A stretch of DNA of 64,000 bases, taken from Escherichia coli. GTDB taxonomy: Bacteria > Pseudomonadota > Gammaproteobacteria > Enterobacterales > Enterobacteriaceae. How positions within the stretch are numbered: the first letter of the stretch is position 1; each line of letters starts with the position of its first letter. This document shows positions 1 through 64,000 of the stretch, piece after piece. The position numbers were made by a program, and so were the translations under genes. The stretch lies in NCBI RefSeq assembly GCF_965641715.1, contig NZ_OZ282453.1; one strand, 5' to 3'. Below the pieces are notes generated by a model. The model did not search any database. It had not been told where the DNA came from and was given only the letters and a program-made list of their open reading frames with translations.

Positions 1-243
1 TTTTCAACATAAAGCTGGCGACACATAATGCGATGCCCACGACAGCGACGAGTTGCGTGACGGCTTGTAAAGGCCCCGCCTGGCGACGGGTCTGGCGCAG
101 ACGCAACAAAAGCAGCAACGCCATTAGCGGTAACAGCCAGTGCAGGCCGTTATGCGCTAAGCCAAACCAAATCACAAACGGCCAGGCGAGCAGCAATAAT
201 CCAGTCAGCAGCTTAATCATCGGTAGCGAGCGAATGCCCGACA
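1..243 (-). CDS. Membrane protein, C-terminally truncated by window edge (ATG at 243..241, reads MSGIRSLPMIKLLTGLLLLAWPFVIWF...); next gene after the tandem ACPs in the same operon
   Basis: Manual translation of minus strand; hydrophobic; starts 5 bp downstream of ACP stop; not in ORF track because it has no stop inside the window. Confidence 0.4.
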
Positions 244-248
244 TCAGA

Positions 249-500
249 TCAGGCTTCTTGTAGCAGGCGTTCTACAGCCTCGACGACATCCTGGACTGTA
301 CGCACGGCTTTAAACTCTTCCGGCTTGATTTTCTTACCGGTTTTCTTTTGCAGGTGCACAATCATGTCAACGGCGTCGATGCTGTCCAGTTCCAGATCTT
401 CGTACAGGCGCGCTTCAGGTTTGATGTCCTGCGGATCGATTTCAAACAGCTTAACCAGCAGGGCTGAGACTTCCTGATAGACGGTTTGTTGTTCTGTCAT
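249..500 (-). CDS. Acyl carrier protein (83 aa)
   Basis: ORF track; ACP-like size and LDSIDAVD phosphopantetheine-attachment motif. Confidence 0.8.
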   Translation of the reverse strand: MTEQQTVYQEVSALLVKLFEIDPQDIKPEARLYEDLELDSIDAVDMIVHLQKKTGKKIKPEEFKAVRTVQDVVEAVERLLQEA

Positions 501-511
501 GATGGCTTTCC

Positions 512-769
512 TCAGGCACGTTGCGCAGCAATGAAAGAGGCCAGAGTGGCGACGGAGAAAAAGTGCTGACGCATCTCTTCGCTTTCCGCAGAGAGCACGA
601 TGCCGTACTCATTTTTTACTGCCAGTCCCAGTTCCAGGGCATCGATAGAGTCCAGCCCTAAACCGTCGCCAAACAGCGGCGCGTCGGTATCGATATCATC
701 AGGCGTCAACTCGTCCAGATTGAGGGTGCTGATGATGAGGTTTTTAATTTCCAGATAAAGCGCTTGCAT
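512..769 (-). CDS. Acyl carrier protein (85 aa), tandem with the first
   Basis: ORF track; GLDSIDALEL serine motif typical of ACPs. Confidence 0.8.
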   Translation of the reverse strand: MQALYLEIKNLIISTLNLDELTPDDIDTDAPLFGDGLGLDSIDALELGLAVKNEYGIVLSAESEEMRQHFFSVATLASFIAAQRA

Positions 770-1565
770 TATTTATTCCTGAGAGAGGTAAACAACCTTG
801 TTGTAATTGAAGCAAAAGATGCCGGTTTAACTGCCTTGCTGCCAGCGCCGGTTCTTGTGAAGTTGCATCGTAAAATTTATTGATTTCAACCCGACCATGG
901 ACTGCAACCGTAAAAAACGGCCGGTCAGGTGGAACGTCATACCATTTACTTTGTTTATCCAGCAGATGCTCGCTACAGCCGATCGTCACGATGCGTAAAT
1001 CGCTGGCACAGCGCACGGCAATATTCGCCGCCCCGCGCTGCAGCGTCATTTTTTCACCGGGCTTCGTTCGCGTGCCTTCGGGGAAAATCAGGATAGTGTC
1101 ACCCTGTGCCAGTCGCTGTTGGCAGCGGGGTAACAGGGTTTCAGCTTCGCTGTTGATTAAATAATCTGCCGCCCGCACGACGCCGCCAAGAAAAGGATTT
1201 TTTAACAGCGCGCTTTTCACCAGGCAGTCAGTTTCTGGCATGACTGACGCCAGCAGCACGTAATCGATCAGCGTGGGATGATTGGCTACGACGAGGCAAC
1301 CGCGTTCCTGACGTAAAATTTCAGCGCCATCAATACGATAATCCAGCACGCCAAGCCCTTTCGCGACAGTTAAAAACAGGCGAAAACTGGCGGCAATGCT
1401 GCGACGCGCCAAACGACGGCGGCGGGAAGTATCCCACACCAAAACTAACAATATGTTAAACCACACGACAGAAAGCAGCAGGCCGCCGAGACCAAACAGG
1501 GCAAAACATAACCCGGTCATGACCAGTCGCCAGGTCCACTCCAGACGTGACATCAGCTTACTCAT
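744..1565 (-). CDS. Lysophospholipid (PlsC-type) acyltransferase
   Basis: ORF 744..1583; N-terminal TM segments; HX4D-type motif VVANHPTLIDYVLL; alternative ATG at 1565 gives an ATGA overlap with the upstream stop. Confidence 0.75.
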   Translation of the reverse strand: MSKLMSRLEWTWRLVMTGLCFALFGLGGLLLSVVWFNILLVLVWDTSRRRRLARRSIAASFRLFLTVAKGLGVLDYRIDGAEILRQERGCLVVANHPTLIDYVLLASVMPETDCLVKSALLKNPFLGGVVRAADYLINSEAETLLPRCQQRLAQGDTILIFPEGTRTKPGEKMTLQRGAANIAVRCASDLRIVTIGCSEHLLDKQSKWYDVPPDRPFFTVAVHGRVEINKFYDATSQEPALAARQLNRHLLLQLQQGCLPLSGINNASALSGN

Positions 1566-2308
1566 CTGTGGCTCCAGCGCCATTGCACGCGCTCGCCAGG
1601 CAGTGAAAATGTGTCTACATTTTGTAAATAGTGCTGTAAAAACAACATGCTTTGCGGCAGTGTTGTTTCATTGCCCGCAATGGCTGACTGCGTTTCACAT
1701 TGCCAGTCATCGCCAGCTTCAATCACCAGCGCGACGGCGTACGGCCAGGTCGGCATTTCTGCAGGCAGTTGTGGGTGATAAAACTCGGGCAGAAAACCGT
1801 CAAAATCGACCATCAGCACGCGCTGGTATCCCGCTTGTAACAGGCTAAGCACTTCACACAAACCTTGCTGGAAAGTGTCGCGACCAGCAGAAAGCGATGA
1901 CGAAACGATCGGCTGTTTGGCCGCAATGGTCAGGTTACCCACGGAAGAGTTGTGTACTGAAAGTGCAAAGTCGGTCGGAGAAAGCGCCTGTTCGGTTGCC
2001 AGTGCATGAACAATGCGGTAATTGCGCTCCAGTTCGCCATGACGACTGGTATACAAAACGGCGTCTGGCTGATGGCGGCGTAGCATTGCCAGACCGCATT
2101 CAACAGCCAGTTTGCTGCCTGAACTGAGGCGGCGGGCGGTCATCATTGGCAGTTCACTTAATTTTGCCAACGGCGCGGCAGGGTCAATCGCCCACGGCTG
2201 GCGCGACCATGCTTGCCATTGCTGCGCTTCGCTAAGTCCAGGCGCCAGTGCCTGCCAGTCGGTAATATTTAATGTAAATTTCATCAACGCGCGCCCGCGG
2301 TAAACCAA
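1562..2308 (-). CDS. Small ketosynthase-like protein, possible chain-length-factor-type subunit (248 aa)
   Basis: ORF track; size and operon position between a methyltransferase and acyltransferase/ACPs; domain call is by recollection of aryl-polyene clusters. Confidence 0.45.
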   Translation of the reverse strand: MVYRGRALMKFTLNITDWQALAPGLSEAQQWQAWSRQPWAIDPAAPLAKLSELPMMTARRLSSGSKLAVECGLAMLRRHQPDAVLYTSRHGELERNYRIVHALATEQALSPTDFALSVHNSSVGNLTIAAKQPIVSSSLSAGRDTFQQGLCEVLSLLQAGYQRVLMVDFDGFLPEFYHPQLPAEMPTWPYAVALVIEAGDDWQCETQSAIAGNETTLPQSMLFLQHYLQNVDTFSLPGERVQWRWSHR

Positions 2309-2324
2309 AATTATTAAGTGACGA

Positions 2325-3392
2325 TTATTTCTTTTGGCATATCAAAAGTGTATGCCCAACGCCTAAATTATCGTGGCGCTCTGCTACCTGGAATCCTGCT
2401 TTATTCAGATAGTCGTAAAATTTCTCTGCACTATAGAAACGGCTGTTACCGTTTGCCATGCAGGTAAAATAAAGTGAGGACGCGTTCAGGCTAAACGATG
2501 CTGCTTCAAACCGCTGCGCATCCCAGAACAACTCCATGATGCAAACTTTTGCGCCAGGCTTCATTACGCTGGCAATTTTGCTGAGTATGCTAATTATTTG
2601 TTCGGGTGAAAAACAGTCTAAAAATTGGCTCATCCACCAGATATCAGCCTCGCCCGGTAATGGGGCATCGCTTAGCATATCCACCGCATGGAAATCTATG
2701 CGATCAGAAAAACCTGCATTCGCGATATTTTCTTTCGCTAGTACGATTTGTTGTGGCAGATCTAATAACGTCACGGCGATGTTTTCATTGTATTTGCAGC
2801 AACGCAAAGCCCACTTACCCGTATTACCGCCTACATCGTACAATGTTGTGGGGTTGTTGGCGAATACATAAGGCAGTGCGGCGTTAAATGCGCCATCTGA
2901 ATAGTAATGATCAAACGCAAACCAGCTTTCACGAGCGGCGTCTGGTAATTGCGAAAGTGCCGGATATATCGTCGACCAGTCGCCAAATACTTTTAACCCG
3001 GAAGGTTTTCCTTCATTGAGTGAATCGGCGAGGAAGAAGAGCCCCTGGTAACAGACATCCTGGGTGAAATCCATATTCACGCGAGTCATAGTGTCATGCA
3101 GGAGGTAATGACCGATTTTCGCCAGGTAATAAATTCCCTCTTTACAGGTAATAATTCGCCCGCTTAAGCCCATATCTAACAGAACGCTGGCAGCATATTC
3201 GTTGATATGGCTATGTTCGGTGATATCAGCCAGCGTTGCGCCATGTTTGCCTTGCCGATCCAGATATGAAAGTACACCCGCATTACGTAGGCAGAGTGCT
3301 GTTTGAAAAAGCATAGGGGCAAAGGCAATGCGTTGAGCTTCGGTAATCGCATCCAGTGCGCTAAGAGAATCCTGTTCGTACATGTTGGGCAC
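2325..3392 (-). CDS. Class I SAM-dependent O-methyltransferase
   Basis: ORF track; glycine-rich SAM-binding motif LYDVGGNTGKWA and acidic LLDLP motif. Confidence 0.8.
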   Translation of the reverse strand: MPNMYEQDSLSALDAITEAQRIAFAPMLFQTALCLRNAGVLSYLDRQGKHGATLADITEHSHINEYAASVLLDMGLSGRIITCKEGIYYLAKIGHYLLHDTMTRVNMDFTQDVCYQGLFFLADSLNEGKPSGLKVFGDWSTIYPALSQLPDAARESWFAFDHYYSDGAFNAALPYVFANNPTTLYDVGGNTGKWALRCCKYNENIAVTLLDLPQQIVLAKENIANAGFSDRIDFHAVDMLSDAPLPGEADIWWMSQFLDCFSPEQIISILSKIASVMKPGAKVCIMELFWDAQRFEAASFSLNASSLYFTCMANGNSRFYSAEKFYDYLNKAGFQVAERHDNLGVGHTLLICQKK

Positions 3393-3451
3393 AACCTGTT
3401 AAGAGGGAATTAAATTATTATCGGACCGCAACGGCCCGACTTTAGGAAGAA

Positions 3452-3829
3452 TTATAAATCTGCGCCCGCTGACAAATTCAGTTGAATATCTTTGTCGAGA
3501 TTGCGGACCCAGCGATTGTAGTTTTTATGAATTTGTCCGCCTGACGCTTGTAGGTTCTGGCTATTTTCATAATTGATATCGTAGCTGGATGCCGTGTAGT
3601 TAATGCGTATTTCCGCTGAATGATCGCGTGACTGTTGACGTGCTTTAATTATGCCTTGTCCGGCTTCGGACATAATCCATTTGCGTTCAACGCCAGCTTT
3701 CAGAATCGCTTTTTTCACTTGTTCCTGGGTATGACCAGCGCTGACGGTTGAGTGAACCTGATCAATTGGCGCAGTACGCGCGCAACCTGCTAAAGCACCC
3801 ACAACAGCAATAGCCGCAAACCATTTCAT
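3452..3829 (-). CDS. Predicted lipoprotein of unknown function
   Basis: ORF 3452..3841; internal start MKWFAAIAVVGALAGC gives a signal peptide with lipobox LAGC. Confidence 0.55.
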   Translation of the reverse strand: MKWFAAIAVVGALAGCARTAPIDQVHSTVSAGHTQEQVKKAILKAGVERKWIMSEAGQGIIKARQQSRDHSAEIRINYTASSYDINYENSQNLQASGGQIHKNYNRWVRNLDKDIQLNLSAGADL

Positions 3830-4159
3830 GTAATGTCTCATTAGAACCCCATTAAAGTATTGTTTTTACGAGTAAAGCAAGATTTAACTGTAATTGCTGG
3901 CATCACTATTCTTTATTTAGAGAAAAAATTACTTGTGAGATAAGTCAGTAAGTGCACATCAGAGTAAAAATCTCTGAAATGACTAAATTACTGCCAGCAG
4001 GGACCAACTATAAGTGAGTGAGAAAAATGAGGCAATAAAAATAACACAATGTTATCAGTGCATTCTTTGAGAAGGATTTAATCGCTATTCGGCGTTTATA
4101 TATATTTGACTTAAGGAATGGTTTTTTTAAATTAATTTTCTGAATAATGTTTCATCATT

Positions 4160-4202
4160 TCCTCAAATCAAATGGCCACTGTTAGATAAACGGTGGCCAT
4201 TG
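4160..4202 (-). terminator. Hairpin (GGCCAC..GTGGCC) immediately downstream of yhhT
   Basis: Inverted repeat aatggccactgttagataaacggtggccatt read directly. Confidence 0.45.
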
Positions 4203-4220
4203 CCTGCTCAGGAGGTGCTA

Positions 4221-5270
4221 TTAACCCGGTAACCGACTTTTCGGTCTGCCCGGCCCCAGTAAAATCGCCAGTTTGCTACCGCCTTTGGTGGTTTCCATCC
4301 AGATTTTACACACGCTGGTTAATGGCACCGAAAGTAGCATCCCTACCGGGCCGAGCAGCCATCCCCAAATTAACAATGAAAGAAATACCACCATGGTGGA
4401 CATCCCCAGGCGATGGCCCATCATCCGTGGTTCTAAAATATTGCCGATAACCATATGGACAACTAAAAACAATGCGCCGACCAGAATACATTCGTAAACA
4501 CCATTAAACAGCAGCACCTGAATCATTGGCGGTACGGCGGAAATTACCGCGCCGATATTGGGCACGTAGTTGAGCAAAAACGCCAGTACTGCCCACATCA
4601 GCGCAAACTGCACCCCCATCAGCTCCAGCCCCAGCCAGACGATGACACCTGCCCATAAACTGAGTAGCGTCTTCAATGCAAGATAGTGCGAAACACCTTT
4701 TAAGGCGCGGTGTAGTCCGGCGATATGAATCTGTGGATTATCCAATGCAAAACGCATTTTGTAAGGGACGTGGCGCACTTCAAACAGCATAAAAACTACG
4801 GTCATCACCAGCAAAAGCACGCTCGCCATTGCCCCGGAAAGCCCGGTCATTAGCGCTGTGGTGAAGGTAACCACTTTTTCCGAGTCCATCCGCTGCAGCA
4901 TTCGCTCCGGCGACATATGCAAATTAAGAAAAGGCAACATCTCCTGCAATTTAAAAAGTTTGCGCGTCAGCTCCTTATTAAACTTCGGCAGCATAGAGAT
5001 AAATTCGTTAAACGATGCCGCCAGTACGCCGACCAGCGCGGTTAGTGTGATCAGCATCACCACCACCACAATCGTAATGGCAACGGGGCGTTTTACTCCC
5101 CGTCGAATAAACCAGGTAACGAGCGGGTTGAGGACGATGGCAAAAAACAGCGCCAGTAACAGCTGCACAATGATATCTGCCGCTGCGTGAATGCCCGCGA
5201 GGATCACTACCAGCGAGGCCAGCTTGAGCAGAATGTGCATGCCCGTTTTATCGGGTTGAGGGGTTTCCAT
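4221..5270 (-). CDS. yhhT: AI-2E/PerM-family membrane transporter
   Basis: ORF 4221..5351; start METPQPDKTG chosen to match the 349-aa K-12 protein. Confidence 0.9.
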   Translation of the reverse strand: METPQPDKTGMHILLKLASLVVILAGIHAAADIIVQLLLALFFAIVLNPLVTWFIRRGVKRPVAITIVVVVMLITLTALVGVLAASFNEFISMLPKFNKELTRKLFKLQEMLPFLNLHMSPERMLQRMDSEKVVTFTTALMTGLSGAMASVLLLVMTVVFMLFEVRHVPYKMRFALDNPQIHIAGLHRALKGVSHYLALKTLLSLWAGVIVWLGLELMGVQFALMWAVLAFLLNYVPNIGAVISAVPPMIQVLLFNGVYECILVGALFLVVHMVIGNILEPRMMGHRLGMSTMVVFLSLLIWGWLLGPVGMLLSVPLTSVCKIWMETTKGGSKLAILLGPGRPKSRLPG

Positions 5271-5401
5271 TGGGGCTTCCTTGTGACTTTTTGTATTAAG
5301 TGTAGCGGGAGTCACGCCAGCAATATTCTGATTCTTACTGCTGATTTTCACGTCAGCACGTGGTAAAAATGAAACACTGTTGTAAAAATGTGGTGATCCT
5401 C

Positions 5402-6619
5402 ATGCCCGAACCCGTAGCCGAACCCGCGCTAAACGGATTGCGCCTGAATTTGCGCATTGTCTCCATTGTCATGTTTAACTTCGCCAGCTACCTCACCATC
5501 GGGTTGCCGCTCGCTGTATTACCGGGCTATGTCCATGATGTGATGGGCTTTAGCGCTTTCTGGGCAGGATTGGTTATCAGCCTGCAATATTTTGCCACCT
5601 TGCTGAGCCGTCCTCATGCCGGACGTTACGCCGATTTGCTGGGCCCCAAAAAGATTGTCGTCTTCGGTTTATGCGGCTGCTTTTTGAGCGGTCTGGGATA
5701 TCTGACGGCAGGATTAACCGCCAGTCAGCCCGTCATCAGCCTGTTATTACTTTGCCTGGGACGCGTCATCCTTGGGATTGGGCAAAGTTTTGCCGGAACG
5801 GGATCGACCCTGTGGGGCGTTGGCGTGGTTGGCTCGCTGCATATCGGGCGGGTGATTTCGTGGAACGGCATTGTCACTTACGGGGCGATGGCGATGGGTG
5901 CGCCGTTAGGCGTCGTGTTTTATCACTGGGGCGGCTTGCAGGCGTTAGCGTTAATCATTATGGGCGTGGCGCTGGTGGCCATTTTGTTGGCGATCCCGCG
6001 TCCGACGGTAAAAGCCAGTAAAGGCAAACCGCTGCCGTTTCGCGCGGTGCTTGGGCGCGTCTGGCTGTACGGTATGGCGCTGGCGTTGGCTTCCGCCGGA
6101 TTTGGCGTCATCGCCACCTTTATCACGCTGTTTTATGACGCTAAAGGTTGGGACGGTGCGGCTTTCGCGCTGACGCTGTTTAGCTGTGCGTTTGTCGGTA
6201 CGCGTTTGTTATTCCCTAACGGCATTAACCGTATCGGCGGCTTAAACGTAGCGATGATTTGCTTTAGCGTTGAGATAATCGGCCTGCTACTGGTTGGCGT
6301 GGCGACTATGCCGTGGATGGCGAAAATCGGCGTCTTACTGGCGGGGGCCGGGTTTTCGCTGGTGTTCCCGGCATTGGGTGTAGTGGCGGTAAAAGCGGTT
6401 CCGCAGCAAAATCAGGGGGCGGCGCTGGCAACTTACACCGTATTTATGGATTTATCGCTTGGCGTGACTGGACCACTGGCTGGGCTGGTGATGAGCTGGG
6501 CGGGCGTACCGGTGATTTATCTGGCGGCGGCGGGACTGGTCGCAATCGCGTTATTACTGACGTGGCGATTAAAAAAACGGCCTCCGGAACACGTCCCTGA
6601 GGCCGCCTCATCATCTTAA
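5402..6619 (+). CDS. yhhS: MFS transporter
   Basis: ORF 5360..6619; start MPEPVAEP matches the 405-aa K-12 protein. Confidence 0.9.
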   Translation: MPEPVAEPALNGLRLNLRIVSIVMFNFASYLTIGLPLAVLPGYVHDVMGFSAFWAGLVISLQYFATLLSRPHAGRYADLLGPKKIVVFGLCGCFLSGLGYLTAGLTASQPVISLLLLCLGRVILGIGQSFAGTGSTLWGVGVVGSLHIGRVISWNGIVTYGAMAMGAPLGVVFYHWGGLQALALIIMGVALVAILLAIPRPTVKASKGKPLPFRAVLGRVWLYGMALALASAGFGVIATFITLFYDAKGWDGAAFALTLFSCAFVGTRLLFPNGINRIGGLNVAMICFSVEIIGLLLVGVATMPWMAKIGVLLAGAGFSLVFPALGVVAVKAVPQQNQGAALATYTVFMDLSLGVTGPLAGLVMSWAGVPVIYLAAAGLVAIALLLTWRLKKRPPEHVPEAASSS

Positions 6620-6622
6620 AAC

Positions 6623-7180
6623 TTACTGAATAACCAGCGTATTAATGATGTTTTCTGCGGTGGTCTGCGCTTTTTGCTGATCGTCAGCTGGCAGAGTAAT
6701 TTGCATGGTCAGCAGTTGATTACCCACGTTACCCAGAATAACGGAAGAGTACGCCGTCTGGCCTTTCGCGGAGATAATACTGTCTAACTGCTGCATTTTG
6801 TGACCTTTCAGCTCAATGGCTTTATTGGTTACCACTTGCAGCTGCGGATCGCGGCTACGTTGCTGATCTTCCAGACGCTTCGCCAGCACCGCCAGATCTT
6901 CTTTCGGATCATCGCCCATGATGACGATGACTGCTTTCTGCCCGGTGGCGTCGGACCAGACATGCATGTTATTGGCCTGCGTTCCCAGCTTACCGCTCTG
7001 GTCGGTCATATCCGCTGGCAGCGAGAAACTTAACTTGCCATCAAGCAGGTTGACGGGATTCCCGGTAGCGTTACTTTCCGCGACCGAACCCTGCGCCGTA
7101 GCGTTAGTGTCTTTATCATCACAGGCCGCAAGCCCCATAACCAGCAGGCCAATTCCGACATATTTAACCAGATTGCGCAT
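6623..7180 (-). CDS. dcrB: Periplasmic lipoprotein DcrB
   Basis: ORF 6623..7234; start [20 protein letters not shown] with lipobox. Confidence 0.9.
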
Positions 7181-7252
7181 TGACTTCTTCCTTTCGATAA
7201 ACGGCCATAACGGCTCATTCATCCATCTTATCACAACTCTGATAACGAACCT

Positions 7253-7918
7253 TTAACTCGCCTGCAAAGCGTTGATTTCGGATTTATCTGCCAGTCTTTT
7301 CAACAGCATATTGAGTAATACGCCATACATTGGCAGGAAGAAAACGATACTGATTAACACTTTGAAACAGTAATCGACCAGCGCGATTTCCATCCAGTGT
7401 TCAGCCATAAAGGCATCCGGGCTACGCCAGAAGGCAATGAAGAAAAAGGCCAGCGTGTCGCTGACGTTACCGAACAGTGTGGACGCTGTCGGTGCCAGCC
7501 ACCAGCGGCGACTCTGACGCAGGCGGTTAAAAACGTGCACGTCGAGGATCTGTCCCAGCGCGTAGGCCATGAAACTGGCGGTGGCGATACGGGCGACAAA
7601 CAGGTTGAAGTGAGCGAGTGCGCCGAATCCCTGCCAGGAGCCCATATAGAACAGCGACGAGATGACGTAGGAGATCAGCAACGCCGGGATCATCACCGCA
7701 AAGATGATACGACGGGCCAGCGGTGCGCCAAAAATACGCACGGTCAGGTCAGTAGCAAGGAAAATAAACGGAAAGCTAAACGCGCCCCAGGTGGTATGGA
7801 AACCAAAAATGGAGACGGGAAGCTGAACCAGATAGTTACTGGAGGTGATCACCAGAAGATGAAATAACGATAACCAGAACAACGCCTTATAGCGTTGCGT
7901 TTGCGAGAAAACGTTCAT
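7253..7918 (-). CDS. yhhQ: Queuosine-precursor transporter
   Basis: 221-aa membrane ORF, same length as K-12 YhhQ. Confidence 0.9.
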   Translation of the reverse strand: MNVFSQTQRYKALFWLSLFHLLVITSSNYLVQLPVSIFGFHTTWGAFSFPFIFLATDLTVRIFGAPLARRIIFAVMIPALLISYVISSLFYMGSWQGFGALAHFNLFVARIATASFMAYALGQILDVHVFNRLRQSRRWWLAPTASTLFGNVSDTLAFFFIAFWRSPDAFMAEHWMEIALVDYCFKVLISIVFFLPMYGVLLNMLLKRLADKSEINALQAS

Positions 7919-8138
7919 ATTGTACCTTTTTGATTAACCATTGGGGTGAGGGAACCCAATACGTACGACACGTCTGTTACCTTAACATAATAACGTGCTT
8001 ACCCTTTTTTCGAGCCGCCGCATGATACTGCTTTACGTTGACAATGCAATGGTTAATTTTCACGCAATCGTTAACCTGGTTTGCTTACGGACTCACAGGG
8101 CGTAAACTAGCGCCGTTTTTTTATGTGATGAGAAGAAA

Positions 8139-8384
8139 ATGACCGATCTCTTTTCCAGCCCTGACCACACTCTCGACGCACTTGGCCTGCGCTGCCCGGA
8201 ACCCGTAATGATGGTGCGCAAAACAGTGCGCAATATGCAGCCAGGTGAAACGTTGCTGATTATTGCTGACGATCCGGCGACGACCCGCGATATCCCTGGG
8301 TTTTGTACCTTTATGGAACACGAACTGGTTGCCAAAGAGACGGATGGACTGCCTTATCGTTATTTGATTCGTAAAGGTGGTTAA
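8139..8384 (+). CDS. tusA: Sulfur carrier protein TusA
   Basis: 81 aa with CPxP motif (LRCPEPV). Confidence 0.95.
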
Positions 8385-8394
8385 GGTGGATCAC

Positions 8395-8525
8395 GGACTG
8401 TTACCCTAACCCTCTCCCCAGAGGGGCGAGTGGACCGATCGCACTCAATGTTGCTGCTTGAAACCGGTACGTAGGACGGATAAGGCGTTCACGCCGCATC
8501 CGGCAAGCAAGTGTAATGGAATACA
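8395..8525. repeat. REP-type intergenic palindromic repeats
   Basis: gtaggacggataaggcgttcacgccgcatccggcaagc and ccctctccccagaggggcgag palindromes. Confidence 0.55.
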
Positions 8526-8528
8526 CAA

Positions 8529-8837
8529 ATGGATTATTTAATTCCTGTTTGCCTGGGATTGCTGGGATTGTTCGCGATGTTCGCCCCCAATTGGCTGATG
8601 CCTGTTTTAATCGCCGTGGGGGGATGGCTGGTGGTACTTGCCTGTGGTTGGCTCTGGCTAATGATTTTTTTACCTTTACTTAACGGCGTCGGGCTTGCTT
8701 ATGCCCTGTGGTTGATGTTCAAAAGGCCATCATTCACGTCCCGCCTGGTTGCTACATGTTGTGTTATCTCCGTCATTCTGATGTTAGCGCTATATTACAC
8801 TTTCCTGACCATGCCACCGTTCCCGGCCCAGCACTAA
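8529..8837 (+). CDS. Hypothetical small membrane protein (102 aa); may be non-coding
   Basis: ORF track only; very hydrophobic; sits between convergent tusA and zntA. Confidence 0.2.
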   Translation: MDYLIPVCLGLLGLFAMFAPNWLMPVLIAVGGWLVVLACGWLWLMIFLPLLNGVGLAYALWLMFKRPSFTSRLVATCCVISVILMLALYYTFLTMPPFPAQH

Positions 8838-8869
8838 CCCTGATAGCCAGAGGCTATCAGGCAACACCT

Positions 8870-11068
8870 TTATTTCCTGCGCAACAACCTTAACGCATTC
8901 GCCGTTACCAGCACCGTCGCACCCGTATCTGCCAGCACCGCCAGCCATAGTCCGGTCATTCCTAACAGCGTGGTGACGAGGAAGATCCCTTTCAGCCCCA
9001 GCGCAATAGTGATGTTCTGGCGGATATTGGCGTGAGTGGCGCGTGCCAGTTCAATCATTTGCACCAGACCGCGCAGGTGGTTATGGGTTAATGCTGCGTC
9101 GGCGGTTTCCAGCGCCACGTCTGTGCCGCTGCCCATTGCAATCCCGATGGCGGCAGCTTTCATCGCTGGCGCGTCGTTAATACCGTCACCGACCATCGCC
9201 AGCGGCGCATGTTGATTCAGCTCGGTCACCGCTTTGACTTTATCTTCCGGCAACAGGCCCGCTTTAAACTCCAGCCCCAGCTCCCCGGCAATTGCCGCCG
9301 CTGCGCGTGGATTATCGCCGGTGAGGATCACCCCTTTGACGCCCAGCGCGTTCAGTTCACTGATGGCAGTTGCAGCATCGGCGCGCAGGGTATCCTGTAA
9401 CGCAATGACACCAAGCACGTCATCGTTACGTACTACCAGCACTACCGTTTGCCCGGCGCTTTCCAGTTCGTTAATTAAACCAGCAAATGCATCAGCGGGA
9501 TGTTTCCCGGCAGCGCAAATCAATACGCGCTCACCGTTAACCTGCGCTTCAATGCCAGACCCGACCAGCGCCCGCTGTGATTCGGCGGCGGGAATGGCGA
9601 GTGCAGCAACCTGTGCTTCGCGCACGATGGCCTGCGCCAGTGGATGCGTCGCGCCTTGCTCGACCGCCGCCGCCAGTGTCAGCAGTTCAGATTCACTAAT
9701 ACCCGTTGCCGGATGAATCGCGGTAACGCGCGGTTTACCGACGGTCAGCGTACCGGTTTTATCAAACGCCACCTGGGTAACACGACCTAGCTGCTCCAGC
9801 GCCGCACCGCCTTTAATTAACGCCCCACGACGTGCCGCTGCTGCCAGCCCGGAGGTAATCACCGCGGGCGTGGAGATAACTAACGCACACGGGCAGCCAA
9901 TCAGCAGCAGCGTCAGCCCTTTATAAATCCACTCCTGCCAGCTTGCGGCAAACAGCAGCGGCGGCACCAGCGTTACCAGCAGGGCGACGGCCATAATTGC
10001 TGGCGTATAAATGCGGCTGAAACGGTCGATAAACCGCTCAATGGGGGCGCGGCGCTCTTCGGCTTCTTCGATCAGTTTCAGAATCCGGTCAATGGCGCTG
10101 GCACCCGGTTCTGACAGCACTTCCAGCGTTACCAGACGGTCTACGCTGGTGGCGCCTGCAGGAACTTTATCGCCCGTCGCGCGCTCCACCGGAATGGATT
10201 CTCCGGTCAGGGCGCTTTCATCAAAACTGGCAAACGGTGAGAGCAGTTTACCGTCGGCAGGCAAACGCCCACCTGCGGCGACTTCAATCACATCGCCAGG
10301 GCGCAGGCTGTTAATCGCCACCTCTTCCCGCTCACCGTTACGCAGGCGCGTGGCGGTTTCTGGTTTCAGCGCCATTAACGCGCTAACGCCCTGACGCGCG
10401 CGGCTGGCGGCCCAGCCTTCCAGTCGTTCACCAATCAAAAACAGCAGCAACACCATCGCAGCTTCAGCCGTTGCGCCAATAAACAGCGCACCAATAGCAG
10501 CTACGCTCATTAAGGTTTCAATGGCGAAGTAGCTGCCGGATTTGATCAGCCGTAATGCCTGACGAGCAATCGGGTACAGCCCAACCAGCGTGGTCGCGAT
10601 AAACGCCAGTTGCCCGAACGGATGATTGAACTGCTCCAGACCCCAGCTGATTGCCATCATCACGATTAGCGTAATCAGCGGCAGATTCTCTTTCAGGCGC
10701 GATTCTTGTGGCTCGTCGGCGGCCTGCTCATCGCGCAGGGAATAGCCCGCTTTTTGCACCGCAGATTCAACCTGGGCACGGATGTCATTGTCGGCATCAA
10801 CCACCAGTTTTTCGGTGGCGAACAGTACCTGCACCTGATTCACGCCTGCAAGCTGGCGCACGGCATTTTCTACCTTGCGCGCACAGGCGGCGCAGTCCAT
10901 GCCGCTGACTTTCCAGCTATAGCGGGTGCCGGAGACGTTTTCAGAGAGCGTTGGCGTGCTGGAACATGCGCCGTCGCAGCAACAGTCGTTGGCGTTCTGT
11001 ACCGTGGTTAGCGGTTTGAACGCAGCAAATTGAGGGGCTTTCTTGCCGTGATTGTCAGGAGTCGACAT
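8870..11068 (-). CDS. zntA: Zn/Cd/Pb-exporting P1B-type ATPase
   Basis: 732 aa; CxxC metal-binding motif (GMDCAAC), CPC, DKTGT phosphorylation site, GDGINDAP. Confidence 0.97.
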   Translation of the reverse strand: MSTPDNHGKKAPQFAAFKPLTTVQNANDCCCDGACSSTPTLSENVSGTRYSWKVSGMDCAACARKVENAVRQLAGVNQVQVLFATEKLVVDADNDIRAQVESAVQKAGYSLRDEQAADEPQESRLKENLPLITLIVMMAISWGLEQFNHPFGQLAFIATTLVGLYPIARQALRLIKSGSYFAIETLMSVAAIGALFIGATAEAAMVLLLFLIGERLEGWAASRARQGVSALMALKPETATRLRNGEREEVAINSLRPGDVIEVAAGGRLPADGKLLSPFASFDESALTGESIPVERATGDKVPAGATSVDRLVTLEVLSEPGASAIDRILKLIEEAEERRAPIERFIDRFSRIYTPAIMAVALLVTLVPPLLFAASWQEWIYKGLTLLLIGCPCALVISTPAVITSGLAAAARRGALIKGGAALEQLGRVTQVAFDKTGTLTVGKPRVTAIHPATGISESELLTLAAAVEQGATHPLAQAIVREAQVAALAIPAAESQRALVGSGIEAQVNGERVLICAAGKHPADAFAGLINELESAGQTVVLVVRNDDVLGVIALQDTLRADAATAISELNALGVKGVILTGDNPRAAAAIAGELGLEFKAGLLPEDKVKAVTELNQHAPLAMVGDGINDAPAMKAAAIGIAMGSGTDVALETADAALTHNHLRGLVQMIELARATHANIRQNITIALGLKGIFLVTTLLGMTGLWLAVLADTGATVLVTANALRLLRRK

Positions 11069-11102
11069 GGCATCCTCCGGTTAAGTTTTTTCTCATTAAC
11101 CG

Positions 11103-11136
11103 AAGGATACACTCTGGAGTCGACTCCAGAGTCAAG
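11103..11136 (-). promoter_or_regulatory. zntA promoter with ZntR (MerR-type) operator
   Basis: Perfect 22-bp palindrome ACTCTGGAGTCGACTCCAGAGT (11111..11132) between -35 TTGACT and a -10-like element, giving long MerR-type spacing. Confidence 0.8.
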
Positions 11137-11141
11137 TTTTA

Positions 11142-11768
11142 TCAGAGATACAGCGAGCGGACGATGAGGAAGTGACCGGCAAAGTAGCAGGCCGCAGCAA
11201 TCGCGTTATCCGCACGGAAGCGTCGGCGATAGTGGCTACCCAGCCAGACAAAGTTACTGATAAACAGCAACGAAGCGCCGACAAACGCGGAGAGCGCCGG
11301 AGCGGTCGGACGGAAGAACCACAGTTCACCTGCCAGCCACACCATCACCAGCGTCATGCCGATAAACGTGCAGATGGGCCAACGATACTCTTCCAGCCGC
11401 GTCCAGATAATCGCCAGTAACAGCGCGCCCAGAACCAGCAGTACCAACGGCAGAGGCCAGAAGAAAGAGAGCGTCATCTGACTGGCGAAATAGATGGTGT
11501 ACAGCAGGTGCGAGAGGAAAAACGCGCCGATGGCGTACATCAGACGTTGACGTGGCAACAGGGTTAGCGCATCGCCCAGCAGTGAGGCGCACAGCCCCGC
11601 CAGCACCAGATAGCTAATGGCGTCGAACATCGGCGCTTGCCAGGCCAGTAACAACAGGAGAAGAAGGGTTAACGGTTTAAACACCCAGCGTTGCCAGGTT
11701 GGCCCACGATACGATGCATCCACAGATAGCCATGCGGAAAGACAGACAGCGATAAACGACCAAAGCAT
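11142..11768 (-). CDS. yhhN: YhhN/TMEM86-family membrane protein
   Basis: 208-aa polytopic membrane ORF; position conserved upstream of zntA. Confidence 0.85.
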
Positions 11769-11908
11769 CTTAGTTCCTTGAATTCGTTATTTTTTCGTAG
11801 GCGGAATGCCTACGGTCTTGCTTCCAGTTTAGTGGCGAGGGTGGACGGATGACAACACCATAACTGGCAGGGTATGCTTAATTCCGCATTTTCCGATGAG
11901 GGATAAAG

Positions 11909-12268
11909 ATGAGCAAACCACCTCTTTTCTTTATTGTTATCATTGGCTTAATCATCGTCGCCGCATCGTTTCGTTTTATGCAACAGCGACGGGAAAAAGC
12001 TGATAATGATATGGCACCGCTCCAGCAAAAGCTGGTGGTGGTGAGCAACAAGCGGGAAAAACCGATTAACGATCGCCGTTCGCGCCAGCAGGAAGTGACT
12101 CCGGCAGGCACCAGTATGCGCTATGAGGCAAGCTTCAAACCGCAAAGCGGAGGAATGGAGCAGACGTTTCGCCTCGACGCCCAGCAGTACCACGCCCTGA
12201 CAGTGGGCGATAAAGGTACGCTGAGCTATAAAGGAACGCGCTTTGTTAGCTTTGTTGGCGAACAATAA
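11909..12268 (+). CDS. yhhM: DUF2500-family protein
   Basis: 119 aa with N-terminal TM segment; synteny. Confidence 0.8.
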   Translation: MSKPPLFFIVIIGLIIVAASFRFMQQRREKADNDMAPLQQKLVVVSNKREKPINDRRSRQQEVTPAGTSMRYEASFKPQSGGMEQTFRLDAQQYHALTVGDKGTLSYKGTRFVSFVGEQ

Positions 12269-12270
12269 GG

Positions 12271-12540
12271 TTATTTTTTAACTTTAAATTTCTTCTGCCA
12301 GACCAGCAGTTCAAACACGCCGAAAAGGAAAATCCGCACCTTTTCGGCGGTGGTCATCTGCGGGCCATCTTTCGGTAAAGTGGATTTCAATAGCGCCAGC
12401 TGCATACCATGCATCAGCACGGTAAAAATCAGCGCCACGTTAACGAAGATATTCAGCGGGCGTGGGAAGGGATGCACCAGGTTGAGGATTAAAAATCCCC
12501 AAACGCAGAGCATTAACAAACGACCAATATTAATCAGCAT
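12271..12540 (-). CDS. yhhL: DUF1145-family small membrane protein
   Basis: ORF 12271..12663; internal start MLINIGRLLML gives 89 aa; 11-bp overlap with rsmD. Confidence 0.75.
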   Translation of the reverse strand: MLINIGRLLMLCVWGFLILNLVHPFPRPLNIFVNVALIFTVLMHGMQLALLKSTLPKDGPQMTTAEKVRIFLFGVFELLVWQKKFKVKK

Positions 12541-13126
12541 CACTTTCTCCTTGTGCTTCGCGTTGATACAGCCGATAAGCCACCTGACCCGCCACTTTTT
12601 CCCGATGTAATGACCAGTTTGCCGGAACAGTGGGCAGACCGTTTTCGACTTCGCTTTCGACATAAATCAGGGCTTCGTCAGCCAGCCAGCCGTTATCTTC
12701 CAGTAAATTTATCGTCTCTTCTAACAAGCCACGGCGGAACGGTGGATCGACAAACACGATATTATGCGGTGTGCCTTTTTGCGCCAGGAATGACATCGCG
12801 TTGCTGTTCACCACGCGTGCATTGCCTGCTTTTAGTGTCGCCAGATTCTTAATTAACTGCTGAGAAACCGCGCGATCCATCTCAATCAACGTGGCCCCCG
12901 CAGCGTAGCGTGATAACGCTTCCAGTCCCAGCGCGCCGCTTCCGGCGAAGCAATCCAGACATTGGGCGTCAACAATGACCGGAGCCAGCCAGTTAAACAA
13001 CGTTTCGCGTACGCGGTCGGTGGTGGGGCGCAGACCTGGGCTATCAGGAACCGGGAGTTTACGGCCTCGCCACTGCCCGCCAATAATGCGGATTTGGCCG
13101 CTGCCGGAATGATTCGGTTTTTTCAT
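12530..13126 (-). CDS. rsmD: 16S rRNA m2G966 methyltransferase
   Basis: 198 aa; DPPF motif (VFVDPPFRRG); divergent from ftsY. Confidence 0.9.
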   Translation of the reverse strand: MKKPNHSGSGQIRIIGGQWRGRKLPVPDSPGLRPTTDRVRETLFNWLAPVIVDAQCLDCFAGSGALGLEALSRYAAGATLIEMDRAVSQQLIKNLATLKAGNARVVNSNAMSFLAQKGTPHNIVFVDPPFRRGLLEETINLLEDNGWLADEALIYVESEVENGLPTVPANWSLHREKVAGQVAYRLYQREAQGESDAD

Positions 13127-13275
13127 GATAAATTGCTCAATCCGCCAGATAACACATACTTGCAGGCGGTGATGTGAATTAAGTTAAGTGATAGACTATT
13201 TCATCATTTTTTTAGCTGCTATGTACATAGCGTTAACGCTGTGCCATGAAGCAACAGCGAGGAGTGTAGTCGCAA

Positions 13276-14772
13276 ATGGCGAAAGAAAAAAAACGTGGCT
13301 TTTTTTCCTGGCTGGGCTTTGGTCAAAAAGAGCAGACCCCGGAAAAAGAGACAGAAGTTCAGAATGAACAACCGGTTGTAGAAGAAATCGTTCAGGCGCA
13401 AGAGCCTGTGAAGGCTTCGGAACAAGCCGTTGAAGAGCAGCCGCAGGCGCATACTGAAGCCGAGGCGGAAACTTTTGCTGCCGACGTTGTGGAAGTCACT
13501 GAACAGGTAGCTGAAAGTGAAAAAGCGCAGCCTGAAGCGGAAGTCGTTGCACAGCCGGAACCGGTCGTAGAAGAAACGCCGGAGCCAGTGGCTATCGAAC
13601 GTGAAGAGCTGCCGTTGCCGGAAGACGTCAACGCCGAAGAGGTTTCGCCAGAAGAGTGGCAGGCTGAAGCGGAAACCGTAGAGATTGTCGAAGCGGCGGA
13701 AGAAGAAGCGGCTAAAGAAGAAATTACCGACGAAGAGCTGGAAACACAGGCGCTGGCTGCCGAAGCGGCAGAAGAGGCGGTGATGGTGGTTCCTCCGGCA
13801 GAAGAAGAGCAGCCGGTGGAAGAAATCGCTCAGGAGCAGGAAAAACCGACCAAAGAAGGTTTTTTCGCGCGCCTGAAACGCAGCCTGTTAAAAACCAAAG
13901 AAAATCTCGGTTCCGGATTTATCAGCCTGTTCCGCGGTAAAAAAATCGACGATGATCTTTTTGAAGAGCTGGAAGAACAGCTGTTGATCGCCGATGTGGG
14001 CGTGGAAACCACACGTAAAATTATCACCAATCTGACGGAAGGCGCATCCCGCAAGCAGCTTCGTGATGCCGAGGCGCTCTATGGCCTGCTGAAAGAAGAG
14101 ATGGGCGAGATTCTGGCGAAAGTCGATGAGCCGCTGAATGTTGAAGGTAAAACGCCGTTCGTGATCCTGATGGTGGGCGTCAACGGTGTGGGTAAAACCA
14201 CGACGATTGGTAAGCTGGCGCGTCAGTTTGAGCAGCAGGGTAAATCGGTGATGCTGGCGGCGGGCGATACTTTCCGTGCAGCAGCGGTTGAACAGCTTCA
14301 GGTCTGGGGTCAGCGCAACAATATTCCGGTGATTGCCCAGCATACCGGTGCGGATTCCGCCTCTGTTATCTTCGACGCCATTCAGGCAGCTAAAGCGCGT
14401 AATATCGACGTCCTGATTGCCGATACCGCCGGACGTCTGCAGAACAAATCGCATCTGATGGAAGAGTTGAAGAAAATCGTCCGCGTGATGAAGAAACTCG
14501 ACGTTGAAGCGCCGCATGAAGTTATGCTGACTATCGATGCCAGCACCGGGCAGAACGCGGTAAGCCAGGCCAAACTGTTCCACGAAGCCGTTGGCTTAAC
14601 CGGCATCACGCTAACGAAACTGGACGGCACGGCGAAAGGCGGGGTAATTTTCTCGGTGGCTGACCAGTTTGGTATCCCTATCCGCTACATTGGTGTCGGC
14701 GAACGTATTGAGGATTTGCGTCCGTTTAAGGCGGACGACTTTATAGAGGCACTTTTTGCCCGAGAGGATTAA
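13276..14772 (+). CDS. ftsY: Signal recognition particle receptor
   Basis: 498 aa; acidic Glu-rich N-terminal domain plus SRP GTPase domain (GVNGVGKTTT, DTAGR). Confidence 0.97.
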   Translation: MAKEKKRGFFSWLGFGQKEQTPEKETEVQNEQPVVEEIVQAQEPVKASEQAVEEQPQAHTEAEAETFAADVVEVTEQVAESEKAQPEAEVVAQPEPVVEETPEPVAIEREELPLPEDVNAEEVSPEEWQAEAETVEIVEAAEEEAAKEEITDEELETQALAAEAAEEAVMVVPPAEEEQPVEEIAQEQEKPTKEGFFARLKRSLLKTKENLGSGFISLFRGKKIDDDLFEELEEQLLIADVGVETTRKIITNLTEGASRKQLRDAEALYGLLKEEMGEILAKVDEPLNVEGKTPFVILMVGVNGVGKTTTIGKLARQFEQQGKSVMLAAGDTFRAAAVEQLQVWGQRNNIPVIAQHTGADSASVIFDAIQAAKARNIDVLIADTAGRLQNKSHLMEELKKIVRVMKKLDVEAPHEVMLTIDASTGQNAVSQAKLFHEAVGLTGITLTKLDGTAKGGVIFSVADQFGIPIRYIGVGERIEDLRPFKADDFIEALFARED

Positions 14773-14774
14773 CA

Positions 14775-15443
14775 ATGATTCGCTTTGAACATGTCAGCAA
14801 GGCTTATCTCGGTGGGAGACAGGCGCTGCAGGGCGTTACGTTCCATATGCAGCCGGGTGAGATGGCGTTTCTGACCGGTCATTCCGGCGCAGGGAAAAGT
14901 ACCCTCCTGAAGCTGATCTGTGGGATTGAGCGGCCCAGCGCCGGGAAAATCTGGTTTAGCGGCCATGACATCACGCGTCTGAAAAACCGTGAAGTTCCGT
15001 TTCTGCGCCGCCAGATTGGCATGATTTTCCAGGATCACCATCTACTGATGGACCGTACTGTCTACGATAACGTGGCGATCCCGCTGATTATCGCCGGCGC
15101 CAGCGGTGACGATATTCGTCGCCGGGTGTCGGCGGCGCTGGATAAAGTCGGGCTACTGGACAAAGCGAAGAACTTCCCTATTCAGCTTTCCGGCGGTGAA
15201 CAACAGCGTGTTGGCATTGCCCGCGCGGTGGTGAACAAGCCCGCGGTACTGCTGGCGGACGAACCGACCGGTAACCTGGACGACGCGTTGTCGGAAGGAA
15301 TTCTACGTCTGTTTGAAGAGTTTAACCGCGTTGGGGTAACCGTATTGATGGCAACGCACGACATCAACCTGATTTCACGGCGTTCCTATCGCATGCTCAC
15401 CCTGAGCGATGGTCACTTGCATGGAGGCGTGGGCCATGAATAA
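14775..15443 (+). CDS. ftsE: Cell-division ABC transporter ATPase
   Basis: 222 aa; Walker [10 protein letters not shown], signature LSGGEQQR. Confidence 0.97.
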
Positions 15444-16494
15444 GCGCGATGCAATCAATCATATCCGGCAGTTTGGAGGGCGTCTGGATCGCTTCCGTAA
15501 ATCGGTCGGCGGCTCTGGCGACGGCGGTCGTAACGCACCGAAACGCGCGAAATCCTCGCCAAAACCGGTAAATCGCAAAACCAACGTTTTCAACGAACAG
15601 GTGCGCTATGCCTTCCACGGCGCATTGCAGGATCTGAAAAGCAAACCGTTCGCCACGTTTTTAACGGTGATGGTTATCGCCATCTCCCTGACGCTGCCCA
15701 GTGTCTGTTATATGGTGTACAAAAACGTTAACCAGGCGGCGACGCAGTATTATCCGTCACCGCAAATCACTGTTTATCTGCAAAAAACGCTGGACGATGA
15801 CGCCGCTGCGGGCGTGGTGGCACAGTTGCAGGCCGAGCAAGGCGTGGAGAAAGTGAACTATCTTTCTCGTGAAGACGCACTGGGCGAGTTCCGTAACTGG
15901 TCTGGTTTTGGTGGTGCGCTGGATATGCTGGAAGAAAACCCGCTTCCGGCAGTGGCGGTGGTGATCCCGAAACTCGATTTTCAGGGGACGGAATCACTCA
16001 ATACGCTGCGTGATCGTATCACGCAGATTAACGGCATTGACGAAGTGCGGATGGATGACAGCTGGTTTGCCCGTCTGGCGGCGTTGACCGGGCTGGTCGG
16101 GCGCGTTTCGGCGATGATCGGCGTGTTGATGGTGGCGGCAGTGTTCCTCGTCATCGGTAACAGTGTACGCCTGAGTATCTTTGCTCGTCGTGACTCCATT
16201 AACGTGCAGAAACTGATTGGTGCAACGGATGGTTTCATCCTGCGCCCGTTCCTGTACGGTGGCGCATTGCTGGGGTTTTCTGGCGCATTGTTGTCACTAA
16301 TTTTGTCAGAAATTCTGGTACTGCGATTGTCATCGGCGGTTGCGGAAGTGGCACAGGTTTTCGGAACGAAGTTTGATATCAATGGCTTATCGTTCGATGA
16401 ATGCCTGCTATTGCTGCTGGTATGCTCGATGATTGGCTGGGTGGCAGCGTGGCTTGCCACGGTACAACATTTACGCCACTTTACGCCTGAATAA
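15436..16494 (+). CDS. ftsX: Cell-division ABC transporter permease-like protein
   Basis: ORF 15409..16494; start MNKRDAINH overlaps ftsE stop. Confidence 0.95.
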
Positions 16495-16611
16495 TAAAAG
16501 CGTGTTATACTCTTTCCCTGCAATGGGTTCCGTAGCAGGGAAAGAGACCCCGTTGTCTCTTCCCGGTATTTCATCTCTATGTCACATTTTGTGCGTAATT
16601 TATTCACAAGC

Positions 16612-16650
16612 TTGCATTGAACTTGTGGATAAAATCACGGTCTGATAAAA
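16612..16650 (+). promoter_or_regulatory. rpoH upstream region: sigma-E-type promoter plus DnaA box
   Basis: -35 GAACTT (16619..16624), 16-bp spacer, -10 TCTGA (16641..16645); TGTGGATAA (16624..16632) is the reverse complement of a DnaA box. Confidence 0.7.
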
Positions 16651-16738
16651 CAGTGAATGATAACCTCGTTGCTCTTAAGCTCTGGCACAGTTGTTGCTAC
16701 CACTGAAGCGCCAGAAGATATCGATTGAGAGGATTTGA

Positions 16739-17593
16739 ATGACTGACAAAATGCAAAGTTTAGCTTTAGCCCCAGTTGGCAACCTGGATTCCTACATCCG
16801 GGCAGCTAACGCGTGGCCGATGTTGTCGGCTGACGAGGAGCGGGCGCTGGCTGAAAAGCTGCATTACCATGGCGATCTGGAAGCAGCTAAAACGCTGATC
16901 CTGTCTCACCTGCGGTTTGTTGTTCATATTGCTCGTAATTATGCGGGCTATGGCCTGCCACAGGCGGATTTGATTCAGGAAGGTAACATCGGCCTGATGA
17001 AAGCAGTGCGCCGTTTCAACCCGGAAGTGGGTGTGCGCCTGGTCTCCTTCGCCGTTCACTGGATCAAAGCAGAGATCCACGAATACGTTCTGCGTAACTG
17101 GCGTATCGTCAAAGTTGCGACCACCAAAGCGCAGCGCAAACTGTTCTTCAACCTGCGTAAAACCAAGCAGCGTTTGGGCTGGTTTAACCAGGATGAAGTC
17201 GAAATGGTGGCCCGTGAACTGGGCGTAACCAGCAAAGACGTACGTGAGATGGAATCACGTATGGCGGCACAGGACATGACCTTTGACCTGTCTTCCGACG
17301 ACGATTCCGACAGCCAACCGATGGCACCGGTGCTCTATCTGCAGGATAAATCATCTAACTTTGCCGACGGCATTGAAGATGATAACTGGGAAGAGCAGGC
17401 AGCAAACCGTCTGACCGACGCGATGCAGGGTCTGGACGAACGCAGCCAGGACATCATCCGTGCGCGCTGGCTGGACGAAGACAACAAGTCCACGTTGCAG
17501 GAACTGGCTGACCGTTACGGTGTTTCCGCTGAGCGTGTGCGCCAGCTGGAAAAGAACGCGATGAAAAAACTGCGCGCTGCTATAGAAGCGTAA
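16739..17593 (+). CDS. rpoH: RNA polymerase sigma-32 (heat-shock sigma factor)
   Basis: 284 aa; conserved sigma-70-family regions. Confidence 0.98.
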
Positions 17594-17612
17594 TTTCCGC
17601 TATTAAGCAGAG

Positions 17613-17647
17613 AACCCTGGATGCGAGTCCGGGGTTTTTGTTTTTTG
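17613..17647 (+). terminator. Rho-independent terminator of rpoH
   Basis: Hairpin accctggatgcgagtccggggt followed by TTTTTGTTTTTT. Confidence 0.7.
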
Positions 17648-17863
17648 GGCCTCTACAATAATCAATTTCCCCTCCGGCAAAACGCCAATCCCCACGCAGA
17701 TTGTTAATAAACTGTCAAAATAGCTATTCCAATATCATAAAAATCGGGTATGTTTTAGCAGAGTATGCTGCTAAAGCACGGGTAGTCATGCATAAAACGA
17801 AATAAAGTGCTGAACAACAACATCACAACACACGTAATAACCAGAAGAATGGGGATTCTCAGG

Positions 17864-18967
17864 ATGAACATAAAGGGTAAAGCGTTACTGGCAGGATGTA
17901 TCGCGCTGGCATTCAGCAATATGGCTCTGGCAGAAGATATTAAAGTCGCGGTCGTGGGCGCAATGTCCGGTCCGGTTGCGCAGTACGGTGACCAGGAGTT
18001 TACCGGCGCAGAGCAGGCGGTTGCGGATATCAACGCTAAAGGCGGCATTAAAGGCAACAAACTGCAAATCGTAAAATATGACGATGCCTGTGACCCGAAA
18101 CAGGCGGTTGCGGTGGCGAACAAAGTCGTTAACGACGGCATTAAATATGTGATTGGTCACCTCTGTTCTTCATCAACGCAGCCTGCGTCTGACATCTACG
18201 AAGACGAAGGCATTTTAATGATCACCCCAGCGGCAACCGCGCCGGAGCTGACCGCCCGTGGCTATCAGCTGATCCTGCGCACCACCGGCCTGGACTCCGA
18301 CCAGGGGCCGACGGCGGCGAAATATATTCTTGAGAAAGTGAAACCGCAGCGTATTGCTATCGTTCACGACAAACAGCAATACGGCGAAGGTCTGGCGCGA
18401 GCGGTGCAGGACGGCCTGAAGAAAGGCAATGCTAACGTGGTGTTCTTTGATGGTATCACCGCCGGGGAAAAAGATTTCTCAACGCTGGTGGCGCGTCTGA
18501 AAAAAGAGAATATCGACTTCGTTTACTACGGCGGTTATCACCCGGAAATGGGGCAAATCCTGCGTCAGGCACGCGCGGCAGGGCTGAAAACTCAGTTTAT
18601 GGGGCCGGAAGGTGTGGCTAACGTTTCGCTGTCTAACATTGCGGGCGAATCAGCGGAAGGGCTGCTGGTGACCAAGCCGAAGAACTACGATCAGGTTCCG
18701 GCGAACAAACCCATTGTTGACGCGATCAAAGCGAAAAAACAGGACCCAAGTGGCGCGTTCGTCTGGACCACCTACGCCGCGCTGCAATCTTTGCAGGCGG
18801 GCCTGAATCAGTCTGACGATCCGGCTGAGATCGCCAAATACCTGAAAGCGAACTCGGTTGATACCGTGATGGGTTCGCTGACGTGGGATGAGAAAGGTGA
18901 TCTGAAAGGCTTTGAGTTCGGTGTGTTTGACTGGCACGCCAACGGCACGGCGACCGATGCGAAGTAA
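17864..18967 (+). CDS. livJ: Leu/Ile/Val periplasmic binding protein
   Basis: ORF 17807..18967; start [23 protein letters not shown] (signal peptide). Confidence 0.95.
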
Positions 18968-18985
18968 CGGATAGATAAATGAAAA

Positions 18986-19019
18986 TGCCCGATGCGCTTA
19001 ACGTCCATCGGGTTTTTTT
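18986..19019 (+). terminator. Rho-independent terminator of livJ
   Basis: Hairpin gcccgatgcgcttaacgtccatcgggt plus T-run. Confidence 0.7.
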
Positions 19020-19116
19020 ATGTTTGTCGAAATGGTTGTAGAAAGATTAAACAATCCAGGATATGCTTATTGTACGGTGATGTGCCGTACATATTATACG
19101 GAGCAGGAGAGTTCAC

Positions 19117-19383
19117 ATGTCTGCTGTTAAAAAGCAGCGTATCGATCTGCGTTTAACTGACGATGACAAAAGTATGATTGAGGAAGCGGCAGCGATATCT
19201 AATCAGTCCGTCAGCCAATTTATGTTGAACAGCGCTTCGCAGCGGGCTGCGGAAGTGATTGAACAGCATCGGCGGGTGATCCTCAATGAGGAATCCTGGA
19301 CGCGGGTGATGGATGCGCTGAGTAATCCACCGTCACCAGGTGAAAAGCTAAAACGTGCGGTAAAACGTCTTCAGGGAATGTAA
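19117..19383 (+). CDS. ataR: DUF1778-type antitoxin of a GNAT toxin-antitoxin pair (88 aa)
   Basis: Small protein immediately upstream (6-bp gap) of a GNAT gene; symbol assigned from memory of the O157:H7 AtaR-AtaT locus. Confidence 0.7.
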   Translation: MSAVKKQRIDLRLTDDDKSMIEEAAAISNQSVSQFMLNSASQRAAEVIEQHRRVILNEESWTRVMDALSNPPSPGEKLKRAVKRLQGM

Positions 19384-19389
19384 TAATTT

Positions 19390-19917
19390 ATGGATGATCT
19401 GACGATAGAGATTCTGACCGATGATGCAGATTATGATCTACAGCGATTCGACTGCGGCGAGGAAGCGTTAAATCTCTTTCTGACGACACATCTCGTTCGT
19501 CAACATCGCAACAAAATTCTGCGAGCGTATATCCTTTGTCGCAACACTCCAGAACGTCAGGTGCTGGGATATTACACATTATCCGGCAGTTGTTTTGAAC
19601 GAGCCGCATTGCCCTCGAAATCGAAACAGAAAAAAATTCCCTACAAAAATATTCCCAGCGTCACTCTTGGGCGTCTGGCAATTGATCGTTCATTACAGGG
19701 GCAGGGATGGGGAGCAACACTGGTTGCTCATGCCATGAAAGTCGTCTGGTCAGCCTCTTTAGCGGTAGGTATTCACGGTCTTTTTGTCGAGGCGCTGAAT
19801 GAAAAAGCCCATACGTTTTATAAATCGCTGGGCTTTATCCCTTTAGTCGGGGAAAACGAAAATGCGTTATTTTTCCCAACCAAATCCATTGAACTGCTTT
19901 TTACACAGAGCGATTAA
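19390..19917 (+). CDS. ataT: GNAT-family tRNA-acetylating toxin (175 aa)
   Basis: GNAT acetyl-CoA motif region (QGQGWGATLV); paired with upstream antitoxin-like gene. Confidence 0.7.
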   Translation: MDDLTIEILTDDADYDLQRFDCGEEALNLFLTTHLVRQHRNKILRAYILCRNTPERQVLGYYTLSGSCFERAALPSKSKQKKIPYKNIPSVTLGRLAIDRSLQGQGWGATLVAHAMKVVWSASLAVGIHGLFVEALNEKAHTFYKSLGFIPLVGENENALFFPTKSIELLFTQSD

Positions 19918-20297
19918 CGCTTCTCCCAGCCGCCCTGTTGTGCCGTAAATCCCAGTGCCTGCATAAACGCCGTCATCACACCGCGATCTTCCACGCCTGC
20001 ATCCGCCATCCACCAGCATGAAACGCCAGGATTGTTACGCAAAACCTCTTCCAGCAGATATTGCCCCACACCGCGACGTCGAGTGACTTCCCGCACGCGC
20101 AGGGAATCCAGTGCCCCCTCGGTGCCGCTTAAGGTTACCCGCACGGCAGCAAGCAGGCGCTCGTTAAAACGCGCGGCGTAGATACGGTGGTTATCGTCAA
20201 CCTGTAACGAGGAAGGGGAATACTCCGGCCAGATCTTTTGCAGGTCAATCCGGTCCTGGTCGCTAAATTTTTCTAATCGAATGATGGTCAGCTTCAT
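19914..20297 (-). CDS. panM: PanD maturation factor (GNAT fold)
   Basis: 127 aa, same length as K-12 PanZ/PanM; synteny between livJ and livK. Confidence 0.85.
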   Translation of the reverse strand: MKLTIIRLEKFSDQDRIDLQKIWPEYSPSSLQVDDNHRIYAARFNERLLAAVRVTLSGTEGALDSLRVREVTRRRGVGQYLLEEVLRNNPGVSCWWMADAGVEDRGVMTAFMQALGFTAQQGGWEKR

Positions 20298-20720
20298 GGG
20301 TAACCCGTGTAAATCACAAAAGTGGAACCAGTGTAGCGAAATAATTTAATCGGAGGCTTTCTCTTTTTTATTTCTTTTGGCAGGTGATTAATTTTTTAAC
20401 AGCAATAATTACAAAGTTAAAACATTAGAGAATGAAAAATGTCCAGCATAATCCCCTGAATGGTAGTGAATTATTCCGCCCTTTGTGCCGTTATTTTATG
20501 CTGACAAAGGCACCTTTTTCTGTTTATCTATCAATAAATTCAGAATATTATCTGTTCTTAATCGACTGAAAAATAGGGATTTTAATCGCTATTATCACAA
20601 AATACTGCGCTAAACCCTTAATCAAACAGGCAAAAACAGTGCAGTATAAAAAAAGAACAGTCTGATTTGTTAACACATAAGAACAAAGCAACACAACATC
20701 ACGAATGGGGATTTTTGACT

Positions 20721-21830
20721 ATGAAACGGAATGCGAAAACTATCATCGCAGGGATGATTGCACTGGCAATTTCACACACCGCTATGGCTGACGATATTAA
20801 AGTCGCCGTTGTCGGCGCCATGTCCGGCCCGATTGCCCAGTGGGGCGATATGGAATTTAACGGCGCGCGTCAGGCGATTAAAGACATTAATGCCAAAGGA
20901 GGGATTAAAGGCGATAAGCTGGTTGGCGTGGAATATGACGACGCCTGCGACCCGAAACAAGCCGTTGCGGTCGCCAACAAAATCGTTAATGACGGCATTA
21001 AATACGTTATTGGTCATCTGTGTTCTTCTTCTACCCAGCCTGCGTCAGATATCTATGAAGACGAAGGTATTCTGATGATCTCGCCGGGAGCGACCAACCC
21101 GGAGCTGACCCAACGCGGTTATCAACACATTATGCGTACTGCCGGGCTGGACTCTTCCCAGGGGCCAACGGCGGCAAAATACATTCTTGAGACGGTGAAG
21201 CCCCAGCGCATCGCCATCATTCACGACAAACAACAGTATGGCGAAGGGCTGGCGCGTTCGGTGCAGGACGGGCTGAAAGCGGCTAACGCCAACGTCGTCT
21301 TCTTCGACGGTATTACCGCCGGGGAGAAAGATTTCTCCGCGCTGATCGCCCGCCTGAAAAAAGAAAACATCGACTTCGTTTACTACGGCGGTTACTACCC
21401 GGAAATGGGGCAGATGCTGCGCCAGGCCCGTTCCGTTGGCCTGAAAACCCAGTTTATGGGGCCGGAAGGTGTGGGTAACGCATCATTGTCGAATATTGCC
21501 GGTGATGCCGCCGAAGGCATGTTGGTCACTATGCCAAAACGCTATGACCAGGATCCGGCAAACCAGGGCATCGTTGATGCGCTGAAAGCAGACAAGAAAG
21601 ATCCGTCCGGGCCTTATGTCTGGATCACCTACGCGGCGGTGCAATCTCTGGCAACTGCCCTTGAGCGTACCGGCAGCGATGAGCCGCTGGCGCTGGTGAA
21701 AGATTTAAAAGCTAACGGTGCAAACACCGTGATTGGGCCGCTGAACTGGGATGAAAAAGGCGATCTTAAGGGATTTGATTTTGGTGTCTTCCAGTGGCAC
21801 GCCGACGGTTCATCCACGGCAGCCAAGTGA
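20721..21830 (+). CDS. livK: Leucine-specific periplasmic binding protein
   Basis: ORF 20667..21830; start [23 protein letters not shown]; paralog of livJ. Confidence 0.95.
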
Positions 21831-21877
21831 TCATCCCACCGCCCGTAAAATGCGGGCGGGTTTAGAAAGGTTACCTT

Positions 21878-22804
21878 ATGTCTGAGCAGTTTTTATATTT
21901 CTTGCAGCAGATGTTTAACGGCGTCACGCTGGGCAGTACCTACGCGCTGATAGCCATCGGCTACACCATGGTTTACGGCATTATCGGCATGATCAACTTC
22001 GCCCACGGCGAGGTTTATATGATTGGTAGCTATGTCTCCTTTATGATCATCGCCGCGCTGATGATGATGGGCATTGATACCGGCTGGCTGCTGGTGGCGG
22101 CGGGATTCGTCGGCGCAATCGTCATTGCCAGCGCCTACGGCTGGAGTATCGAACGGGTGGCCTATCGCCCGGTGCGTAACTCTAAGCGCCTGATTGCGCT
22201 TATCTCCGCAATCGGTATGTCCATCTTCCTGCAAAACTACGTCAGCCTGACCGAAGGTTCGCGCGACGTGGCGCTGCCCAGCCTGTTTAACGGTCAGTGG
22301 GTGGTGGGCCACAGCGAAAACTTCTCTGCCTCTATTACTACCATGCAGGCGGTGATCTGGATTGTTACTTTCCTCGCCATGCTGGCGCTGACGATTTTCA
22401 TTCGCTATTCCCGCATGGGGCGGGCCTGTCGTGCCTGCGCGGAAGATCTGAAAATGGCGAGTCTGCTTGGCATTAACACCGACCGGGTGATTGCGCTGAC
22501 CTTTGTGATTGGTGCGGCGATGGCGGCGGTAGCGGGCGTACTGCTCGGTCAGTTCTACGGCGTCATTAACCCCTATATCGGCTTTATGGCCGGGATGAAA
22601 GCCTTTACCGCTGCGGTGCTCGGTGGGATTGGCAGCATTCCGGGAGCGATGATTGGCGGCCTGATTCTGGGGATTGCGGAAGCGCTCTCTTCTGCCTATC
22701 TGAGTACGGAATATAAGGATGTGGTCTCATTTGCCCTGCTGATTCTGGTGCTGCTGGTGATGCCGACCGGTATTCTGGGTCGCCCGGAGGTAGAGAAAGT
22801 ATGA
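21878..22804 (+). CDS. livH: Branched-chain amino acid ABC permease
   Basis: 308 aa; operon position. Confidence 0.95.
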
Positions 22805-24078
22805 AACCGATGCATATTGCAATGGCACTGCTCTCTGCCGCGATGTTCTTTGTCCTGGCAGGCGTTTTTATGGGCGTGCAACTGGAGCTGGATGGCACCA
22901 AACTGGTGGTCGACAGCGCTTCGGATGTCCGTTGGCAGTGGGTGTTTATCGGCACGGCGGTGGTCTTTTTATTCCAGATTTTGCGACCTGCTTTCCAGAA
23001 AGGGCTGAAAAGCGTTTCCGGACCGAAGTTTATTCTGCCCGCGATTGATGGCTCCACGGTGAAGCAAAAGCTGTTTCTCGTGGCGCTGCTGGTGCTTGCG
23101 GTGGCGTGGCCGTTTATGGTTTCACGCGGGACGGTGGATATCGCCACCTTGACCATGATCTACATTATCCTCGGACTCGGGCTGAACGTGGTTGTTGGTC
23201 TTTCTGGTCTGCTGGTGCTGGGGTACGGCGGCTTTTACGCCATCGGCGCTTACACTTTTGCGCTGCTCAATCACTATTACGGTCTGGGGTTCTGGACCTG
23301 TTTGCCGATTGCCGGGTTAATGGCAGCGGCGGCGGGCTTCCTGCTCGGCTTCCCGGTGTTGCGTTTACGTGGCGACTATCTGGCGATCGTTACCCTCGGT
23401 TTCGGCGAAATTGTGCGCATATTGCTGCTCAATAACACCGAAATTACCGGTGGTCCGAACGGTATCAGTCAGATCCCGAAACCGACACTCTTCGGACTCG
23501 AGTTCAGCCGCACCGCCCGTGAAGGCGGCTGGGACACGTTTAGTAATTTCTTTGGCCTGAAATACGATCCCTCCGATCGCGTCATCTTCCTCTACCTGGT
23601 GGCGTTGCTGCTGGTGGTATTAAGCCTGTTTGTCATTAACCGCCTGCTGCGGATGCCGCTGGGTCGCGCCTGGGAAGCGTTGCGTGAAGACGAAATCGCC
23701 TGCCGTTCGCTGGGCTTAAGCCCGCGTCGTATCAAGCTGACTGCCTTTACCATCAGCGCCGCGTTTGCCGGTTTTGCCGGAACGCTGTTTGCTGCGCGTC
23801 AGGGCTTTGTCAGCCCGGAATCCTTCACCTTTGCCGAATCGGCGTTTGTGCTGGCGATAGTGGTGCTCGGCGGTATGGGCTCGCAATTTGCGGTAATTCT
23901 GGCGGCAATTTTGCTGGTGGTGTCGCGCGAGTTGATGCGTGATTTCAACGAATACAGCATGTTAATGCTCGGTGGTTTGATGGTGCTGATGATGATCTGG
24001 CGTCCGCAGGGCTTGCTGCCCATGACGCGCCCGCAACTGAAGCTGAAAAACGGCGCAGCGAAAGGAGAGCAGGCATGA
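22801..24078 (+). CDS. livM: Branched-chain amino acid ABC permease
   Basis: 425 aa; overlaps livH stop. Confidence 0.95.
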
Positions 24079-24842
24079 GTCAGCCATTATTATCTGTTAA
24101 CGGCCTGATGATGCGCTTCGGCGGCCTGCTGGCGGTGAACAACGTCAATCTTGAACTGTACCCGCAGGAGATCGTCTCGTTAATCGGCCCTAACGGTGCC
24201 GGAAAAACCACGGTCTTCAACTGCCTGACCGGTTTCTACAAACCCACCGGCGGCACCATTTTACTGCGCGATCAGCATCTGGAAGGTTTGCCGGGGCAGC
24301 AAATCGCCCGCATGGGCGTGGTGCGTACCTTCCAGCATGTGCGTCTGTTCCGTGAAATGACGGTAATTGAAAACCTGCTGGTGGCGCAGCATCAGCAACT
24401 GAAAACCGGGCTGTTCTCAGGCCTGTTGAAAACGCCGTCTTTCCGTCGCGCCCAAAGTGAAGCGCTCGACCGCGCCGCCACCTGGCTTGAGCGCATTGGT
24501 TTGCTGGAACACGCCAACCGTCAGGCGAGTAACCTGGCCTATGGTGACCAGCGCCGTCTGGAGATCGCCCGCTGCATGGTGACGCAGCCGGAGATTTTAA
24601 TGCTCGACGAACCTGCGGCAGGTCTTAACCCGAAAGAAACGAAAGAGCTGGATGAGCTGATTGCCGAACTGCGTAACCATCACAACACCACTATCTTGTT
24701 GATTGAACACGATATGAAGCTGGTGATGGGAATTTCGGACCGAATTTACGTGGTCAATCAGGGGACGCCGCTGGCAAACGGTACGCCGGAGCAAATCCGT
24801 AATAACCCGGACGTGATCCGTGCCTATTTAGGTGAGGCATAA
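24075..24842 (+). CDS. livG: Branched-chain amino acid ABC ATPase
   Basis: 255 aa; Walker [10 protein letters not shown]. Confidence 0.95.
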
Positions 24843-24843
24843 G

Positions 24844-25557
24844 ATGGAAAAAGTCATGTTGTCCTTTGACAAAGTCAGCGCCCACTACGGCAAAATCCAG
24901 GCGCTGCATGAGGTGAGCCTGCATATCAATCAGGGCGAGATTGTCACGCTGATTGGCGCGAACGGGGCGGGGAAAACCACCTTGCTCGGCACGTTATGCG
25001 GCGATCCGCGCGCCACCAGCGGGCGAATTGTGTTTGATGATAAAGACATTACCGACTGGCAGACGGCGAAAATCATGCGCGAAGCGGTAGCGATTGTCCC
25101 GGAAGGGCGTCGCGTCTTCTCGCGGATGACGGTGGAAGAGAACCTGGCGATGGGCGGCTTTTTTGCCGAACGTGATCAGTTTCAGGAGCGCATAAAGTGG
25201 GTGTATGAGCTGTTTCCACGTCTTCATGAGCGTCGTGTTCAGCGGGCGGGCACCATGTCCGGCGGTGAACAGCAGATGCTGGCGATTGGTCGCGCGCTGA
25301 TGAGCAACCCGCGTTTGTTGTTGCTTGATGAGCCATCGCTCGGTCTTGCGCCGATTATCATCCAGCAAATTTTCGACACCATCGAGCAGCTGCGCGAGCA
25401 GGGGATGACGATCTTCCTCGTCGAGCAGAACGCCAACCAGGCGCTGAAGCTGGCGGATCGCGGCTACGTGCTGGAAAACGGCCATGTTGTGCTCTCCGAT
25501 ACCGGCGATGCGCTGCTGGCGAACGAAGCAGTGAGAAGTGCGTATTTAGGCGGGTAA
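24844..25557 (+). CDS. livF: Branched-chain amino acid ABC ATPase
   Basis: ORF 24832..25557; start MEKVMLSF; Walker A GANGAGKTT. Confidence 0.95.
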   Translation: MEKVMLSFDKVSAHYGKIQALHEVSLHINQGEIVTLIGANGAGKTTLLGTLCGDPRATSGRIVFDDKDITDWQTAKIMREAVAIVPEGRRVFSRMTVEENLAMGGFFAERDQFQERIKWVYELFPRLHERRVQRAGTMSGGEQQMLAIGRALMSNPRLLLLDEPSLGLAPIIIQQIFDTIEQLREQGMTIFLVEQNANQALKLADRGYVLENGHVVLSDTGDALLANEAVRSAYLGG

Positions 25558-25675
25558 ATTATCGAATACCCGGCAGCCACGTTCTGCCGGGATCTTCGTC
25601 CGTATACAGACTTGTTTCAACTGACCGGGAGGATTAAAACCAGACCACTTATTTGCCACGGAAAGGTTCCCTCCC

Positions 25676-26422
25676 ATGCATTATGCCGTTGTTGTCATGC
25701 TTGAACTGCTTTGCTGTATTCACGCTTACCGTACCGGACAAGAGCGGTACTGGATTTTTATCATTTTCTGTTTTCCGGTGATTGGCTGCGTGGCGTATTT
25801 CGTCATAGTGATGCTGCCTGAAACGGGCGCTGACCGTCACGGGCATACTTTGCTGATGCGCCTGCAGAACAAACTCAACCCTGAGCGCCACCTGCGCAAA
25901 TTAACCGAAGAACTGGCGATTGCCGAGACGAATCAAAACCATTATGCGTTGGCTAATGAACTGGCGCGTCTGGGGCGTTATCACGAAGCTGTTCCCCATT
26001 ATCAGCAGGCGTTAAGCGGGATATTCGCCCATGAAGCGGCAATGATGCTAAGCCTGGCGCAGGCACAGTTTGCTATTCAGGAGTTCGCCGCCTGTCAGCA
26101 GACGCTGGAAGATGTGATGCGTTATAACCCTGATTTTCAGTCGGCAGACGGGCATTTGTTATTTGCCAGAACGTTAGCCGCACAAGAAAAATACGCTGAT
26201 GCGGAAAGCGAGTTTGAAGTATTGATTTCTTATTACCCCGGCCCGCAGGCGCGTATTTACTATGCGGAAATGTTGGCGAAAATGAGTCGGTTACGTGAAG
26301 CCAACGAGCAGTATGTTGCCGTGGTTGATACGGCTAAACGCTCAAGACCTCATTATAGAAAACACCACCGGGAATGGATTAAGACCGCCAATGAACGGCT
26401 GAAGCAGAGTGTGGTGCAATGA
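25676..26422 (+). CDS. Hypothetical membrane-anchored protein with TPR-like helical domain (248 aa)
   Basis: ORF track; two N-terminal hydrophobic segments then helical repeat-like region; lies in an intergenic space that I recall as much shorter in K-12. Confidence 0.45.
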   Translation: MHYAVVVMLELLCCIHAYRTGQERYWIFIIFCFPVIGCVAYFVIVMLPETGADRHGHTLLMRLQNKLNPERHLRKLTEELAIAETNQNHYALANELARLGRYHEAVPHYQQALSGIFAHEAAMMLSLAQAQFAIQEFAACQQTLEDVMRYNPDFQSADGHLLFARTLAAQEKYADAESEFEVLISYYPGPQARIYYAEMLAKMSRLREANEQYVAVVDTAKRSRPHYRKHHREWIKTANERLKQSVVQ

Positions 26423-26639
26423 AAATCTTCTTTGCCGTTAGACCAGTGTCGCGGCAATCTTTTGTTAAAATTGAAAAATGTAGCTCTCATCGGGCAGCAA
26501 AACTGGACGCAGAATTTGCTGCCATTTTTGCTCTTCATGGTAAGGAGTTCTGGCGATTAGCTGGCCGTTAATCGCCTCTTTTCAGTGCATTCTCGGGATA
26601 TCCGTGCCCCATCTCCCATTTTCCCTCACCCGTACCGTC

Positions 26640-26760
26640 ACCGCCTTGTCATCTTTCTGACACCTTACTATCTTACAAATGTAACAAAAAAGTTATTTTT
26701 CTGTAATTCGAGCATGTCATGTTACCCCGCGAGCATAAAACGCGTGAATTCGCGCATTCG
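26640..26760 (+). promoter_or_regulatory. ugpB promoter region with Pho-box-like repeats
   Basis: Repeated CTGTCAT/ATGTCAT/CTGTAAT-like heptamers upstream of ugpB; ugp is a known Pho-regulon operon. Confidence 0.5.
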
Positions 26761-26781
26761 GTACAACAAGAGAGATAAACG

Positions 26782-28098
26782 ATGAAACCGTTACATTATA
26801 CAGCTTCAGCACTGGCGCTCGGACTGGCGTTAATGGGGAATGCACAGGCAGTGACGACCATTCCGTTCTGGCATTCTATGGAAGGGGAACTGGGTAAAGA
26901 GGTGGATTCTCTGGCCCAACGTTTTAACGCCGAAAACCCGGATTACAAAATTGTACCGACCTATAAAGGCAACTACGAACAGAATTTAAGCGCGGGGATT
27001 GCCGCATTTCGTACCGGCAATGCTCCGGCTATTTTGCAGGTTTATGAAGTTGGCACCGCCACCATGATGGCGTCGAAAGCCATTAAACCGGTATATGACG
27101 TGTTTAAAGAGGCGGGGATTCAATTCGATGAGTCGCAGTTTGTGCCGACGGTTTCCGGTTACTACTCCGACAGCAAAACGGGCCACTTACTCTCCCAGCC
27201 ATTCAACAGCTCGACCCCCGTTCTCTATTACAACAAAGACGCCTTCAAGAAAGCGGGGTTAGACCCGGAACAACCGCCGAAAACCTGGCAGGATCTGGCG
27301 GACTATGCCGCAAAACTAAAAGCCTCCGGCATGAAGTGCGGCTACGCCAGCGGCTGGCAGGGCTGGATCCAACTGGAAAACTTTAGCGCCTGGAACGGTC
27401 TGCCGTTTGCCAGCAAGAACAACGGTTTTGACGGCACAGACGCGGTGCTTGAGTTCAACAAGCCGGAGCAGGTGAAACACATCGCCATGCTCGAAGAGAT
27501 GAACAAGAAGGGCGATTTCAGCTACGTCGGGCGTAAGGATGAATCCACCGAGAAGTTCTATAACGGTGATTGCGCGATGACCACCGCCTCTTCCGGTTCT
27601 CTCGCTAACATTCGTGAGTACGCCAAATTTAACTACGGCGTAGGCATGATGCCTTACGACGCCAATGCGAAAGATGCACCGCAAAACGCCATTATCGGCG
27701 GGGCCAGCCTGTGGGTGATGCAGGGCAAAGATAAAGAAACGTATACCGGCGTGGCGAAGTTCCTCGACTTCCTCGCGAAGCCAGAAAACGCTGCCGAGTG
27801 GCATCAGAAAACCGGTTATCTGCCAATCACCAAAGCAGCGTATGACCTGACCCGTGAGCAGGGCTTTTATGAGAAAAACCCAGGGGCGGATACCGCGACG
27901 CGTCAGATGCTGAATAAGCCGCCGTTGCCGTTCACTAAAGGGCTGCGTCTGGGCAACATGCCGCAGATCCGCGTGATTGTGGATGAAGAGCTGGAGAGCG
28001 TGTGGACCGGTAAGAAGACACCGCAGCAGGCACTGGATACCGCCGTTGAGCGTGGGAACCAGTTACTGCGCCGCTTTGAGAAATCGACGAAGTCTTAA
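26782..28098 (+). CDS. ugpB: sn-glycerol-3-phosphate periplasmic binding protein
   Basis: 438 aa with signal peptide. Confidence 0.95.
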
Positions 28099-28104
28099 TC
28101 AGTG

Positions 28105-28185
28105 TAATGTCGGATGCGTTTCGCTTATCTGACCTGGCATCGCGTGTAGGCCGGATAAGCGAAGCGCATCCGGCACAGTTCAGGA
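28105..28185. repeat. REP element between ugpB and ugpA
   Basis: gtaggccggataagcgaagcgcatccggca palindromic unit. Confidence 0.7.
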
Positions 28186-28195
28186 ATTAACCGTA

Positions 28196-29083
28196 ATGTC
28201 ATCATCCCGTCCGGTGTTCCGCTCGCGCTGGCTGCCTTATCTGCTGGTCGCGCCGCAGCTCATCATCACCGTTATCTTTTTTATCTGGCCTGCGGGCGAA
28301 GCGTTGTGGTACTCGCTGCAAAGCGTCGATCCGTTTGGTTTCTCCAGCCAGTTTGTCGGCCTGGATAACTTCGTCGCGCTGTTTCATGACAGCTACTATC
28401 TCGACTCCTTCTGGACGACGATAAAATTCAGCACCTTTGTCACCGTCAGCGGTTTGCTGGTATCGCTGTTCTTTGCGGCGCTGGTGGAGTACATCGTGCG
28501 CGGCAGTCGTTTCTATCAAACCTTGATGCTGCTGCCGTATGCCGTGGCTCCCGCCGTTGCCGCCGTATTGTGGATCTTCCTGTTTAACCCCGGTCGCGGG
28601 CTGATCACCTATTTTCTCGCTGAGTTCGGCTACGACTGGAACCACGCGCAAAATAGCGGTCAGGCGATGTTTCTGGTGGTGTTTGCCTCAGTATGGAAGC
28701 AAATCAGCTACAACTTCCTGTTCTTCTATGCCGCGCTGCAATCCATTCCCCGTTCGTTGATCGAAGCCGCAGCCATCGACGGTGCAGGGCCGATTCGCCG
28801 CTTCTTTAAGATTGCGCTGCCGCTTATCGCCCCGGTGAGTTTCTTCCTGCTGGTAGTGAACCTGGTGTATGCCTTCTTCGACACCTTCCCGGTGATCGAC
28901 GCCGCCACGTCCGGCGGGCCGGTTCAGGCCACCACGACGCTGATTTATAAGATCTACCGCGAAGGCTTTACCGGACTGGATCTGGCTTCGTCTGCCGCGC
29001 AGTCGGTGGTGTTGATGTTCCTCGTCATCGTGCTGACGGTGGTGCAGTTCCGCTATGTTGAAAGCAAGGTGCGTTACCAATGA
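28196..29083 (+). CDS. ugpA: G3P ABC permease
   Basis: 295 aa; synteny. Confidence 0.95.
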
Positions 29084-29925
29084 TTGAGAACCGTCCGTGG
29101 CTGACGATATTCAGCCATACCATGCTGATCCTCGGGATCGCGGTGATCCTATTCCCGCTGTACGTGGCGTTTGTCGCGGCGACGCTGGATAAACAGGCCG
29201 TCTACGCCGCGCCGATGACGCTCATCCCCGGCACGCATCTGCTGGAAAACATCCACAACATCTGGGTAAACGGGGTAGGCACAAATAGTGCGCCGTTCTG
29301 GCGGATGTTGCTTAACAGCTTCGTGATGGCGTTCAGCATTACGCTCGGCAAAATTACCGTCTCGATGCTCTCGGCATTCGCCATTGTCTGGTTTCGTTTT
29401 CCGCTGCGTAACCTCTTTTTCTGGATGATTTTTATCACCCTGATGTTGCCGGTTGAAGTACGTATCTTCCCGACGGTGGAAGTCATCGCCAACCTGAAGA
29501 TGCTCGACAGCTACGCAGGTTTAACGCTGCCGCTGATGGCCTCGGCGACCGCGACGTTTCTTTTCCGCCAGTTCTTTATGACCCTACCGGATGAACTGGT
29601 GGAAGCCGCGCGGATCGACGGCGCGTCGCCAATGCGCTTCTTTTGCGACATCGTTTTTCCGTTGTCCAAAACTAATCTGGCGGCGTTGTTTGTGATCACC
29701 TTTATTTACGGCTGGAACCAGTATTTGTGGCCGTTGTTGATTATTACCGACGTGGATCTCGGCACCACCGTGGCAGGGATCAAAGGGATGATCGCCACTG
29801 GCGAAGGCACCACAGAATGGAACTCAGTGATGGCGGCGATGTTGTTAACCCTGATCCCACCAGTAGTGATTGTTTTAGTGATGCAGCGTGCCTTCGTGCG
29901 CGGCCTGGTCGATAGTGAGAAATAA
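29080..29925 (+). CDS. ugpE: G3P ABC permease
   Basis: 281 aa; synteny. Confidence 0.95.
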
Positions 29926-29926
29926 G

Positions 29927-30997
29927 ATGGCAGGACTGAAATTACAGGCAGTAACCAAAAGCTGGGATGGCAAAACCCAGGTGATTAAACCGCTGACCCT
30001 TGATGTGGCGGATGGCGAATTTATCGTGATGGTCGGGCCGTCAGGCTGCGGGAAATCGACGCTGCTGCGCATGGTTGCCGGGCTGGAGCGGGTGACGGAA
30101 GGCGATATCTGGATCAACGACCAGCGGGTGACCGAAATGGAGCCGAAAGATCGCGGGATTGCGATGGTGTTCCAGAACTACGCGCTTTATCCGCATATGA
30201 GTGTTGAAGAAAACATGGCGTGGGGGCTGAAAATTCGCGGCATGGGCAAGCAGCAAATTGCCGAGCGCGTTAAAGAAGCGGCGCGCATTCTGGAGCTGGA
30301 CGGCCTGCTCAAACGTCGCCCACGCGAGCTTTCCGGCGGTCAGCGCCAGCGTGTGGCGATGGGACGCGCGATTGTGCGCGATCCGGCGGTGTTCCTGTTT
30401 GATGAGCCCCTCTCTAACCTCGATGCCAAGCTGCGCGTACAGATGCGTCTTGAACTGCAACAGCTGCACCGTCGCCTGAAAACGACTTCACTCTACGTTA
30501 CTCACGATCAGGTTGAGGCGATGACCCTCGCCCAGCGAGTAATGGTGATGAACGGCGGCGTTGCCGAACAGATTGGCACGCCAGTTGAAGTCTACGAAAA
30601 GCCCGCCAGCCTGTTTGTGGCGAGTTTTATTGGCAGTCCGGCGATGAATCTGCTGACAGGCCGCGTGAATAACGAAGGCACGCATTTCGAACTGGACGGC
30701 GGTATTGTGCTACCGCTAAACGGTAGTTACCGTCAGTATGCCGGGCGTAAAATGACTCTCGGCATTCGCCCGGAACATATTGCGCTAAGCTCGCAGGCAG
30801 AAGGCGGCGTACCGCTGGTGATGGACACGCTGGAGATCCTCGGCGCAGATAACCTGGCGCACGGACGCTGGGGCGAACAGAAGCTGGTGGTGCGACTGGC
30901 GCATCAGGAGCGCCCGACGGCAGGCAGCACGCTGTGGCTGCATCTGGCGGAAAATCAGCTGCATCTTTTTGATGGTGAAACAGGACAACGAGTATGA
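29927..30997 (+). CDS. ugpC: G3P ABC ATPase
   Basis: ORF 29888..30997; start MAGLKLQAV; Walker [10 protein letters not shown]. Confidence 0.95.
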
Positions 30998-31737
30998 GTA
31001 ACTGGCCTTATCCCCGCATCGTCGCACATCGTGGCGGCGGTAAGCTGGCCCCGGAAAACACCCTGGCGGCAATCGACGTCGGGGCAAAATACGGTCATAA
31101 GATGATCGAATTTGACGCGAAGTTATCGAAAGATGGCGAGATCTTTCTGCTCCATGACGACAATCTCGAACGTACCAGCAACGGCTGGGGCGTCGCGGGT
31201 GAACTGAACTGGCAGGATTTACTACGTGTGGATGCAGGCAGTTGGTACGGCAAAGCGTTTAAAGGTGAGCCGCTGCCGTTGCTTTCGCAGGTGGCGGAAC
31301 GCTGTCGCGAACATGGGATGATGGCGAATATCGAAATCAAACCCACCACTGGCACTGGGCCATTAACGGGCAAAATGGTGGCGCTGGCGGCACGCGAGCT
31401 GTGGGCCGGTATGACGCCGCCGCTACTGTCATCGTTTGAGATTGATGCTTTAGAAGCCGCACAACGGGCAGTACCAGAACTGCCGCGCGGTTTGTTGCTG
31501 GATGAGTGGCGCGACGACTGGCGAGAACTGACCGCGCGGCTGGGCTGCGTCTCTATTCATCTCAATCATAAGTTGCTCGATAAAGCGCGAGTGATGCAGT
31601 TGAAAGACGCCGGATTACGGATTCTGGTTTATACCGTCAATAAACCCCAGCGCGCGGCAGAGTTGCTGCGCTGGGGCGTGGATTGCATCTGTACCGATGC
31701 GATTGATGTGATTGGTCCGAACTTTACGGCCCAATAG
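30994..31737 (+). CDS. ugpQ: Glycerophosphodiester phosphodiesterase
   Basis: 247 aa; GDPD-family N-terminus (HRGG). Confidence 0.95.
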
Positions 31738-32164
31738 TTTTCAACGGTATATCAGGCTGCGGCGTGCCGGGCTGATTCAGCATGTCGCCGTTTCTCCTCT
31801 CCGGCAACATATGCTGCTGATTCAACGAACTATCCGGATTACGGTTGCTGTTTAACATCCCGCCATTGGTGTTGGGCAGCATTTGCTGCCGGGCGGGATT
31901 TCGCTCCCCCGGCTGTGACTGCAACACCCGCTGAGAATTATTGTTTATCTGGTTTTCTAAATGCTGTTGTTGCAACTGAGTTTGCGTTTTCAGTTGCTGA
32001 TTCAGCATCCCTTTTTGCTGGATTTGCTGCGTTTGCATTTGGGTTTGCATCCGCTGCTGACTGGGGATCTGATACCCCGGCTGGTTAGGGTTATTCAGAG
32101 TATTAATGGGCTGTGCAAAGCCGACAAACGGCAGGAGTGCCGTAAGAATCAGAAGTCGTTTCAT
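31724..32164 (-). CDS. yhhA: Gln-rich secreted protein (DUF2756)
   Basis: 146 aa with signal peptide and Q/N-rich low-complexity region. Confidence 0.85.
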
Positions 32165-32283
32165 CGCGTATCCTCCTCTGAAGATATTCTTTAAGTTTAC
32201 TCCTTTCCTGCAATCATCAGGATTAATTCAGAGTTATATACCAGGCTTAGCTGGGGTTGCCCCTTAATCTCTGGAGAATAACG

Positions 32284-34029
32284 ATGATAAAACCGACGTT
32301 TTTACGCCGGGTGGCCATTGCTGCTCTGTTCACAGGAAGTTGTTTTAGTACGGTAGCCGCGCCACCTGCGCCGTCTCCTGTTTCTTACGGCGTGGAGGAA
32401 GATGTCTTTCATCCGGTACGCGCGAAACAGGGGATGGTGGCATCTGTAGATGCTACTGCCACTCAGGTGGGGGTGGATATCCTCAAGGAGGGCGGGAATG
32501 CCGTTGATGCCGCCGTGGCTGTGGGCTACGCGCTGGCGGTAACGCATCCGCAGGCAGGGAATCTGGGCGGTGGTGGTTTTATGCTGATCCGCTCGAAAAA
32601 TGGCAATACCACCGCTATCGATTTCCGCGAAATGGCACCCGCCAAAGCGACCCGCGATATGTTCCTTGATGACCAGGGCAACCCGGACAGCAAAAAATCA
32701 CTCACTTCGCATCTGGCTTCCGGCACGCCCGGTACGGTCGCTGGTTTCTCGCTGGCGTTGGATAAATACGGCACAATGCCGTTGAACAAAGTGGTGCAGC
32801 CAGCGTTTAAACTGGCACGCGATGGTTTTATCGTTAACGACGCGCTGGCTGACGATCTCAAAACCTACGGGAGCGAAGTGCTGCCGAATCACGAAAACAG
32901 CAAGGCTATCTTCTGGAAAGAGGGCGAGCCGCTGAAAAAGGGCGACAAGCTGGTGCAGGCGAACCTGGCAAAGAGCCTGGAGATGATTGCCGAAAACGGC
33001 CCGGACGAATTCTACAAAGGCACGATAGCGGAACAGATTGCCCAGGAGATGCAGAAAAACGGTGGCCTGATCACTAAAGAAGATTTAGCGGCGTATAAAG
33101 CGGTCGAACGCACACCGATAAGCGGCGATTATCGCGGGTATCAGGTTTACTCTATGCCACCGCCATCTTCCGGTGGGATTCATATCGTGCAGATCCTCAA
33201 TATTCTGGAAAACTTCGATATGAAGAAATACGGCTTTGGCAGTGCCGATGCGATGCAAATCATGGCAGAGGCTGAGAAATACGCCTACGCCGACCGCTCG
33301 GAATATCTTGGCGACCCGGATTTTGTCAAAGTCCCGTGGCAGGCGCTGACCAATAAAGCCTATGCCAAATCTATTGCCGAGCAAATCGATATCAATAAAG
33401 CGAAACCGTCCAGCGAGATTCGCCCTGGCAAGCTTGCGCCTTATGAGAGTAATCAAACTACCCATTACTCAGTGGTGGATAAAGACGGTAACGCCGTGGC
33501 GGTGACCTATACGCTGAACACCACCTTCGGTACGGGTATTGTCGCGGGCGAGAGCGGTATTCTGCTTAATAACCAGATGGATGATTTCTCCGCCAAACCG
33601 GGCGTACCGAACGTTTACGGGCTGGTAGGCGGTGATGCCAACGCGGTCGGGCCGAATAAACGCCCGCTGTCGTCGATGTCACCAACCATTGTGGTGAAAG
33701 ACGGTAAAACCTGGCTGGTTACCGGTAGCCCTGGCGGGAGCCGGATTATTACCACCGTGCTGCAAATGGTGGTGAATAGCATCGATTATGGCATGAACGT
33801 CGCCGAAGCGACCAATGCGCCGCGTTTCCACCATCAGTGGTTGCCGGACGAGCTGCGTGTCGAAAAAGGGTTTAGCCCGGATACGCTCAAACTGCTGGAA
33901 GCAAAAGGTCAGAAAGTGGCGCTGAAAGAGGCGATGGGCAGTACACAAAGCATTATGGTTGGGCCGGACGGTGAGTTGTACGGCGCATCCGACCCGCGCT
34001 CGGTGGATGATTTAACGGCGGGGTACTAA
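32284..34029 (+). CDS. ggt: Gamma-glutamyltranspeptidase
   Basis: ORF 32257..34029; start MIKPTFLRR; 580 aa. Confidence 0.95.
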   Translation: MIKPTFLRRVAIAALFTGSCFSTVAAPPAPSPVSYGVEEDVFHPVRAKQGMVASVDATATQVGVDILKEGGNAVDAAVAVGYALAVTHPQAGNLGGGGFMLIRSKNGNTTAIDFREMAPAKATRDMFLDDQGNPDSKKSLTSHLASGTPGTVAGFSLALDKYGTMPLNKVVQPAFKLARDGFIVNDALADDLKTYGSEVLPNHENSKAIFWKEGEPLKKGDKLVQANLAKSLEMIAENGPDEFYKGTIAEQIAQEMQKNGGLITKEDLAAYKAVERTPISGDYRGYQVYSMPPPSSGGIHIVQILNILENFDMKKYGFGSADAMQIMAEAEKYAYADRSEYLGDPDFVKVPWQALTNKAYAKSIAEQIDINKAKPSSEIRPGKLAPYESNQTTHYSVVDKDGNAVAVTYTLNTTFGTGIVAGESGILLNNQMDDFSAKPGVPNVYGLVGGDANAVGPNKRPLSSMSPTIVVKDGKTWLVTGSPGGSRIITTVLQMVVNSIDYGMNVAEATNAPRFHHQWLPDELRVEKGFSPDTLKLLEAKGQKVALKEAMGSTQSIMVGPDGELYGASDPRSVDDLTAGY

Positions 34030-34066
34030 GGTTAGCGGCCCTCTTCGTGGGAAGAGGGCTATTTTG

Positions 34067-34351
34067 TCAGGGCAAGCCGAAGGTAGCCTTTTTTATTTCG
34101 TAATCCTGTAGATATTCTTCCAGCGGCTTTGCCGTTCCCAGAGAATGAATTTCACCACTGTCTTTATCAATAATAAAAGGTGCGTTACCAGCTAAGCGCG
34201 CGGCCTCATCTCCAGTTTCGAGAAATTCTCGTGCTTCGAAACAGAAATACCAGCCCTGGCTAAAGCGTCCATGTAGAGTAATGACGACCGGGAGATCTGC
34301 ATCATCAAGGTAATGGTTCGCTTTCGCGAATGCGTCGTGATAAGTAATCAT
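34067..34351 (-). CDS. yrhB: YrhB-family small protein (immunity-like)
   Basis: 94 aa; matches recalled K-12 YrhB. Confidence 0.8.
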   Translation of the reverse strand: MITYHDAFAKANHYLDDADLPVVITLHGRFSQGWYFCFEAREFLETGDEAARLAGNAPFIIDKDSGEIHSLGTAKPLEEYLQDYEIKKATFGLP

Positions 34352-34800
34352 AATTATAATAAATATTATTGTTGAATGTTATATTATTATTCCTGTGTGA
34401 TACATTGAGCAAAGGTGCATTCATCTTCGTCAAAGATATTATTAAATGCTGGTTTTGAAAAAAGTTCATCGGATAAGATATAGTCACGAAATAAGTATCT
34501 GCTAATATTTTGTGATTTCTTTTTCAGAACGTCGAACGGGATTTTCTTATTTAAGATATCAGAATCTTATGATTTGGGTAAAATTCTAAATAAATCAACA
34601 TGTCACTAAAATCATCATAGCCATTAGCTATTTCGGCTAAAATAGAGACTACATGTCTTCGGTCCATCTCACTTAAGGAGTGTAGTTCCGTTGTAAGTTT
34701 TTCCATAGCTTGCATTGCTAAATTTCGAACAAGGAATTTTCTGGTGGTAATCTCTAAAAAGATGGCATGGTTTACAATGATTTTTGTTTCCTTTTGATTA

Positions 34801-35295
34801 TTATGAACAACTATCCATGATTTCGTTTAAGAATGAAGAGAAATCACTAAACGAACTGAATATATTTTCTGTGCCAATATTATCTCTAATTTCAAAAAAG
34901 TTACTTTTAATGTCATAAGTAAATATTGAAATGCTATCATCCCCGATCACTAACCGTTCTTGTAGATCAGGGTTTATGAAATCATCATTATTTCTATAAA
35001 ATTCATTTACGGCAAAAAGGTTTTTAACTGAAGGTTCTGGAATCGAGAGGCTAAATAATCGCAATCCATTAACTTCGAATCCATCCATTGCTCTTAAAAA
35101 AGTAAGATAATCAGGTTGATTCTTAAAAAGAATACTAACTTCATTACATAACTTCTCCAGGCAATTAGTTGAATTAGAATTAAATTCTATTTGGATTATA
35201 CTTTCAATAAATGATTCCTTGAGCGGTGCTTCAAATGGATAGTCTAAATCATTCATCATTTTTATTAATTTGTTTATTTGGGTTTTAGTCATCAT
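34801..35295 (-). CDS. yrhA: Putative immunity protein for the upstream HNH toxin domain (YrhA-like), intact here
   Basis: 164 aa; start overlaps the toxin ORF stop by 4 bp; low-GC gene. Confidence 0.6.
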   Translation of the reverse strand: MMTKTQINKLIKMMNDLDYPFEAPLKESFIESIIQIEFNSNSTNCLEKLCNEVSILFKNQPDYLTFLRAMDGFEVNGLRLFSLSIPEPSVKNLFAVNEFYRNNDDFINPDLQERLVIGDDSISIFTYDIKSNFFEIRDNIGTENIFSSFSDFSSFLNEIMDSCS

Positions 35296-36470
35296 TTTGT
35301 GGGTTCCATAATATTTTTCATGGGAGGATAAATTGAGCCAGATGGAATGGCCCAGGGAGTGATTTTGCTTTCACCTACTAATATTCCCTTAGCTATTCGT
35401 GATTGCATGTTAGTAAAAACTTTATGATATGGTTCGTTTTCGATTAATACTAAATTTTCGAAATCATTAGTACCACCATCATCTAGAGATAGTTTATGGT
35501 GAACATTATAATTTAGAGGAACATAGCCCTTTCTCATTCTTAAAAGGTCTTCGGTGTTGAATCTTCCAGATGCTTCGGAGGTTTTTGCAAGTTTGATAAG
35601 AAAATTTTTTCTTACAGTTTTGTTAAACTCCTTTCGTAAGTTAGCTAAGTCTTTTGAAGGTCTCTTAATGTATATTATTTATATTATGTCTATGCCATCA
35701 AGAAGTTTTTGTTGATCTCTAAGTTTGCCTAAGTAACTATTTATTTCTGTATATGTATCAACTTTAGAACGCTTTGTTAAAAGAATAGATGCTGTTGCTA
35801 TCGCTATGCCCGCTGTTTTTTCATTTAGTATTTGATCATAGCCTTTGATTGCATCTCCACCCAGTTTTTCCGCAGTATCTCTGAATCCTTCAATGTTCCC
35901 ATTGTATACGCCACCAGCAGCAAGTAGCCTGCCAACAGCTTTGCTGTTTAACGTTTTGAAACGATTATTTGTTTGGTTTTTTGAATTTGGTAAAAACAAA
36001 CGGTTATAATTTTCAGGGAGTGCCAAATAGCTGAACTCGGTATTTGCGATAAGATGTTGACAGAGGATAAATTCATAACTAACAGTTATTGTTTCTGTAT
36101 CCAGTTGATTTTGAATGATCTGATGATGAATAGCCGATAAAAAAGCGCCTCTTAGTTGTGTATAATAATACTTTTCCCATCTACCAAATCTATTGATTCT
36201 ATAAAAGTCAAATTTCATAAATAATTGCTCATTATTGTTAATGGAATTAATAAGTAATGGAGTGCTTTTATCAATTAATTTACAAAATGTCATAGCCTGT
36301 AACTGTGAACCAAGCCCCGTATTAGTAATTCTATTTTCGAGTGAGAATGTAAATATTTCATTCTCATGCCCGCTCTGCCAGCGATTACCTATAGATTCAG
36401 TAGTCCCACAACCTGCGGAGATGCTTCCTTGTTGTTCTCCCGTTACTGTCAGATAAACAATATTACTCAT
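35292..36470 (-). pseudogene. yhhZ: Hcp-domain protein fused to a C-terminal HNH nuclease toxin (yhhZ-like), interrupted by one in-frame TAA at 35679..35681
   Basis: 263-aa ORF with Hcp-like N-terminus; same frame continues after the single stop through 47 codons into the 81-aa HNH ORF (NVHHKLSLDDGGTNDFENLVLIENEPYH); 392 codons in total. Confidence 0.65.
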
Positions 36471-36706
36471 CCCTGAAAAGTCCTTTTATGGCATGCTATT
36501 TTATCAATGGCACTATTATGCTTGTTAATTGTTATTTATTTACTCCAGGAAATTGTAGGCGTATATATTAAAAAATAAAATATTACACTTTAGGAAGTAA
36601 TTATGAGGTAAGTCTCAATATATTTATTGGGAAAATAAATACATTAAAGGAAGGTATGCCGATTTTGAATGACACCCTTTTTCCATCTCAGAAAAAGGGC
36701 ACTATT

Positions 36707-37195
36707 TTACTTCACCCGCGCCATAAAATACGCATCAACATATTCACCATTACGTAATGCGTACTTCTTGCCAGTCCCTTCAATCTCAAAGCCGAATTTT
36801 TTATAGACCTTAATTGCTGGCGCGTTATCGACAAACACCGTTAGCTCAATACGATCTACCCGCAACCAGTTGTCGCACATTTCAATCATCTCTCGCATCA
36901 GGGCGCTGGCGACGCCGCGATTCTTCCAGCGGGCGTCGACACAGATACCAAAATCGGCAACATGACTGCGGCGTGGGCGCTGTTGCACGTCAATGGTGAG
37001 ATGGCCCACGACGTCTCCATCAATACAGGCGACGAGTTGCTTGATGCCGGGACGATTGGCGAGTCGCTCCTGCCACATATAATCGGAAGGATGAGGCACT
37101 TGTAGCGTGTTGTAATACACCTCCGGCTGGGCGTGAATCTGCCTGATGGCCTCGTAATCGCGCGTTTCAGCATGGCGTATCACTATCTCACTCAT
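36707..37195 (-). CDS. yhhY: GNAT-family N-acetyltransferase
   Basis: ORF 36707..37273; start MSEIVIRHAE gives 162 aa. Confidence 0.85.
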   Translation of the reverse strand: MSEIVIRHAETRDYEAIRQIHAQPEVYYNTLQVPHPSDYMWQERLANRPGIKQLVACIDGDVVGHLTIDVQQRPRRSHVADFGICVDARWKNRGVASALMREMIEMCDNWLRVDRIELTVFVDNAPAIKVYKKFGFEIEGTGKKYALRNGEYVDAYFMARVK

Positions 37196-37277
37196 TCCTT
37201 TGTCCTCTTTGGGGTAAATGTCCCTTTCAACATCATTGACTTTCGAATGCGAGTCAAATGCATTTTTTTGCAAAAAG

Positions 37278-37316
37278 TGTTGGACAAGTGCGAATGAGAA
37301 TGATTATTATTGTCTC
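37278..37316 (+). promoter_or_regulatory. ryhB promoter with Fur box
   Basis: AT-rich Fur-box-like aatgagaatgattattatt directly upstream of the RyhB start. Confidence 0.7.
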
Positions 37317-37409
37317 GCGATCAGGAAGACCCTCGCGGAGAACCTGAAAGCACGACATTGCTCACATTGCTTCCAGTATTACTTAGCCAGCCGGGTGCTG
37401 GCTTTTTTT
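37317..37409 (+). ncRNA. ryhB: RyhB small RNA (Fur-repressed iron-sparing sRNA) with intrinsic terminator
   Basis: Matches recalled RyhB sequence GCGATCAGGAAGACCCTCGCGGAGAACCTGAAAGCACGACATTGCTCACATTGCTTCCAGTATTACTTAGCCAGCCGGGTGCTGGCTTTTTTTTT. Confidence 0.92.
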
Positions 37410-37528
37410 TTGATCTTTCGTTCTCAATTTATCCTCGGGAAGTGCTTGTGTTCGTTATGCGCACTCCAGTAGGAACCACGTCCGCTTTGCGCTAAGGTGT
37501 AAATAACCACCTTAAAAAGGACGAAATC

Positions 37529-38566
37529 ATGGTCATCAACTGCGCCTTTATTGGCTTCGGCAAAAGCACCACCCGTTACCATCTGCCGTATGTACTTAAC
37601 CGCAAGGATAGCTGGCATGTCGCGCATATTTTTCGCCGCCATGCAAAGCCGGAAGAACAAGCTCCCATTTACTCTCATATCCATTTCACCAGCGATCTCA
37701 ACGAAGTGCTAAACGATCCCGATGTTAAGCTGGTTGTTGTCTGCACCCATGCGGACAGCCACTTCGAGTACGCGAAGCGCGCGCTGGAAGCCGGGAAAAA
37801 TGTGCTGGTCGAAAAACCGTTCACTCCGACACTTGCGCAGGCGAAAGAGCTGTTTGCACTGGCGAAAAGCAAAGGGCTGACCGTCACGCCATATCAGAAT
37901 CGTCGCTTTGATTCCTGCTTCCTGACGGCGAAAAAAGCGATTGAAAGCGGCAAGCTGGGAGAGATTGTCGAAGTGGAAAGCCATTTTGACTATTACCGCC
38001 CGGTGGCAGAAACCAAACCTGGGCTGCCGCAGGATGGCGCGTTCTATGGCCTTGGTGTGCATACGATGGACCAGATTATTTCTCTGTTCGGTCGCCCGGA
38101 TAACGTCGCTTATGACATCCGCAGCCTGCGCAATAAAGCCAATCCTGACGATACTTTCGAAGCGCAACTGTTTTATGGCGATCTAAAAGCCATCGTCAAA
38201 ACCAGCCATCTGGTGAAAATCGATTATCCGAAATTTATCGTTCATGGTAAGAAAGGTTCGTTTATTAAATACGGTATCGACCAGCAGGAAACCAGCCTGA
38301 AGGCTAATATTATGCCGGGCGAACCGGGATTCGCAGCGGATGATTCGGTCGGTGTGCTGGAGTATGTCAATGACGAGGGCGTGACGGTCAGAGAAGAGAT
38401 GAAGCCGGAGATGGGCGATTACGGGCGCGTTTATGATGCGTTGTATCAAACCATCACCCACGGTGCGCCAAATTACGTCAAGGAATCTGAAGTTCTTACG
38501 AATATGGAAATCCTTGAACGCGGATTCGAGCAAGCCTCTCCCTCCACAGTGACTCTCGCGAAGTAA
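37529..38566 (+). CDS. yhhX: Gfo/Idh/MocA-family oxidoreductase
   Basis: 345 aa; N-terminal Rossmann fold. Confidence 0.9.
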   Translation: MVINCAFIGFGKSTTRYHLPYVLNRKDSWHVAHIFRRHAKPEEQAPIYSHIHFTSDLNEVLNDPDVKLVVVCTHADSHFEYAKRALEAGKNVLVEKPFTPTLAQAKELFALAKSKGLTVTPYQNRRFDSCFLTAKKAIESGKLGEIVEVESHFDYYRPVAETKPGLPQDGAFYGLGVHTMDQIISLFGRPDNVAYDIRSLRNKANPDDTFEAQLFYGDLKAIVKTSHLVKIDYPKFIVHGKKGSFIKYGIDQQETSLKANIMPGEPGFAADDSVGVLEYVNDEGVTVREEMKPEMGDYGRVYDALYQTITHGAPNYVKESEVLTNMEILERGFEQASPSTVTLAK

Positions 38567-38688
38567 GTTTGATGGCCCCTCGAATAGTTCAATTTTTTTG
38601 AACAGAGGGGTCAATTTTCACCCTCTATCATCCCAGGCAGATCGGGTCCACACTAAGCCCATCGAAATCATTCAGGGGGCGAATACAA

Positions 38689-39384
38689 ATGATCTACTTA
38701 CGCAAAGCAAATGAACGTGGTCATGCAAATCATGGCTGGCTGGACTCCTGGCATACTTTCTCTTTTGCCAACTATTACGATCCGAACTTTATGGGCTTCT
38801 CCGCGCTGCGCGTGATTAACGACGACGTGATTGAAGCAGGGCAGGGCTTCGGCACTCACCCGCATAAAGATATGGAAATTTTGACCTACGTGCTGGAAGG
38901 TACTGTTGAGCACCAGGACAGCATGGGCAATAAAGAGCAGGTTCCGGCGGGCGAGTTCCAGATTATGAGTGCGGGTACGGGTATTCGTCACTCAGAGTAC
39001 AACCCAAGCAGCACTGAGCGTCTGCATCTGTATCAGATCTGGATCATGCCTGAAGAAAACGGTATTACGCCGCGTTATGAACAGCGTCGCTTCGATGCCG
39101 TACAGGGCAAACAGCTGGTGCTCTCGCCGGATGCGCGAGATGGTTCATTGAAAGTGCATCAGGATATGGAACTGTACCGCTGGGCGTTGCTGAAAGATGA
39201 GCAGTCGGTGCATCAGATTGCCGCTGAACGCCGCGTCTGGATCCAGGTGGTGAAAGGCAATGTCACCATTAACGGCGTGAAAGCCTCGACCAGCGATGGT
39301 CTGGCAATCTGGGATGAGCAGGCAATCTCCATCCATGCGGATAGCGACAGCGAAGTGTTACTGTTCGATCTGCCGTCGGTTTAA
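38689..39384 (+). CDS. yhhW: Pirin-like quercetin 2,3-dioxygenase
   Basis: 231 aa; cupin His motif (HPHKDMEI). Confidence 0.9.
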   Translation: MIYLRKANERGHANHGWLDSWHTFSFANYYDPNFMGFSALRVINDDVIEAGQGFGTHPHKDMEILTYVLEGTVEHQDSMGNKEQVPAGEFQIMSAGTGIRHSEYNPSSTERLHLYQIWIMPEENGITPRYEQRRFDAVQGKQLVLSPDARDGSLKVHQDMELYRWALLKDEQSVHQIAAERRVWIQVVKGNVTINGVKASTSDGLAIWDEQAISIHADSDSEVLLFDLPSV

Positions 39385-39607
39385 AGCTCAACGGCATCTT
39401 TGAAGCCTGCCTTTTTGCAGGCTTCCTCGCTCGCTCCGGTCGCGTGCTGATGTACGCTTCCGGGGTTTTGCAGCGTCGTTAGCACAATGCGATGCAATTG
39501 ATTTAGTGTATATCTAATAATTGTAAACAAGCACTGTTTTCCCCGGGAAGGTTCTGATGCGTCCGTGTTAAACTAAGAGAATCTATCTCTTTTGTACCTT
39601 CAGGACG

Positions 39608-40603
39608 ATGAAAAAGAAAAGACCCGTACTTCAGGATGTGGCTGACCGTGTAGGCGTGACCAAAATGACGGTCAGCCGTTTTTTACGCAACCCGGAGCAG
39701 GTTTCCGTCGCTCTACGCGGCAAGATTGCCGCGGCTCTTGATGAACTGGGCTATATTCCCAATCGTGCGCCCGATATCCTCTCTAACGCCACCAGCCGGG
39801 CGATTGGCGTCCTGTTACCTTCTCTCACCAACCAGGTTTTCGCGGAAGTATTACGCGGAATCGAAAGCGTCACCGACGCGCACGGTTATCAGACCATGCT
39901 GGCGCACTACGGTTATAAACCGGAAATGGAGCAAGAACGTCTCGAATCCATGCTCTCATGGAATATCGACGGACTGATCCTCACCGAACGTACCCACACG
40001 CCGCGCACCTTAAAGATGATTGAAGTGGCGGGGATTCCCGTGGTGGAACTCATGGACAGCCAGTCGCCGTGCCTCGATATCGCCGTCGGTTTTGATAACT
40101 TTGAAGCGGCACGCCAGATGACCACCGCCATTATTGCTCGCGGGCATCGCCACATTGCCTATCTCGGCGCACGTCTCGACGAACGTACTATCATCAAACA
40201 GAAGGGATACGAACAGGCGATGCTGGATGCAGGCCTGGTGCCATATAGCGTGATGGTTGAGCAATCTTCTTCTTACTCTTCCGGTATTGAACTGATTCGC
40301 CAGGCGCGGCGGGAATATCCGCAGCTGGATGGCGTGTTCTGTACTAATGATGATCTGGCGGTCGGCGCGGCGTTTGAATGTCAGCGTCTGGGGTTAAAAG
40401 TTCCTGACGATATGGCGATTGCCGGTTTCCACGGTCATGACATTGGTCAGGTGATGGAGCCACGACTTGCGAGCGTGCTGACGCCGCGTGAGCGGATGGG
40501 CAGTATTGGCGCTGAACGCCTGCTGGCGCGTATTCGTGGCGAATCTGTGACACCGAAAATGTTAGATTTAGGTTTCACCTTGTCACCGGGCGGATCTATT
40601 TAA
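39608..40603 (+). CDS. gntR: LacI-family gluconate repressor
   Basis: 331 aa; N-terminal HTH. Confidence 0.95.
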   Translation: MKKKRPVLQDVADRVGVTKMTVSRFLRNPEQVSVALRGKIAAALDELGYIPNRAPDILSNATSRAIGVLLPSLTNQVFAEVLRGIESVTDAHGYQTMLAHYGYKPEMEQERLESMLSWNIDGLILTERTHTPRTLKMIEVAGIPVVELMDSQSPCLDIAVGFDNFEAARQMTTAIIARGHRHIAYLGARLDERTIIKQKGYEQAMLDAGLVPYSVMVEQSSSYSSGIELIRQARREYPQLDGVFCTNDDLAVGAAFECQRLGLKVPDDMAIAGFHGHDIGQVMEPRLASVLTPRERMGSIGAERLLARIRGESVTPKMLDLGFTLSPGGSI

Positions 40604-40741
40604 GCCCACAAATTTGAAGTAGCTCACACTTATACACTTAAGGCACGGATGGATATTGCTTCTGATAATGTCCGGCTGGACAATGTTACCGATAACAGTT
40701 ACCCGTAACATTTTTAATTCTTGTATTGTGGGGGCACCACT

Positions 40742-41269
40742 TTGAGCACGACTAACCATGATCACCACGTTTACGTCTTGATGGGCGTATCGGGCAGCGG
40801 CAAATCTGCGGTCGCAAGTGAAGTGGCGCATCAACTTCATGCCGCGTTTCTTGATGGCGATTTCCTCCATCCACGGCGCAATATCGAAAAAATGGCGTCT
40901 GGCGAACCGCTGAATGACGACGATCGCAAACCGTGGTTGCAGGCGCTGAACGACGCTGCGTTTGCTATGCAGCGCACTAATAAAGTGTCGCTGATCGTCT
41001 GTTCTGCATTGAAAAAACACTATCGCGACTTGCTGCGTGAAGGTAATCCGAATCTCTCTTTCATCTACCTGAAAGGCGATTTTGATGTGATTGAAAGCCG
41101 CCTGAAAGCGCGCAAAGGCCATTTCTTTAAAACCCAAATGTTGGTGACGCAGTTTGAAACGCTGCAGGAGCCGGGTGCGGACGAAACCGATGTACTGGTG
41201 GTGGATATCGATCAACCGCTGGAAGGTGTTGTGGCAAGCACCATTGAGGTTATTAAAAAAGGCAAATAA
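40742..41269 (+). CDS. gntK: Gluconokinase
   Basis: ORF 40721..41269; start placed at in-frame TTG to match the 175-aa K-12 protein (start codon uncertain); Walker A GVSGSGKS. Confidence 0.85.
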   Translation: MSTTNHDHHVYVLMGVSGSGKSAVASEVAHQLHAAFLDGDFLHPRRNIEKMASGEPLNDDDRKPWLQALNDAAFAMQRTNKVSLIVCSALKKHYRDLLREGNPNLSFIYLKGDFDVIESRLKARKGHFFKTQMLVTQFETLQEPGADETDVLVVDIDQPLEGVVASTIEVIKKGK

Positions 41270-41272
41270 GTA

Positions 41273-42613
41273 GTGACTACATTAACGCTTGTTTTAACAG
41301 CAGTAGGGTCTGTTTTACTGCTGCTGTTTTTAGTCATGAAGGCGCGTATGCACGCTTTCCTGGCTTTGATGGTGGTGTCCATGGGGGCTGGCCTTTTTTC
41401 CGGTATGCCGCTCGATAAAATCGCAGCGACGATGGAAAAAGGGATGGGAGGCACCCTCGGCTTCCTGGCGGTGGTTGTCGCCCTGGGAGCTATGTTTGGC
41501 AAGATCTTACATGAAACCGGCGCAGTCGATCAGATTGCCGTCAAAATGCTCAAATCCTTCGGTCACAGCCGCGCGCATTATGCCATCGGCCTTGCGGGGC
41601 TGGTCTGTGCGCTACCGCTGTTCTTTGAAGTGGCGATTGTTCTGCTGATTAGCGTTGCTTTCTCAATGGCGCGCCACACCGGTACGAACCTGGTGAAGCT
41701 GGTAATCCCATTATTCGCAGGCGTGGCGGCAGCGGCGGCGTTCCTGGTGCCAGGGCCAGCGCCAATGCTGCTGGCATCGCAGATGAACGCCGATTTTGGC
41801 TGGATGATCCTGATTGGCCTGTGTGCGGCAATTCCGGGAATGATTATTGCCGGGCCGCTGTGGGGTAACTTCATCAGCCGTTACGTTGAGCTGCATATTC
41901 CTGATGACATCAGCGAGCCGCATCTCGGCGAAGGCAAAATGCCGTCCTTCGGATTCAGCCTGTCGCTGATCCTGCTGCCGCTGGTGCTGGTGGGGCTGAA
42001 AACCATTGCCGCGCGTTTTGTGCCAGAAGGCTCTACCGCTTACGAATGGTTCGAGTTTATTGGTCATCCGTTTACCGCGATTCTGGTTGCTTGTCTGGTA
42101 GCGATTTATGGCCTGGCAATGCGTCAGGGCATGCCAAAAGACAAAGTGATGGAGATTTGCGGTCACGCGCTGCAACCGGCGGGGATCATTCTGCTGGTGA
42201 TTGGTGCGGGCGGCGTGTTCAAACAGGTGCTGGTTGACTCTGGCGTAGGTCCGGCACTGGGCGAAGCGTTAACCGGCATGGGCCTGCCGATTGCTATCAC
42301 CTGCTTCGTGCTGGCCGCTGCAGTGCGCATCATTCAGGGTTCTGCAACCGTTGCCTGTTTAACGGCGGTGGGACTGGTGATGCCGGTTATTGAACAACTG
42401 AACTACTCCGGTGCGCAAATGGCGGCGCTGTCGATTTGTATCGCCGGTGGTTCGATTGTTGTCAGCCACGTTAACGACGCTGGTTTCTGGTTGTTCGGTA
42501 AATTTACCGGCGCGACCGAAGCCGAAACGCTGAAAACCTGGACCATGATGGAAACCATCCTCGGCACTGTCGGTGCCATCGTTGGGATGATTGCGTTCCA
42601 GCTGTTGAGTTAA
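41273..42613 (+). CDS. gntU: Low-affinity gluconate transporter
   Basis: 446 aa GntP-family permease. Confidence 0.95.
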   Translation: MTTLTLVLTAVGSVLLLLFLVMKARMHAFLALMVVSMGAGLFSGMPLDKIAATMEKGMGGTLGFLAVVVALGAMFGKILHETGAVDQIAVKMLKSFGHSRAHYAIGLAGLVCALPLFFEVAIVLLISVAFSMARHTGTNLVKLVIPLFAGVAAAAAFLVPGPAPMLLASQMNADFGWMILIGLCAAIPGMIIAGPLWGNFISRYVELHIPDDISEPHLGEGKMPSFGFSLSLILLPLVLVGLKTIAARFVPEGSTAYEWFEFIGHPFTAILVACLVAIYGLAMRQGMPKDKVMEICGHALQPAGIILLVIGAGGVFKQVLVDSGVGPALGEALTGMGLPIAITCFVLAAAVRIIQGSATVACLTAVGLVMPVIEQLNYSGAQMAALSICIAGGSIVVSHVNDAGFWLFGKFTGATEAETLKTWTMMETILGTVGAIVGMIAFQLLS

Positions 42614-42625
42614 TTACTGCGACAA

Positions 42626-42670
42626 ATTACTGCGAGCTTGCTCGCAGTAATTCATTTCTCTTTTCTCCTC
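42626..42670 (+). terminator. Rho-independent terminator after gntU
   Basis: Hairpin attactgcgagcttgctcgcagtaat followed by T-rich tract. Confidence 0.65.
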
Positions 42671-42752
42671 TCTTCATCTTTTTGATCTCTCTCGCAAATT
42701 TACCTGCAAATAATCCGTTCTAATCACTGCCTAAAGATCGCAGGAGATAAAG

Positions 42753-44849
42753 ATGGAAAAGCACGCAGCTGAATTGCTTTTACAGCGGATGTTAGGAAAT
42801 ACCACCGCTACTTTCAGGGAAGGGCAATGGGAAGCCATAGACGCGGTGGTGAACCAACGGCGAAAACTGCTGGTTGTCCAACGCACTGGCTGGGGGAAAA
42901 GTGCTGTGTACTTCATCGCCAGTAAAATCTTCCGCGATCGCGGCGCTGGCCCGACAATTATCATCTCTCCTTTGCTTGCCCTGATGCGTAACCAGGTTGC
43001 CGCCGCTGAACGGTTAGGTATTACGGCTGAAACGTTGAATTCTACAAACAGAGAAGAATGGCAGCGCATTAGCGATAAGTTGCTGCAAGGTGAGGTCGAT
43101 TGCTTGCTGGTTTCCCCGGAACGTTTGGCAAACCAGGACTTTATCGAAACGGTTTTATATCCTATAGCCGATCGTATTGGCTTGCTTGTGGTCGACGAGG
43201 CGCACTGCATCTCTGATTGGGGCCACGATTTTCGCCCGGATTACCGACGTATATTAGATATTTTGCGCCAACTACCTGCGAATACCCCTGTTCTGGGTAC
43301 AACCGCGACAGCGAATAACCGTGTCGTTGAGGATATCCGTCAGCAATTGGGTGACATTGTGATTCAGCGTGGAACGCTGGCTCGCGAAAGTTTGGCGCTT
43401 GATGCCTTAGTCTTAGGTGAACAGTCATCCCGTCTGGCATGGTTAGCAACGGTTATCCCTCAGTTTTCCAAATCGGGAATTGTTTATACCCTGACTACTC
43501 GCGATGCCGAACTTGTCGCCGAGTGGTTAAGGAAAAATGGTATCAGTGCATTTGCTTACTACAGCGGCGTGACTTGCGAAGGCGCGGAAGATTCTAATAC
43601 TGCCAGGGAATATCTGGAGCAGGCGTTGCTGGCAAATAAAATTAAAGTGCTGGTTGCGACAACGGCGCTGGGAATGGGCTTTGACAAACCGGATTTGGGG
43701 TTTGTTATTCATTACCAGATGCCAGGTTCGATAGTTGGTTACTACCAACAGGTGGGGCGTGCCGGTCGCGGTATCGATTCTGCTGTTGGCATACTGCTTT
43801 GCGGCAGTGAAGACCGTGCTATTCATAAATTCTTCCGTGAAAGCGCCTTTCCTGCGGAGGCGCAAATTCATGAAATACTCAACGTACTTAGCGTGAATGA
43901 CGGTCTTACCTTACGAGGCATTGAACAACGGACGAATCTCCGTTATGGGCAAATAGAAAAAGCACTGAAATTATTGGTAGCTGAAAATCCATCGCCTGTG
44001 GTGTATACCGAGAAATTATGGCGCAGAACAATTGTCAGTTTTTCTCCTGACCATGAACGAATTAACCATTTGATGAATCAGAGAAAAAGTGAGCTGGCAG
44101 ACGTTGAAAGCTATATCACGACCAAGGAGTGCAAAATGCAATTTCTGCGCCGCGCACTCGATGAGCCAGGTGCCGAACATTGTGGTAAATGTAGCAGTTG
44201 TCTTCAGCATCCGTTGTTGTCGCCCGACATTGATAGCGGCTTACTCCATGCGGCAAACTTATTTATTAAACACGCTGACCTGCCATTAAATCTCAATAAA
44301 CAGGTGGCAGCTGGGGCTTTTACGCAATACGGATTTAAAGGGAACTTGCCTGCGAGTTTACAAGGATCTACGGGGCGAATCCTTTCTCGTTGGGGAGATT
44401 CCGGGTGGGGAAAGCAGGTAGCACAGGAGAAAAAAACGGGGCGATTCAGTGATGAACTGGTGGAGGCATGTGCGGAAATGGTTCGCCAACGCTGGAATCC
44501 GCATCCTGAACCAACCTGGGTATGCTGCGTTCCTTCATTAAAGCACCTCGACCTGGTTCCTGATTTTGCCCGGCGACTGGCGGCGAAACTTGGCTTACCT
44601 TTTATTGATGCCATTGAAAAAGTCGTGGACAATCCACCGCAGAAAATGCAGCAAAACCGTTTCCACCAGTGTCAAAATCTCGACGGGGCGTTTGTGATTA
44701 CCCCTCCTTTGATGCCTGGTCCGGCGTTGCTGGTTGACGATATCGTGGATTCTGCATGGACGCTGACAGTTCTGACAGCACTGTTACGCCAGGCAGGTTG
44801 CCCGACGGTTTATCCTCTTGCCCTTGCTTCTACCTCGGTAAAAAATTGA
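42753..44849 (+). CDS. RecQ-family helicase fused to C-terminal phosphoribosyltransferase-like domain (698 aa); candidate toxin/effector
   Basis: RecQ motifs GWGKS, VVDEAHCISDWGHDFRPDY, GTTATA, QQVGRAGRG; C-terminal PRTase-type motif LLVDDIVDSAWTLT. Confidence 0.8.
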   Translation: MEKHAAELLLQRMLGNTTATFREGQWEAIDAVVNQRRKLLVVQRTGWGKSAVYFIASKIFRDRGAGPTIIISPLLALMRNQVAAAERLGITAETLNSTNREEWQRISDKLLQGEVDCLLVSPERLANQDFIETVLYPIADRIGLLVVDEAHCISDWGHDFRPDYRRILDILRQLPANTPVLGTTATANNRVVEDIRQQLGDIVIQRGTLARESLALDALVLGEQSSRLAWLATVIPQFSKSGIVYTLTTRDAELVAEWLRKNGISAFAYYSGVTCEGAEDSNTAREYLEQALLANKIKVLVATTALGMGFDKPDLGFVIHYQMPGSIVGYYQQVGRAGRGIDSAVGILLCGSEDRAIHKFFRESAFPAEAQIHEILNVLSVNDGLTLRGIEQRTNLRYGQIEKALKLLVAENPSPVVYTEKLWRRTIVSFSPDHERINHLMNQRKSELADVESYITTKECKMQFLRRALDEPGAEHCGKCSSCLQHPLLSPDIDSGLLHAANLFIKHADLPLNLNKQVAAGAFTQYGFKGNLPASLQGSTGRILSRWGDSGWGKQVAQEKKTGRFSDELVEACAEMVRQRWNPHPEPTWVCCVPSLKHLDLVPDFARRLAAKLGLPFIDAIEKVVDNPPQKMQQNRFHQCQNLDGAFVITPPLMPGPALLVDDIVDSAWTLTVLTALLRQAGCPTVYPLALASTSVKN

Positions 44850-46051
44850 TGAATCTTTCAGCCAATGCACAAGCAACTCTCCTGCTAACCAGCGATTTTT
44901 CTCGCGCGGCGGCGAGTGAGTATAAACCTCTTAGTAATAGTGAATGGGGGAAGTTTGCATTATGGCTGAAGCACCAACGTATCAGTCCCGCCGAGCTTCT
45001 GGTGCCGCAACCGCAAGAGAAACTTACAGGCTGGAGCGATCCGCGTATTTCTCAGGAGCGTATTCTTGGCTTGCTGGCGCGTGGTCATAGTCTGGCGTTG
45101 GCGGTAGATAAGTGGCAACGCGCCGGTTTATGGATCTTAACCCGCGGAGATGCTGATTATCCCGTTCGCTTGAAAAACCGATTGCGAACGGATGCACCTC
45201 CCGTTTTATTTGGCTGCGGGAATAAAGCATTACTGCAAGCGGAAGGTATGGCGATTGTTGGCTCGCGAGATGCTCCGACTGACGATTTGCGCTATACCCA
45301 ACAACTGGCCGCGAAACTGGCCCAACAGGGGATTTGCGTTATCTCTGGTGGTGCGCGAGGTATTGATGAATGTGCAATGGCGTCGGCACTGGAGGCCGGG
45401 GGAACTGCCGTTGGCGTATTAGCTGATAGCTTGTTAAAAACGAGTACGTTAGTGAAATGGCGTGAAGGGCTTATAGCAGGCAACCTGGTGTTGATTTCGC
45501 CGTTTTACCCAGAGGTACGTTTCACCGTCGGCAATGCGATGGCGCGAAATAAATATATTTATTGCCTTGCTGAAAGCGCAATGGTTGTACGTGCGGGAAT
45601 GACCGGTGGAACGATAACCGGGGCGATGGAGGCATTAAAACATCAGTGGCTGCCTGTGCAGGTTAAACCAAATCAGGATATGCAATCAGCCAATTCACGA
45701 TTAGTAGAAAATGGGGCGTCATGGAGTGCTGAACAGGCTGAGAATGTGACGATCAGACTGCCAGACGTTCCTGGGCTGATGTATGACAGAGCACTCCGTA
45801 ACGCTCAACCAGAACTGTTTTCGCTGCATGAAGATGACGCAAATTACGCAGTAATGCCCGCGTATACGCCTGTCGATTTTTATCAACTCTTTGTGGCGGA
45901 ACTGGCGATCCTTGCAAAGGAATCGATAAGTATTGAAAGGCTGGCGTCTTGTACTGGTTTAACCATCGAACAAATTAGTGTGTGGCTGAACCGCGCAGAA
46001 GAAGAGGGAAGGGTTATCCGATTGGGCGAAGGTCATTATCAGTTCAGGTAA
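44849..46051 (+). CDS. DprA/Smf-like (SLOG Rossmann) protein with C-terminal winged helix (400 aa); candidate antitoxin/partner
   Basis: ORF 44756..46051; ATG at 44849 overlaps upstream stop (TGATG); DprA-like GSRD and ISGGARGID motifs. Confidence 0.75.
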   Translation: MNLSANAQATLLLTSDFSRAAASEYKPLSNSEWGKFALWLKHQRISPAELLVPQPQEKLTGWSDPRISQERILGLLARGHSLALAVDKWQRAGLWILTRGDADYPVRLKNRLRTDAPPVLFGCGNKALLQAEGMAIVGSRDAPTDDLRYTQQLAAKLAQQGICVISGGARGIDECAMASALEAGGTAVGVLADSLLKTSTLVKWREGLIAGNLVLISPFYPEVRFTVGNAMARNKYIYCLAESAMVVRAGMTGGTITGAMEALKHQWLPVQVKPNQDMQSANSRLVENGASWSAEQAENVTIRLPDVPGLMYDRALRNAQPELFSLHEDDANYAVMPAYTPVDFYQLFVAELAILAKESISIERLASCTGLTIEQISVWLNRAEEEGRVIRLGEGHYQFR

Positions 46052-46096
46052 TAAAACAGGTGCCGCGTCTGGTTGTGTGCAGCACCTGTTTGAACC

Positions 46097-46690
46097 TTAC
46101 CCCTTCATCCACATTCGAATGCCGTCGAGGAACATCTGGGTTGCCATCATCACCAGAATCAATCCCATCAGGCGTTCAAGTGCGTTCACCCCTTTCTCGC
46201 CCAGCAGACGTAAAAATAGCGAAGACTGTAGCAGGATGACAAAGGTGCCGCCCCAGGCCAGCAGCAGAGCAATCACCAGATGTCCCATCTGATTCGGGTA
46301 CTGATGAGACAACAACATCAGCGTGGCGAGAATAGTTGGCCCGGCGACCAGCGGAATTGCCAGCGGCACGATAAATGGCTCTTCACCTGCCGGAAGCCCG
46401 CTGCTATTTCCTGAAGCGCTGGGGAAAATCATCTTAATGGCAATTAGAAACAGAATGATGCCGCCAGAAATGGAGACGGTTTCTGCTCGCAGGCTGAGAA
46501 ATGCCAGAATTTTCTCACCCGCAAACAGGAACACCAGCATCACCAGGAGAGCAATAAGCAACTCTCGCACCATGATTGCCCGCCGTCTTTTCGGTTCAGT
46601 ATGTTTCAGTACGGACATGAAAATAGGTAGGTTTCCGAGCGGATCCATAATCAGGATCAATAAAACTGCTGCAGAAATGATTTCATTCAT
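46097..46690 (-). CDS. yhgN: MarC-family membrane protein
   Basis: 197 aa; synteny next to asd. Confidence 0.9.
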   Translation of the reverse strand: MNEIISAAVLLILIMDPLGNLPIFMSVLKHTEPKRRRAIMVRELLIALLVMLVFLFAGEKILAFLSLRAETVSISGGIILFLIAIKMIFPSASGNSSGLPAGEEPFIVPLAIPLVAGPTILATLMLLSHQYPNQMGHLVIALLLAWGGTFVILLQSSLFLRLLGEKGVNALERLMGLILVMMATQMFLDGIRMWMKG

Positions 46691-46881
46691 AACTCAAATT
46701 CCCTGATAATTGCCGCGGACTTTCTGCGTGCTAACAAAGCAGGATAAGTCGCATTACTGATGGCTTCGCTATCATTGATTAATTTCACTTGCGACTTTGG
46801 CTGCTTTTTGTATGGTGAAAGATGTGCCAAGAGGAGACCGGCACATTTATACAGCACACATCTTTGCAGGAAAAAACGCTT

Positions 46882-47985
46882 ATGAAAAATGTTGGTTTTA
46901 TCGGCTGGCGCGGTATGGTCGGCTCCGTTCTCATGCAACGCATGGTTGAAGAGCGCGACTTCGACGCCATTCGCCCTGTCTTCTTTTCTACTTCTCAGCT
47001 TGGTCAGGCTGCGCCGTCTTTTGGCGGAACCACTGGCACACTTCAGGATGCCTTTGATCTGGAGGCGCTAAAGGCCCTCGATATCATTGTGACCTGTCAG
47101 GGCGGCGATTATACCAACGAAATCTATCCAAAGCTTCGTGAAAGCGGATGGCAGGGTTACTGGATTGACGCAGCATCGTCTCTGCGCATGAAAGATGACG
47201 CCATCATCATTCTTGACCCCGTCAATCAGGACGTCATTACCGACGGATTAAATAATGGCATCAGGACTTTTGTTGGCGGTAACTGTACCGTAAGCCTGAT
47301 GTTGATGTCGTTGGGTGGTTTATTCGCCAATGATCTTGTTGATTGGGTGTCCGTTGCAACCTACCAGGCCGCTTCCGGCGGTGGTGCGCGACATATGCGT
47401 GAGTTATTAACCCAGATGGGCCATCTGTATGGCCATGTAGCAGATGAACTCGCGACCCCGTCCTCTGCTATTCTCGATATCGAACGCAAAGTCACAACCT
47501 TAACCCGTAGCGGTGAGCTGCCGGTGGATAACTTTGGCGTGCCGCTGGCGGGTAGCCTGATTCCGTGGATCGACAAACAGCTCGATAACGGTCAGAGCCG
47601 CGAAGAGTGGAAAGGGCAGGCGGAAACCAACAAGATCCTCAACACATCTTCCGTAATTCCGGTAGATGGTTTATGTGTGCGTGTCGGGGCATTGCGCTGC
47701 CACAGCCAGGCATTCACTATTAAATTGAAAAAAGATGTGTCGATTCCGACCGTGGAAGAACTGCTGGCTGCGCACAATCCGTGGGCGAAAGTCGTTCCGA
47801 ACGATCGGGAAATCACTATGCGTGAGCTAACCCCAGCTGCCGTTACCGGCACGCTGACCACGCCGGTAGGCCGCCTGCGTAAGCTGAATATGGGACCAGA
47901 GTTCCTGTCAGCCTTTACCGTGGGCGACCAGCTGCTGTGGGGGGCCGCGGAGCCGCTGCGTCGGATGCTTCGTCAACTGGCGTAA
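46882..47985 (+). CDS. asd: Aspartate-semialdehyde dehydrogenase
   Basis: ORF 46822..47985; start [16 protein letters not shown] gives 367 aa. Confidence 0.95.
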
Positions 47986-48257
47986 TCTTTATTCATTAAA
48001 TCTGGGGCGCGATGCCGCCCCTGTTAGTGCGTAATACAGGAGTAAGCGCAGATGTTTCATGATTTACCGGGAGTTAAATAGAGCATTGGCTATTCTTTAA
48101 GGGTGGCTGAATACATGAGTATTCACAGCCTTACCTGAAGTGAGGACGACGCAGAGAGGATGCACAGAGTGCTGCGCCGTTCAGGTCAAAAAAATGTCAC
48201 AACCAGAAGTCAAAAATCCAATTGGATGGGGTGACACAATAAAACAGGAAGACAAGC

Positions 48258-50444
48258 ATGTCCGATCGTATCGATAGAGACGTGATTAACGCGCTAATTG
48301 CAGGCCATTTTGCGGATCCTTTTTCCGTACTGGGAATGCATAAAACCACCGCGGGACTGGAAGTCCGTGCCCTTTTACCCGACGCTACCGATGTGTGGGT
48401 GATTGAACCGAAAACCGGGCGCAAACTCGCAAAACTGGAGTGTCTCGACTCACGGGGATTCTTTAGCGGCGTCATTCCGCGACGTAAGAATTTTTTCCGC
48501 TATCAGTTGGCTGTTGTCTGGCATGGTCAGCAAAACCTGATTGATGATCCTTACCGTTTTGGTCCGCTAATCCAGGAAATGGATGCCTGGCTATTATCTG
48601 AAGGTACTCACCTGCGTCCGTATGAAACCTTAGGCGCGCATGCAGATACTATGGATGGCGTCACAGGTACGCGTTTTTCTGTCTGGGCTCCAAACGCCCG
48701 TCGGGTCTCGGTGGTTGGGCAATTCAACTACTGGGACGGTCGCCGTCACCCGATGCGCCTGCGTAAAGAGAGCGGCATCTGGGAACTGTTTATCCCTGGG
48801 GCGCATAACGGTCAGCTCTATAAATACGAGATGATTGATGCCAATGGCAACTTGCGTCTGAAGTCCGACCCTTATGCCTTCGAAGCGCAAATGCGCCCGG
48901 AAACCGCGTCTCTTATTTGCGGGCTGCCGGAAAAGGTTGTACAGACTGAAGAGCGCAAAAAAGCGAATCAGTTTGATGCGCCAATCTCTATTTATGAAGT
49001 TCACCTGGGCTCCTGGCGTCGCCACACCGACAACAATTTCTGGTTGAGCTACCGCGAGCTGGCCGATCAACTGGTGCCTTATGCTAAATGGATGGGCTTT
49101 ACCCACCTCGAACTACTGCCCATTAACGAGCATCCCTTCGATGGCAGTTGGGGTTATCAGCCAACCGGCCTGTATGCACCAACCCGCCGTTTTGGTACTC
49201 GCGACGACTTCCGTTATTTCATTGATGCTGCACACGCAGCTGGTCTGAACGTGATTCTCGACTGGGTGCCAGGCCACTTCCCGACTGATGACTTTGCGCT
49301 TGCCGAATTTGATGGTACGAACTTGTATGAACACAGCGATCCGCGCGAAGGCTATCATCAGGACTGGAACACGCTGATTTACAACTATGGTCGCCGTGAA
49401 GTCAGTAACTTCCTCGTCGGTAACGCGCTTTACTGGATTGAACGTTTTGGTATTGATGCGCTGCGCGTCGATGCGGTGGCGTCGATGATTTATCGTGACT
49501 ACAGCCGTAAAGAGGGGGAGTGGATCCCGAATGAATTTGGCGGGCGCGAGAATCTTGAAGCGATTGAATTCTTGCGTAATACCAACCGTATTCTTGGTGA
49601 GCAGGTTTCCGGTGCGGTGACAATGGCTGAGGAGTCTACCGATTTCCCTGGCGTTTCTCGTCCGCAGGATATGGGCGGTCTGGGCTTCTGGTACAAGTGG
49701 AACCTCGGCTGGATGCATGACACCCTGGACTACATGAAGCTCGACCCGATTTATCGTCAGTATCATCACGATAAACTGACCTTCGGGATGCTCTACAACT
49801 ACACTGAAAACTTCGTCCTGCCGTTGTCGCATGATGAAGTGGTCCACGGTAAAAAATCGATTCTCGACCGCATGCCGGGCGACGCATGGCAGAAATTCGC
49901 TAACCTGCGCGCTTACTATGGCTGGATGTGGGCATTTCCGGGCAAGAAACTGCTGTTCATGGGGAACGAATTTGCCCAGGGCCGCGAGTGGAACCATGAC
50001 GCCAGCCTCGACTGGCATCTGTTGGAAGGCGGCGATAACTGGCACCACGGTATCCAGCGTTTGGTGCGCGATCTGAACCTCACCTACCGCCACCATAAAG
50101 CGATGCATGAACTGGATTTTGACCCGTACGGCTTTGAATGGCTGGTGGTGGATGACAAAGAACGCTCGGTGCTGATCTTTGTGCGTCGCGATAAAGAGGG
50201 TAACGAAATCATCGTTGCCAGTAACTTTACGCCGGTGCCGCGTCATGATTATCGCTTCGGCATTAATCAGCCAGGCAACTGGCGTGAGATCCTCAATACC
50301 GATTCCATGCACTATCACGGCAGTAATGCAGGCAATGGCGGCACGGTACACAGCGATGAGATTGCCAGCCACGGTCGTCAGCATTCACTAAGCCTGACGC
50401 TACCACCGCTGGCCACTATCTGGCTGGTTCGGGAGGCAGAATGA
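48258..50444 (+). CDS. glgB: 1,4-alpha-glucan branching enzyme
   Basis: 728 aa. Confidence 0.97.
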
Positions 50445-52414
50445 CACAACTCGCCATTGGCAAGCCCGCTCCCCTCGGCGCGCATTACGACGGTCAGGGC
50501 GTCAACTTCACACTTTTCTCCGCTCATGCCGAGCGGGTAGAGCTGTGTGTCTTTGACGCCAATGGCCAGGAACATCGCTATGACTTGCCAGGGCACAGTG
50601 GCGACATTTGGCACGGTTATCTGCCGGATGCGCGCCCGGGTTTGCGTTATGGTTATCGCGTTCATGGCCCCTGGCAACCCGCCGAGGGGCATCGCTTTAA
50701 CCCGGCGAAGTTGTTGATTGATCCTTGCGCGCGGCAAATTGACGGGGAGTTTAAAGATAACCCGCTGCTGCACGCCGGTCATAATGAACCTGACTATCGC
50801 GACAACGCCGCCATTGCGCCGAAATGCGTAGTGGTGGTTGATCACTATGACTGGGAAGATGATGCCCCGCCGTGCACGCCGTGGAGCAGCACCATCATTT
50901 ATGAAGCCCATGTCAAAGGATTAACATACCTGCACCCGGAGATCCCGGTCGAGATCCGTGGCACTTATAAAGCCCTCGGGCATCCGGTGATGATCAACTA
51001 TTTGAAACAGTTGGGCATTACCGCGCTGGAACTGCTGCCGGTGGCGCAGTTTGCCAGTGAACCACGTCTGCAACGCATGGGGCTAAGTAACTACTGGGGG
51101 TACAACCCGGTGGCGATGTTTGCGCTGCATCCGGCGTATGCCTGCTCGCCAGAAACGGCGCTGCATGAGTTTCGCGATGCAATCAAAGCACTGCATAAAG
51201 CGGGTATCGAAGTCATTCTTGATATCGTGCTCAACCATAGTGCGGAACTGGACCTCGACGGCCCGTTATTCTCGCTGCGTGGGATCGACAACCGTAGCTA
51301 TTATTGGATAAGAGAAGACGGCGATTATCACAACTGGACCGGTTGTGGCAACACGCTCAATTTGAGTCACCCGGCGGTGGTGGATTATGCCAGCGCCTGC
51401 CTGCGTTATTGGGTAGAAACCTGCCACGTCGATGGTTTCCGCTTTGATCTGGCGGCAGTCATGGGTCGTACGCCAGAGTTCCGTCAGGATGCGCCGTTGT
51501 TTACCGCTATCCAGAACTGCCCGGTGCTCTCGCAGGTGAAGTTAATTGCTGAACCGTGGGATATCGCTCCTGGTGGTTATCAGGTGGGAAATTTCCCGCC
51601 GCTGTTTGCCGAGTGGAACGATCATTTCCGCGATGCTGCCCGTCGTTTCTGGCTACATTATGATTTGCCTCTGGGGGCGTTTGCCGGGCGTTTTGCTGCC
51701 TCCAGCGATGTTTTTAAACGTAATGGTCGTCTGCCGAGTGCCGCGATTAATCTCGTCACCGCACATGACGGTTTTACGCTTCGCGACTGCGTTTGCTTCA
51801 ACCATAAACACAATGAAGCAAACGGAGAAGAAAATCGCGACGGGACCAACAACAATTACAGTAACAATCATGGTAAAGAAGGGTTAGGCGGTACTCTTGA
51901 TCTGGTTGAACGGCGGCGCGACAGCATTCATGCCCTGTTAACAACGTTGTTGCTCTCCCAGGGCACGCCGATGTTACTGGCCGGTGACGAACATGGTCAC
52001 AGCCAGCATGGCAATAACAATGCCTACTGTCAGGATAACCAATTAACCTGGTTGGACTGGTCGCAGGCAAGCAGTGGTTTAACCGCATTTACCGCCGCGT
52101 TAATCCATCTGCGCAAGCGTATTCCCGCTTTGGTGGAGAATCGCTGGTGGGAAGAAGGCGACGGCAATGTCCGTTGGCTAAATCGATATGCTCAACCTTT
52201 AAGCACGGATGAGTGGCAAAACGGGCCGAAACAGCTGCAAATTCTGCTCTCGGATCGCTTTTTGATCGCAATTAACGCCACGCTTGAGGTAACAGAGATT
52301 GTTTTACCTGCTGGGGAGTGGCACGCCATTCCCCCATTCGCTGGAGAGGATAACCCAGTGATTACGGCTGTCTGGCAGGGACCTGCACACGGATTGTGTG
52401 TGTTCCAGAGATGA
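50441..52414 (+). CDS. glgX: Glycogen debranching enzyme
   Basis: 657 aa; overlaps glgB stop. Confidence 0.97.
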
Positions 52415-52431
52415 TAAAAAAGGAGTTAGTC

Positions 52432-53727
52432 ATGGTTAGTTTAGAGAAGAACGATCACTTAATGTTGGCGCGCCAGCTGCCATTGAAATCTGTTGCCCTG
52501 ATACTGGCGGGAGGACGTGGTACCCGCCTGAAGGATTTAACCAATAAGCGAGCAAAACCGGCCGTACACTTCGGTGGTAAGTTCCGCATTATCGACTTTG
52601 CGCTGTCTAACTGCATCAACTCCGGGATCCGTCGTATGGGCGTGATCACCCAGTACCAGTCCCACACTCTGGTGCAGCACATTCAGCGCGGCTGGTCATT
52701 CTTTAATGAAGAAATGAACGAGTTTGTCGATCTGCTGCCAGCGCAGCAGAGAATGAAAGGGGAAAACTGGTATCGCGGCACCGCAGATGCGGTCACCCAA
52801 AACCTCGACATTATCCGCCGTTATAAAGCGGAATACGTGGTGATCCTGGCGGGCGACCATATCTACAAGCAAGACTACTCGCGTATGCTTATCGATCACG
52901 TCGAAAAAGGCGCACGTTGCACCGTTGCTTGTATGCCAGTACCGATTGAAGAAGCCTCCGCATTTGGCGTTATGGCGGTTGATGAGAACGATAAAATTAT
53001 CGAATTCGTTGAAAAACCTGCTAACCCGCCGTCAATGCCGAACGATCCGAGCAAATCTCTGGCGAGTATGGGTATCTACGTCTTTGACGCCGACTATCTG
53101 TATGAACTGCTGGAAGAAGACGATCGCGATGAGAACTCCAGCCACGACTTTGGCAAAGATTTGATTCCCAAGATCACCGAAGCCGGTCTGGCCTATGCGC
53201 ACCCGTTCCCGCTCTCTTGCGTACAATCCGACCCGGATGCCGAGCCGTACTGGCGCGATGTGGGTACGCTGGAAGCTTACTGGAAAGCGAACCTCGATCT
53301 GGCCTCTGTGGTGCCGGAGCTGGATATGTACGATCGCAATTGGCCAATTCGCACCTACAATGAATCATTACCGCCAGCGAAATTCGTGCAGGATCGCTCC
53401 GGTAGCCACGGGATGACCCTTAACTCACTGGTTTCCGGCGGTTGTGTGATCTCCGGTTCGGTGGTGGTGCAGTCCGTTCTGTTCTCGCGCGTTCGCGTGA
53501 ATTCATTCTGCAACATTGATTCCGCCGTATTGTTACCGGAAGTATGGGTAGGTCGCTCGTGCCGTCTGCGCCGCTGCGTCATTGATCGTGCTTGTGTTAT
53601 TCCGGAAGGCATGGTGATTGGTGAAAACGCAGAGGAAGATGCACGTCGTTTCTATCGTTCAGAAGAAGGCATCGTGCTGGTAACGCGCGAAATGCTACGG
53701 AAGTTAGGGCATAAACAGGAGCGATAA
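52432..53727 (+). CDS. glgC: Glucose-1-phosphate adenylyltransferase
   Basis: ORF 52396..53727; start [10 protein letters not shown] gives 431 aa. Confidence 0.97.
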
Positions 53728-55160
53728 TGCAGGTTTTACATGTATGTTCAGAGATGTTCCCGCTGCTTAAAACCGGCGGTCTGGCTGATGTTATTGGGGC
53801 ATTACCCGCAGCACAAATCGCAGACGGCGTTGACGCTCGCGTACTGTTGCCTGCATTTCCCGATATTCGCCGTGGCGTGACCGATGCGCAGGTAGTATCC
53901 CGTCGTGATACCTTCGCCGGGCATATCACGCTGTTGTTCGGTCATTACAACGGGGTTGGCATATACCTGATTGACGCGCCGCATCTCTATGATCGTCCGG
54001 GAAGCCCGTATCACGATACCAACTTATTTGCCTATACCGACAACGTATTGCGTTTTGCGCTGCTGGGGTGGGTTGGGGCAGAAATGGCCAGCGGGCTTGA
54101 CCCATTCTGGCGTCCTGATGTGGTGCATGCGCACGACTGGCATGCAGGCCTTGCGCCTGCGTATCTGGCGGCGCGCGGGCGTCCGGCGAAGTCGGTGTTT
54201 ACTGTGCACAACCTGGCCTATCAAGGCATGTTTTATGCACATCACATGAATGACATCCAATTGCCATGGTCATTCTTTAATATTCATGGGCTGGAATTCA
54301 ACGGACAAATCTCTTTCCTGAAGGCCGGTCTGTACTATGCCGATCACATTACGGCGGTCAGTCCAACCTACGCTCGCGAGATCACCGAACCGCAGTTTGC
54401 CTACGGTATGGAAGGTCTGTTGCAACAGCGTCACCGTGAAGGGCGTCTTTCCGGCGTACTGAACGGCGTGGACGAGAAAATCTGGAGTCCAGAGACGGAC
54501 TTACTGTTGGCCTCGCGTTACACCCGCGATACGTTGGAAGATAAAGCGGAAAATAAGCGCCAGTTACAAATCGCAATGGGGCTTAAGGTTGACGATAAAG
54601 TGCCGCTTTTTGCAGTGGTGAGCCGTCTGACCAGCCAGAAAGGTCTCGACCTGGTGCTGGAAGCCTTACCGGGCCTTCTGGAGCAGGGCGGGCAGCTGGC
54701 GCTACTCGGCGCGGGCGATCCGGTGCTGCAGGAAGGTTTCCTTGCGGCGGCAGCGGAATACCCCGGCCAGGTGGGCGTTCAGATTGGCTATCACGAAGCA
54801 TTTTCGCATCGCATTATGGGCGGCGCGGACGTCATTCTGGTGCCCAGCCGTTTTGAACCGTGCGGCTTAACGCAACTTTATGGATTGAAGTACGGTACGC
54901 TGCCGTTAGTGCGGCGCACCGGTGGGCTTGCTGATACGGTTTCTGACTGTTCTCTTGAGAACCTTGCAGATGGCGTCGCCAGTGGGTTTGTCTTTGAAGA
55001 TAGTAATGCCTGGTCGCTGTTACGAGCTATTCGACGTGCTTTTGTACTGTGGTCCCGTCCTTCTCTGTGGCGGTTTGTGCAACGTCAGGCTATGGCAATG
55101 GATTTTAGCTGGCAGGTCGCGGCGAAGTCGTACCGTGAGCTTTACTATCGCTTGAAATAG
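53727..55160 (+). CDS. glgA: Glycogen synthase
   Basis: 477 aa. Confidence 0.97.
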
Positions 55161-57626
<2,466 letters not shown>

Positions 57627-57642
57627 GTTCGCTAAAAAACAG

Positions 57643-57670
57643 AACGGGGCCACAAGGTCCCGTTTTTTTT
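57643..57670 (+). terminator. Rho-independent terminator after glgP
   Basis: Hairpin acggggccacaaggtcccgt followed by TTTTTTTT. Confidence 0.7.
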
Positions 57671-57742
57671 CGCCTTTATTTCGGAAAAGTGTCCAGAGGG
57701 GGCGAGGGTTCTCGGGGAGTATAATTCCGTCATTCAGGAAGA

Positions 57743-59260
57743 ATGGACAGAATGATGCCAAATAGAAAATGGATTTTGACCTCGCTGATAATGACTTTTT
57801 TCGGCATCCCCATACTGGCGCAATTTTTGGCAGCGGTTGTTGCCATGCTGGGTGTCGGGCTTACCGGTATTATTGAAGTTTGTAATATCCTTATCACGCC
57901 AACAATTTATCTTCTACTCAACGTCTTTATGCTGACGCTGGGGGCGATAATAATATTTTTCTCTGGTCGCGTGTGGGCCGGTGATAGCGCGCCAGAAAAC
58001 AGAGAAATAGCCGTCTGGCGGCAATGCTTTTTTCTCTTACCCGCGCTATTAACCTTGGTTGGCTGGATAATCACGCTACATCTGGCAGATTATCAATTTC
58101 GCCAGATGGGAGCTGGTTGGTTGGCAAACCTTATGCTTCCCTGGTTGGGCGTTTTTTTAGTCTCATTAGTGGGTGGTGAGTACTGGTGGATGGTCATTAT
58201 TCCCGTTGGGGCGCATATCAGTTTTTCGCTGGGATACGCCTGGCCGACCAGATATCCTTTATCCGGCACGTCCGGACTACGTTGCCGTAACTTACTCCTG
58301 TTTCTACTTATCTTACTTGGTATTGTCGCCGGGTATCAGGCCCATTTATATAAGCAGCAAAATCCTGGTGTCGGTGTACGCGAAAATATTGATATCTGGG
58401 CCTGGCGACCCGATAAACTCAATAATCGACTGACGCCGCTGCGTGGCAAACCGCAAATTCAGTTTAGGCAAAACTGGCCGCGAATCGATGGCGCCACGGC
58501 TGCGTACCCAATTTATGCTTCTGCATTTTATGCATTAAGTGTAATACCAGAGGATTTTCACGTTTGGGATTATCTGGAAAACTCTCGTACGCCAGAAGCA
58601 TATAACAAAATCGTTAAGGGCGATGCTGATATTATTTTCGTGGCGCAACCTTCCGGTGGGCAAAAAAAACGTGCAAAGGAATCTGGTGTCACTTTGGTGT
58701 ACACCCCCTTTGCCCGTGAAGCATTCGTTTTCATCGTCAATGCGGATAATCCGGTTAATTCCCTGACTGAACAACAGGTGCGTGACATTTTCAGTGGTGC
58801 AATTACCAATTGGCGTACTGTTGGCGGTAACGATCAGGAGATCCAGACCTGGCAGCGCCCGGAAGACTCTGGCAGCCAGACAGTGATGCAATCACAGGTC
58901 ATGAAAAATGTCCGCATGATCTCGCCGCAGGAAACGGAAGTGGCAAGCGTGATGGAGGGAATGATTAAAGTCGTTGCCGAATACCGTAATACAAACAACG
59001 CAATAGGCTATACCTTCCGCTATTACGCGACGCAAATGAATGCCGATAAAAATATAAAACTGCTAGCGATTAACGGTATTGCACCGACTGCGGAAAATAT
59101 TCGCAATGGCAAATATGCGTACATCGTCGATGCATTTATGGTGACGAGAGAAAATACAACGTCAGAAACACAAAAACTGGTCGAATGGTTTTTAACGCCG
59201 CAGGGGCAGAGTCTGGTAGAAGATGTGGGATATGTGCCGCTGTATCCAACAATGGAATAA
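57743..59260 (+). CDS. Polytopic membrane domain fused to PstS-like periplasmic binding domain (505 aa)
   Basis: N-terminal ~200 aa with several hydrophobic segments; C-terminal ~300 aa paralogous to the next gene. Confidence 0.7.
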   Translation: MDRMMPNRKWILTSLIMTFFGIPILAQFLAAVVAMLGVGLTGIIEVCNILITPTIYLLLNVFMLTLGAIIIFFSGRVWAGDSAPENREIAVWRQCFFLLPALLTLVGWIITLHLADYQFRQMGAGWLANLMLPWLGVFLVSLVGGEYWWMVIIPVGAHISFSLGYAWPTRYPLSGTSGLRCRNLLLFLLILLGIVAGYQAHLYKQQNPGVGVRENIDIWAWRPDKLNNRLTPLRGKPQIQFRQNWPRIDGATAAYPIYASAFYALSVIPEDFHVWDYLENSRTPEAYNKIVKGDADIIFVAQPSGGQKKRAKESGVTLVYTPFAREAFVFIVNADNPVNSLTEQQVRDIFSGAITNWRTVGGNDQEIQTWQRPEDSGSQTVMQSQVMKNVRMISPQETEVASVMEGMIKVVAEYRNTNNAIGYTFRYYATQMNADKNIKLLAINGIAPTAENIRNGKYAYIVDAFMVTRENTTSETQKLVEWFLTPQGQSLVEDVGYVPLYPTME

Positions 59261-59285
59261 CGCTCGAGAGAAAGGAATCAGCGAG

Positions 59286-60278
59286 ATGAATAAATTCACC
59301 GGTGTTTTACTATTAGGCACGGCGTTACTGGCGGGATGTGTCGACCGGGAAGGGTACTATAACAGCGTCAGGGAAGAAGAGAGCCATGGACTGACGTCTC
59401 TGCGGGGGCAACCTGCATTACGTTACAGCGATGATTGGTCAAGATGGCCGAGAGTGTACGGCGCTACAGCCTTATACCCGCTGTATGCCTCCGCGTATTA
59501 TAAATTAGTACCCGAGCCAAAAGATAAGGATCGAACCTCGCTGGCCTGGCAGGCGTATGGTTTGCAGCAAACCCGAACAGCTGAAGCCTACGATAGTCTG
59601 ATTAAAGGTTCCGCGACGGTTATTTTTGTTGCACAACCGTCGGAAGGACAGAAAAAACGTGCAGAAGAAGCGGGTGTTAAACTGAAATATACCGCTTTCG
59701 CCCGCGAAGCCTTTGTCTTTATCGTTGATATTAATAACCCGGTAAATTCTCTCTCTGAGCACCAGGTTAAAGATATTTTTAGCGGCAAAACTAGCCGCTG
59801 GAATAAAGTAGGTGGTAGTGACGAACATATAAAAGTCTGGCAGCGCCCTGAAGATTCTGGAAGCCAAACGATTATGAAGGGATTGGTTATGCAAGACACC
59901 CCAATGCTGCCAGCTAAAAAATCCACTGTGATTGATCTTATGGGCGGTTTAATTACTGAAGTTGCCGACTATCAAAACACGCCATCTTCCATTGGGTACA
60001 CCTTCCACTATTACGTCACTCGTATGAATGACAATATGCTCAAAATGCGCAAGCAGATTAAACTTTTGGCTATAAATGGCGTTGCGCCTACCGAGGAAAA
60101 TATCCGCAACGGCACTTATCCATACATTGTGGATGCCTATATGGTGACGCGTGAAAATCCCACGCCGGAAACGCAGAAATTTGTTGACTGGTTTATAAGT
60201 CAGCAGGGGCAACAGTTGGTAGAGGATGTGGGGTATGTGCCGCTGTATGAAGCATCCCCCGAATCATCAGGACAATAA
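59286..60278 (+). CDS. PstS-like periplasmic binding-protein lipoprotein (about 330 aa)
   Basis: ORF 59223..60278; start MNKFTGVLLLGTALLAGC (lipobox); about 60% identical to the C-terminal domain of the upstream gene. Confidence 0.7.
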   Translation: MNKFTGVLLLGTALLAGCVDREGYYNSVREEESHGLTSLRGQPALRYSDDWSRWPRVYGATALYPLYASAYYKLVPEPKDKDRTSLAWQAYGLQQTRTAEAYDSLIKGSATVIFVAQPSEGQKKRAEEAGVKLKYTAFAREAFVFIVDINNPVNSLSEHQVKDIFSGKTSRWNKVGGSDEHIKVWQRPEDSGSQTIMKGLVMQDTPMLPAKKSTVIDLMGGLITEVADYQNTPSSIGYTFHYYVTRMNDNMLKMRKQIKLLAINGVAPTEENIRNGTYPYIVDAYMVTRENPTPETQKFVDWFISQQGQQLVEDVGYVPLYEASPESSGQ

Positions 60279-60402
60279 TGATGAATATAATCAGACTTTA
60301 TATTTATCCGTTATTTCTCGGCTTTGTTATTGTGCCGTTGTTGGTGTGGCCGATGGTGGTTGCGCTGGCTGCTTGTATTATCGTTGACAAAGTGCACTTT
60401 GT

Positions 60403-60437
60403 TCATGCCTGATGCGGCGTGAACGCCTTATCAGGCC
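60403..60437. repeat. REP element
   Basis: gcctgatgcggcgtgaacgccttatcaggcctac. Confidence 0.7.
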
Positions 60438-60547
60438 TACAAAATCATGCAAATTCAATATATTGCATAAACCACGCATCAGGCAATTTTGTGTTTGTCA
60501 TCAGTCTCAGGCCAGATTGAAATCTGACCTGATCACCTTACGTTAAT

Positions 60548-62053
60548 TTATGACGCCAGCGACAACTTCTGCTGCGTATATTCCACCAGCCACTGACTCA
60601 CACGAGATTGTTGATCCGCATTCAGCCACATGCCTTGTTTTGTGCGACGCCACAGGGCATCGTCGGCGCGGCGGACCCATTCGTGATCCACCAGGTATTT
60701 CAGTTCCGCTTCGTAGAACTCATGACCGAAATCCTCCCCGAGGTCGCTTATCGCCCCCGCATTGCCGAGCAGCAGCTCGCTGTTGCTGCCGTAAGTGCGT
60801 GCGTAATGACGCGCCAGCGATTCAGTCAGGAATGGATAGCGACGGCGCAGACGAGCGGCATAATCGTCGCGGTCGCCTTCAATGGCACCACCCGGTAGCA
60901 CGCTCTCTTTCGTCCACGCCGGGCCAATACCCTGATAATACGGCGTCAGTTTTTCCAGCGCATGTTCCGCCAGTTTGCGGTAGGTGGTCAGCTTACCGCC
61001 GAATACCGACAGCAGCGGTGCTTTGCCATTTTCATCATGAATATCAAGGGTGTAATCACGGGTAATAGCCTGCGGCGAGTCGGACTCATCATCACACAGC
61101 GGACGCACACCGGAGTAGGTCCAGACGATATCGTCACGGCTTAACTGCTTTTTAAAGTGCGTGTTATACACTTTCAGCAGGTAATTGATTTCACTCTCTT
61201 CAATCTTCACTGCTTTCGGATCACCTTTGTATTCCACATCGGTGGTGCCGATGATGGAAAACTCGTCCATCCACGGGATCACGAACACAATGCGTTTATC
61301 TTCGTTTTGCAGAATGTAGGCCTGCTTTTGGGTATGCACGCGCGGCACCACAATATGGCTGCCTTTGATCAGGCGAATGCCATAAGGCGAAGGCAGATGC
61401 ATCCCGTCGTCGAAGAACTGTTTCACCCACGGGCCGGTGGCGTTAACCAGGCCGCGCGCTTGCCAGCTATATTTTTTGCCGGTATCGATATCTTCCGCTT
61501 CCACAATCCACAGGCCGTTTTCGCGGCGAGCAGAGGTGGCGCGAGTCCGAGTAAGCACTTCGCCGCCTTTACGCACCACCATCTGGGCGTTGGCGAGTAC
61601 CAGACGGGCGTCGTCTACCCAACAGTCAGAATATTCGAATCCGCGCTTAATTTCCGGTTTTAACACTGAATTTGCGCCAAAACGCAAACCAGTTGATCCC
61701 GGCAGGCTGGTGCGTTTACCCAGATGATCGTACATAAACAGACCAATGCGAATCATCCACGCCGGGCGCAGATGCGGACGATGTGGCAGGCGAAAACGCA
61801 TCGGGAAGGCGATATGCGGGGCCATTTTCAGCAGCACTTCACGTTCAGCCAGCGCCTCGCTGACCAGGCGGAATTCATAGTGCTCAAGGTAGCGCAGGCC
61901 ACCGTGAATGAGTTTTGAACTGGCGGAAGAGGTCGCGCAAGCGAGATCCTGCGCCTCCAGCATCAGCACGGATAAACCGCGTCCAGCGGCGTCTGCCGCG
62001 ATACCAGCACCATTGATGCCGCCCCCTATCACAATCAGATCTTTGGTTTCCAT
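60548..62053 (-). CDS. glpD: Aerobic glycerol-3-phosphate dehydrogenase
   Basis: ORF 60548..62068; start METKDLIVIGGGINGAG (FAD-binding) gives 501 aa. Confidence 0.97.
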   Translation of the reverse strand: METKDLIVIGGGINGAGIAADAAGRGLSVLMLEAQDLACATSSASSKLIHGGLRYLEHYEFRLVSEALAEREVLLKMAPHIAFPMRFRLPHRPHLRPAWMIRIGLFMYDHLGKRTSLPGSTGLRFGANSVLKPEIKRGFEYSDCWVDDARLVLANAQMVVRKGGEVLTRTRATSARRENGLWIVEAEDIDTGKKYSWQARGLVNATGPWVKQFFDDGMHLPSPYGIRLIKGSHIVVPRVHTQKQAYILQNEDKRIVFVIPWMDEFSIIGTTDVEYKGDPKAVKIEESEINYLLKVYNTHFKKQLSRDDIVWTYSGVRPLCDDESDSPQAITRDYTLDIHDENGKAPLLSVFGGKLTTYRKLAEHALEKLTPYYQGIGPAWTKESVLPGGAIEGDRDDYAARLRRRYPFLTESLARHYARTYGSNSELLLGNAGAISDLGEDFGHEFYEAELKYLVDHEWVRRADDALWRRTKQGMWLNADQQSRVSQWLVEYTQQKLSLAS

Positions 62054-62084
62054 GCTGCCCTCATTCACTTTCGTTAAAGCTCAT

Positions 62085-62106
62085 AAATGTTCGTTATCGA
62101 ACATAT
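62085..62106. promoter_or_regulatory. GlpR operator in glpD/glpE divergent control region
   Basis: Palindrome aaATGTTCGTTATCGAACATat matching the GlpR operator half-site consensus. Confidence 0.75.
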
Positions 62107-62164
62107 TAGCAAAGAATCGCGCTTTAGGTAACATTGAAAAAACATTTTAGAGTGATATGTATAA

Positions 62165-62569
<405 letters not shown>

Positions 62570-62601
62570 CGCTTTATACTGTCCCCTTTTGTGTGGAATA
62601 A

Positions 62602-63444
<843 letters not shown>

Positions 63445-63460
63445 TTCCAGGGATTTATAA

Positions 63461-64000
63461 ATGAAACAAACACAACGTCACAACGGTATTATCGAACTGG
63501 TTAAACAGCAGGGTTATGTCAGTACCGAAGAGCTGGTAGAGCATTTCTCCGTCAGCCCGCAGACTATTCGCCGCGACCTCAATGAGCTGGCGGAGCAAAA
63601 CCTGATCCTGCGCCATCATGGCGGTGCGGCGCTGCCTTCCAGTTCGGTTAACACGCCGTGGCACGATCGTAAAGCCACCCAGACCGAAGAAAAAGAGCGC
63701 ATCGCCCGCAAAGTGGCGGAGCAAATCCCCAATGGCTCGACGCTGTTTATCGATATCGGCACCACGCCGGAAGCGGTGGCGCACGCGCTGCTCAATCACA
63801 GCAATTTGCGCATTGTCACCAACAATCTTAACGTTGCTAACACGCTGATGGTAAAAGAGGATTTCCGTATTATTCTCGCCGGTGGCGAATTACGCAGCCG
63901 CGATGGCGGGATCATTGGCGAAGCGACGCTCGATTTTATCTCCCAGTTCCGCCTTGATTTCGGCATTCTGGGGATCAGCGGCATCGATAGCGACGGCTCG
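63461..64000 (+). CDS. glpR: DeoR-family glycerol-3-phosphate repressor, 3' end truncated by window
   Basis: ATG at 63461; MKQTQRHNGIIELVKQQGYVSTEELVEHF HTH region; no stop inside window. Confidence 0.9.
   Translation, partial: MKQTQRHNGIIELVKQQGYVSTEELVEHFSVSPQTIRRDLNELAEQNLILRHHGGAALPSSSVNTPWHDRKATQTEEKERIARKVAEQIPNGSTLFIDIGTTPEAVAHALLNHSNLRIVTNNLNVANTLMVKEDFRIILAGGELRSRDGGIIGEATLDFISQFRLDFGILGISGIDSDGS

Follow-up and report, generated by a model that had tools for sequence, protein, structure and literature searches.

The interval 34352-35295 very probably holds an intact YrhA (ETI1) immunity gene beside a disarmed YhhZ toxin gene, followed by an AT-rich tail whose small ORFs are not likely to be immunity genes. 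It lies in a window of 64,000 nucleotides of Escherichia coli DNA, and its surroundings are those of the E. coli ugp-ggt ... yhhY-yhhX region. The locus is the known yhhZ-yrhA-yrhD-yrhB islet, whose biology is already known and annotated; the islet measures about 2.3 kb and the interval forms its 3' half. Transcription on the minus strand follows the order Hcp-HNH frame, 164-aa ORF, 54-aa ORF, 60-aa GTG ORF, yrhB. The 164-aa, 54-aa and 60-aa ORFs and the 4-bp overlap were read from the sequence, and all features of the original prediction are present at the coordinates it gave. The islet, its main genes and the flanking yrhB are as follows.

34368-36704, unstranded: low-GC islet (about 30-37% GC) carrying yrhD, yrhA and yhhZ, between yrhB and yhhY (GC profile and alignment to an islet-less strain).
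34067-34351, minus strand: yrhB, Imm35-family gene flanking the islet (Pfam Imm35, PF15567, 81.8 bits, E = 4e-23).
34801-35295, minus strand: yrhA, intact 164-aa immunity gene of the SUKH superfamily (ORF, NCBIfam and predicted fold).
35292-35295, minus strand: ATGA, 4-bp overlap of the yrhA start and the toxin-frame stop (read from the sequence).
35292-36470, minus strand: yhhZ/tssD, Hcp-ET1 type with Hcp domain, conserved linker and C-terminal HNH nuclease, a pseudogene here (translation and Pfam).
35679-35681, minus strand: nonsense codon TAA, E264* (A at plus-strand position 35681, C in other strains).
35292-35537, minus strand: 81-aa residual ORF from M312 with the HNH core motif HH...N...H (ORF and Pfam).

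The islet is widespread. Of 5426 complete E. coli genomes, 4506 matched the 2.7-kb segment in a megablast search, 3757 of them with coverage of at least 80%, and the matched genomes carry the annotations tssD (yhhZ), yrhA, yrhD and yrhB. The gene order is identical in the annotated loci of PapRG-04-4, W and a K-12 derivative. Alignment of the window to a strain that has yrhB and lacks yhhZ, yrhA and yrhD stops at 34367 and resumes at 36705, and the GC content falls from about 0.53 to about 0.30 at the islet edges. Because these alignment breaks coincide with the drop in GC, the AT-rich tail and the toxin and immunity genes belong to one acquired islet. The islet would be a low-GC element of horizontal origin, found between yhhY and yrhB in many E. 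coli. No terminal repeats bounding it were found in a repeat search, and an Rfam scan of 33900-36900 returned snoRNA matches only, all of them below threshold. Other states of the site exist: O157:H7 has a DUF4225 gene there and no yrhB, strain YPE12 has lost yrhA and yhhZ in an IS1-associated deletion, and frameshifted yrhA variants are present in some E. coli. The flanking yrhB is kept in strains without the islet. Its product passes the Imm35 gathering threshold of 27.5 bits over all profile positions (1-85 of 85), its frame is intact in 12 of 12 loci (piN/piS 0.24, nucleotide diversity 0.023), and it is predicted to be an orphan immunity protein.

The toxin gene in the window is a pseudogene, a point that the original prediction missed. 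Its frame of 1179 nt (392 codons) has a sole in-frame stop after residue 263, where the closest strain has GAA (Glu264) and the window TAA, a G-to-T change upstream of the HNH domain. Pfam detects T6SS_HCP in the 263-aa N-terminal part (E = 1e-12), while the HNH domain of the C-terminal part is seen only in the 81-aa ORF and stays below the Pfam cut-off (19.9 bits vs 21.4). As E264* separates them, no single protein can contain both the Hcp and the HNH part. The proposed coupling of the 164-aa ORF to an HNH toxin stands as far as the 4-bp overlap with the HNH frame is concerned, but the gene upstream no longer encodes a whole toxin. In most other strains the toxin gene is intact and encodes 392-aa YhhZ orthologues. 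The exact 61-mer around E264* occurs in two of 3500 genomes matching the segment, A30 and 2018-05-2CC, and PGAP marks tssD of both as a pseudogene with an 'internal stop'. Over 2701 bp the window differs from A30 at 11 positions and from 2018-05-2CC at 26. The inactivation looks recent, because the toxin domain differs from that of the closest intact allele (PapRG-04-4) by the stop and T306A only.

This near identity, together with the HH...N...H core and the ATGA junction that the residual 81-aa ORF keeps at its end, could be read as a sign that translation from M312 still yields a mildly toxic HNH protein, which would keep yrhA and the ATGA coupling under selection. We consider such a role very unlikely: reading of the sequence found no Shine-Dalgarno or other ribosome-binding site upstream of M312, and the ORF is without about 50 residues conserved in all homologous toxin modules.

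The immunity gene is intact. Its ATG occupies 35295-35293 and the toxin-frame TGA 35294-35292, an arrangement also annotated in other E. coli; yrhA has no clear Shine-Dalgarno sequence of its own. The window protein is 100% identical to the common allele WP_000988496.1 and is assigned to the YrhA family of NCBIfam (NF038335; 125.5 bits against a cut-off of 55, E = 1.5e-36, residues 4-163). Pfam gave no family at E up to 1, SMI1_KNR4, SUKH_5 and SUKH_6 included. A YrhA-family profile built from 17 members found 119 relatives at E up to 1e-3 among 1.84 billion representative proteins. When 89 full-length aligned sequences, mostly relatives from this search, were scanned, SMI1_KNR4 was detected in 48, SUKH_6 in 44 and SUKH_5 in 28. 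The AF2 model computed from the 89-sequence alignment reached pLDDT 93 and pTM 0.88; it replaced an earlier model from 20 close homologues that was unusable (pLDDT 51). The leading Foldseek matches of this model in the PDB are all SUKH proteins, namely YobK (2prv), BF1740 (3d5p), 2icg (Lin), yeast Knr4 (6qbo), PSPTO_5518 (2pag), FBXO3 and Syd, with probabilities of 0.89-1.00 and query TM values of 0.48-0.55 for 2prv, 3d5p, 2icg, 6qbo and 2pag; identity to the solved SUKH structures is 10-16% only. When the YrhA alignment was used as a profile against PDB sequences, only antibody heavy chains came up, which were judged chance matches. Through transitive profile matches and the predicted structure, YrhA can be placed in the SUKH superfamily, despite having no direct Pfam match. 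Zhang, Iyer and Aravind are reported to have described SUKH proteins in 2011 (NAR 39:4532) as the classic immunity proteins of nuclease toxins.

Selection was assessed on 12 E. coli loci only, the window and 11 strains of 96-99.6% identity. The yrhA frame is intact in all 12, with piN/piS of 0.18 and nucleotide diversity of 0.015, and by these statistics the gene is under purifying selection.

The association of YrhA with the HNH module extends to other genera. In Citrobacter the order is yhhY, Hcp-HNH gene, YrhA homologue and then ggt, and on a Citrobacter-type metagenomic contig the homologue adjoins a toxin with an Hcp N-terminus. In Leclercia and on the metagenomic contig L022 it lies 10-16 bp downstream of a toxin with a DUF8093 N-terminus, whose last 210 residues or so are 55-68% identical to the C-terminal module of YhhZ. 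A third N-terminal domain, encoded beside TraG/TraH on contig L023, is joined to an HNH module (49% identical) and followed by a YrhA homologue. Across the homologues, identity of the HNH module to that of YhhZ is 49-68% over about 210 aa, and the spacing between a YhhZ-type module and the YrhA homologue ranges from an 11-bp overlap to 16 bp in the Citrobacter-type contig, Leclercia, L022 and L023. In C. youngae, where the toxin ORF is shortened, it is 59 bp. Contig L021 differs, as Ntox30 takes the place of HNH after the conserved linker of a DUF8093 toxin and the YrhA-like gene is an orphan that lies at a greater distance, with another small gene in between. As the HNH module and YrhA travel together while the delivery domains are swapped, the locus bears the signature of a polymorphic toxin cassette.

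Outside immunity loci, SUKH/SMI1-KNR4 domains also occur in proteins such as Knr4, FBXO3 and Syd, so YrhA could be imagined as a SUKH protein with an unrelated housekeeping role that stands beside yhhZ by accident. This is the least probable of the readings considered: YrhA keeps its place beside the HNH module while N-terminal delivery domains and genomic contexts vary, toxin and YrhA are co-inherited in one islet, and neutralisation by ETI1 has been published, as relayed in passages of a review and of a preprint (bioRxiv 10.1101/2024.03.05.583533). The original proposal of an intact immunity-type gene coupled to the HNH frame is thus borne out by family membership, predicted fold, conserved adjacency and low piN/piS.

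YrhA matches ETI1 by gene position and by the statement of one preprint. Hcp-ET1 is delivered by T6SS2 and neutralised by ETI1, according to passages in PMC6730261 and PMC6099711 that relay Ma et al. 2017 (Virulence 8:1189). The O22:H8 strain 154 is described as having an orphan hcp, located away from its T6SS clusters, that shares 99% identity with Hcp-ET1; the next gene downstream shares 99.4% with ETI1, the protein that neutralises the DNase (bioRxiv 10.1101/2024.03.05.583533). In the region of strain 154 that we examined, a Hcp-HNH gene is found only at the ggt-yhhY locus; it is followed by YrhA WP_000988496.1, to which the YrhA of the window is identical. YhhZ has also been classed as a His-Me finger T6SS effector (PMC5714182).

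The islet would therefore encode the polymorphic T6SS toxin YhhZ, with an Hcp tube domain, a conserved linker and an HNH DNase, and its cognate SUKH-superfamily immunity protein YrhA. The DNase activity, the neutralisation by ETI1 and the T6SS2-dependent delivery are those described in the literature for orthologues, and would be expected here by analogy. YrhA presumably binds and blocks the nuclease domain, as other SUKH immunity proteins do, so that the cell would be shielded from its own toxin or from toxin that sister cells inject. In the window strain the single G-to-T change E264*, just upstream of the HNH domain, would have disarmed the toxin. Because yrhA is intact and the toxin carries E264*, we infer that immunity is retained, and the strain is expected to be still immune and unable to deliver the toxin. 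An intact ORF is no proof that immunity is expressed, since yrhA has no obvious ribosome-binding site of its own, its start overlaps the toxin stop, and an upstream nonsense codon could cut its translation. E264* lies 387 nt upstream of yrhA and may weaken its expression through lost coupling or polarity, an effect that internal promoters or re-initiation could offset.

The state with a dead toxin and a kept immunity gene might also be a selected strategy, disarmed but shielded, instead of merely a recent accident. Expression of yrhA would then have to survive E264*, perhaps by re-initiation at the 81-aa ORF, which would preserve the ATGA coupling. We think it quite unlikely that selection produced this state. 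If it had, the lineage would save the cost or risk of making Hcp-ET1 and stay protected from gut E. coli armed with it, and the reciprocal state of K-12 would mark the locus as a target of repeated loss in both directions.

No IS element is present in 34000-36700 of the window, which aligns base for base and without gaps to non-K-12 strains; this agrees with the original prediction. Its statement that IS1 disrupts yrhA in K-12 was also correct, as IS1 sits inside yrhA in K-12-derived genomes and IS1E has been located in the uncharacterized yrhA gene of K-12 (PMC12428005). Alignment with the K-12 region shows the same genes in the same order, with the insertion in K-12 only, at the following target.

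34906-34914, unstranded: TTTAATGTC, 9-bp target occupied and duplicated by IS1E in K-12, empty here (K-12-derived junction sequences).

The K-12-type junction was found in at most 426 of the 5426 complete genomes, so an uninterrupted yrhA is the usual E. coli state and not a special feature of this strain.

Downstream of yrhA, the 449-bp spacer to yrhB (34352-34800) has 30% GC. It contains two small ORFs and is preceded by a promoter-like site.

34551-34715, minus strand: yrhD, 54-aa ORF from 34715, annotated as 51 aa from the second ATG at 34706 (PGAP 'protein YrhD').
34305-34487, minus strand: 60-aa GTG ORF overlapping the 5' end of yrhB out of frame (ORF call; judged spurious).
34859-34888, minus strand: promoter-like TAGAGA-18-TATATT in the 3' part of yrhA, upstream of yrhD (consensus scan).

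The translation of the 54-aa ORF is exactly the one quoted in the original prediction; the ORF is not an unrecognised orphan but the annotated yrhD. Of 1000 shuffles of the 449-bp stretch that preserved dinucleotides, 264 (26%) gave an ORF of at least 54 aa, so that the small ORFs do not exceed what chance produces. In the 12 loci yrhD carries a stop in five, its piN/piS is 1.46, and its nucleotide diversity of 0.036 is near that of the flanking intergenic DNA (0.048-0.053). Two independent nonsense alleles were found: L23* (TTA-to-TAA, codon 23) in three of the sampled strains, with the ATG lost as well in two of them, and Y39* (TAT-to-TAG, codon 39) in two others. Both yrhA and yhhZ are intact in all five carriers. 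By exact 61-mers, at least 454 genomes carry L23*, among them those of Nissle 1917 and the type strain ATCC 11775, and at least 147 carry Y39*, which makes at least 601 for both alleles together. The 60-aa ORF is interrupted by a stop in the same five strains, has a piN/piS of 0.72 and is annotated in none of the records examined.

Homology searches found YrhD homologues in E. coli only, often truncated. Tblastn and blastn searches with YrhD, the 60-aa ORF and the 449-bp tail gave no match in the Citrobacter, Leclercia and metagenomic YrhA loci, and YrhD, its 88-aa extended form and the 60-aa ORF gave nothing credible in Pfam, NCBIfam or PADLOC. The homology check on the small proteins proposed earlier thus came back empty outside E. 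coli. Matches of the small ORFs to DUF1463 (E 0.004, 17 bits where the cut-off is 25) and to TPGS1_C were not accepted. Plasmid matches of YrhD by tblastn to Yersinia 'HEPN domain' genes (E 0.7-2) lie on the opposite strand to the CDS and were put down to chance.

The support for yrhD as a gene consists of its annotation (EcoGene/PGAP) and an in vitro RpoD-holoenzyme site only. The TAGAGA/TATATT hexamer pair was assigned to yrhD in an in vitro genomic SELEX with the RpoD holoenzyme (PMC3946193), as a 'constitutive promoter' whose hexamers lie at 34888-34859. Promoter-like sites are not enriched in the region (9 found, 10.6 expected from shuffles), and neither are terminator-like sites over shuffles. 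The annotation, this promoter, a frame open in seven of the 12 loci, and the fact that yrhD travels with the islet and is missing where the islet is missing would fit a real gene for a small protein (an additional immunity factor, an adaptor or a regulator) in open-frame A/B1-type lineages, the window included. We hold this to be improbable in view of the high piN/piS, a diversity more than twice the 0.015 of yrhA, the nonsense alleles and start-codon loss beside intact yrhA and yhhZ, the lack of homologues outside E. coli or 3' of YrhA homologues in other genera, and the shuffle result; reading of the sequence found no Shine-Dalgarno sequence either. By its pattern of polymorphism yrhD evolves without detectable constraint, and it is probably not a functional gene.

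Decayed cassettes are common at the 3' end of polymorphic toxin loci, and the tail might be one, a former orphan immunity gene or toxin tip of which yrhD is the last open fragment. It shares the low GC of the islet and is gained and lost with it, and in some strains the yrhD frame reaches upstream to 88 aa. In other genera, too, the neighbourhood of the YrhA homologue varies: 85-aa and 87-aa ORFs lie 3' of it in Citrobacter, Imm63 and Imm70 are nearby in Leclercia, and after the DUF8093-Ntox30 pair the YrhA-like gene is itself an orphan. However, the searches linked the tail neither to a protein family nor to the neighbouring genes in Citrobacter and Leclercia, and no ancestral gene can be named; we consider this origin rather unlikely. 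Between the two roles first suggested for the small ORFs, that of remnants or non-genes fits far better than that of small immunity proteins. A small immunity protein would show a conserved open frame under purifying selection and co-retention with the toxin, a combination that neither yrhD nor the 60-aa ORF displays. An immunity role is unlikely for both, and they look like neutrally drifting or chance frames.

The locus is a textbook polymorphic toxin-immunity islet, and the twist specific to this strain is minor. Reference annotations already name all its ORFs apart from the spurious 60-aa one, so that the significance lies mainly in their correct annotation. On this point, yrhD is annotated as a protein gene in K-12 and yet is pseudogenised in whole lineages, and its status as a gene deserves doubt.

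Among known systems, the window compares most directly with Hcp-ET1/ETI1. There the immunity gene lies directly downstream of the effector, as it does here with a 4-bp overlap, and Hcp-ET1 is a single polypeptide with an N-terminal Hcp and a C-terminal HNH-DNase, whereas in the window the one frame is split at codon 264. YrhA is also similar to SUKH immunity proteins such as B. subtilis YobK, both in its predicted fold (2prv, 3d5p and 2icg at probability 1.00 and TM of about 0.55) and in being encoded directly downstream of a nuclease toxin domain; unlike some of its distant relatives, it falls below every Pfam SUKH model, and it has its own NCBIfam family, NF038335. The orphan-immunity and poly-immunity tails of CDI, Rhs and T6SS loci offer a further parallel. 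As in these, the window keeps an immunity gene without a working cognate toxin and is flanked by another predicted immunity gene (yrhB, Imm35), and the content 3' of the YrhA homologues differs between genera. In contrast to such tails, that of the window has no recognisable immunity family, and yrhD and the 60-aa ORF are unconstrained. Finally, K-12 (yhhZ, yrhA'-IS1E-'yrhA, yrhD, yrhB) has the same genes in the same order, with about 97-99% identity in the aligned blocks, and is in the reciprocal state: its toxin ORF is intact and its immunity gene is cut by IS1 at TTTAATGTC, near codon 130. The window carries the mirror image of this as a rare allele, in which the broken partner is the toxin, inactivated by a nonsense codon, and the immunity gene is intact.

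The Hcp-HNH toxin gene yhhZ/tssD carries a nonsense mutation in the window, where a single G-to-T change replaces the codon for glutamate 264 with a stop.

35679-35681, minus strand: in-frame TAA (E264*) in yhhZ/tssD, which spans 35292-36470

Among 3500 E. coli genomes matching the segment, this allele occurs in two, strains A30 and 2018-05-2CC only, and the window comes from neither of them. Variation along the remainder of the gene is uneven, with the Hcp domain being its most variable portion.

36110-36400: Hcp domain of YhhZ, residues ~24-120

YhhZ shows 24 amino-acid differences from the protein of strain W, at least 14 of them within residues 24-120, and only three from that of PapRG-04-4, the closest intact allele. 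The Hcp portion of yhhZ has a synonymous diversity of 0.071, compared with 0.023 for the HNH portion. This uneven distribution suggests allelic mosaicism or recombination inside yhhZ.

The delivery and toxin domains are joined by a conserved linker of the pattern ~LNSKAxGRLLAAGGxYNGNxxGFRxTAExLGGDAxKGYDQxLNExT, followed by a hydrophobic stretch.

35780-35960: conserved YhhZ linker, residues ~170-230, with counterparts at L010:5350-5520 and, on a contig where the linker precedes Ntox30, at L021:815-990

The linker is common to Hcp-HNH, DUF8093-HNH and DUF8093-Ntox30 proteins, and where Ntox30 replaces HNH, likeness to YhhZ ends immediately past it. Judged from these sequences, it appears to be a swap point of toxin domains, resembling a pre-toxin domain.

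The surroundings of the toxin gene also differ between genomes. Citrobacter youngae has other genes at this locus.

L008:3671-4555 and 6516-7070: other genes of Citrobacter youngae

One of these, an additional gene encoding 294 aa with a hydrophobic, signal-peptide-like N-terminus, separates yhhY from the Hcp-HNH gene. Two unrelated genes of 85 and 87 aa, for which no family matches were found, occupy the position of E. coli yrhD and yrhB. In C. youngae the Hcp-HNH ORF encodes only 371 aa, a shortened version compared with the 394 aa of a related contig. In O157:H7 strain 2-6-2 the ggt-yhhY interval lacks both yrhB and the low-GC islet, and contains another insert.

L014:5067-6884: 1.8-kb insert encoding a DUF4225 protein, at the same chromosomal site as in the window

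Since this insert differs from the islet, at least three different contents occur between ggt and yhhY, which makes the site a hotspot. The convergent genes ggt and yrhB are separated by a strong hairpin that is GC-rich and has a T-run, GGCCCTCTTC-GTGG-GAAGAGGGCT (34037-34060, plus strand); it is likely the ggt terminator and may act bidirectionally.

In E. coli the pair is also lost by other routes. Two frameshifted YrhA variants of 155 aa (P0053 and P0044) take their C-terminus from an alternative frame (window 34827-34940), and in strain YPE12 an IS1-associated deletion (L015:3298-3995) removes yrhA and yhhZ, while yrhD and yrhB remain. The K-12 derivative (L002:2416-3183) has an intact 392-aa toxin ORF and a yrhA cut by IS1 near codon 130, whereas the window presents the reciprocal arrangement.

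34906-34914: window position compared with the K-12 IS1 site in yrhA

The yhhZ and yrhA regions are among the H-NS-bound 'promoter islands' (PMC3661553). Candidate explanations for how K-12 tolerates an intact toxin beside a cut yrhA are that H-NS silences the AT-rich islet, or that some YrhA function persists.

Follow-up and report, generated by a model that had tools for sequence, protein, structure and literature searches.

A premature stop codon separates the Hcp and HNH nuclease halves of the orphan effector gene yhhZ on an Escherichia coli chromosome

Locus and gene order

The sequence analyzed here, referred to as the window, is a 64-kb stretch of Escherichia coli DNA whose gene order is collinear with core E. 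coli from yhhT to glpR. The gene under study, yhhZ (tssD), is flanked by yhhY on one side and by yrhA, yrhD, yrhB and ggt on the other, and the order yhhY-yhhZ-yrhA-yrhD-yrhB-ggt is that of the K-12-type chromosomal position. A preliminary description of this DNA had named the gene yhhZ-like, an identification that the conserved position supports. The association with a T6SS apparatus that marks Hcp/TssD is absent from the window: as had been observed before, no T6SS structural gene lies within the 64 kb, the gene content running from yhhT to glpR.

The content of the yhhZ locus varies among E. coli strains, and O157:H7 has a DUF4225 gene there instead. In the window the whole effector/immunity cassette sits in an AT-rich islet (34060..36700, no strand assigned) with a GC content of 0.29-0.36, versus 0.50-0.58 in the flanks, and the islet is bounded by terminator-like hairpins at 34037-34060 on the ggt side and at 36675-36699 on the yhhY side. 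Within it lie the small open reading frame (ORF) yrhD (34551..34715, minus strand), named from the annotation of relatives, and yrhB (34067..34351, minus strand), an orphan immunity-type gene that belongs to the YrhB family in the annotation of relatives. Its assignment to the Pfam family Imm35 comes from a PF15567 match on a Logan contig identical to the window.

Directly downstream of yhhZ lies yrhA (34801..35295, minus strand), an intact 164-aa gene of the YrhA family (NF038335, 125.5 bits; cut-off 55) in the position of an immunity gene, as the preliminary description had anticipated. Its ATG overlaps the TGA of yhhZ by 4 nt (ATGA). The encoded protein is identical to WP_000988496.1 of strain PapRG-04-4 and differs from the 55989 copy at 1 of 164 residues. 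In the Hcp-ET1/ETI1 literature, the immunity protein ETI1 is encoded directly downstream of Hcp-ET1; by position and family, with its function taken from that literature, yrhA is the putative cognate immunity gene of yhhZ. In a PADLOC search neither yrhA nor the toxin remnant described below had a match.

Interrupted reading frame

The yhhZ ATG lies at 36470 on the minus strand and is followed by 263 sense codons (36470..35682, MSNIVYLTVTGEQQGSISAG...LLDGIDII) and a TAA, giving a truncated yhhZ/tssD ORF at 35679..36470. Codon-by-codon comparison with relatives placed this premature stop (35679..35681, minus strand) at Glu264. The changed base is window position 35681, which is A on the plus strand and C in relatives, so that the coding-strand change is a single G-to-T converting GAA to an ochre TAA. 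The closest complete genome, PapRG-04-4, differs from the window at 3 of the 1179 bases of the gene (99.7% DNA identity), one of which is the codon 264 change; in this strain, as in the K-12-type SY3626C5, 600468 and 55989, codon 264 is GAA. The alignment that had been proposed to find the codon behind the TAA therefore points to a lesion of one base.

Past the stop, the same frame continues through codons 265-392 and a TGA (35292..35678, minus strand) with no further stop or frameshift. It stays open for 128 codons up to the TGA at 35294..35292, and 47 of these precede an ATG at 35537, as the earlier translation had indicated. With codon 264 repaired, yhhZ has 392 codons plus stop, or 1179 nt, the length of the intact K-12-type gene, in agreement with the length given in the preliminary description. 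From the mRNA-strand composition of the downstream stretch (A152 C71 G58 T106 of 387) random stops are expected at about 7.5% of codons, a rate at which 128 stop-free codons would arise by chance with a probability of about 5e-5; the downstream open frame is thus not accidental. Its intact appearance would reflect a recent lesion, the carriers of the stop having 0-2 further substitutions in that stretch. An open frame past the stop would be equally expected under selection, and so few substitutions cannot tell the two cases apart.

Domain content of the two halves

The N-terminal half of yhhZ encodes a member of the Hcp/TssD family, an assignment solidly grounded in profile and structure matches. 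Residues 1-147 align with positions 1-161 of the 167 in the TIGR03344 model and score 125 bits, where the cut-off is 58.9; PF05638 matches with E = 3.8e-12, and the solved Hcp structures 6a2v, 3he1 and 5mxn match with E = 1e-11 to 2e-18. These matches, together with the coordinates, agree with the earlier report of a minus-strand ORF with an Hcp-like N-terminus that ends at the TAA. The 263-codon ORF encodes the Hcp domain (residues 1-147) and a conserved linker up to residue ~232 that includes the hydrophobic segment TAGIAIATASILL, and it ends ~31 residues into the toxin module. The similarity of other Hcp-ET proteins to YhhZ is limited to residues ~1-232, which places the junction with the variable toxin module at residue ~232.

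The HNH/His-Me finger core was assigned to residues 322-349 (NVHHKLSLDDGGTNDFENLVLIENEPYH; 35424..35507, minus strand) from a PF01844 match, residue conservation and a structural model. By single-sequence search it is weak, with E = 0.015 for PF01844 (residues 322-343) and E = 1.4 for Col-Pyo_DNase. In 14 of 14 orthologues, residues His324, His325, Asp330, Asp331, Asn335, Asn339 and His349 showed no variation. A YhhZ family profile searched against the PDB gave marginal matches to the DNases of pyocin S2 (E = 0.0018) and colicin E7 (E = 0.003), in which profile positions 280-344 align with residues ~42-122 of the colicin E7 and pyocin S2 DNases, the HH...N...H motif included. On this alignment, the start of the DNase homology lies ahead of residue 280. 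The HNH motif that had been recognized in the last 81 residues is thus supported by the family profile and weakly matched by PF01844, and YhhZ has been classed in His-Me finger group 32 (PMC5714182).

The AlphaFold2 model, built with 14 sequences, is poor in the Hcp half (pLDDT < 50) and confident in the C-terminal domain, where the mean pLDDT per ten-residue block is 78-93 over residues 261-380. It predicts a strand at 260-268 and helices within 272-313 around and after the stop, followed by a ββα core (strands 321-325 and 340-344, helix 345-360; block-mean pLDDT 84-93). A Foldseek search of the whole model against the PDB returned weak Hcp matches alone and no DNase. The catalytic HH...N...H motif thus lies on a predicted ββα core, and in the window allele it falls past the stop. 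The stop itself lies ~30 residues into the toxin module, within predicted strand 260-268 and not at a domain boundary. Judged by the family-profile alignment, the remnant past the stop covers the greater part of an HNH DNase domain of the colicin-E7/pyocin-S2 type.

The downstream open reading frame

One reading of this arrangement is that the gene is functionally split, so that the first ORF supplies an Hcp carrier while readthrough or a restart at ATG 35537 yields a free nuclease. The first in-frame start after the stop opens an 81-aa ORF (Met312-Lys392, MRKGYVPLNYNVHHKLSLDDGGTNDFENLVLIENEPYH...EPTK; 35292..35537, minus strand) that contains the whole HNH core motif at the end of a frame still open for 128 codons, and since its end sits in the ATGA overlap with yrhA, coupling to translation of the immunity gene is conceivable. 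The signals expected for expression are not found, however. There is no in-frame ATG, GTG or TTG for 47 codons past the TAA, the first ATG being 141 nt downstream, and no Shine-Dalgarno sequence at that ATG, where the anti-SD duplex has a ΔG of -1.0 versus -5.3 kcal/mol at the yhhZ start; a start with a ribosome-binding site near the stop is thus lacking. The UAA stop has A as its next base, and UAA is recognized by both release factors. From these features, readthrough or reinitiation would be very unlikely.

The fragment itself also argues against a split gene. An 81-aa product would be without the ~70 N-terminal residues of the colicin-E7-like DNase fold, most of the scaffold, together with predicted strand 260-268 and helices 272-313, and a free nuclease fragment unattached to Hcp could not be delivered. 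Nor is the split conserved, given that the TAA occurs in 2 of 3,785 genomes and the proteins are fused in other genera. We consider a functionally split gene highly improbable, and we infer that the 81-aa ORF is not a gene and would have no useful expression. Of the earlier proposal, the decoupling of the toxin stands, whereas its caveat of readthrough or reinitiation is very unlikely to apply, in light of the UAA-A context, the 141-nt gap and the ΔG of -1.0 kcal/mol.

Fused architecture in other genomes

Full-length fused proteins form clusters of 13,190 and 1,877 member sequences. The Citrobacter orthologues are fused as well, at 380-386 aa, and in both E. coli and Citrobacter a fused protein of 380-392 aa is the rule. 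The preliminary description had named a natural division of homologues into two genes at this boundary as an observation that would overturn it. The complete-genome survey described below and the protein clusters rule out such an arrangement; the stop is not conserved among homologues.

Public data also contain separate lesions in the toxin half: 526 member sequences have IS1 after codon ~313, another lesion removes 44 aa, and further contigs break off at nt 790. Clusters of truncated proteins (e.g. one with 1,558 members, ~234-274 aa) were considered as a sign of frequent toxin loss and rejected, as most of the members listed are labelled 'partial' and the contigs read for one K-12-type protein among them, P0009, are pieces of short-read assemblies that simply end there. 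Many 'partial' database entries are contig-end artefacts and not lesions. Truncated clusters were accordingly left out of the lesion count, apart from the one in which a fusion to IS1 after codon ~313 is evident. The same 263-aa protein P0009 had been suspected of recording a recurrent mutation at codon 264; its contigs keep an intact GAA and run out at nt 790/791, so that it records a contig break, probably an IS insertion, and no nonsense allele.

Frequency and inheritance of the E264* allele

The allele was surveyed by exact match to a TAA-containing 71-mer among 3,785 complete E. coli genomes having yhhZ. The 71-mer was exact in 2 of them, the other 3,783 differing across the 71 bases; among the matches listed, 58 of 58 non-carriers differ from it by one base. 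The two carriers, A30 (NZ_CP028745.1, AOY83_RS01885) and 2018-05-2CC (NZ_AP027877.1, AABK05_RS01470), come from different laboratories and hosts, and PGAP annotates both loci as pseudogenes with an 'internal stop'. The 263-aa product itself, in identical form (SQM44808.1), was found on 27 contigs in 35 collection blocks; at least 24 of the contigs were read, and they represent independent samples. SRA-derived Logan assemblies are among them, and one Logan contig has 100% identity with the window over 6,792 nt.

Like the window, A30 has TAA at codon 264, and the two are 100% identical over the stretch between yrhB and nt ~359 of yhhZ. Over ~34000-36100 (~2.1 kb) there are 0 mismatches between them, whereas every 500 nt of the flanks has 9-25. 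The yhhZ alleles of A30 and 2018-05-2CC differ from that of the window at 9 and 14 nt respectively, mostly in the 5' 360 nt, and their chromosomal flanks are 2-5% different from the window in places. That A30 shares the ~2.1-kb identical block despite divergent flanks indicates that the stop is identical by descent and is not a sequencing error. Such an error in the source genome, whose detection would likewise have overturned the preliminary description, might have been suspected with a single base separating the window from the nearest intact allele; against it stand the same 263-aa product on at least 24 contigs from independent samples, the Logan contig that matches base for base over 6.8 kb, and the TAA in two further complete genomes, which together leave an artefact with a negligible probability. 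E264* is a real, rare, inherited null allele. The pattern of identity shows an allele that arose once and was then carried between backgrounds by homologous recombination.

Interpretation

We conclude with high confidence that the window carries a pseudogenized orphan Hcp-ET1/YhhZ effector, inactivated by the single GAA-to-TAA change at Glu264 and accompanied by a retained immunity gene. Translation would stop after residue 263, and the product, if stable, would consist of Hcp, the linker and 31 toxin-module residues with no nuclease; the last 128 codons would be an untranslated remnant. We predict a strain that no longer produces the toxin but could still be protected from kin with intact Hcp-ET1. 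Lost translational coupling at the ATGA overlap, together with possible Rho polarity, may lower the expression of yrhA.

Toxin loss could also have been adaptive. The E264* block would then mark an 'immune non-producer' (a cheater) spread by recombination with the help of selection or, in a variant of this explanation, would bring relief from self-intoxication or cost in a strain without a delivering T6SS. The intact state of yrhA, yrhD and yrhB, with yrhA identical to that of strains whose toxin still works, is in keeping with this, as are the ~2.1-kb block common to backgrounds with divergent flanks and the separate origins of other toxin-half lesions (IS1 after codon ~313, the 44-aa deletion, the breaks at nt 790). 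However, the rarity of the allele, at 2 of 3,785 complete genomes, speaks against any strong advantage, E. coli commonly undergoes mosaic recombination even where no selection acts, and many of the 'partial' entries are contig-end artefacts rather than toxin lesions. K-12 shows the opposite state, an intact toxin next to a yrhA interrupted by IS1, which suggests that the locus drifts under weak constraint; it is also AT-rich and among the listed H-NS-bound 'promoter islands'. Adaptive loss is on balance unlikely, if still worth considering. A more elaborate form, in which E264* is a selected mobile cassette, the 263-aa Hcp-linker protein is perhaps built into T6SS tubes and traces of the HNH fragment keep yrhA under selection, is decidedly doubtful.

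Read as a pseudogene, the locus is an ordinary one of a characterized effector, and it represents known biology rather than a new arrangement. The correct label is yhhZ/Hcp-ET1 pseudogene, internal stop Glu264*; two public annotations wrongly enter it as two products, a 'secreted protein Hcp' of 263 aa and a hypothetical protein of 81 aa (SQM44808.1; BED20519.1, BED20520.1). It adds one further natural strain in which an orphan T6SS toxin was lost and its immunity gene kept, and E264* on a short recombining block offers a handy natural, isogenic-like null control for work on Hcp-ET1. Beyond annotation its importance is slight, and it raises no new question.

Comparison with known systems

K-12-type yhhZ and the window allele have the Hcp, linker and HNH architecture in common, with 39 nt differences and ~94% protein identity. 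The K-12-type strain SY3626C5 has an intact yhhZ and a yrhA broken by IS1, whereas in the window the situation is reversed, with yhhZ stopped and yrhA intact.

Hcp-ET1 and ETI1 were reportedly described by Ma et al. in 2017 (Virulence 8:1189). The yhhZ locus of strain 55989 encodes an intact protein of 392 aa whose identity with the repaired window sequence is 93.9%. Reviews describe Hcp-ET1 as a functional antibacterial DNase that T6SS2 delivers in E. coli (PMC6730261, PMC6099711), and carriers of Hcp-ET1/ETI1 include E. coli STEC004, 55989 and O104:H4 C227-11 (PMC6730261, PMC6099711, preprint 10.1101/2024.03.05.583533). The window yhhZ is very probably an orthologue of this HNH-DNase effector; the equation of YhhZ with Hcp-ET1 follows from the reviews, the common architecture and the 55989 locus, and not from a locus-tag match. 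In position and sequence the window gene fits YhhZ/Hcp-ET1, at ~94% identity or more over 392 codons. Its frame is interrupted by the TAA at codon 264, which makes it a pseudogene and not a functional member: Hcp-ET1 is reported to be a functional DNase, whereas the window allele is unable to yield its DNase part.

With the DNases of colicins E7 and E9 and pyocin S2 (PDB 7cei, 1m08, 4qko), YhhZ shares the HH...N...H motif and the predicted ββα core. Unlike them it has extra N- and C-terminal elements, and the similarity is marginal (E ~0.002-0.003). The YhhZ toxin is carried by its fusion to Hcp, whereas colicins use a colicin translocation domain.

Reading frame of yhhZ

The gene yhhZ (tssD), which encodes an orphan Hcp-HNH DNase effector, lies on the minus strand of the window, where its reading frame runs from an ATG at 36470 to a TAA at 35681..35679, giving 263 codons (MSNIVYLTVTGEQQGSISAG...KLLDGIDII). 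Beyond the TAA the same frame continues for 128 codons without a stop to a TGA at 35294..35292, for a total of 392 codons. Past the TAA, no start codon (ATG, GTG, or TTG) appears in frame before the ATG at 35537, which opens an 81-aa ORF containing NVHHKLSLDDGGTNDFENLVLIENEPYH. From the base composition of this stretch, stops are expected at about 7.5% of random codons and the probability of 128 stop-free codons is about 5e-5, so the open stretch is not due to chance. The coordinates and counts of the preliminary description were all correct and its interpretation of yhhZ is supported as a whole.

The nonsense mutation and its distribution

The window gene differs by three bases from that of PapRG-04-4, the closest complete genome, and one of these differences changes codon 264 from GAA (Glu) to TAA. 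Codon 264 is also GAA in the allele of strain 600468 and in K-12-type alleles. Exact matches to a 71-base query spanning the stop, selected to avoid known polymorphisms, were found in 2 of the 3,785 complete genomes with matches, those of a baboon isolate, A30, and a human isolate from Viet Nam, 2018-05-2CC; among the matches listed, nearly all the rest differed from the query at a single base. PGAP calls both genes tssD pseudogenes and notes an "internal stop", which translation of the 2018-05-2CC gene places at codon 264. True orthologues sharing the C-terminus, at identities down to 50%, are 380-392 aa long and the TAA is this rare, so homologues are not naturally two separate genes divided at this boundary.

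A sequencing error was also considered. A public protein collection lists the exact 263-aa product as SQM44808.1 ("Secreted protein hcp"); it occurs on 27 contigs and is indexed in 35 blocks, and the 24 of these contigs that were read all have the same neighbours. The window is also matched perfectly, over 6,792 bases, by a contig from SRA run ERR14841801. These independent public assemblies carry the same TAA and not a sense codon, which effectively rules out an error.

The TAA alleles of the window, A30, and 2018-05-2CC form one allele family, the latter two differing from the window at 9 and 14 positions, respectively, mostly in the first 360 nt. Comparison of the window with A30 over 12 kb shows no mismatches from ~34000 to 36100, a block that takes in yrhB, yrhD, yrhA, and the last two-thirds of yhhZ with the TAA, whereas ggt and the region around yhhY differ by 9-25 bases per 500 (2-5%) and the 5' part of yhhZ also differs. 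An identical block between divergent segments plainly marks a recombination mosaic surrounding the effector/immunity islet. Because the block is identical while its flanks diverge, E264* probably arose as one mutation on a short haplotype block that was moved into different backgrounds by recombination. The allele is genuine and null, and it segregates at low frequency.

Domain architecture and position of the stop

Residues 1-147 are a genuine Hcp domain, scoring 125 bits with TIGR03344 (cut-off 58.9) and also matching PF05638 and solved Hcp structures, as the Hcp-like N-terminus noted earlier had suggested. "Evolved Hcp" relatives in Citrobacter, Salmonella, and Enterobacter share residues ~1-232 with YhhZ, up to and including a hydrophobic segment, TAGIAIATASILL, after which they bear unrelated C-terminal toxins, some matching PF15644, PF11429, or PF21814; a polymorphic-toxin junction is therefore placed near residue 232. 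Invariant residues in the true orthologues include Ile265, Tyr267, Arg270, His324, His325, Asp330, Asp331, Asn335, Asn339, and His349. The proposed C-terminal nuclease is supported by a marginal match of the family profile to the DNase domains of pyocin S2 and colicin E7 (E about 0.002-0.003), in which positions 280-344 align with DNase residues ~42-122.

The AlphaFold2 model is poor over the Hcp half because the alignment is shallow, but confident over ~260-385 (mean pLDDT of ten-residue blocks 78-93), where the predicted elements are a strand (260-268), helices (272-313), and a ββα unit (321-360). Given this strand and the junction near residue 232, the stop falls about 30 residues into the predicted toxin module, in its first confidently predicted strand and not in the linker.

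The 263-aa product would retain Hcp and the linker and lack the nuclease. The stop context is UAA followed by A, and no in-frame ATG, GTG, or TTG occurs in the 47 codons after it. Shine-Dalgarno pairing is virtually absent for the ATG at 35537 (ΔG -1.0 kcal/mol vs -5.3 for the start of yhhZ itself), and a fragment beginning there, at Met312, would miss the counterpart of the first ~70 residues of the DNase fold and, detached from Hcp, could not be delivered. For these reasons rescue of the toxin by readthrough or restart is very unlikely, which agrees with the earlier proposal that the carrier can be made while the toxin domain is decoupled.

Genomic context of the locus

The window is ordinary E. 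coli chromosome, collinear with PapRG-04-4 at 97-99.5% identity in the order yhhT region, fts, rpoH, liv, ugp, ggt, yhhY, yhhX, gnt, asd, glg, and glpR. On one side of yhhZ lies yhhY (36707.., minus strand) and on the other are yrhA (34801-35295), yrhD (34551-34715), yrhB (34067-34351), and ggt (32257-34029, plus strand). The effector/immunity cassette is an AT-rich islet (GC 0.29-0.36 vs 0.50-0.58 in the flanks) with terminator-like hairpins on both sides, a composition in agreement with the listing of K-12 yhhZ and yrhA among H-NS-associated "promoter islands". The ggt-yhhY interval (32257-36700) is variable in the species: the version in the window, counted as a match over at least 80% of a 2.8-kb query, is present in 3,757 of 5,426 complete genomes, yhhZ is absent from about 1,600 of them, and O157:H7 strains have a DUF4225 gene in its place. 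As described before, there are no T6SS structural genes within the 64-kb window.

The gene yrhA, which encodes an immunity-type product, is undamaged and does not differ from that of strains whose toxin works. The yhhZ TGA and the yrhA ATG overlap, so the premature stop would end translational coupling; it would also leave 387 untranslated bases upstream of yrhA. The two together may, speculatively, reduce yrhA expression.

Several other features were recorded. Between yhhY and yhhX, at 37346-37410 (plus strand), is the RyhB sRNA (Rfam RF00057, 83 bits), the position expected in E. coli. At 42753-46051 (plus strand), a 698-aa RecQ-like helicase and, after it, a 431-aa DprA-like protein match the PADLOC models PsyrT (1066 bits) and PsyrA (671 bits), respectively; the pair is a ~3.5-kb insertion between gntU and yhgN and is found in neither PapRG-04-4 nor 55989. 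Relative to PapRG-04-4, ORFs of 88 aa and 175 aa (GNAT-like) are inserted between livJ and panM at 19117-19917 (plus strand) and look like a small antitoxin/acetyltransferase-toxin pair, though their NCBIfam matches are weak. About 415 bases between tusA and zntA (8455-8869), absent from PapRG-04-4, contain a small hydrophobic ORF and adjoin REP-like sequence. The window begins (1-3830) within a lipid-type biosynthetic cluster adjoining yhhT, which by the PapRG-04-4 annotation includes two acyl carrier proteins, an acyltransferase, a ketosynthase chain-length factor, a methyltransferase, and a lipoprotein, and which we take to resemble the aryl polyene cluster of some E. coli; 55989 has acpT-nikABCDER at this position.

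Other lesions and comparison with known systems

Public data hold further lesions of yhhZ: IS1 terminal sequence translated after codon ~313 (a cluster of 526 sequences), an in-frame deletion of 44 aa (residues ~251-294), and a 556-aa yhhZ-yrhA fusion. In three independent assemblies, contigs break at nt 790/791 of a K-12-type yhhZ with GAA intact, exactly at the position of the window's TAA, and an IS or other repeat has probably inserted at this AT-rich spot in another lineage. The K-12-type strain SY3626C5 (L002, 2431-3573) presents the reverse of the window, as yrhA is interrupted by IS1 there and yhhZ is intact. With these lesions in both genes, constraint on the locus appears weak in many strains.

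The window yhhZ is an unremarkable nonsense pseudogene, derived from an orphan T6SS effector that has been characterised; public genomes already contain it and flag it as a pseudogene. It is of mild interest as a null allele identical by descent across divergent backgrounds, and as an "immune non-producer" genotype in which the immunity genes are left intact.

YhhZ has been reported as an orphan "evolved Hcp" whose HNH domain is degenerate (PMC2907695), and was later assigned to His-Me finger group 32 (PMC5714182). Reviews (PMC6730261 and PMC6099711) credit Ma et al. 2017 with showing that Hcp-ET1 degrades the DNA of target cells, that T6SS2 delivers it, and that ETI1, the product of a downstream gene, neutralises it. 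Since strain 55989 carries an uninterrupted 392-aa gene at the identical locus (93.9% identity to the repaired window protein, with one residue differing in yrhA), we infer from the published reviews and this shared position that YhhZ and Hcp-ET1 are the same orthologue.

Follow-up and report, generated by a model that had tools for sequence, protein, structure and literature searches.

The gntR-gntK-gntU locus

The stretch of DNA analysed here, called the window, comprises 64,000 nucleotides of an Escherichia coli genome (NCBI RefSeq assembly GCF_965641715.1, contig NZ_OZ282453.1). It carries gntK, coding for the thermoresistant gluconokinase, between gntR and gntU. The features of the locus are:

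39608-40603, plus strand: gntR, LacI-type gluconate repressor (331-aa ORF; gntR stands at the equivalent place in RefSeq genomes and in K-12)
40613-40628 (centre 40620.5), unstranded: CRP-like site TTTGAAGTAGCTCACA, one mismatch to TGTGA-N6-TCACA
40683-40698, unstranded: GntR-operator-like palindrome ATGTTACCGATAACAG, one mismatch to ATGTTA-N4-TAACAT
40696-40711, unstranded: GntR-operator-like palindrome CAGTTACCCGTAACAT, overlapping the first, two mismatches to ATGTTA-N4-TAACAT
40715-40717, plus strand: in-frame TAA, upstream end of the gntK frame (stop at -27)
40721-40723, plus strand: upstream in-frame TTG, very probably a spurious start candidate, which opens the 182-aa ORF of the mechanical ORF list
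40730-40734, plus strand: Shine-Dalgarno (SD) sequence GGGGG, 7 nt before TTG 40742 and within the supposed N-terminal extension (Gly-Gly codons)
40742-40744, plus strand: TTG assigned as gntK initiation codon (conserved start; CDS start in RefSeq and K-12, position 1 of NF008583, Met1 of 1KNQ)
40742-41269, plus strand: gntK CDS, 175 codons and TAA, thermoresistant gluconokinase
41273-42613, plus strand: gntU, low-affinity gluconate transporter, GTG start, same length as K-12 b4476

The gene order gntR-gntK-gntU agrees with the RefSeq and K-12 annotations, and 5424 of the 5426 complete E. coli genomes contain the gntK locus. In three RefSeq genomes and in K-12 MG1655 (b3437), the gntK CDS is 528 nt long and begins at the equivalent of 40742. 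The gene is the same as K-12 gntK of the GntI system (b3437, NP_417894.2; UniProt GNTK_ECOLI; PDB 1KNQ), with the same context and boundaries. GntK of the window is identical to the 1KNQ chain at 174 of 175 residues (E = 4e-115), and the conservative substitution I10V is its sole difference from the K-12 protein. The NCBIfam model NF008583 (gluconokinase, PRK11545 equivalog) scored 372.4 bits against a curated cutoff of 265. Pfam SKI and AAA_33 were also above threshold, confirming a P-loop kinase fold (shikimate-kinase-like, NMP-kinase type), with the Walker A P-loop GVSGSGKS at residues 15-22 of the 175-aa protein. Given its near identity to the crystallised enzyme, this GntK would be expected to phosphorylate D-gluconate to 6-phosphogluconate with ATP.

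The GTG of gntU (41273) begins 3 nt past the gntK TAA (window 41267-41275). In many other genera, this GTG overlaps the gntK stop (TAGTGA). The two genes, both with non-ATG starts, are probably translationally coupled.

Downstream of gntU the window differs from K-12, where yhgN follows directly: gntU and yhgN are separated by a two-gene module at 42753-46051, a place where K-12 and strain UTME-3 have nothing. It encodes a 698-aa RecQ-like helicase and a DprA-like protein, named 'RecQ family helicase' and 'DNA-processing protein DprA' in RefSeq. Their matches among the PADLOC models are PsyrT (E = 0, 1066 bits) and PsyrA (E = 1.5e-202), which together form an already described toxin-antitoxin/defence pair. 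Of the 5426 complete E. coli genomes, 1642 cover at least 80% of an 8-kb query spanning the module. A second start-site ambiguity concerns the DprA/PsyrA-like CDS, which RefSeq begins at ATG 44756, overlapping the helicase gene by 94 nt (window 44756-44851). The PsyrA profile begins at residue 32, which corresponds to the in-frame ATG 44849-44851; this ATG overlaps the helicase stop (TGATG), a junction typical of translational coupling. To judge from the profile and the junction, the shorter PsyrA-like form from ATG 44849 may be the real one.

The spacer between gntR and gntK holds both the operator-like palindromes and the CRP-like site, as in the GntI operon context. The pattern ATGTTA-N4-TAACAT, which following the gnt literature we take to be the GntR operator consensus, retrieved both palindromes, which a generic inverted-repeat finder had missed because of their mismatches. 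They lie in the best-conserved noncoding stretch, the block from -59 to -32, among the best 80 of about 340 Enterobacteriaceae loci described below. The window as a whole shows no enrichment of CRP-like matches. RegulonDB v8 (PMC3531196) lists -69.5 as the position of the CRP site that activates gntKp. Combined with the centre of the CRP-like site, this would put the start of transcription at about 40690, which falls within the operator block. No plus-strand sigma-70 match was obtained in the promoter/terminator scan of 40400-41000; gntKp is CRP-dependent, with poor hexamers. A transcription start near 40690 would be upstream of both TTG codons, so that transcription would not discriminate between them and the SD sequence does.

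Two in-frame TTG codons and their ribosome-binding potential

From the in-frame stop on, the window reads TAA (40715), TTC, TTG (40721), TAT, TGT, GGG, GGC, ACC, ACT, TTG (40742), AGC, ACG, ACT, AAC, CAT and GAT. The upstream candidate thus sits two codons past the stop. The first-pass annotation had presented the start of gntK as a choice between an ATG and an in-frame TTG, on the view that the 182-aa ORF starts with ATG and adds seven residues, MYCGGTT, to the conserved N-terminus. Bases 40721-40723 are however TTG, so that both candidates are TTG. Since an initiator is written as Met by convention, the 'M' of MYCGGTT is no proof of an ATG, and the puzzle of a strong ATG competing with a weak TTG does not exist. 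Two other parts of this description are borne out by the sequence: from 40721, seven codons (xYCGGTT) do precede the STTNHD start, and the codon at the conserved Met, 40742-40744, which aligns with Met1 of GntK in PDB 1KNQ, is indeed TTG.

The presence of an upstream in-frame candidate is in itself unremarkable. Under uniform codon use, the chance of at least one in-frame ATG, GTG or TTG in eight codons is 1-(58/61)^8, about 33%.

The spacing of potential ribosome-binding sites, a check already proposed in the first-pass annotation, was then determined for each candidate. GGGGG lies 7 nt before TTG 40742, and nothing comparable precedes 40721. The duplex with the anti-SD sequence at the 16S rRNA 3' end was -8.4 kcal/mol for TTG 40742, a value reached by 1.45% of 2000 random window positions. 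It was +0.6 kcal/mol for TTG 40721, +0.6 kcal/mol for another in-frame TTG at 40778 and +1.2 kcal/mol for the internal ATG 40781. Folding of the leader and start region (the extent of which depends on the proposed transcription start) gave no more structure than shuffled sequences (z = +1.1), and no structure hiding or exposing one of the TTG starts was seen in it. The SD sequence and the start should therefore be accessible.

The curated NF008583 profile and the 1KNQ chain draw the same boundary: both begin at the residue encoded by TTG 40742. Profile positions 1-174 of 177 match residues 8-181 of the 182-aa ORF, that is residues 1-174 of the product from TTG 40742, and the 1KNQ chain (175 aa) spans residues 8-182 of that ORF. 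As the 1KNQ construct followed the annotation, the structure demonstrates folding of the 175-aa form rather than the native N-terminus, and is not independent evidence. In the literature searched, nothing relevant was found on the native N-terminus of GntK or on initiation-site profiling of gntK, and neither of the two N-terminomics supplement sets searched includes GntK. The protein was reportedly purified by Izu et al. in 1996, and its N-terminus may have been sequenced in that work.

The start region across Enterobacteriaceae

Alignment of gntK 5' regions across strains, also proposed in the first-pass annotation, was carried out at two depths. Within E. coli, the other aligned strains, K-12 included, are identical to the window over the stretch that runs from the upstream TTG to the start codon and contains the SD sequence. 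An E. coli-only alignment is too conserved to discriminate between starts, and the scan was therefore extended to 80 loci of other species. With one genome per species, these are the best 80 of about 340 orthologous loci detected, all from Enterobacteriaceae (Escherichia, Salmonella, Citrobacter, Klebsiella, Raoultella, Enterobacter, Kosakonia, Kluyvera, Leclercia, Lelliottia and others). Counts out of 81 below refer to these best 80 of about 340 loci plus the window. Because the 80 loci are phylogenetically related, with protein identities of at least 91%, locus counts do not represent independent events.

The other species place the start at the position of 40742. Among the best 80 of about 340 loci, 78 have TTG here and two have ATG (79 and two with the window); the ATG starts are those of Yokenella regensburgei and Trabulsiella odontotermitis. 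In these two genera the base at -1 is changed as well, CT-TTG becoming CA-ATG by an adjacent double substitution (loci L043 and L062, at 1499-1503). A further observation concerns the C at -2 (window 40740), which is invariant in all 80 distinct aligned sequences and more conserved than the flanks of the SD sequence.

The ribosome-binding site is conserved together with the start. Every one of the 81 sequences has a purine-rich core (GGGGG, GAGGG, GGGAG or GAGGA) at a distance of 4-8 nt from the start, the G at -10 is invariant, and the mean anti-SD duplex at this position is -8.1 kcal/mol over the same best 80 of about 340 loci and the window. An in-frame TTG at -21, equivalent to 40721, occurs in 15 of the 81, including all Escherichia. 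In each of these 15, an SD sequence serves position 0 and none serves -21.

The region upstream of the start does not evolve as coding sequence. In the alignment of the best 80 of about 340 loci with the window, the seven upstream codons yield 38 distinct peptide sequences, of which two contain stops, and they lack codon periodicity. Between -27 and -14, 23-70% of the aligned sequences are gapped; from the TTG onward there is no gap. Mean column entropies at the three codon positions are 0.10, 0.05 and 0.70 downstream of the TTG, versus 1.44, 1.24 and 1.16 upstream of it. Third-position periodicity thus begins, and freedom to accept indels ends, exactly at 40742.

These comparisons also bracket the start. 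In 36 of the 81 sequences, no in-frame ATG, GTG or TTG lies between the preceding stop and the start. In 20 of the 81, an in-frame stop is present at -21 or -24, the closest being at -21, and GntK residues 2-14 are conserved as protein across the same alignment (best 80 of about 340 loci plus the window). Together, the upstream stops and the conserved residues confine the start to the interval from -21 to +3, where the TTG or ATG at position 0 is the sole shared start codon.

The first-pass annotation had left two possibilities side by side, that gntK uses TTG or that this allele has an N-terminal extension, and had named a ribosome-binding site conserved for the upstream codon and conservation of MYCGGTT as signs of the latter. 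Neither sign was found: the energy at 40721 remains at +0.6 kcal/mol, and the peptide varies as described, with stops and indels. An extension peculiar to this allele is contradicted by the shared 5' sequence of the other aligned E. coli, the lack of a ribosome-binding site and the variability of the peptide. Use of TTG is upheld by the SD sequence, conservation, stop bracketing and the profile boundary, and with both signs of the longer form absent, we consider the choice of TTG 40742 as settled. We are thus highly confident that gntK is translated from TTG 40742-40744 into a 175-aa gluconokinase and that the seven upstream codons are leader. The 3' end of 16S rRNA would pair with the G-run 40730-40734, seven nt upstream of the start, and so position the 30S subunit, and initiator tRNA would decode UUG as fMet to begin fMet-Ser-Thr-Thr-Asn-His-Asp. 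The 21 nt from the upstream TTG (40721) to the start would then be noncoding 5' leader, the Gly-Gly 'codons' being the SD element and the 182-aa ORF presumably a longest-ORF artefact. This start is already known, being that of the reference annotation (RefSeq, K-12); it is ordinary and calls for no new mechanism.

Other starts and the conserved weak UUG

Among other readings, dual initiation fares best, although we judge it very improbable. Most GntK would come from TTG 40742, and a minor 182-aa proteoform from 40721 would be made in Escherichia and in some Citrobacter and Kosakonia lineages. The 15 of 81 sequences with an in-frame TTG at -21 (best 80 of about 340 loci plus the window), the unstructured leader and the weak SD-independent initiation measurable at near-cognate codons in E. 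coli (bioRxiv 10.1101/063800) speak for it. With transcription starting near 40690, the upstream TTG would be on the mRNA, so that rare initiation there is physically possible. A weak codon lacking an SD sequence, 21 nt before a strong SD-led start, should however add very little. Moreover, the seven upstream codons carry no sign of selection, and the TTG at -21 has been lost in closely related genera with no compensating change.

That TTG 40721 is the only real start, yielding a 182-aa GntK with the MYCGGTT extension and the N-terminus (M)YCGGTTLSTTNHD, deserves next to no credence. This codon opens the longest ORF, is probably on the transcript if the start near 40690 holds, and is the one annotated by some GenBank submitters for O157:H7 and Shigella dysenteriae strains. 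Yet it has no SD sequence (+0.6 kcal/mol) and in most genera is either missing or not in frame. Any upstream start is lacking in 36 of 81 sequences, and a stop stands at -21 or -24 in 20 of 81 (best 80 of about 340 loci plus the window). The extension peptide is not conserved, tolerates indels and has no codon periodicity, and both NF008583 and the 1KNQ structure begin at residue 8 of the 182-aa ORF. Initiation at 40721 only would also leave the strong, conserved SD sequence 40730-40734 with no role.

Equally far-fetched is a start at the internal ATG 40781 (Met14), giving a 163-aa protein MGVSGSGKS... devoid of STTNHDHHVYVL: this ATG is the first in frame, is invariant in 81 of 81 sequences (best 80 of about 340 loci plus the window) and underlies a 163-aa form deposited for E. 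albertii TW07627, but it has no SD sequence (mean over sequences +1.24 kcal/mol), and the residues encoded ahead of it (2-13) vary at third codon positions, stay conserved as protein and are covered by NF008583. A protein truncated in this way would also lack the beta-strand that leads into the P-loop in kinases of this fold.

All three N-termini (182, 175 and 163 aa) are still present in public protein databases. By exact look-up, the 182-aa MYCGGTT form was found on 25 contigs with the K-12-type Ile allele, including E. coli O157:H7 EC4115, TW14588 and EC869, and on three contigs with the Val allele of the window, including Shigella dysenteriae 1617 and WRSd3. The 175-aa forms are each on at least 1000 contigs. 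The E. albertii TW07627 entry, EDS93250.1, is named 'shikimate kinase', starts at the Met14 codon (40781-40783) and lacks the conserved residues 1-13. The 182- and 163-aa forms are longest-ORF or first-ATG calls of older pipelines, which have been normalised in RefSeq. In longest-ORF over-extension by automated annotation, a near-cognate codon soon after a stop is chosen and the SD sequence is absorbed into 'coding' sequence. gntK is a textbook instance of this, with no difference, already corrected by RefSeq/PGAP, and a clean case of an SD sequence misread as Gly-Gly codons. The value of this result is mainly one of annotation hygiene: independent comparative criteria uphold the 175-aa RefSeq/K-12 model, and TTG 40742 is the codon to use for cloning, modelling or quantifying GntK.

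AUG, GUG and UUG start 83, 14 and 3% of E. coli genes, and GUG and UUG initiate at 10-100% of the AUG level (Hecht et al., bioRxiv 10.1101/063800). The general evolutionary trend of start codons favours AUG, and sub-optimal starts tend to be compensated by a stronger SD sequence (Belinky et al., PMC5622118). Like other UUG-initiated genes of E. coli, gntK pairs a weak near-cognate start with a strong SD sequence, which fits this compensation pattern. Against the AUG trend, it retains UUG in 78 of 80 species-level loci (best 80 of about 340). Of the 81 sequences (the same best 80 plus the window), 79 retain the T of the start TTG. At 48 four-fold degenerate sites of this alignment, the mean major-allele frequency is 0.67, and one site is as conserved as the start T. 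The start TTG is thus more conserved than 47 of the 48, ranking about second of 49 among sequences that are related to each other. This modest evidence, drawn from sequence comparison, suggests that the weak TTG is maintained by selection and that it may keep GntK translation modest.

A more specific proposal can be put forward tentatively, and we regard it as somewhat less probable than not. The UUG would be a selected setting, held by purifying selection across Enterobacteriaceae and paired with the strong SD sequence, that caps GntK or fixes the GntK:GntU ratio from the gntKU transcript. That Escherichia also makes a trace of the 182-aa proteoform beside it would be a weaker addition. If the UUG is such a setting, cells switched to AUG would suffer on gluconate, for instance from a surge of 6-phosphogluconate or KDPG. 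The unusually conserved weak start of gntK is a modest example of its kind and could serve to study expression tuning in the gluconate pathway, at the entry to Entner-Doudoroff metabolism.

Follow-up and report, generated by a model that had tools for sequence, protein, structure and literature searches.

The gene pair between gntU and yhgN in an Escherichia coli chromosome is very probably the rqlHI (PsyrTA) operon, a large noncanonical toxin-antitoxin pair

We analyzed a window of 64,000 nucleotides from Escherichia coli (contig NZ_OZ282453.1), in which two genes occupy the gap between the core genes gntU and yhgN (Table 1). The original prediction described these genes as a cassette inserted at a site where K-12 has no ORF. 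Indeed, gntU and yhgN are convergent in K-12 MG1655 and separated by a spacer of only 56 bp without an ORF; no sequence is common to this spacer and the cassette edges. The neighboring genes are core genes according to the window annotation, and the GC content of the cassette (0.47 to 0.53) resembles that of its flanking genes.

Table 1. Features of the gntU-yhgN interval, with positions numbered along the window
Feature	Position	Strand	Remarks
gntU stop	42611-42613		
rqlHI block	42614-46096		gntU-yhgN gap, 3483 bp; replaces the K-12 spacer
gntU terminator-like hairpin	42625..42652	+	12-bp stem; scan match; 5' edge of block
Operon upstream noncoding region	42653..42752	+	Shine-Dalgarno AGGAG at about 42742-42746
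rqlH/psyrT (predicted toxin), 698 aa	42753..44849	+	PADLOC PsyrT, NCBIfam recQ_fam, Pfam, AF2 and Foldseek
rqlI/psyrA (predicted antitoxin), 400 aa	44849..46051	+	PADLOC PsyrA, Pfam, PDB matches
Hairpin AAACAGGTGC...GCACCTGTTT	46055..46083	.	Between rqlI and yhgN stops; 3' edge of block
yhgN stop (convergent)	46097		

The gntU-side hairpin is also included in construct SG127 of Millman et al. (2022), whose start is the equivalent of position 42613. A consensus sigma-70 scan of positions 42614 to 42752 returned no promoter site; the operon promoter presumably lies within the upstream noncoding region, which Millman et al. (2022) cloned as the native promoter. This region shares 86% identity with that of a B2 strain, whereas the flanking genes reach 97.6%. 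The hairpin at the 3' edge is visible by eye in the sequence and was missed by the T-run-dependent terminator scan; by its sequence, it is likely a bidirectional terminator.

Gene 1 encodes a RecQ-family SF2 helicase core (residues ~20 to 350), a weak RecQ Zn-binding region (residues 443 to 484), and a C-terminal ComF-like type I phosphoribosyltransferase (PRTase) domain (residues ~540 to 698) with a PRPP loop, VDDIVDS, at residues 661 to 667. Its coordinates, its length, and the helicase and PRTase motifs were all found as originally predicted: GWGKS (residue 46), VVDEAHCISDWGHDFRPDY (residue 146), GTTATA (residue 182), QQVGRAGRG (residue 332), and LLVDDIVDSAWTLT (residue 659). The PADLOC PsyrT profile matches almost the entire protein (E = 0, 1065.9 bits; residues 3 to 697 on profile positions 5 to 687 of 689). 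The helicase core is additionally recognized by NCBIfam recQ_fam (253.9 bits, above the curated cutoff of 219.8), by Pfam DEAD (4.9e-25) and Helicase_C (9.5e-13), and by a PDB match to E. coli RecQ (1oyw, 4e-53). A housekeeping RecQ was rejected, with a TIGR01389 score of 298 bits against a cutoff of 640 and a match confined to the helicase core (residues 9 to 365); a Pfam search of gene 1 returned no HRDC match. The RecQ-like core also resembles DpdF, matching several DpdF profiles at up to 5e-93, but the PsyrT match is much stronger, the NCBIfam DpdF equivalog model reaches 150 bits where 550 are required, and no dpd genes lie nearby; a dpd-cluster helicase was therefore rejected as well.

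The PRTase domain is less apparent in single-sequence comparisons. Pfam Pribosyltran matched weakly (i-E = 0.0087), as did the best C-terminal NCBIfam model, of the GntX/ComF type (E = 0.012), and a PDB sequence search gave marginal matches only. Because these sequence-only searches were marginal, we moved to a structure model based on a multiple-sequence alignment, which proved decisive. The AF2 model of residues 480 to 698 has a pLDDT of 95.9, and the top 50 Foldseek matches in the PDB are all PRTase-fold (PRPP-binding) proteins, mostly characterized PRTases, with Helicobacter pylori ComF (7p0h) as the best match (TMq 0.52). Leu181, Asp183, Asp184, and Ser188 of the modeled fragment (numbered from its first residue) are invariant across 76 homologs. 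The predicted fold thus indicates that the C-terminal PRTase, which the original prediction had proposed from a motif, is real. In an rqlH gene interrupted by ISEcp1-blaCTX-M-15, PGAP calls the C-terminal remnant a "ComF family protein."

Gene 2 carries a DprA/SLOG Rossmann domain (residues 89 to 292) with the expected DprA-like motifs GSRD (residue 138) and ISGGARGID (residue 165). The PADLOC PsyrA profile covers it end to end (671.4 bits, 1.1e-202; residues 1 to 400 on positions 1 to 397 of 398), and Pfam DNA_processg_A matches at 4.7e-51. PDB matches include DprA and, at ~4e-7, the ShosA entries 9vzo and 8zva. A canonical DprA was rejected, with TIGR00732 at 102 bits against a cutoff of 191 and PRK10736 at 79.9 against 495. 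For the putative C-terminal helix-turn-helix (HTH), given as a winged helix in the original prediction and also predicted in RqlI by Russell and Mulvey (2015; PMC4670107), the searches yielded nonsignificant matches only, to Pfam HTH_26 (E = 0.35) and, as the best PDB match, to the HTH region of CooA (E = 1.9).

Gene 1 ends with AAA AAT TGA at 44847-44849 and the ATG of gene 2 begins at 44849, confirming the predicted overlap as TGATG, by 1 nt. PGAP instead annotates a 431-residue form starting at 44756, which is probably too long by 31 codons. The 400-residue form is better supported because the PsyrA profile, with its 398 positions, aligns from residue 1, because published RqlI has 400 residues, and because a 45%-identical homolog pair shows the same stop/start coupling (GTGA). 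The overlap of stop and start codons further suggests that translation of rqlI is coupled to that of rqlH.

Taken as a pair, the genes are adjacent and on the same strand, with the toxin gene upstream, as the PsyrTA family requires, and both proteins match the family profiles (PADLOC PDLC03928 and PDLC03927; system sources Sberro 2013 and Millman 2022) over their lengths, in agreement with the predicted family membership. We encountered no evidence contradicting this identification and are highly confident that the pair is the chromosomal E. coli rqlHI operon, that is, PsyrTA, a large noncanonical toxin-antitoxin pair. The operon is already characterized and is nothing new to biology: it was named and genetically dissected in E. 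coli in 2015, and the exact intergenic block was tested in 2022.

The closest comparison is with RqlH-RqlI of the extraintestinal pathogenic E. coli (ExPEC) strain F11, studied by Russell and Mulvey (2015; PMC4670107). F11 RqlHI is likewise a two-gene E. coli operon encoding proteins of 698 and 400 residues, with no counterpart in MG1655. Lys49, Asp148, and Asp663 (in DIVD) of F11 RqlH stand at the same positions in gene 1 of the window, a likeness drawn from lengths and residue positions, and the window cassette appears from these to be only an allelic variant of F11 RqlHI. Among other alleles, the cassette is 100% identical to that of strain TUM13936 and 99.7 to 99.8% identical to those of O55:H7 and O157:H7 strains. 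Compared with E. coli strain 131 (NZ_CP093011.1), amino acid identity is 97.4% for RqlH and 99.2% for RqlI. The 18 differences in RqlH and 3 in RqlI include none at the tested catalytic residues, and the strain 131 allele is one of those at 95.9% nucleotide identity. From its name alone, we take strain 131 to be ST131, of phylogroup B2. Gene 2 is also 98% identical to PsyrA of STEC 1299 (Millman et al. 2022, Table S2); SG127 carries the same locus from that strain, with boundaries equal to those of the inserted block.

The original prediction went further and suggested that a helicase and a PRTase in one polypeptide may represent a distinct or uncharacterized variant, separate from both PsyrTA and ShosTA. 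This suggestion was drawn from the view that PsyrT lacks a PRTase, and no tool supported it. The fusion is instead the canonical PsyrT/RqlH architecture: the PsyrT profile already spans both domains and is matched across them, the C-terminal 219 residues of gene 1 on their own match profile positions 473 to 687, hundreds of homologs of ~700 residues share the same C-terminal domain, and RqlH is defined in the literature by its helicase-PRTase fusion. We consider the probability of a new variant to be vanishingly small, and a newly fused PsyrT/ShosT hybrid was rejected on the same grounds, the PRTase being already present in the PsyrT profile and literature. The view behind it, which assigned a helicase with a DprA-like partner to PsyrTA and a PRTase with a DprA-like partner to ShosTA, pointed to the correct family but misplaced the PRTase, which both toxins carry.

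ShosTA nonetheless offers a useful comparison. It shares with rqlHI a DprA-like antitoxin (the ShosA profile matches gene 2 at 2.7e-27, more weakly than PsyrA) and a PRTase-dependent toxin with a DNA damage and filamentation phenotype. ShosT toxicity requires PRPP binding. ShosT, a PRTase toxin, is not known to carry a RecQ helicase, whereas gene 1 has a RecQ core of 350 residues, and the ShosT profile is marginal on gene 1 (E = 0.028, C terminus only); we therefore rejected membership in ShosTA and treat the two as separate families. A search of the PDB identified no PsyrT structure, and our literature search found no dedicated mechanistic or structural PsyrTA paper.

The functional evidence comes from the F11 operon. 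Russell and Mulvey (2015; PMC4670107) described RqlH as a RecQ helicase of 698 residues with a C-terminal PRTase and showed by RT-PCR that rqlH and rqlI are carried on a single transcript. RqlH is toxic in MG1655 and is rescued by RqlI; without RqlI, or with RqlI limiting, it causes SOS induction, filamentation, a raised mutation rate, and loss of viability (PMC4670107). Substitutions D663A and DIVD663EVME each abolish toxicity, the PRTase domain by itself is nontoxic, and helicase-dead RqlH mutants are still harmful (PMC4670107). The two proteins coimmunoprecipitate reciprocally, and this interaction is lost with RqlH 1-509 (PMC4670107). Given the 97 to 99% amino acid identity to strain 131 and the presence of Lys49, Asp148, and Asp663 at the F11 positions, gene 1 of the window is predicted to be toxic alone and to be neutralized by gene 2 through binding. 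The toxin-antitoxin half of the original label, "defense or toxin-antitoxin," thus has experimental backing in the literature, from an allele nearly identical to this one.

In the near-identical allele, genotoxicity depended on the PRPP-binding loop of the PRTase (Asp663) within the full-length protein, and RqlI neutralized RqlH by binding it via the PRTase domain. The helicase domain may have a DNA-directed function, as a sensor or for targeting, and the PRTase, by analogy with ShosT, may use PRPP and thereby perturb nucleotide or DNA metabolism. In family members that defend, phage infection could upset the toxin-antitoxin balance and lead to abortive infection.

We examined 5426 complete E. 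coli genomes. The cassette is present in 1650 of them, lying between gntU and yhgN in every occupied genome sampled, and 3774 have an empty site, so that empty and occupied sites together account for 5424 of the 5426. The predicted variability among E. coli strains and absence from K-12 are supported. Searches of plasmids and phages turned up no near copy. We also sought a target-site duplication, integrase or insertion sequences, and alternative cargo for the block, and the reading as a mobile element gained no support; with core neighbors, a site with no occupant other than this cassette, and no near plasmid or phage copy, cargo of a mobile element or defense-island hotspot was rejected.

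The defense half of the original label is not supported for this allele. That the cassette protects E. coli from phages by abortive infection, with particular phages beyond those tried so far releasing or activating RqlH and its PRTase then halting replication, is a possibility that we rate tentatively and at less than even odds. PsyrTA is listed as a defense system, and the homolog from Bacillus sp. FJAT-29814 protects E. coli against phages (Millman et al. 2022); both proteins of the window match PADLOC defense profiles over their full lengths, the related ShosTA defends via PRTase toxicity, and variable presence with phylogroup enrichment is typical of defense genes. However, the verified defender is the Bacillus homolog, unlike the E. 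coli construct: the 3485-bp STEC 1299 block in SG127 was scored "observed defense: x" (Millman et al. 2022). The PsyrTA of NILS69 likewise gave no phage protection, either natively or in MG1655. Besides these two negative results, obtained independently with E. coli alleles, the location outside defense islands and mobile elements and the missing plasmid or phage copies also speak against this possibility. Since anti-phage activity of the E. coli allele was sought twice and not seen, its established role is a toxin-antitoxin-like control of genotoxicity that affects host fitness.

Russell and Mulvey (2015) modeled RqlHI as a DNA maintenance or DNA uptake module whose toxicity is a by-product of imbalance. 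Its three parts, a RecQ-like SF2 helicase, a PRTase resembling ComF, and a single-stranded DNA loader of the DprA type, parallel the competence proteins ComFA, ComFC, and DprA, and the closest structural match of the PRTase is ComF; ΔrqlI lowers fitness in animal models, RqlH orthologs are often found without RqlI (PMC4670107), and inheritance looks vertical and single-site, with host-like GC. The pair differs from the competence proteins in that RqlH joins a helicase of the RecQ type to the PRTase in one chain, scores fall far under the equivalog cutoffs, and no competence phenotype has been reported. Against the model, ExPEC showed no detectable transformation phenotype (PMC4670107), ΔrqlHI strains have no reported DNA repair defect, the 70% of E. 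coli genomes without the operon have no known deficit, and the family is enriched beside defense genes (Millman et al. 2022). We regard this model as unlikely. Slightly better placed, though still improbable, is that E. coli rqlHI is an old, vertically inherited, single-site chromosomal module whose helicase-PRTase targets the DNA or nucleotide pool of its own cell and is tuned by RqlI, and for which the term "defense," taken from a Bacillus homolog, would be a misnomer. A nondefense role of this kind is compatible with the data because the empty-or-occupied polymorphism lacks mobile hallmarks, GC is host-like, both phage tests were negative, and the fitness phenotypes were seen in vivo.

For annotation, rqlHI is detected automatically by both PADLOC and DefenseFinder, and the "defense system" label attached to it depends on a distant homolog, the E. 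coli allele having been negative in phage tests so far. The RefSeq names "RecQ family helicase" and "DNA-processing protein DprA" mask a known toxin-antitoxin pair. The latter name, given to gene 2 by PGAP, is a domain-level label.

The two-gene cassette between gntU and yhgN is an operon already known from E. coli F11, in which Russell and Mulvey (PLoS Pathog 2015; PMC4670107) named it rqlH-rqlI. The 698-aa RqlH of F11 combines a RecQ-like helicase at the N terminus with a C-terminal phosphoribosyltransferase (PRTase) termed "unique among known helicases," and the 400-aa RqlI has a region of DprA homology and an HTH at its C terminus. The same study found the two genes to be co-transcribed and both absent from MG1655, and equated their products with PsyrT/PsyrA of Sberro et al. 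2013. The sites mutated in F11 (K49A, D148A, and D663A/DIVD663EVME) correspond to GWGK(49)S, VVD(148)EAH, and D(663)IVD in the window.

Profile searches agree with this identity. Gene 1 matches PADLOC-DB PsyrT over residues 3-697 (profile positions 5-687 of 689; E=0, 1065.9 bits), and gene 2 matches PADLOC-DB PsyrA over its full length (1.1e-202, 671.4 bits), showing that the original prediction of a PsyrTA (RqlHI) family member was correct. Its further suggestion, that a helicase and a PRTase in one polypeptide might mark an uncharacterised variant, is refuted because this fusion is the hallmark of the family. By NCBIfam, gene 1 belongs to the RecQ family (253.9 bits versus a curated cutoff of 219.8); it falls far under the equivalogs for housekeeping RecQ and for DpdF. 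In gene 1, Pfam identifies DEAD and Helicase_C domains together with weak hits to the RecQ zinc-binding region and, at aa 605-683, to Pribosyltran; gene 2 shows a strong DNA_processg_A (DprA) domain, a SLOG-type match, and sequence-level matches to solved DprA and ShosA structures.

Single-sequence PRTase matches of gene 1 are marginal, so the fold of its C terminus was tested directly. When aa 480-698 were searched against 1.84 billion representative proteins, 1634 relatives emerged; many are ~700 aa long and bear the domain at the C terminus. With a 76-sequence alignment of the domain as input, AlphaFold2 produced a model of aa 480-698 with a mean pLDDT of 95.9 and a pTM of 0.91. The top 50 Foldseek matches in the PDB are exclusively PRTase-fold (PRPP-binding) proteins, led by H. 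pylori ComF (7p0h, TMq 0.52) and followed by adenine, hypoxanthine-guanine, and orotate PRTases and PurF. Further, the residues of the PRPP loop (L-V-D-D-x-x-D-S) vary little or not at all across the 76 sequences. Given the modelled fold and the conserved loop, the predicted assignment of the gene 1 C terminus as a PRTase holds.

The ORF list confirms two ORFs between gntU and the convergent yhgN, and all motifs originally quoted for them are found in place. The gene 2 ATG indeed overlaps the gene 1 stop codon (TGA at 44847-44849, ATG from 44849; TGATG). RefSeq/PGAP annotates a 431-aa form of gene 2 starting at 44756, with a 94-nt overlap with rqlH. The 400-aa form is better supported, since the alignment to PsyrA already begins at residue 1 of this form, published RqlI has 400 aa (PMC4670107), and a 45%-identical metagenome homolog pair has the same stop/start coupling (GTGA). 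The RefSeq start is thus probably 31 codons too long (extension 44756-44848).

Features of the cassette and its neighbours (window coordinates)
Feature	Position	Strand	Basis or relation
gntU	41273-42613	+	5' neighbour of cassette
Gene 1 (rqlH/psyrT), 698 aa	42753-44849	+	ORF list
Gene 2 (rqlI/psyrA), 400-aa form	ATG at 44849, end 46051	+	ORF list and sequence reading
yhgN	46097-46690	-	3' neighbour, convergent

In K-12 MG1655, 56 bp separate the gntU and yhgN stop codons, bearing out the expectation that no ORF intervenes there; in the window, 3483 bp (42614-46096) stand in their place. No spacer sequence common to the window and K-12 versions was found at this site, and comparison with MG1655 revealed no target-site duplication at the cassette edges. 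With a GC content of 0.47-0.53, the cassette resembles its surroundings.

Presence/absence mapping, a check proposed at the outset, showed the cassette to be variable. The 3.5-kb block occurs in 1650 of 5426 complete E. coli genomes (95.9-100% identity), always on the chromosome and at a median of one copy, and all 24 sampled full-length copies sit between gntU and yhgN. Another 3774 genomes have the K-12-type empty junction. Occupied and empty sites together account for 5424/5426 genomes; therefore, the site is either empty or cassette-bearing and is not a variable hotspot. The window allele is 100% identical to that of TUM13936 and 99.7-99.8% identical to those of O55:H7 and O157:H7 strains, in agreement with a report that phylogroup E2 is enriched in PsyrTA. 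Plasmids and phages yielded no near copy of the cassette. On plasmids the best match is a PsyrA-like DprA gene with 48.7% identity, located at 39532-40830 of NZ_OX030731.1 (E. coli, 100 kb), which suggests that a second, divergent PsyrTA-like lineage may circulate on E. coli plasmids.

Without RqlI, RqlH triggers SOS and filamentation, increases the mutation rate, and lowers viability (PMC4670107). This toxicity depends on the PRTase domain and D663, although the PRTase domain by itself is insufficient, and is relieved by RqlI, which co-immunoprecipitates with RqlH only when the PRTase domain is present (PMC4670107). The window pair would likewise comprise a toxin that is genotoxic via its PRTase and an antitoxin that neutralises it by directly binding that domain, as shown for the F11 allele. 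The helicase may act as a DNA-targeting or sensing module. By analogy with ShosT, whose toxicity requires PRPP binding and involves disrupted purine metabolism, PRPP-dependent chemistry may disturb nucleotide or DNA metabolism. In homologs that defend, phage would trigger toxin release.

"PsyrTA (also called RqlHI)," with a PRTase-containing toxin and a DprA-like antitoxin, appears among the defence systems of Millman et al. 2022. Their construct from Bacillus sp. FJAT-29814 (SG128) was scored "v," and that from E. coli STEC 1299 (SG127; 3485 bp) has an observed defense of "x" (Table S2). The SG127 insert begins at the equivalent of window position 42613 and would end at 46097, spanning the whole gntU-yhgN block; its first 399 nt are identical to the window at 393/399 positions and its PsyrA to gene 2 at 392/400. 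In a separate study of E. coli NILS69, PsyrTA was deleted natively and also expressed in MG1655, with no protection and a growth defect as the only effect. The NILS69 system presumably occupies the gntU-yhgN site, as do all sampled copies of the cassette in complete genomes. The proposed defence role is therefore unsupported for the window allele, both E. coli systems being negative.

Relative to E. coli strain 131 (NZ_CP093011.1), presumably ST131/phylogroup B2 from its name, RqlH is 97.4% and RqlI 99.2% identical in protein sequence. At the nucleotide level, rqlH (94.75%) is more diverged than rqlI (98.9%) and the flanking genes (about 97.6%), a pattern that suggests a mosaic toxin gene shaped by recombination, or else one with a history of its own. 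Within rqlH, the helicase half (42753-43900) contains 200-nt patches at 83-91% identity, and codon differences across the gene comprise 87 synonymous and 18 non-synonymous changes. In one clinical isolate (NZ_OZ501598.1, 1-6600, equivalent to window ~42600-44260), an ISEcp1-blaCTX-M-15 unit, a Tn3 remnant, and IS26 lie immediately upstream of an rqlH C-terminal remnant annotated "ComF family protein"; rqlI is intact. Judging from this arrangement, the toxin is inactivated by the resistance transposon.

Three other loci were noted in the window. An eleven-gene lipid/polyketide-like cluster (58-7589, - strand) adjoins yhhT and encodes a GT2 glycosyltransferase, a FabZ-like dehydratase, an AMP-binding protein, two ACPs, an acyltransferase, a KS chain-length factor, a methyltransferase, and a lipoprotein; it probably resembles the aryl-polyene-type clusters that some E. 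coli carry. A gene for a 248-aa tetratricopeptide-repeat protein (28305-29051, + strand) lies between livF and ugpB, where K-12 has only a 398-bp spacer without an annotated gene. Finally, the glgP-glpD interval carries two genes for PstS-family substrate-binding proteins and a hypothetical gene (57751-60879, + strand); in K-12 this position holds just the short yzgL ORF, probably a deletion remnant.

Follow-up and report, generated by a model that had tools for sequence, protein, structure and literature searches.

The window, a stretch of 64,000 nucleotides from Escherichia coli (assembly GCF_965641715.1, contig NZ_OZ282453.1), carries on the chromosome, between gntR-gntK-gntU and yhgN-asd-glgB, an open reading frame for a protein of 698 amino acids that joins a RecQ-like helicase to a C-terminal PRTase domain (Table 1). 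The PADLOC profile PDLC03928 PsyrT matches this protein with E=0 and 1065.9 bits, and the match spans residues 3-697 of the protein and positions 5-687 of the 689 in the profile. At the subfamily level, NCBIfam recQ_fam passes its cutoff of 219.8 with 253.9 bits, and RefSeq labels the product WP_000410811.1 as 'RecQ family ATP-dependent DNA helicase'. The residues K49, D148 and D663 carry the same numbers as in the E. coli RqlH described in PMC4670107. The open reading frame is E. coli RqlH/PsyrT, a toxin already published as part of RqlHI/PsyrTA, which is both a toxin-antitoxin pair and an anti-phage system. Sberro 2013 and Millman 2022 are the sources for PsyrT and PsyrA, and Millman et al. 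state that PsyrTA is 'also called RqlHI' (bioRxiv 10.1101/2022.05.11.491447).

Table 1. Features of the rqlHI locus; coordinates are those of the window.
Feature	Coordinates	Strand	Description	Basis
terminator-like hairpin	42625..42652	+	just past the gntU stop, left edge of the block	terminator scan; RNA fold -16.6 kcal/mol, z -4.67
rqlH / psyrT	42753..44849	+	698-aa RecQ-like helicase with C-terminal PRTase domain (toxin)	PADLOC PsyrT, NCBIfam recQ_fam, RefSeq WP_000410811.1
SF2 helicase core	42819..43769	+	residues ~23-339	Pfam DEAD, Helicase_C; PDB matches to RecQ/BLM/RECQ1
winged-helix domain	43857..44027	+	residues ~369-425	
RecQ-type tetracysteine zinc-binding module	44079..44204	+	residues ~443-484; C460, C477, C480, C483	
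ComF-like type I PRTase domain (predicted)	44277..44846	+	residues ~509-698	
predicted PRPP-binding loop LLVDDIVDSAWTLT	44727..44768	+	residues 659-672	aligns with the PRPP loops of PRPP synthetase and HGPRT
rqlI / psyrA	44849..46051	+	DprA-like antitoxin, 400 aa from the favoured ATG 44849	PADLOC PsyrA, Pfam
hairpin between convergent rqlI and yhgN	46054..46091		right edge of the block, which ends at 46096	RNA fold -18.9 kcal/mol, z -3.44

Compared to K-12 BW25113, the segment 42614..46096 stands in place of a 56-bp intergenic spacer between gntU and yhgN. Homology to K-12 ends exactly at the gntU stop (42613) and restarts at the yhgN stop, and each edge of the block carries a hairpin. The block is found in 1650 of 5426 complete E. 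coli genomes (~30%) with identities of 95-100% and is always chromosomal. In every record among the matches listed it occupies the gntU/yhgN site. The two genes are present or absent as one unit at a single chromosomal site. In comparison with the empty site in K-12, no signs of a mobile element, such as direct repeats, an integrase or a tRNA target, are seen around the block, and a scan of 42500-46200 for sigma-70 promoters found no consensus promoter. The neighbours are housekeeping genes and not a defence island.

The downstream gene, rqlI, encodes the DprA-like partner. PADLOC PsyrA matches its product with E 1.5e-202 over positions 1-397 of 398, and PADLOC ShosA matches it more weakly. 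Pfam identifies DNA_processg_A (E 4.7e-51) and the SLOG cluster4 family (LDcluster4, E 4.4e-11). The DprA/SLOG fold is common to LOG-type phosphoribohydrolases. RefSeq starts rqlI at an upstream ATG at 44756, which gives a product of 431 aa. The first position of the PsyrA profile falls on residue 32 of this longer reading frame, and the ATG at 44849 overlaps the TGA stop of rqlH by one base (TGATG). For both reasons we favour a product of 400 aa that starts at 44849 and would be translationally coupled to rqlH.

The N-terminal part of RqlH represents a helicase of the RecQ type. Pfam DEAD (E 4.9e-25) and Helicase_C (E 9.5e-13) are both detected, and a PDB sequence search returns RecQ, BLM and RECQ1 with a best E of 4e-53. 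The helicase motifs are present, with Walker A GWGKS at K49, VDEAH at D148 and QxxGRAGR at 332. The zinc-binding module further downstream is detected by Pfam RecQ_Zn_bind at E 0.001-0.003, and in 90 of 97 homologues at E<=0.1. The profile of this region built from RqlH homologues aligns to the zinc region of D. radiodurans and E. coli RecQ, and C460, C477, C480 and C483 are all invariant in the alignment. No HRDC domain is found in RqlH by Pfam, PDB sequence or fold searches. The earlier note described roughly 300 residues following the helicase core and ending in a PRTase-like motif; they do end in a PRTase, but the winged helix and the RecQ zinc module are included in this stretch. The winged helix falls within the region that Ordonez et al. 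2012 named the 'RqlH-specific linker' (PMC3378886).

The assignment of the C-terminal tail is less direct. On the single RqlH sequence, Pfam Pribosyltran is weak, with E 0.0087 for the full protein and E 0.0028 for the tail alone. A PDB search with the single tail sequence yields APRT matches only, and these are non-significant (E 0.13), so that the analysis turned to profiles of homologues and to structure prediction. A homologue search with RqlH residues 360-698 gave 408 matches, mostly 50-68% identical, of which 96 were aligned (alignment A1). Scanned singly, 85 of 97 aligned homologues reach E<=0.001 with Pribosyltran, and the strongest of these matches has E 3.8e-10. An untrimmed profile was dominated by helicase matches because the homologues reached upstream of the tail; the PDB profile was therefore built from a trimmed tail alignment (A2). 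This A2 profile matches PRPP-loop proteins only, with B. subtilis PRPP synthetase as the best hit (E 3.8e-4). In this alignment, llvDDivDsgwT of the RqlH profile is placed on iliDDiiDtagT of the synthetase.

The LLVDD-type motif, which the earlier note had read as nucleotide-binding, occurs as described, and its counterpart in PRPP synthetase is the PRPP loop. The residues 659-670, LLVDDIVDSAWT, read L659-L-V-D662-D663-I-V-D666-S-A-W669-T670 and coincide with the position of the PRPP loop. Across the aligned RqlH homologues no substitution occurs at D662, S667, W669 or T670, and D663 and D666 hardly vary. The domain further holds an invariant GRILSRWGDxGWG (541-553) and a conserved loop PQKxQQNRFHQCxNLDGxF (629-647). 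The AlphaFold2 model calculated from A1 has a mean pLDDT of 91.7 and a pTM of 0.82. In this model LLVDDIVD forms a beta-strand that is followed by a short loop and then a helix. A beta-strand, a short loop and a helix are the standard arrangement of a PRPP loop. Foldseek of the model against the PDB ranks H. pylori ComFC (7p0h) best with E 2.4e-4, followed by APRT, HGPRT, OPRT and PurF with probabilities of about 0.9-1.0; ShosT is matched as well.

The structure prediction and fold search that the earlier note had proposed as a check thus return a ComF-type PRTase fold with the motif on the PRPP loop, and not an RQC/HRDC or an unrelated fold with LLVDD outside the pocket. Alignments and model together support the assignment of the last ~190 residues of RqlH as a ComF-type type I PRTase fold rather than an HRDC domain. 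The extension that had been placed at 44560..44849 is real; this span covers only residues 603-698 (96 codons and the stop), and the domain begins already at about residue 509. From the order of secondary structure elements and the alignments, D662 and D663 are expected to lie in the pocket, and conservation suggests that PRPP or a related phosphoribosyl ligand would be bound through the predicted loop from D662 and D663 to T670. With the fold and the PRPP loop conserved, a catalytic type I PRTase role of RqlH is putative. The 'NAD-type' chemistry that had also been considered specifically finds no support.

Since the open reading frame is RqlH/PsyrT and its PRTase tail is real, the observation is correct and not new. 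The domain architecture has been known since 2012 (PMC3378886). Mutants in the helicase and DD motifs have been known since 2015; those suggested by the earlier note had already been made for E. coli RqlH (PMC4670107). The additions of the present analysis are small and consist of the winged helix in the linker, the likely rqlI start at 44849 and the exact boundaries of the indel.

RqlH/RqlI of E. coli F11 (ExPEC) shares with the present locus the species, the family, the two-gene layout with a downstream DprA-like partner and the numbering of K49, D148 and D663. Judged by this numbering and by the full-length matches to the PsyrT and PsyrA models, nothing of substance differs between the two, apart from the sequence variation that exists between strains. 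RqlH from M. smegmatis (MSMEG_5935) is 41% identical to F11 RqlH over the full length and has the same build, with an ATPase at residues 1-346, a linker, a tetracysteine zinc domain and a ComF-like, PRTase-like C-domain, and no HRDC; its residues 1-505 are enough for 3'-5' helicase activity (PMC3378886). Unlike for E. coli RqlH, only the helicase biochemistry has been studied for this protein. The helicase core (E 4e-53) and the four-cysteine zinc module are common to RqlH and E. coli RecQ (PDB 1OYW). In contrast to canonical RecQ, RqlH has no HRDC, its winged helix precedes the zinc cysteines instead of following them, and a PRTase is found at the C-terminus.

For the PRTase part, two further proteins are instructive. 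In ShosT (PDB 8ZVB, 8ZVC, 8ZVA) the PRTase is joined to an N-terminal pyrophosphatase-like hydrolase, whereas in RqlH it is joined to a helicase, and at the sequence level the two PRTases are barely similar (PADLOC ShosT E 0.027). H. pylori ComFC (PDB 7P0H, PMC9005727) is small, stands alone and carries an N-terminal zinc finger of its own; it functions in DNA uptake, and no toxicity is known for it. Crystal structures with bound PRPP exist for ShosT (PMC11961720, PMC12961424) and for ComFC (PMC9005727). ShosT bound PRPP, whereas no purine that was tried bound to it (PMC11961720, PMC12961424). PRTase catalysis is reported neither for RqlH (PMC4670107) nor for ComFC (PMC9005727) nor for ShosT (PMC11961720, PMC12961424).

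The toxicity of E. coli RqlH is described in PMC4670107, where the PRTase domain was shown to be its genotoxic part. Deletion of residues 509-690 or mutation of D663 leads to loss of growth inhibition, SOS induction and filamentation, and both D663A and DIVD663EVME end the toxicity. The isolated PRTase domain is non-toxic. The helicase-dead variants K49A and D148A show a higher and not a lower toxicity. RqlI co-immunoprecipitates with full-length RqlH and not with RqlH 1-509. In the native ExPEC strain, deletion of rqlI causes phenotypes without any overexpression, and these are suppressed by disruption of rqlH (all PMC4670107). The preprint of 2022 (bioRxiv 10.1101/2022.05.11.491447) lists PsyrTA among two-gene toxin-antitoxin systems involved in phage resistance and states that a psyrA deletion could not be transformed. 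The proposal in the earlier note of a toxic or abortive-infection effector tied to a helicase agrees with both sources.

We consider it most likely that RqlH is a restrained helicase-PRTase toxin. Residues ~1-505 would act as a RecQ-like, ssDNA-dependent 3'-5' helicase with winged helix and zinc module. Residues ~509-698 represent the toxic part, a ComF-like PRTase whose ligand would be PRPP or a similar phosphoribosyl compound and which, when unrestrained, would cause DNA damage, SOS induction and filamentation. As the PRTase is toxic only together with the rest of RqlH, the helicase may be what brings its chemistry to the DNA. RqlI with its DprA/SLOG fold would restrain the toxin by binding to RqlH, for which the PRTase region is required. 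Phage infection would then lift this restraint, and the DNA metabolism of host and phage would be poisoned in the sense of an abortive infection or a replication block. By analogy to ShosTA, the release step may be caused by phage-induced shut-off in combination with a labile antitoxin, or alternatively by sensing of ssDNA/RecA through the DprA-like partner. Phage defence by the present E. coli allele would follow from the reports on PsyrTA.

Several observations do not fit this picture well. Helicase-dead mutants are more toxic, so that the helicase may restrain the PRTase rather than deliver it. According to PMC4670107, rqlH occurs without rqlI in many bacteria, especially Gram-positive ones, which is a poor fit with an obligate toxin. 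The weak E values of ~0.003-0.009 for the PRTase from the single sequence count against a PRTase toxin, and the position of rqlHI amid housekeeping genes, outside a defence island, counts against a defence module.

These points can be turned into a different reading, in which RqlH serves chiefly in DNA repair or recombination as an additional, housekeeping RecQ. Its PRTase-like domain would sense PRPP or nucleotides without catalysis and adjust the helicase to the metabolic state, the toxicity seen on overexpression would be a side effect, and RqlI would be a recombination-mediator partner. The orphan rqlH genes mentioned in PMC4670107 and the housekeeping neighbourhood would be expected from it, and M. 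smegmatis RqlH is a true 3'-5' helicase in a species without RecQ (PMC3378886). Regulatory PRTase folds are known from PurR and PyrR (cited in PMC9005727), and PRTase catalysis has not been demonstrated for ComFC (PMC9005727) or, in the ShosT papers, for ShosT. The phenotypes of the rqlI deletion in native ExPEC, which arise without overexpression and disappear upon disruption of rqlH (PMC4670107), speak against this reading, as do the psyrA deletion that could not be transformed and the reported role in phage resistance (bioRxiv 10.1101/2022.05.11.491447). The module is also accessory, and those E. coli strains that carry RqlH have RecQ as well (PMC3378886). We regard a housekeeping function as decidedly unlikely. 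Still lower is the probability that rqlHI is left over from the ssDNA machinery of natural transformation or represents a modified form of it, in which one fused protein would correspond to the ComFA helicase plus the ComFC PRTase and, with a DprA paralogue, would handle incoming or foreign ssDNA instead of acting as a toxin. RqlI does contain a DprA domain, ComFC binds ssDNA and interacts with DprA (PMC9005727), and the parallel has been pointed out by Russell & Mulvey (PMC4670107) and by Iyer et al. The helicase is of the RecQ type and not of the ComFA type, however, and no competence genes are found near rqlHI. The behaviour of the pair is directly toxin-antitoxin-like, and E. coli carriers of RqlHI have the canonical dprA too (Russell & Mulvey, PMC4670107). 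This makes a competence function very improbable.

An identity as DpdF, the helicase of the Dpd 7-deazaguanine DNA-modification/restriction system, has next to no chance of being correct. Many PADLOC DpdF models match the protein, among them two short ones on the PRTase tail (PDLC02869 with E 7.9e-54 and PDLC02866 with E 2.4e-18), which themselves appear to be fragments of RqlH-like proteins. NCBIfam NF041063 reaches only 150.4 bits against its cutoff of 550 and covers the helicase core only, no other dpd genes lie near the gntU and yhgN neighbours, and the PsyrT match is far better and full-length. Both the low NCBIfam score and the neighbouring genes lead us to reject DpdF. Canonical RecQ is rejected likewise, with 298 bits against 640.2 for TIGR01389, 226 against 1015 for NF008279 and no HRDC. 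ComFC/GntX is rejected with 15.4 against 304 bits for NF008616; the domain is here fused to a helicase, and the likeness is structural only. A last alternative concerns the chemistry and not the identity of the toxin. The RqlH PRTase could phosphoribosylate bases or another nucleophile on the ssDNA exposed by the helicase, which would create a new lesion and induce SOS, while the DprA/SLOG partner would either protect the ssDNA or clear the adduct. Direct phosphoribosylation of DNA by RqlH was already raised as speculation by Russell & Mulvey 2015 (PMC4670107). The observations that bear on it are that the two domains are fused and that full-length RqlH is required. We give this chemistry a small chance.

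Taken together, rqlH-rqlI (psyrT-psyrA) in this E. coli is very probably a chromosomal toxin-antitoxin and anti-phage module with the PRTase as its toxic part. The domain fusion is real and unusual and can be recognised from the sequence letters; the locus belongs to a system that is already catalogued. The natural presence/absence polymorphism of rqlHI at a single site makes the module handy for comparative or fitness studies. If RqlH acted on DNA itself, this would represent a new kind of DNA lesion.

In RqlH (PsyrT), the RecQ-like helicase toxin of the RqlHI (PsyrTA) toxin–antitoxin system, residues ~369–425 correspond to the segment named 'RqlH-specific linker' and described as having no RecQ counterpart by Ordonez et al. 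(2012; PMC3378886). This segment is predicted with high confidence to form a winged-helix domain. In the predicted domain order, the winged helix precedes the zinc cysteines (C460, C477, C480 and C483) instead of coming after them. Directly N-terminal of the PRTase core, RqlH contains the motif GRILSRWGDxGWG at residues 541–553. The motif is near-invariant in the aligned RqlH homologues, the rest of which is ~50–70% identical, and it might represent an interface with the helicase, with the DprA-like antitoxin RqlI (PsyrA) or with DNA.

For rqlI, the start annotated by RefSeq is ATG 44756, which leads to a 94-nt overlap with rqlH. At ATG 44849, stop and start codon of the two genes overlap in the sequence TGATG. 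Because of this overlap and the PsyrA profile, we favour ATG 44849 as the start on sequence grounds.

Several further features were delineated in the window. The ataR-ataT pair, which is missing from strain TUM13936, is found at a coverage of at least 80% in 1612 of the 5426 complete E. coli genomes; besides rqlH-rqlI, it is a second small toxin–antitoxin indel in the window. The low-GC block is also missing in TUM13936 and found in 3757/5426 genomes. Its GC content is 0.34 in the composition bin 34001–36000, and RefSeq annotates yrhA, yrhB and yrhD within it. The block contains an orphan tssD/Hcp1 gene (263 aa; TIGR03344, E 2.7e-36), the product of which carries a C-terminal extension of ~100 aa, and immediately 3' of this gene lies an ORF of 81 aa that contains an HNH-like motif. 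Together, the two may represent a split Hcp–toxin fusion. The segment beside zntA codes for a very hydrophobic ORF of ~100 aa, and its left edge carries REP-like sequence. For the cluster upstream of yhhT, the products encoded in the matching reference are ACPs, a ketosynthase chain-length factor, a FabZ-like dehydratase and an AMP-binding protein as well as a GT2 glycosyltransferase, an acyltransferase and a methyltransferase. This gene content may be similar to that of the E. coli aryl-polyene cluster.

Window positions of the features discussed
Feature	Position	Context
Tail of gene cluster	1–~4700	upstream of yhhT
~400-bp segment, extra relative to TUM13936	8454–8870	adjoins zntA
Hydrophobic ORF	about 8520–8837	within the ~400-bp segment
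ataR-ataT, type II toxin–antitoxin pair with GNAT acetyltransferase toxin	18967–19911	between livJ and panM
Low-GC block	34030–36707	between ggt and yhhY
Predicted winged helix	43857–44027	rqlH
GRILSRWGDxGWG	44373–44411	rqlH

The PRTase tail of RqlH is strongly matched by two short models of the PADLOC defence-system collection that are labelled 'DpdF', the helicase of the Dpd system: PDLC02869 (74 positions, E 7.9e-54) and PDLC02866 (255 positions, E 2.4e-18). Both models appear to represent pieces of RqlH-like proteins; through them, PsyrT could be mislabelled as DpdF.

Follow-up and report, generated by a model that had tools for sequence, protein, structure and literature searches.

A tandem pair of PstS-fold genes in the variable glgP-glpD interval of Escherichia coli, and their relatives beside Rhs toxin domains

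Genes and features of the glgP-glpD interval

The window analyzed here is a single stretch of 64,000 nucleotides of Escherichia coli DNA. Between its glgP and glpD genes are two open reading frames of the plus strand, 57743-59260 (505 aa) and 59223-60278 (351 aa). The following features were mapped in and around this interval.

55179-57626: glgP, the left flank of the pair
57643-57670, plus strand: intrinsic terminator of glgP, read from the sequence, with a 9-bp stem (AACGGGGCC/GGTCCCGTT), the loop ACAA and then a T run
57720-57725, plus strand: candidate -10 element, a perfect TATAAT read from the sequence, 27 nt to the 5' side of the gene 1 start
57752-59260, plus strand: gene 1, 502 aa, with a polytopic membrane domain at the N-terminus followed by a periplasmic PBP_like_2 (PstS-fold) domain
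57752-58360, plus strand: aa 1-203 of gene 1, the membrane domain, with about six long helices
58490-59257, plus strand: binding domain of gene 1, aa 247-502
59286-60278, plus strand: gene 2, 330 aa, paralogous to gene 1 and encoding a lipoprotein (lipobox LLAGC) with the binding domain only
60278-60412, plus strand: truncated gene 3, the 44 codons left of a 200-aa membrane protein
60380-60384: deletion junction, located by blastn of two comparison loci (L002 and L003) against the window
60407-60440: REP-like palindrome GCCTGATGCGGCGTGAACGCCTTATCAGGCCTAC, read from the sequence, immediately to the right of the junction
60548-62053, minus strand: glpD, the right flank

The true start of gene 1 is likely to be 57752, since this is the RefSeq start in a 99.5% identical genome and a Shine-Dalgarno sequence, AGGAAG, lies 10 nt upstream. 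By the same comparison, and from the lipoprotein signal MNKFTGVLLLGTALLAGC that is then N-terminal, the true start of gene 2 is likely to be 59286; this signal stands in place of the membrane domain, which gene 2 lacks.

An earlier note on this DNA had described the two genes as tandem same-strand paralogs of roughly 60% identity with a PstS-like solute-binding fold and with no ABC transporter gene beside them. The peptides it quoted were all found in the translated reading frames, and our analyses bore out the description. BLASTP aligned the two proteins over 286 aa with 59% identity and 75% positives (E = 6e-117), a similarity that far exceeds chance; the Pfam family PBP_like_2 (PF12849) matched both genes at E of about 1e-29 (gene 1: E 1.5e-29, aa 247-485); and neither a permease nor an ATPase gene adjoins the pair in the window. 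Unremarked in that note were the membrane domain of gene 1 (about 200 aa), the truncated third gene at 60278-60412, the sub-threshold PstS scores and the Rhs-toxin linkage of gene 2 relatives, all of which are described below.

The terminator at 57643-57670 separates glgP from gene 1 and was not listed by a consensus scan for promoters and terminators, which returned nothing exceeding the shuffled expectation and listed no promoter at the TATAAT of 57720-57725; we observed no good -35 element with which this hexamer could be paired. A consensus search for the Pho box CTGTCATNNNNCTGTCAT, allowing up to 3 mismatches, found no match near 57627-57751 or in the interval.

Alignment to K-12 agreed with the earlier statement that only a remnant is present there. 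K-12 derivatives retain not two intact genes but yzgL (b3427), which corresponds to the 5' 225 nt of gene 1 and is all that K-12 keeps. The two are 92% identical across a shared 576-nt stretch that contains yzgL, and have the same promoter region; the remainder of gene 1, together with gene 2 and gene 3, is deleted in K-12, a loss of about 2.4 kb corresponding to approximately 57977-60383 of the window. No functional literature on yzgL was found. The right-hand end of this deletion, at 60380-60384, is also that of the gene 3 truncation in the present strain, and the palindrome just beyond it is presumably a REP element, going by the E. coli REP consensus.

The gene 3 homolog is intact in O157:H7 (locus L003, 4278-4880), relative to which the window misses 523 bp. 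Gene 3 is a membrane-domain-only paralog of the N-terminus of gene 1, as hhalign of its protein with the gene 1 membrane domain gave a probability of 96.6% and E 6e-10 over 170 columns, with a score of 67 for the real alignment vs 10-15 for reversed and shuffled controls. The membrane domain thus persists separately in this strain, as the gene 3 remnant. Since gene 2 encodes a lipoprotein with only the binding domain, and gene 3 a paralog with only the membrane domain, the two together resemble a second copy of the fused gene that has been split. The earlier suggestion that this strain keeps an intact ancestral or accessory pair was supported: the pair is accessory and both of its reading frames are intact. 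With the third gene truncated, the module as a whole is not fully intact here.

Comparison with PstS and with a wider subfamily

The AF2 model of gene 1 has a pLDDT of 82.4, and its best Foldseek matches in the PDB were all PstS-like proteins (E of about 1e-14, TM-score 0.66-0.79 on the target). By sequence and structure together, the best matches were C. perfringens PBP-1 (4Q8R/4GD5), for which the profile match to the 4Q8R sequence gave E 6e-26, Synechocystis Sll0540 (9L8J) and V. cholerae 1TWY. Identity to these three is only 19-23%, and unlike gene 1 they are receptors, either soluble or lipoproteins, that lack a polytopic domain. Both genes of the pair have the PBP_like_2 Venus-flytrap fold of PstS, whether of the E. 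coli type (TIGR00975) or the Gram-positive type (TIGR02136), and share with PstS an N-terminal G-A-T-x loop, a hydroxyl residue in the second loop and an R-x3-S-G-S/T loop.

We located the putative anion site of gene 1 from family alignment invariants and from the profile alignment to the 4Q8R sequence, the phosphate-ligand residues of which were taken from PMC5381212. The site comprises G247-A-T-A250, T280, A298 (followed by P300-S301), R369 and S373-G-S375. T249, A250 (backbone), T280, R369, S373, G374 and S375 align with phosphate ligand positions, such that 7 of the 8 classical PstS anion-site positions are kept and the full ligand set is not. Ala298 aligns with Ser59 of 4Q8R, the equivalent of the specificity residue Asp56 of E. 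coli PstS, in a profile alignment that may be shifted by a few positions. Across the family this position is Ala, Val, Gly or Leu, where PBP-1 has Ser59, and is followed by the invariant P300-S301.

Scores with the curated NCBIfam models of PstS fell well below their cut-offs: 123.7 and 119.1 bits for the two genes with TIGR02136 (cut-off 206.6), and 15.8 with the E. coli-type model TIGR00975 (cut-off 205). By these scores, and by Ala298, the missing Pho box and the missing ABC partner, neither gene is a canonical PstS. RefSeq does assign both genes to the PstS family, they are labeled "phosphate-binding protein PstS", and the fold is that of PBP_like_2; nevertheless, that these names are correct, and the products redundant substrate-binding proteins of the Pst phosphate ABC transporter, is most improbable in view of those scores, the polytopic membrane domain in gene 1, the unconserved specificity residue, the absent Pho box and the lack of linkage to pstCAB both here and in 80 other loci.

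Instead, the genes belong to a distinct, widespread and unnamed PstS/PBP_like_2 subfamily with 1482 cluster representatives at E <= 1e-30, the signature of which consists of GATAx[YL]P[LVI]YA, [AS][IL]GY[TS]FR[YW]Y and an N-terminal polytopic domain. Many phyla share the fused architecture, and almost every locus encodes 3-6 hydrophobic segments ahead of the binding domain; a membrane domain fused to a binding domain, as in gene 1, is the ancestral form of the subfamily. Gene 1 carries both motifs, as GATAAYPIYA and IGYTFRYY, as well as the homologous N-terminal membrane domain. Gene 2 has GATALYPLYA and, with R changed to H, GYTFHYY, and so fits only one signature motif exactly; it retains 52 of 54 binding-domain invariants, departing at P319A and R423H. 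From phylum to phylum, the putative pocket for a small ligand is strongly conserved. The membrane fold is confined to this family, and its relatives in the PDB were generic helical bundles only. Among 80 genome loci we observed no recurrent ABC neighbor; an apparent "PstB" cluster at 15 of the 80 consisted of unrelated ABC ATPases at varying distances.

With 7 of 8 anion-site positions kept and Ala at the Asp56 position in these alignments, the probable ligand of the binding domains is phosphate, a closely related oxyanion or a head-group that carries phosphate at the outer face of the inner membrane. The proteins would probably work with their own membrane module and not with an ABC transporter. 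Read conservatively, a binding protein with a family-specific membrane domain and no ABC partner would represent an untried mode for solute-binding proteins, and thousands of genomes carry such automatically named genes, which probably act outside phosphate uptake.

Distribution, allelic divergence and selection

In a set of 5426 complete E. coli genomes, gene 2 was present in 885 with coverage of at least 80%, and a binding domain of the gene 1 type in no fewer than 2786; the gene pair is accessory rather than universal in this species. The glgP-glpD interval is a hypervariable islet in which old allelic lineages are held under purifying selection. Gene 1 has a dS of 0.44 and, against the O26 allele, a dN/dS of 0.13, and its binding domain, with an omega of 0.08, is under strongly purifying selection; for gene 2, comparison of two E. 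coli allele groups gave a dS of 0.32 and a dN/dS of 0.105. The dS values of the two genes (0.28-0.44) compare with 0.047 for glgP and 0.086 for glpD. Membrane and binding modules occur in fused and split forms within one islet.

These values bear on whether the genes are decaying remnants that have no current function in this strain. Such decay would fit the truncation of gene 3 here and its frameshift in GN03551, the loss of nearly all of the module from K-12, the R423H change in gene 2 and, in gene 1 of this lineage, an Ala where Pro is at least 90% conserved. It is very improbable, however, given the intact reading frames of genes 1 and 2, the number of binding-domain invariants that gene 2 keeps, and dN/dS values of 0.10-0.15 across deep allele divergence.

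A further possibility is that the products are orphan high-affinity receptors for phosphate, or for an oxyanion of the arsenate or phosphite type, with a nutritional or sensory role. Such receptors would capture the anion in the periplasm and then either hand it over to an unlinked PstCAB or signal or sequester through their own membrane domain, and the Rhs linkage described below would be secondary. Conservation of the fold and of most anion ligands across phyla, the omega of 0.08 in the binding domain and the mainly standalone, toxin-free occurrence of the family agree with this, as does the report that nearly all PBP_like_2 proteins with characterized structures bind inorganic phosphate (PMC10443332). 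We consider it rather unlikely all the same: the Pho box is absent, the scores lie under the PstS cut-offs, the aligned Asp56/Ser59 position is non-polar, a gene that roughly half of E. coli genomes lack, at a hypervariable locus, is unusual for a nutrient system, and the repeated placement of relatives at an immunity position would be left unexplained.

The islets of Klebsiella and Salmonella hold YbbD_head lipoproteins that are homologous at the protein level to K-12 ybbD, which sits behind the Rhs fragment ylbH; a nucleotide search with the Klebsiella YbbD_head gene gave no match in E. coli. No islet protein matched the PADLOC anti-phage defence models, and Pfam and NCBIfam searches with the 200-aa membrane protein, an O26 255-aa protein and the Rhs toxin C-terminal domain returned nothing useful.

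Relatives of gene 2 beside Rhs toxin domains

[quoted passage not shown] The order in E. albertii (L107, with the CT at 5486-5896) is vgrG, a PAAR-Rhs effector, 84 nt, the lipoprotein and the next Rhs gene, and in Salmonella (L095 and L098) a lipoprotein of this kind comes after each orphan CT of that toxin family. Over these three loci in two genera, CT and lipoprotein diverge together, with identities of 68% and 67%, respectively, in one comparison and 80-83% and 82% in the other. E. coli EC42405 has one such lipoprotein gene between two Rhs genes, beside hcp and vgrG. Gene 2 is 58-64% identical to the Rhs-linked lipoproteins. Its paralogs thus resemble known Rhs/T6SS immunity genes in lying behind a CT, in co-diverging with it and in persisting as orphans between Rhs genes, and they are lipoproteins, like many immunity proteins for periplasm-acting effectors. 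Unlike such immunity genes, gene 2 has no adjoining toxin: the E. albertii and Salmonella paralogs lie directly behind a cognate CT on the same strand, whereas gene 2 does not, and no CT homolog was found in the window, nor did any of the E. coli glgP-glpD islets examined contain one. Gene 2 would therefore be at best an orphan immunity gene. A PDB sequence search with the Rhs CT found nothing, and no PstS-fold immunity protein was found in the literature searched.

We favor, tentatively and with somewhat less than even confidence, a reading in which gene 2 is an orphan gene of the immunity type and gene 1 encodes a membrane-coupled binding protein of the phosphate type, both functions being inferred. 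What suggests this for gene 2 is the position of family lipoproteins behind the Rhs CT in E. albertii and Salmonella; its role would then be envelope-protective, and the islet would serve in competition or immunity. Protection could come through binding of the toxin or through binding of a phosphate-bearing molecule that the toxin attacks. The islet cassettes that encode YbbD_head lipoproteins, being related to Rhs-locus genes, were counted in favor of this reading. Several points count against it. For gene 2 the argument comes from family membership, at the identities given above, and from context; Rhs motifs were not found near full-length membrane-fused genes in 80 genomes; and a conserved small-ligand pocket is seen more typically in proteins that bind ligands than in immunity factors that bind proteins. 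Also against it, distant homologs of the toxin (46-48% identity) have no PstS-like gene behind them and are followed by small three-helix membrane proteins. Homology of these three-helix proteins to the family membrane domain was unsupported (probability 9-20%).

The paralogy of the immunity-position lipoproteins to the gene 1 binding domain would also accommodate a different arrangement, in which a gene 1-type protein is an envelope receptor or target exploited by the Rhs toxin and the lipoproteins are protective decoys. In that case strains that lose or diversify gene 1 would be evolving resistance, with which the deep gene 1 alleles, the frequent deletion of the gene and the fused and split modules of the same islet are in keeping. 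This proposal is inferential, the overall dN/dS of 0.13 gives no sign of positive selection and, as a rule, T6SS toxins are not known to require an inner-membrane receptor; we regard it as quite improbable.

An extension of the favored immunity-type reading, distinctly unlikely in our estimation, is that a whole branch of the PstS fold has been repurposed, with a phosphate-type Venus-flytrap domain and its own membrane module forming a transporter-independent envelope system, the lipoprotein offshoots serving as immunity proteins or decoys against a previously undescribed family of Rhs toxins, delivered by the T6SS and active on the periplasmic side of the inner membrane, and the E. coli glgP-glpD interval being an orphan-immunity islet centered on that system. 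If the immunity link is true, the solute-binding fold would be a new scaffold for immunity proteins and the Rhs toxins a new family, and the link would explain the glgP-glpD recombination hotspot, its ancient alleles and the loss from K-12.

A minor observation is that gene 1 contains a mosaic patch. Gene conversion with gene 2 was considered as its cause and rejected; the patch is the product of exchange among gene 1 alleles.

The paired genes and the truncated third gene

As the earlier note had described, two tandem same-strand paralogs at roughly 60% identity lie between glgP and glpD. The ORFs containing the peptides quoted there were read at 57743-59260 and 59223-60278, both on the + strand, and pairwise comparison of the two proteins gave 59% identity across 286 aa (E = 6e-117). 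Annotated starts in strain 100181, a 99.5% identical genome, correspond to 57752 and 59286, and the ribosome-binding sites agree with these starts. Read from 59286, the N-terminus of the gene 2 product is a lipoprotein signal, MNKFTGVLLLGTALLAGC. The features of the interval are as follows.

glgP, ending at 57626; by sequence reading, a stem-loop and T-run terminator follows the gene
57752-59260, + strand, gene 1, 502 aa, membrane domain and PBP_like_2 binding domain
59286-60278, + strand, gene 2, 330 aa
60278-60412, + strand, gene 3 remnant, a 44-codon ORF that overlaps (TAATG) with the stop codon of gene 2
glpD, from 60548, on the strand opposite to the gene pair

Neither a permease nor an ATPase gene was found beside the pair in the window, where the flanks are glgP and glpD, in agreement with the claim that ABC genes do not adjoin it. 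A 379-aa ORF on the minus strand (56622-57761), antisense to glgP and reaching into the start of gene 1, is almost certainly a spurious shadow ORF.

What remains of gene 3 corresponds to the 5' end of a gene that O157:H7 has intact; its product is a polytopic membrane protein of 200 aa found solely in the genus Escherichia. The window lacks 523 bp of the O157 gene, and most of gene 3 is lost in this strain. Since the gene is truncated here, frameshifted in strain GN03551 and intact in O157:H7, it is decaying repeatedly. The intact protein aligned with the membrane domain of gene 1 over 170 columns (hhalign probability 96.6%, E 6e-10), and reversed and column-shuffled controls gave 10-15, as against 67 for the real alignment. 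By this profile comparison gene 3 is homologous to the gene 1 membrane domain; with that homology, the full module is gene 1 (membrane and binding domains), gene 2 (binding domain only) and gene 3 (membrane domain only).

K-12, as the earlier note also stated, has only a short yzgL remnant: K-12 derivatives keep window positions 57401-57976, including 225 nt of gene 1 (yzgL), and resume at 60384. The right-hand deletion end, in the 60380-60440 region, is common to the gene 3 truncation and the yzgL deletion, and a REP-like palindrome lies directly to its right, which suggests that deletion at 60380-60440 is repeat-associated. In a published Cpx-regulon table (PMC2731931), yzgL (b3427; 2253-2474 of K-12 locus L002) is 2-fold down-regulated; by implication, the promoter region of gene 1 is transcribed in K-12 and responds to envelope stress.

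Variation and selection in the glgP-glpD islet

The glgP-glpD interval is a hypervariable islet, and the region has also been named as a hotspot in a 2026 paper. It takes the following forms.

O157-type: three genes
O26-type: gene 1, two cytoplasmic-looking proteins and a membrane-only gene
K-12: remnant
Fimbrial operon
E. coli TA054: gene 1, two further binding-domain genes and other cassettes

Between the window and O26 alleles of gene 1, dS was 0.44 (glgP, 0.047; glpD, 0.086) and dN/dS 0.13 overall, with 0.22 in the membrane part and 0.08 in the binding part; the gene 1 alleles are ancient. Two allele groups of gene 2, which is present in 885 of the 5426 complete genomes, differ by a dS of 0.32 with dN/dS of 0.105. 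Such low ratios despite deep divergence mean that both genes are maintained by selection.

A mosaic patch in gene 1 (58532-58712; gene 1 nt 780-960) has 82-88% identity to the otherwise near-identical O157 allele. Gene 2 was rejected as its source, and the patch therefore reflects recombination among gene 1 alleles. In the TA054 locus (L106), two secreted proteins of ~141 aa, both built of Y(R/K)D(R/K)xGN-type repeats, bracket the islet at 2987-3412 and 8636-9064.

The binding domain and its membrane-fused family

Both genes match Pfam PBP_like_2 at E ~1e-29, so that their assignment to a solute-binding family holds; NCBI curated PstS models gave 124 bits for gene 1 and 119 bits for gene 2, against a cut-off of 206.6. 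The AlphaFold model of gene 1 (pLDDT 82.4) begins with long helices over ~200 residues and continues into a Venus-flytrap domain, which matches the PstS-like structures 9L8J, 4GD5, 1TWY and 4Q8R at E ~1e-14. Nine phosphate ligands of C. perfringens PBP-1 (4Q8R) are given in PMC5381212, and putative ligand residues were mapped by aligning the family profile to that sequence.

Gene 1 G247-A-T-A250: G10-S11-T12-S13 of 4Q8R
Gene 1 T280: S41
Gene 1 R369: R125
Gene 1 S373-G-S375: S129-G130-T131
Gene 1 Ala298: Ser59, counterpart of the selectivity residue Asp56 in E. coli PstS

Family members have Ala, Val, Gly or Leu at the Ala298 position, and the Pro-Ser after it is invariant. Together, and as far as the profile alignment can be relied on, these matches and the Ala at the Ser59/Asp56 position point to a likely anion site of phosphate type with a changed specificity determinant. 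The conserved pocket argues for a small ligand, a point against the immunity reading that we set out below. The main rival to that reading, a nutritional or sensory phosphate receptor, is in our judgement somewhat less likely. A search upstream of gene 1 found no Pho box.

Residue 456 of gene 1 (59117-59119) is Ala in the allele lineage of the window, O157 and strain 100181 (GKYAYIV, family GxYPY) and Pro in at least 90% of the family. In gene 2, His replaces the family-invariant Arg of GYTFRYY.

Full-length relatives, all annotated "PstS family", occur in Escherichia, Salmonella, Klebsiella, Budviciaceae and Rahnella. An exhaustive search gave 1482 cluster representatives at E <= 1e-30, and when genomes were scanned with two motifs specific to the family, members were found in Bacillota, Actinomycetota, Treponema, Verrucomicrobia, Planctomycetota and Prevotella, nearly all with 3-6 hydrophobic segments preceding the binding domain. 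The membrane domain is weakly conserved, with Pro20 its sole invariant residue; modelled alone, it nevertheless folds with confidence (pLDDT 88.8, pTM 0.86). It had no relatives among solved structures, and in AFDB50 its matches were confined to the family itself and to a few short proteins that are uncharacterised. Across 80 loci no recurrent transporter gene adjoined family members. Just upstream of the membrane-fused gene in 9 of these (L032, L037, L038, L047, L062, L072, L083, L087 and L093, mostly Bacillota) lies a 150-aa XRE-family helix-turn-helix gene, a candidate regulator. In Rahnella (L010, 8001-9485), the family gene stands alone between purB and phoPQ, beside a 52-aa glycoside-hydrolase fragment; this placement shows that it moves as a single unit.

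RefSeq already annotates both genes, and the remnant in K-12 was known. In the searchable literature we did not find the group described as a distinct membrane-fused family, nor the split second copy, nor paralogs in immunity position.

Relatives of gene 2 behind Rhs toxins

Two lipoproteins with only the binding domain, sharing 61-62% identity with gene 2, are found in Salmonella inside an array made up of PAAR fragments, Rhs C-terminal fragments and typical genes of the immunity type; one of the two lies directly 3' of an orphan Rhs C-terminal toxin domain (CT). Another array has a CT at 80-83% identity, again with a family lipoprotein behind it. A full-length PAAR-Rhs effector of E. albertii, encoded downstream of vgrG, ends in a CT of this toxin family, and the sole gene between this effector and the next Rhs is a family lipoprotein, starting 84 nt past the toxin stop codon. 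Identities of toxin and lipoprotein run parallel across loci (68% and 67%; 80-83% and 82%). In E. coli EC42405, beside hcp and vgrG, a family lipoprotein lies between two Rhs genes. The CT preceding it is a different one and comes with a small immunity gene of its own, an arrangement typical of displaced orphans. Neither the window nor any of the E. coli glgP-glpD islets examined contains a toxin homolog, and full-length family genes had no Rhs motifs nearby in 80 genomes.

We tentatively favour a joint reading, in which gene 2 would be an orphan immunity-type lipoprotein and gene 1, from the parent family, a phosphate-type binding protein coupled to the membrane. The toxin domain had no Pfam or PDB matches; small three-helix membrane proteins stand behind its more distant homologs, a hint that it acts at the inner membrane.

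The glgP-glpD islets of Klebsiella and Salmonella include a YbbD_head lipoprotein homologous to ybbD of K-12; in K-12, ybbD directly follows the Rhs fragment ylbH. The long same-strand Salmonella array in which the two PstS-like lipoproteins are embedded (L095, 2229-12000) contains, besides Rhs CT and PAAR fragments, an Ntox34 fragment, HEAT- and Sel1-like immunity-type genes and a HExxH metallopeptidase-like toxin followed by a lipoprotein. A 181-aa protein at another Salmonella locus (L009, 9564-10109), modelled by NCBI as PRK09781, matches the islet 234-236-aa cassette at its N-terminus and the YbbD_head lipoprotein in its remainder, and looks like a deletion fusion.
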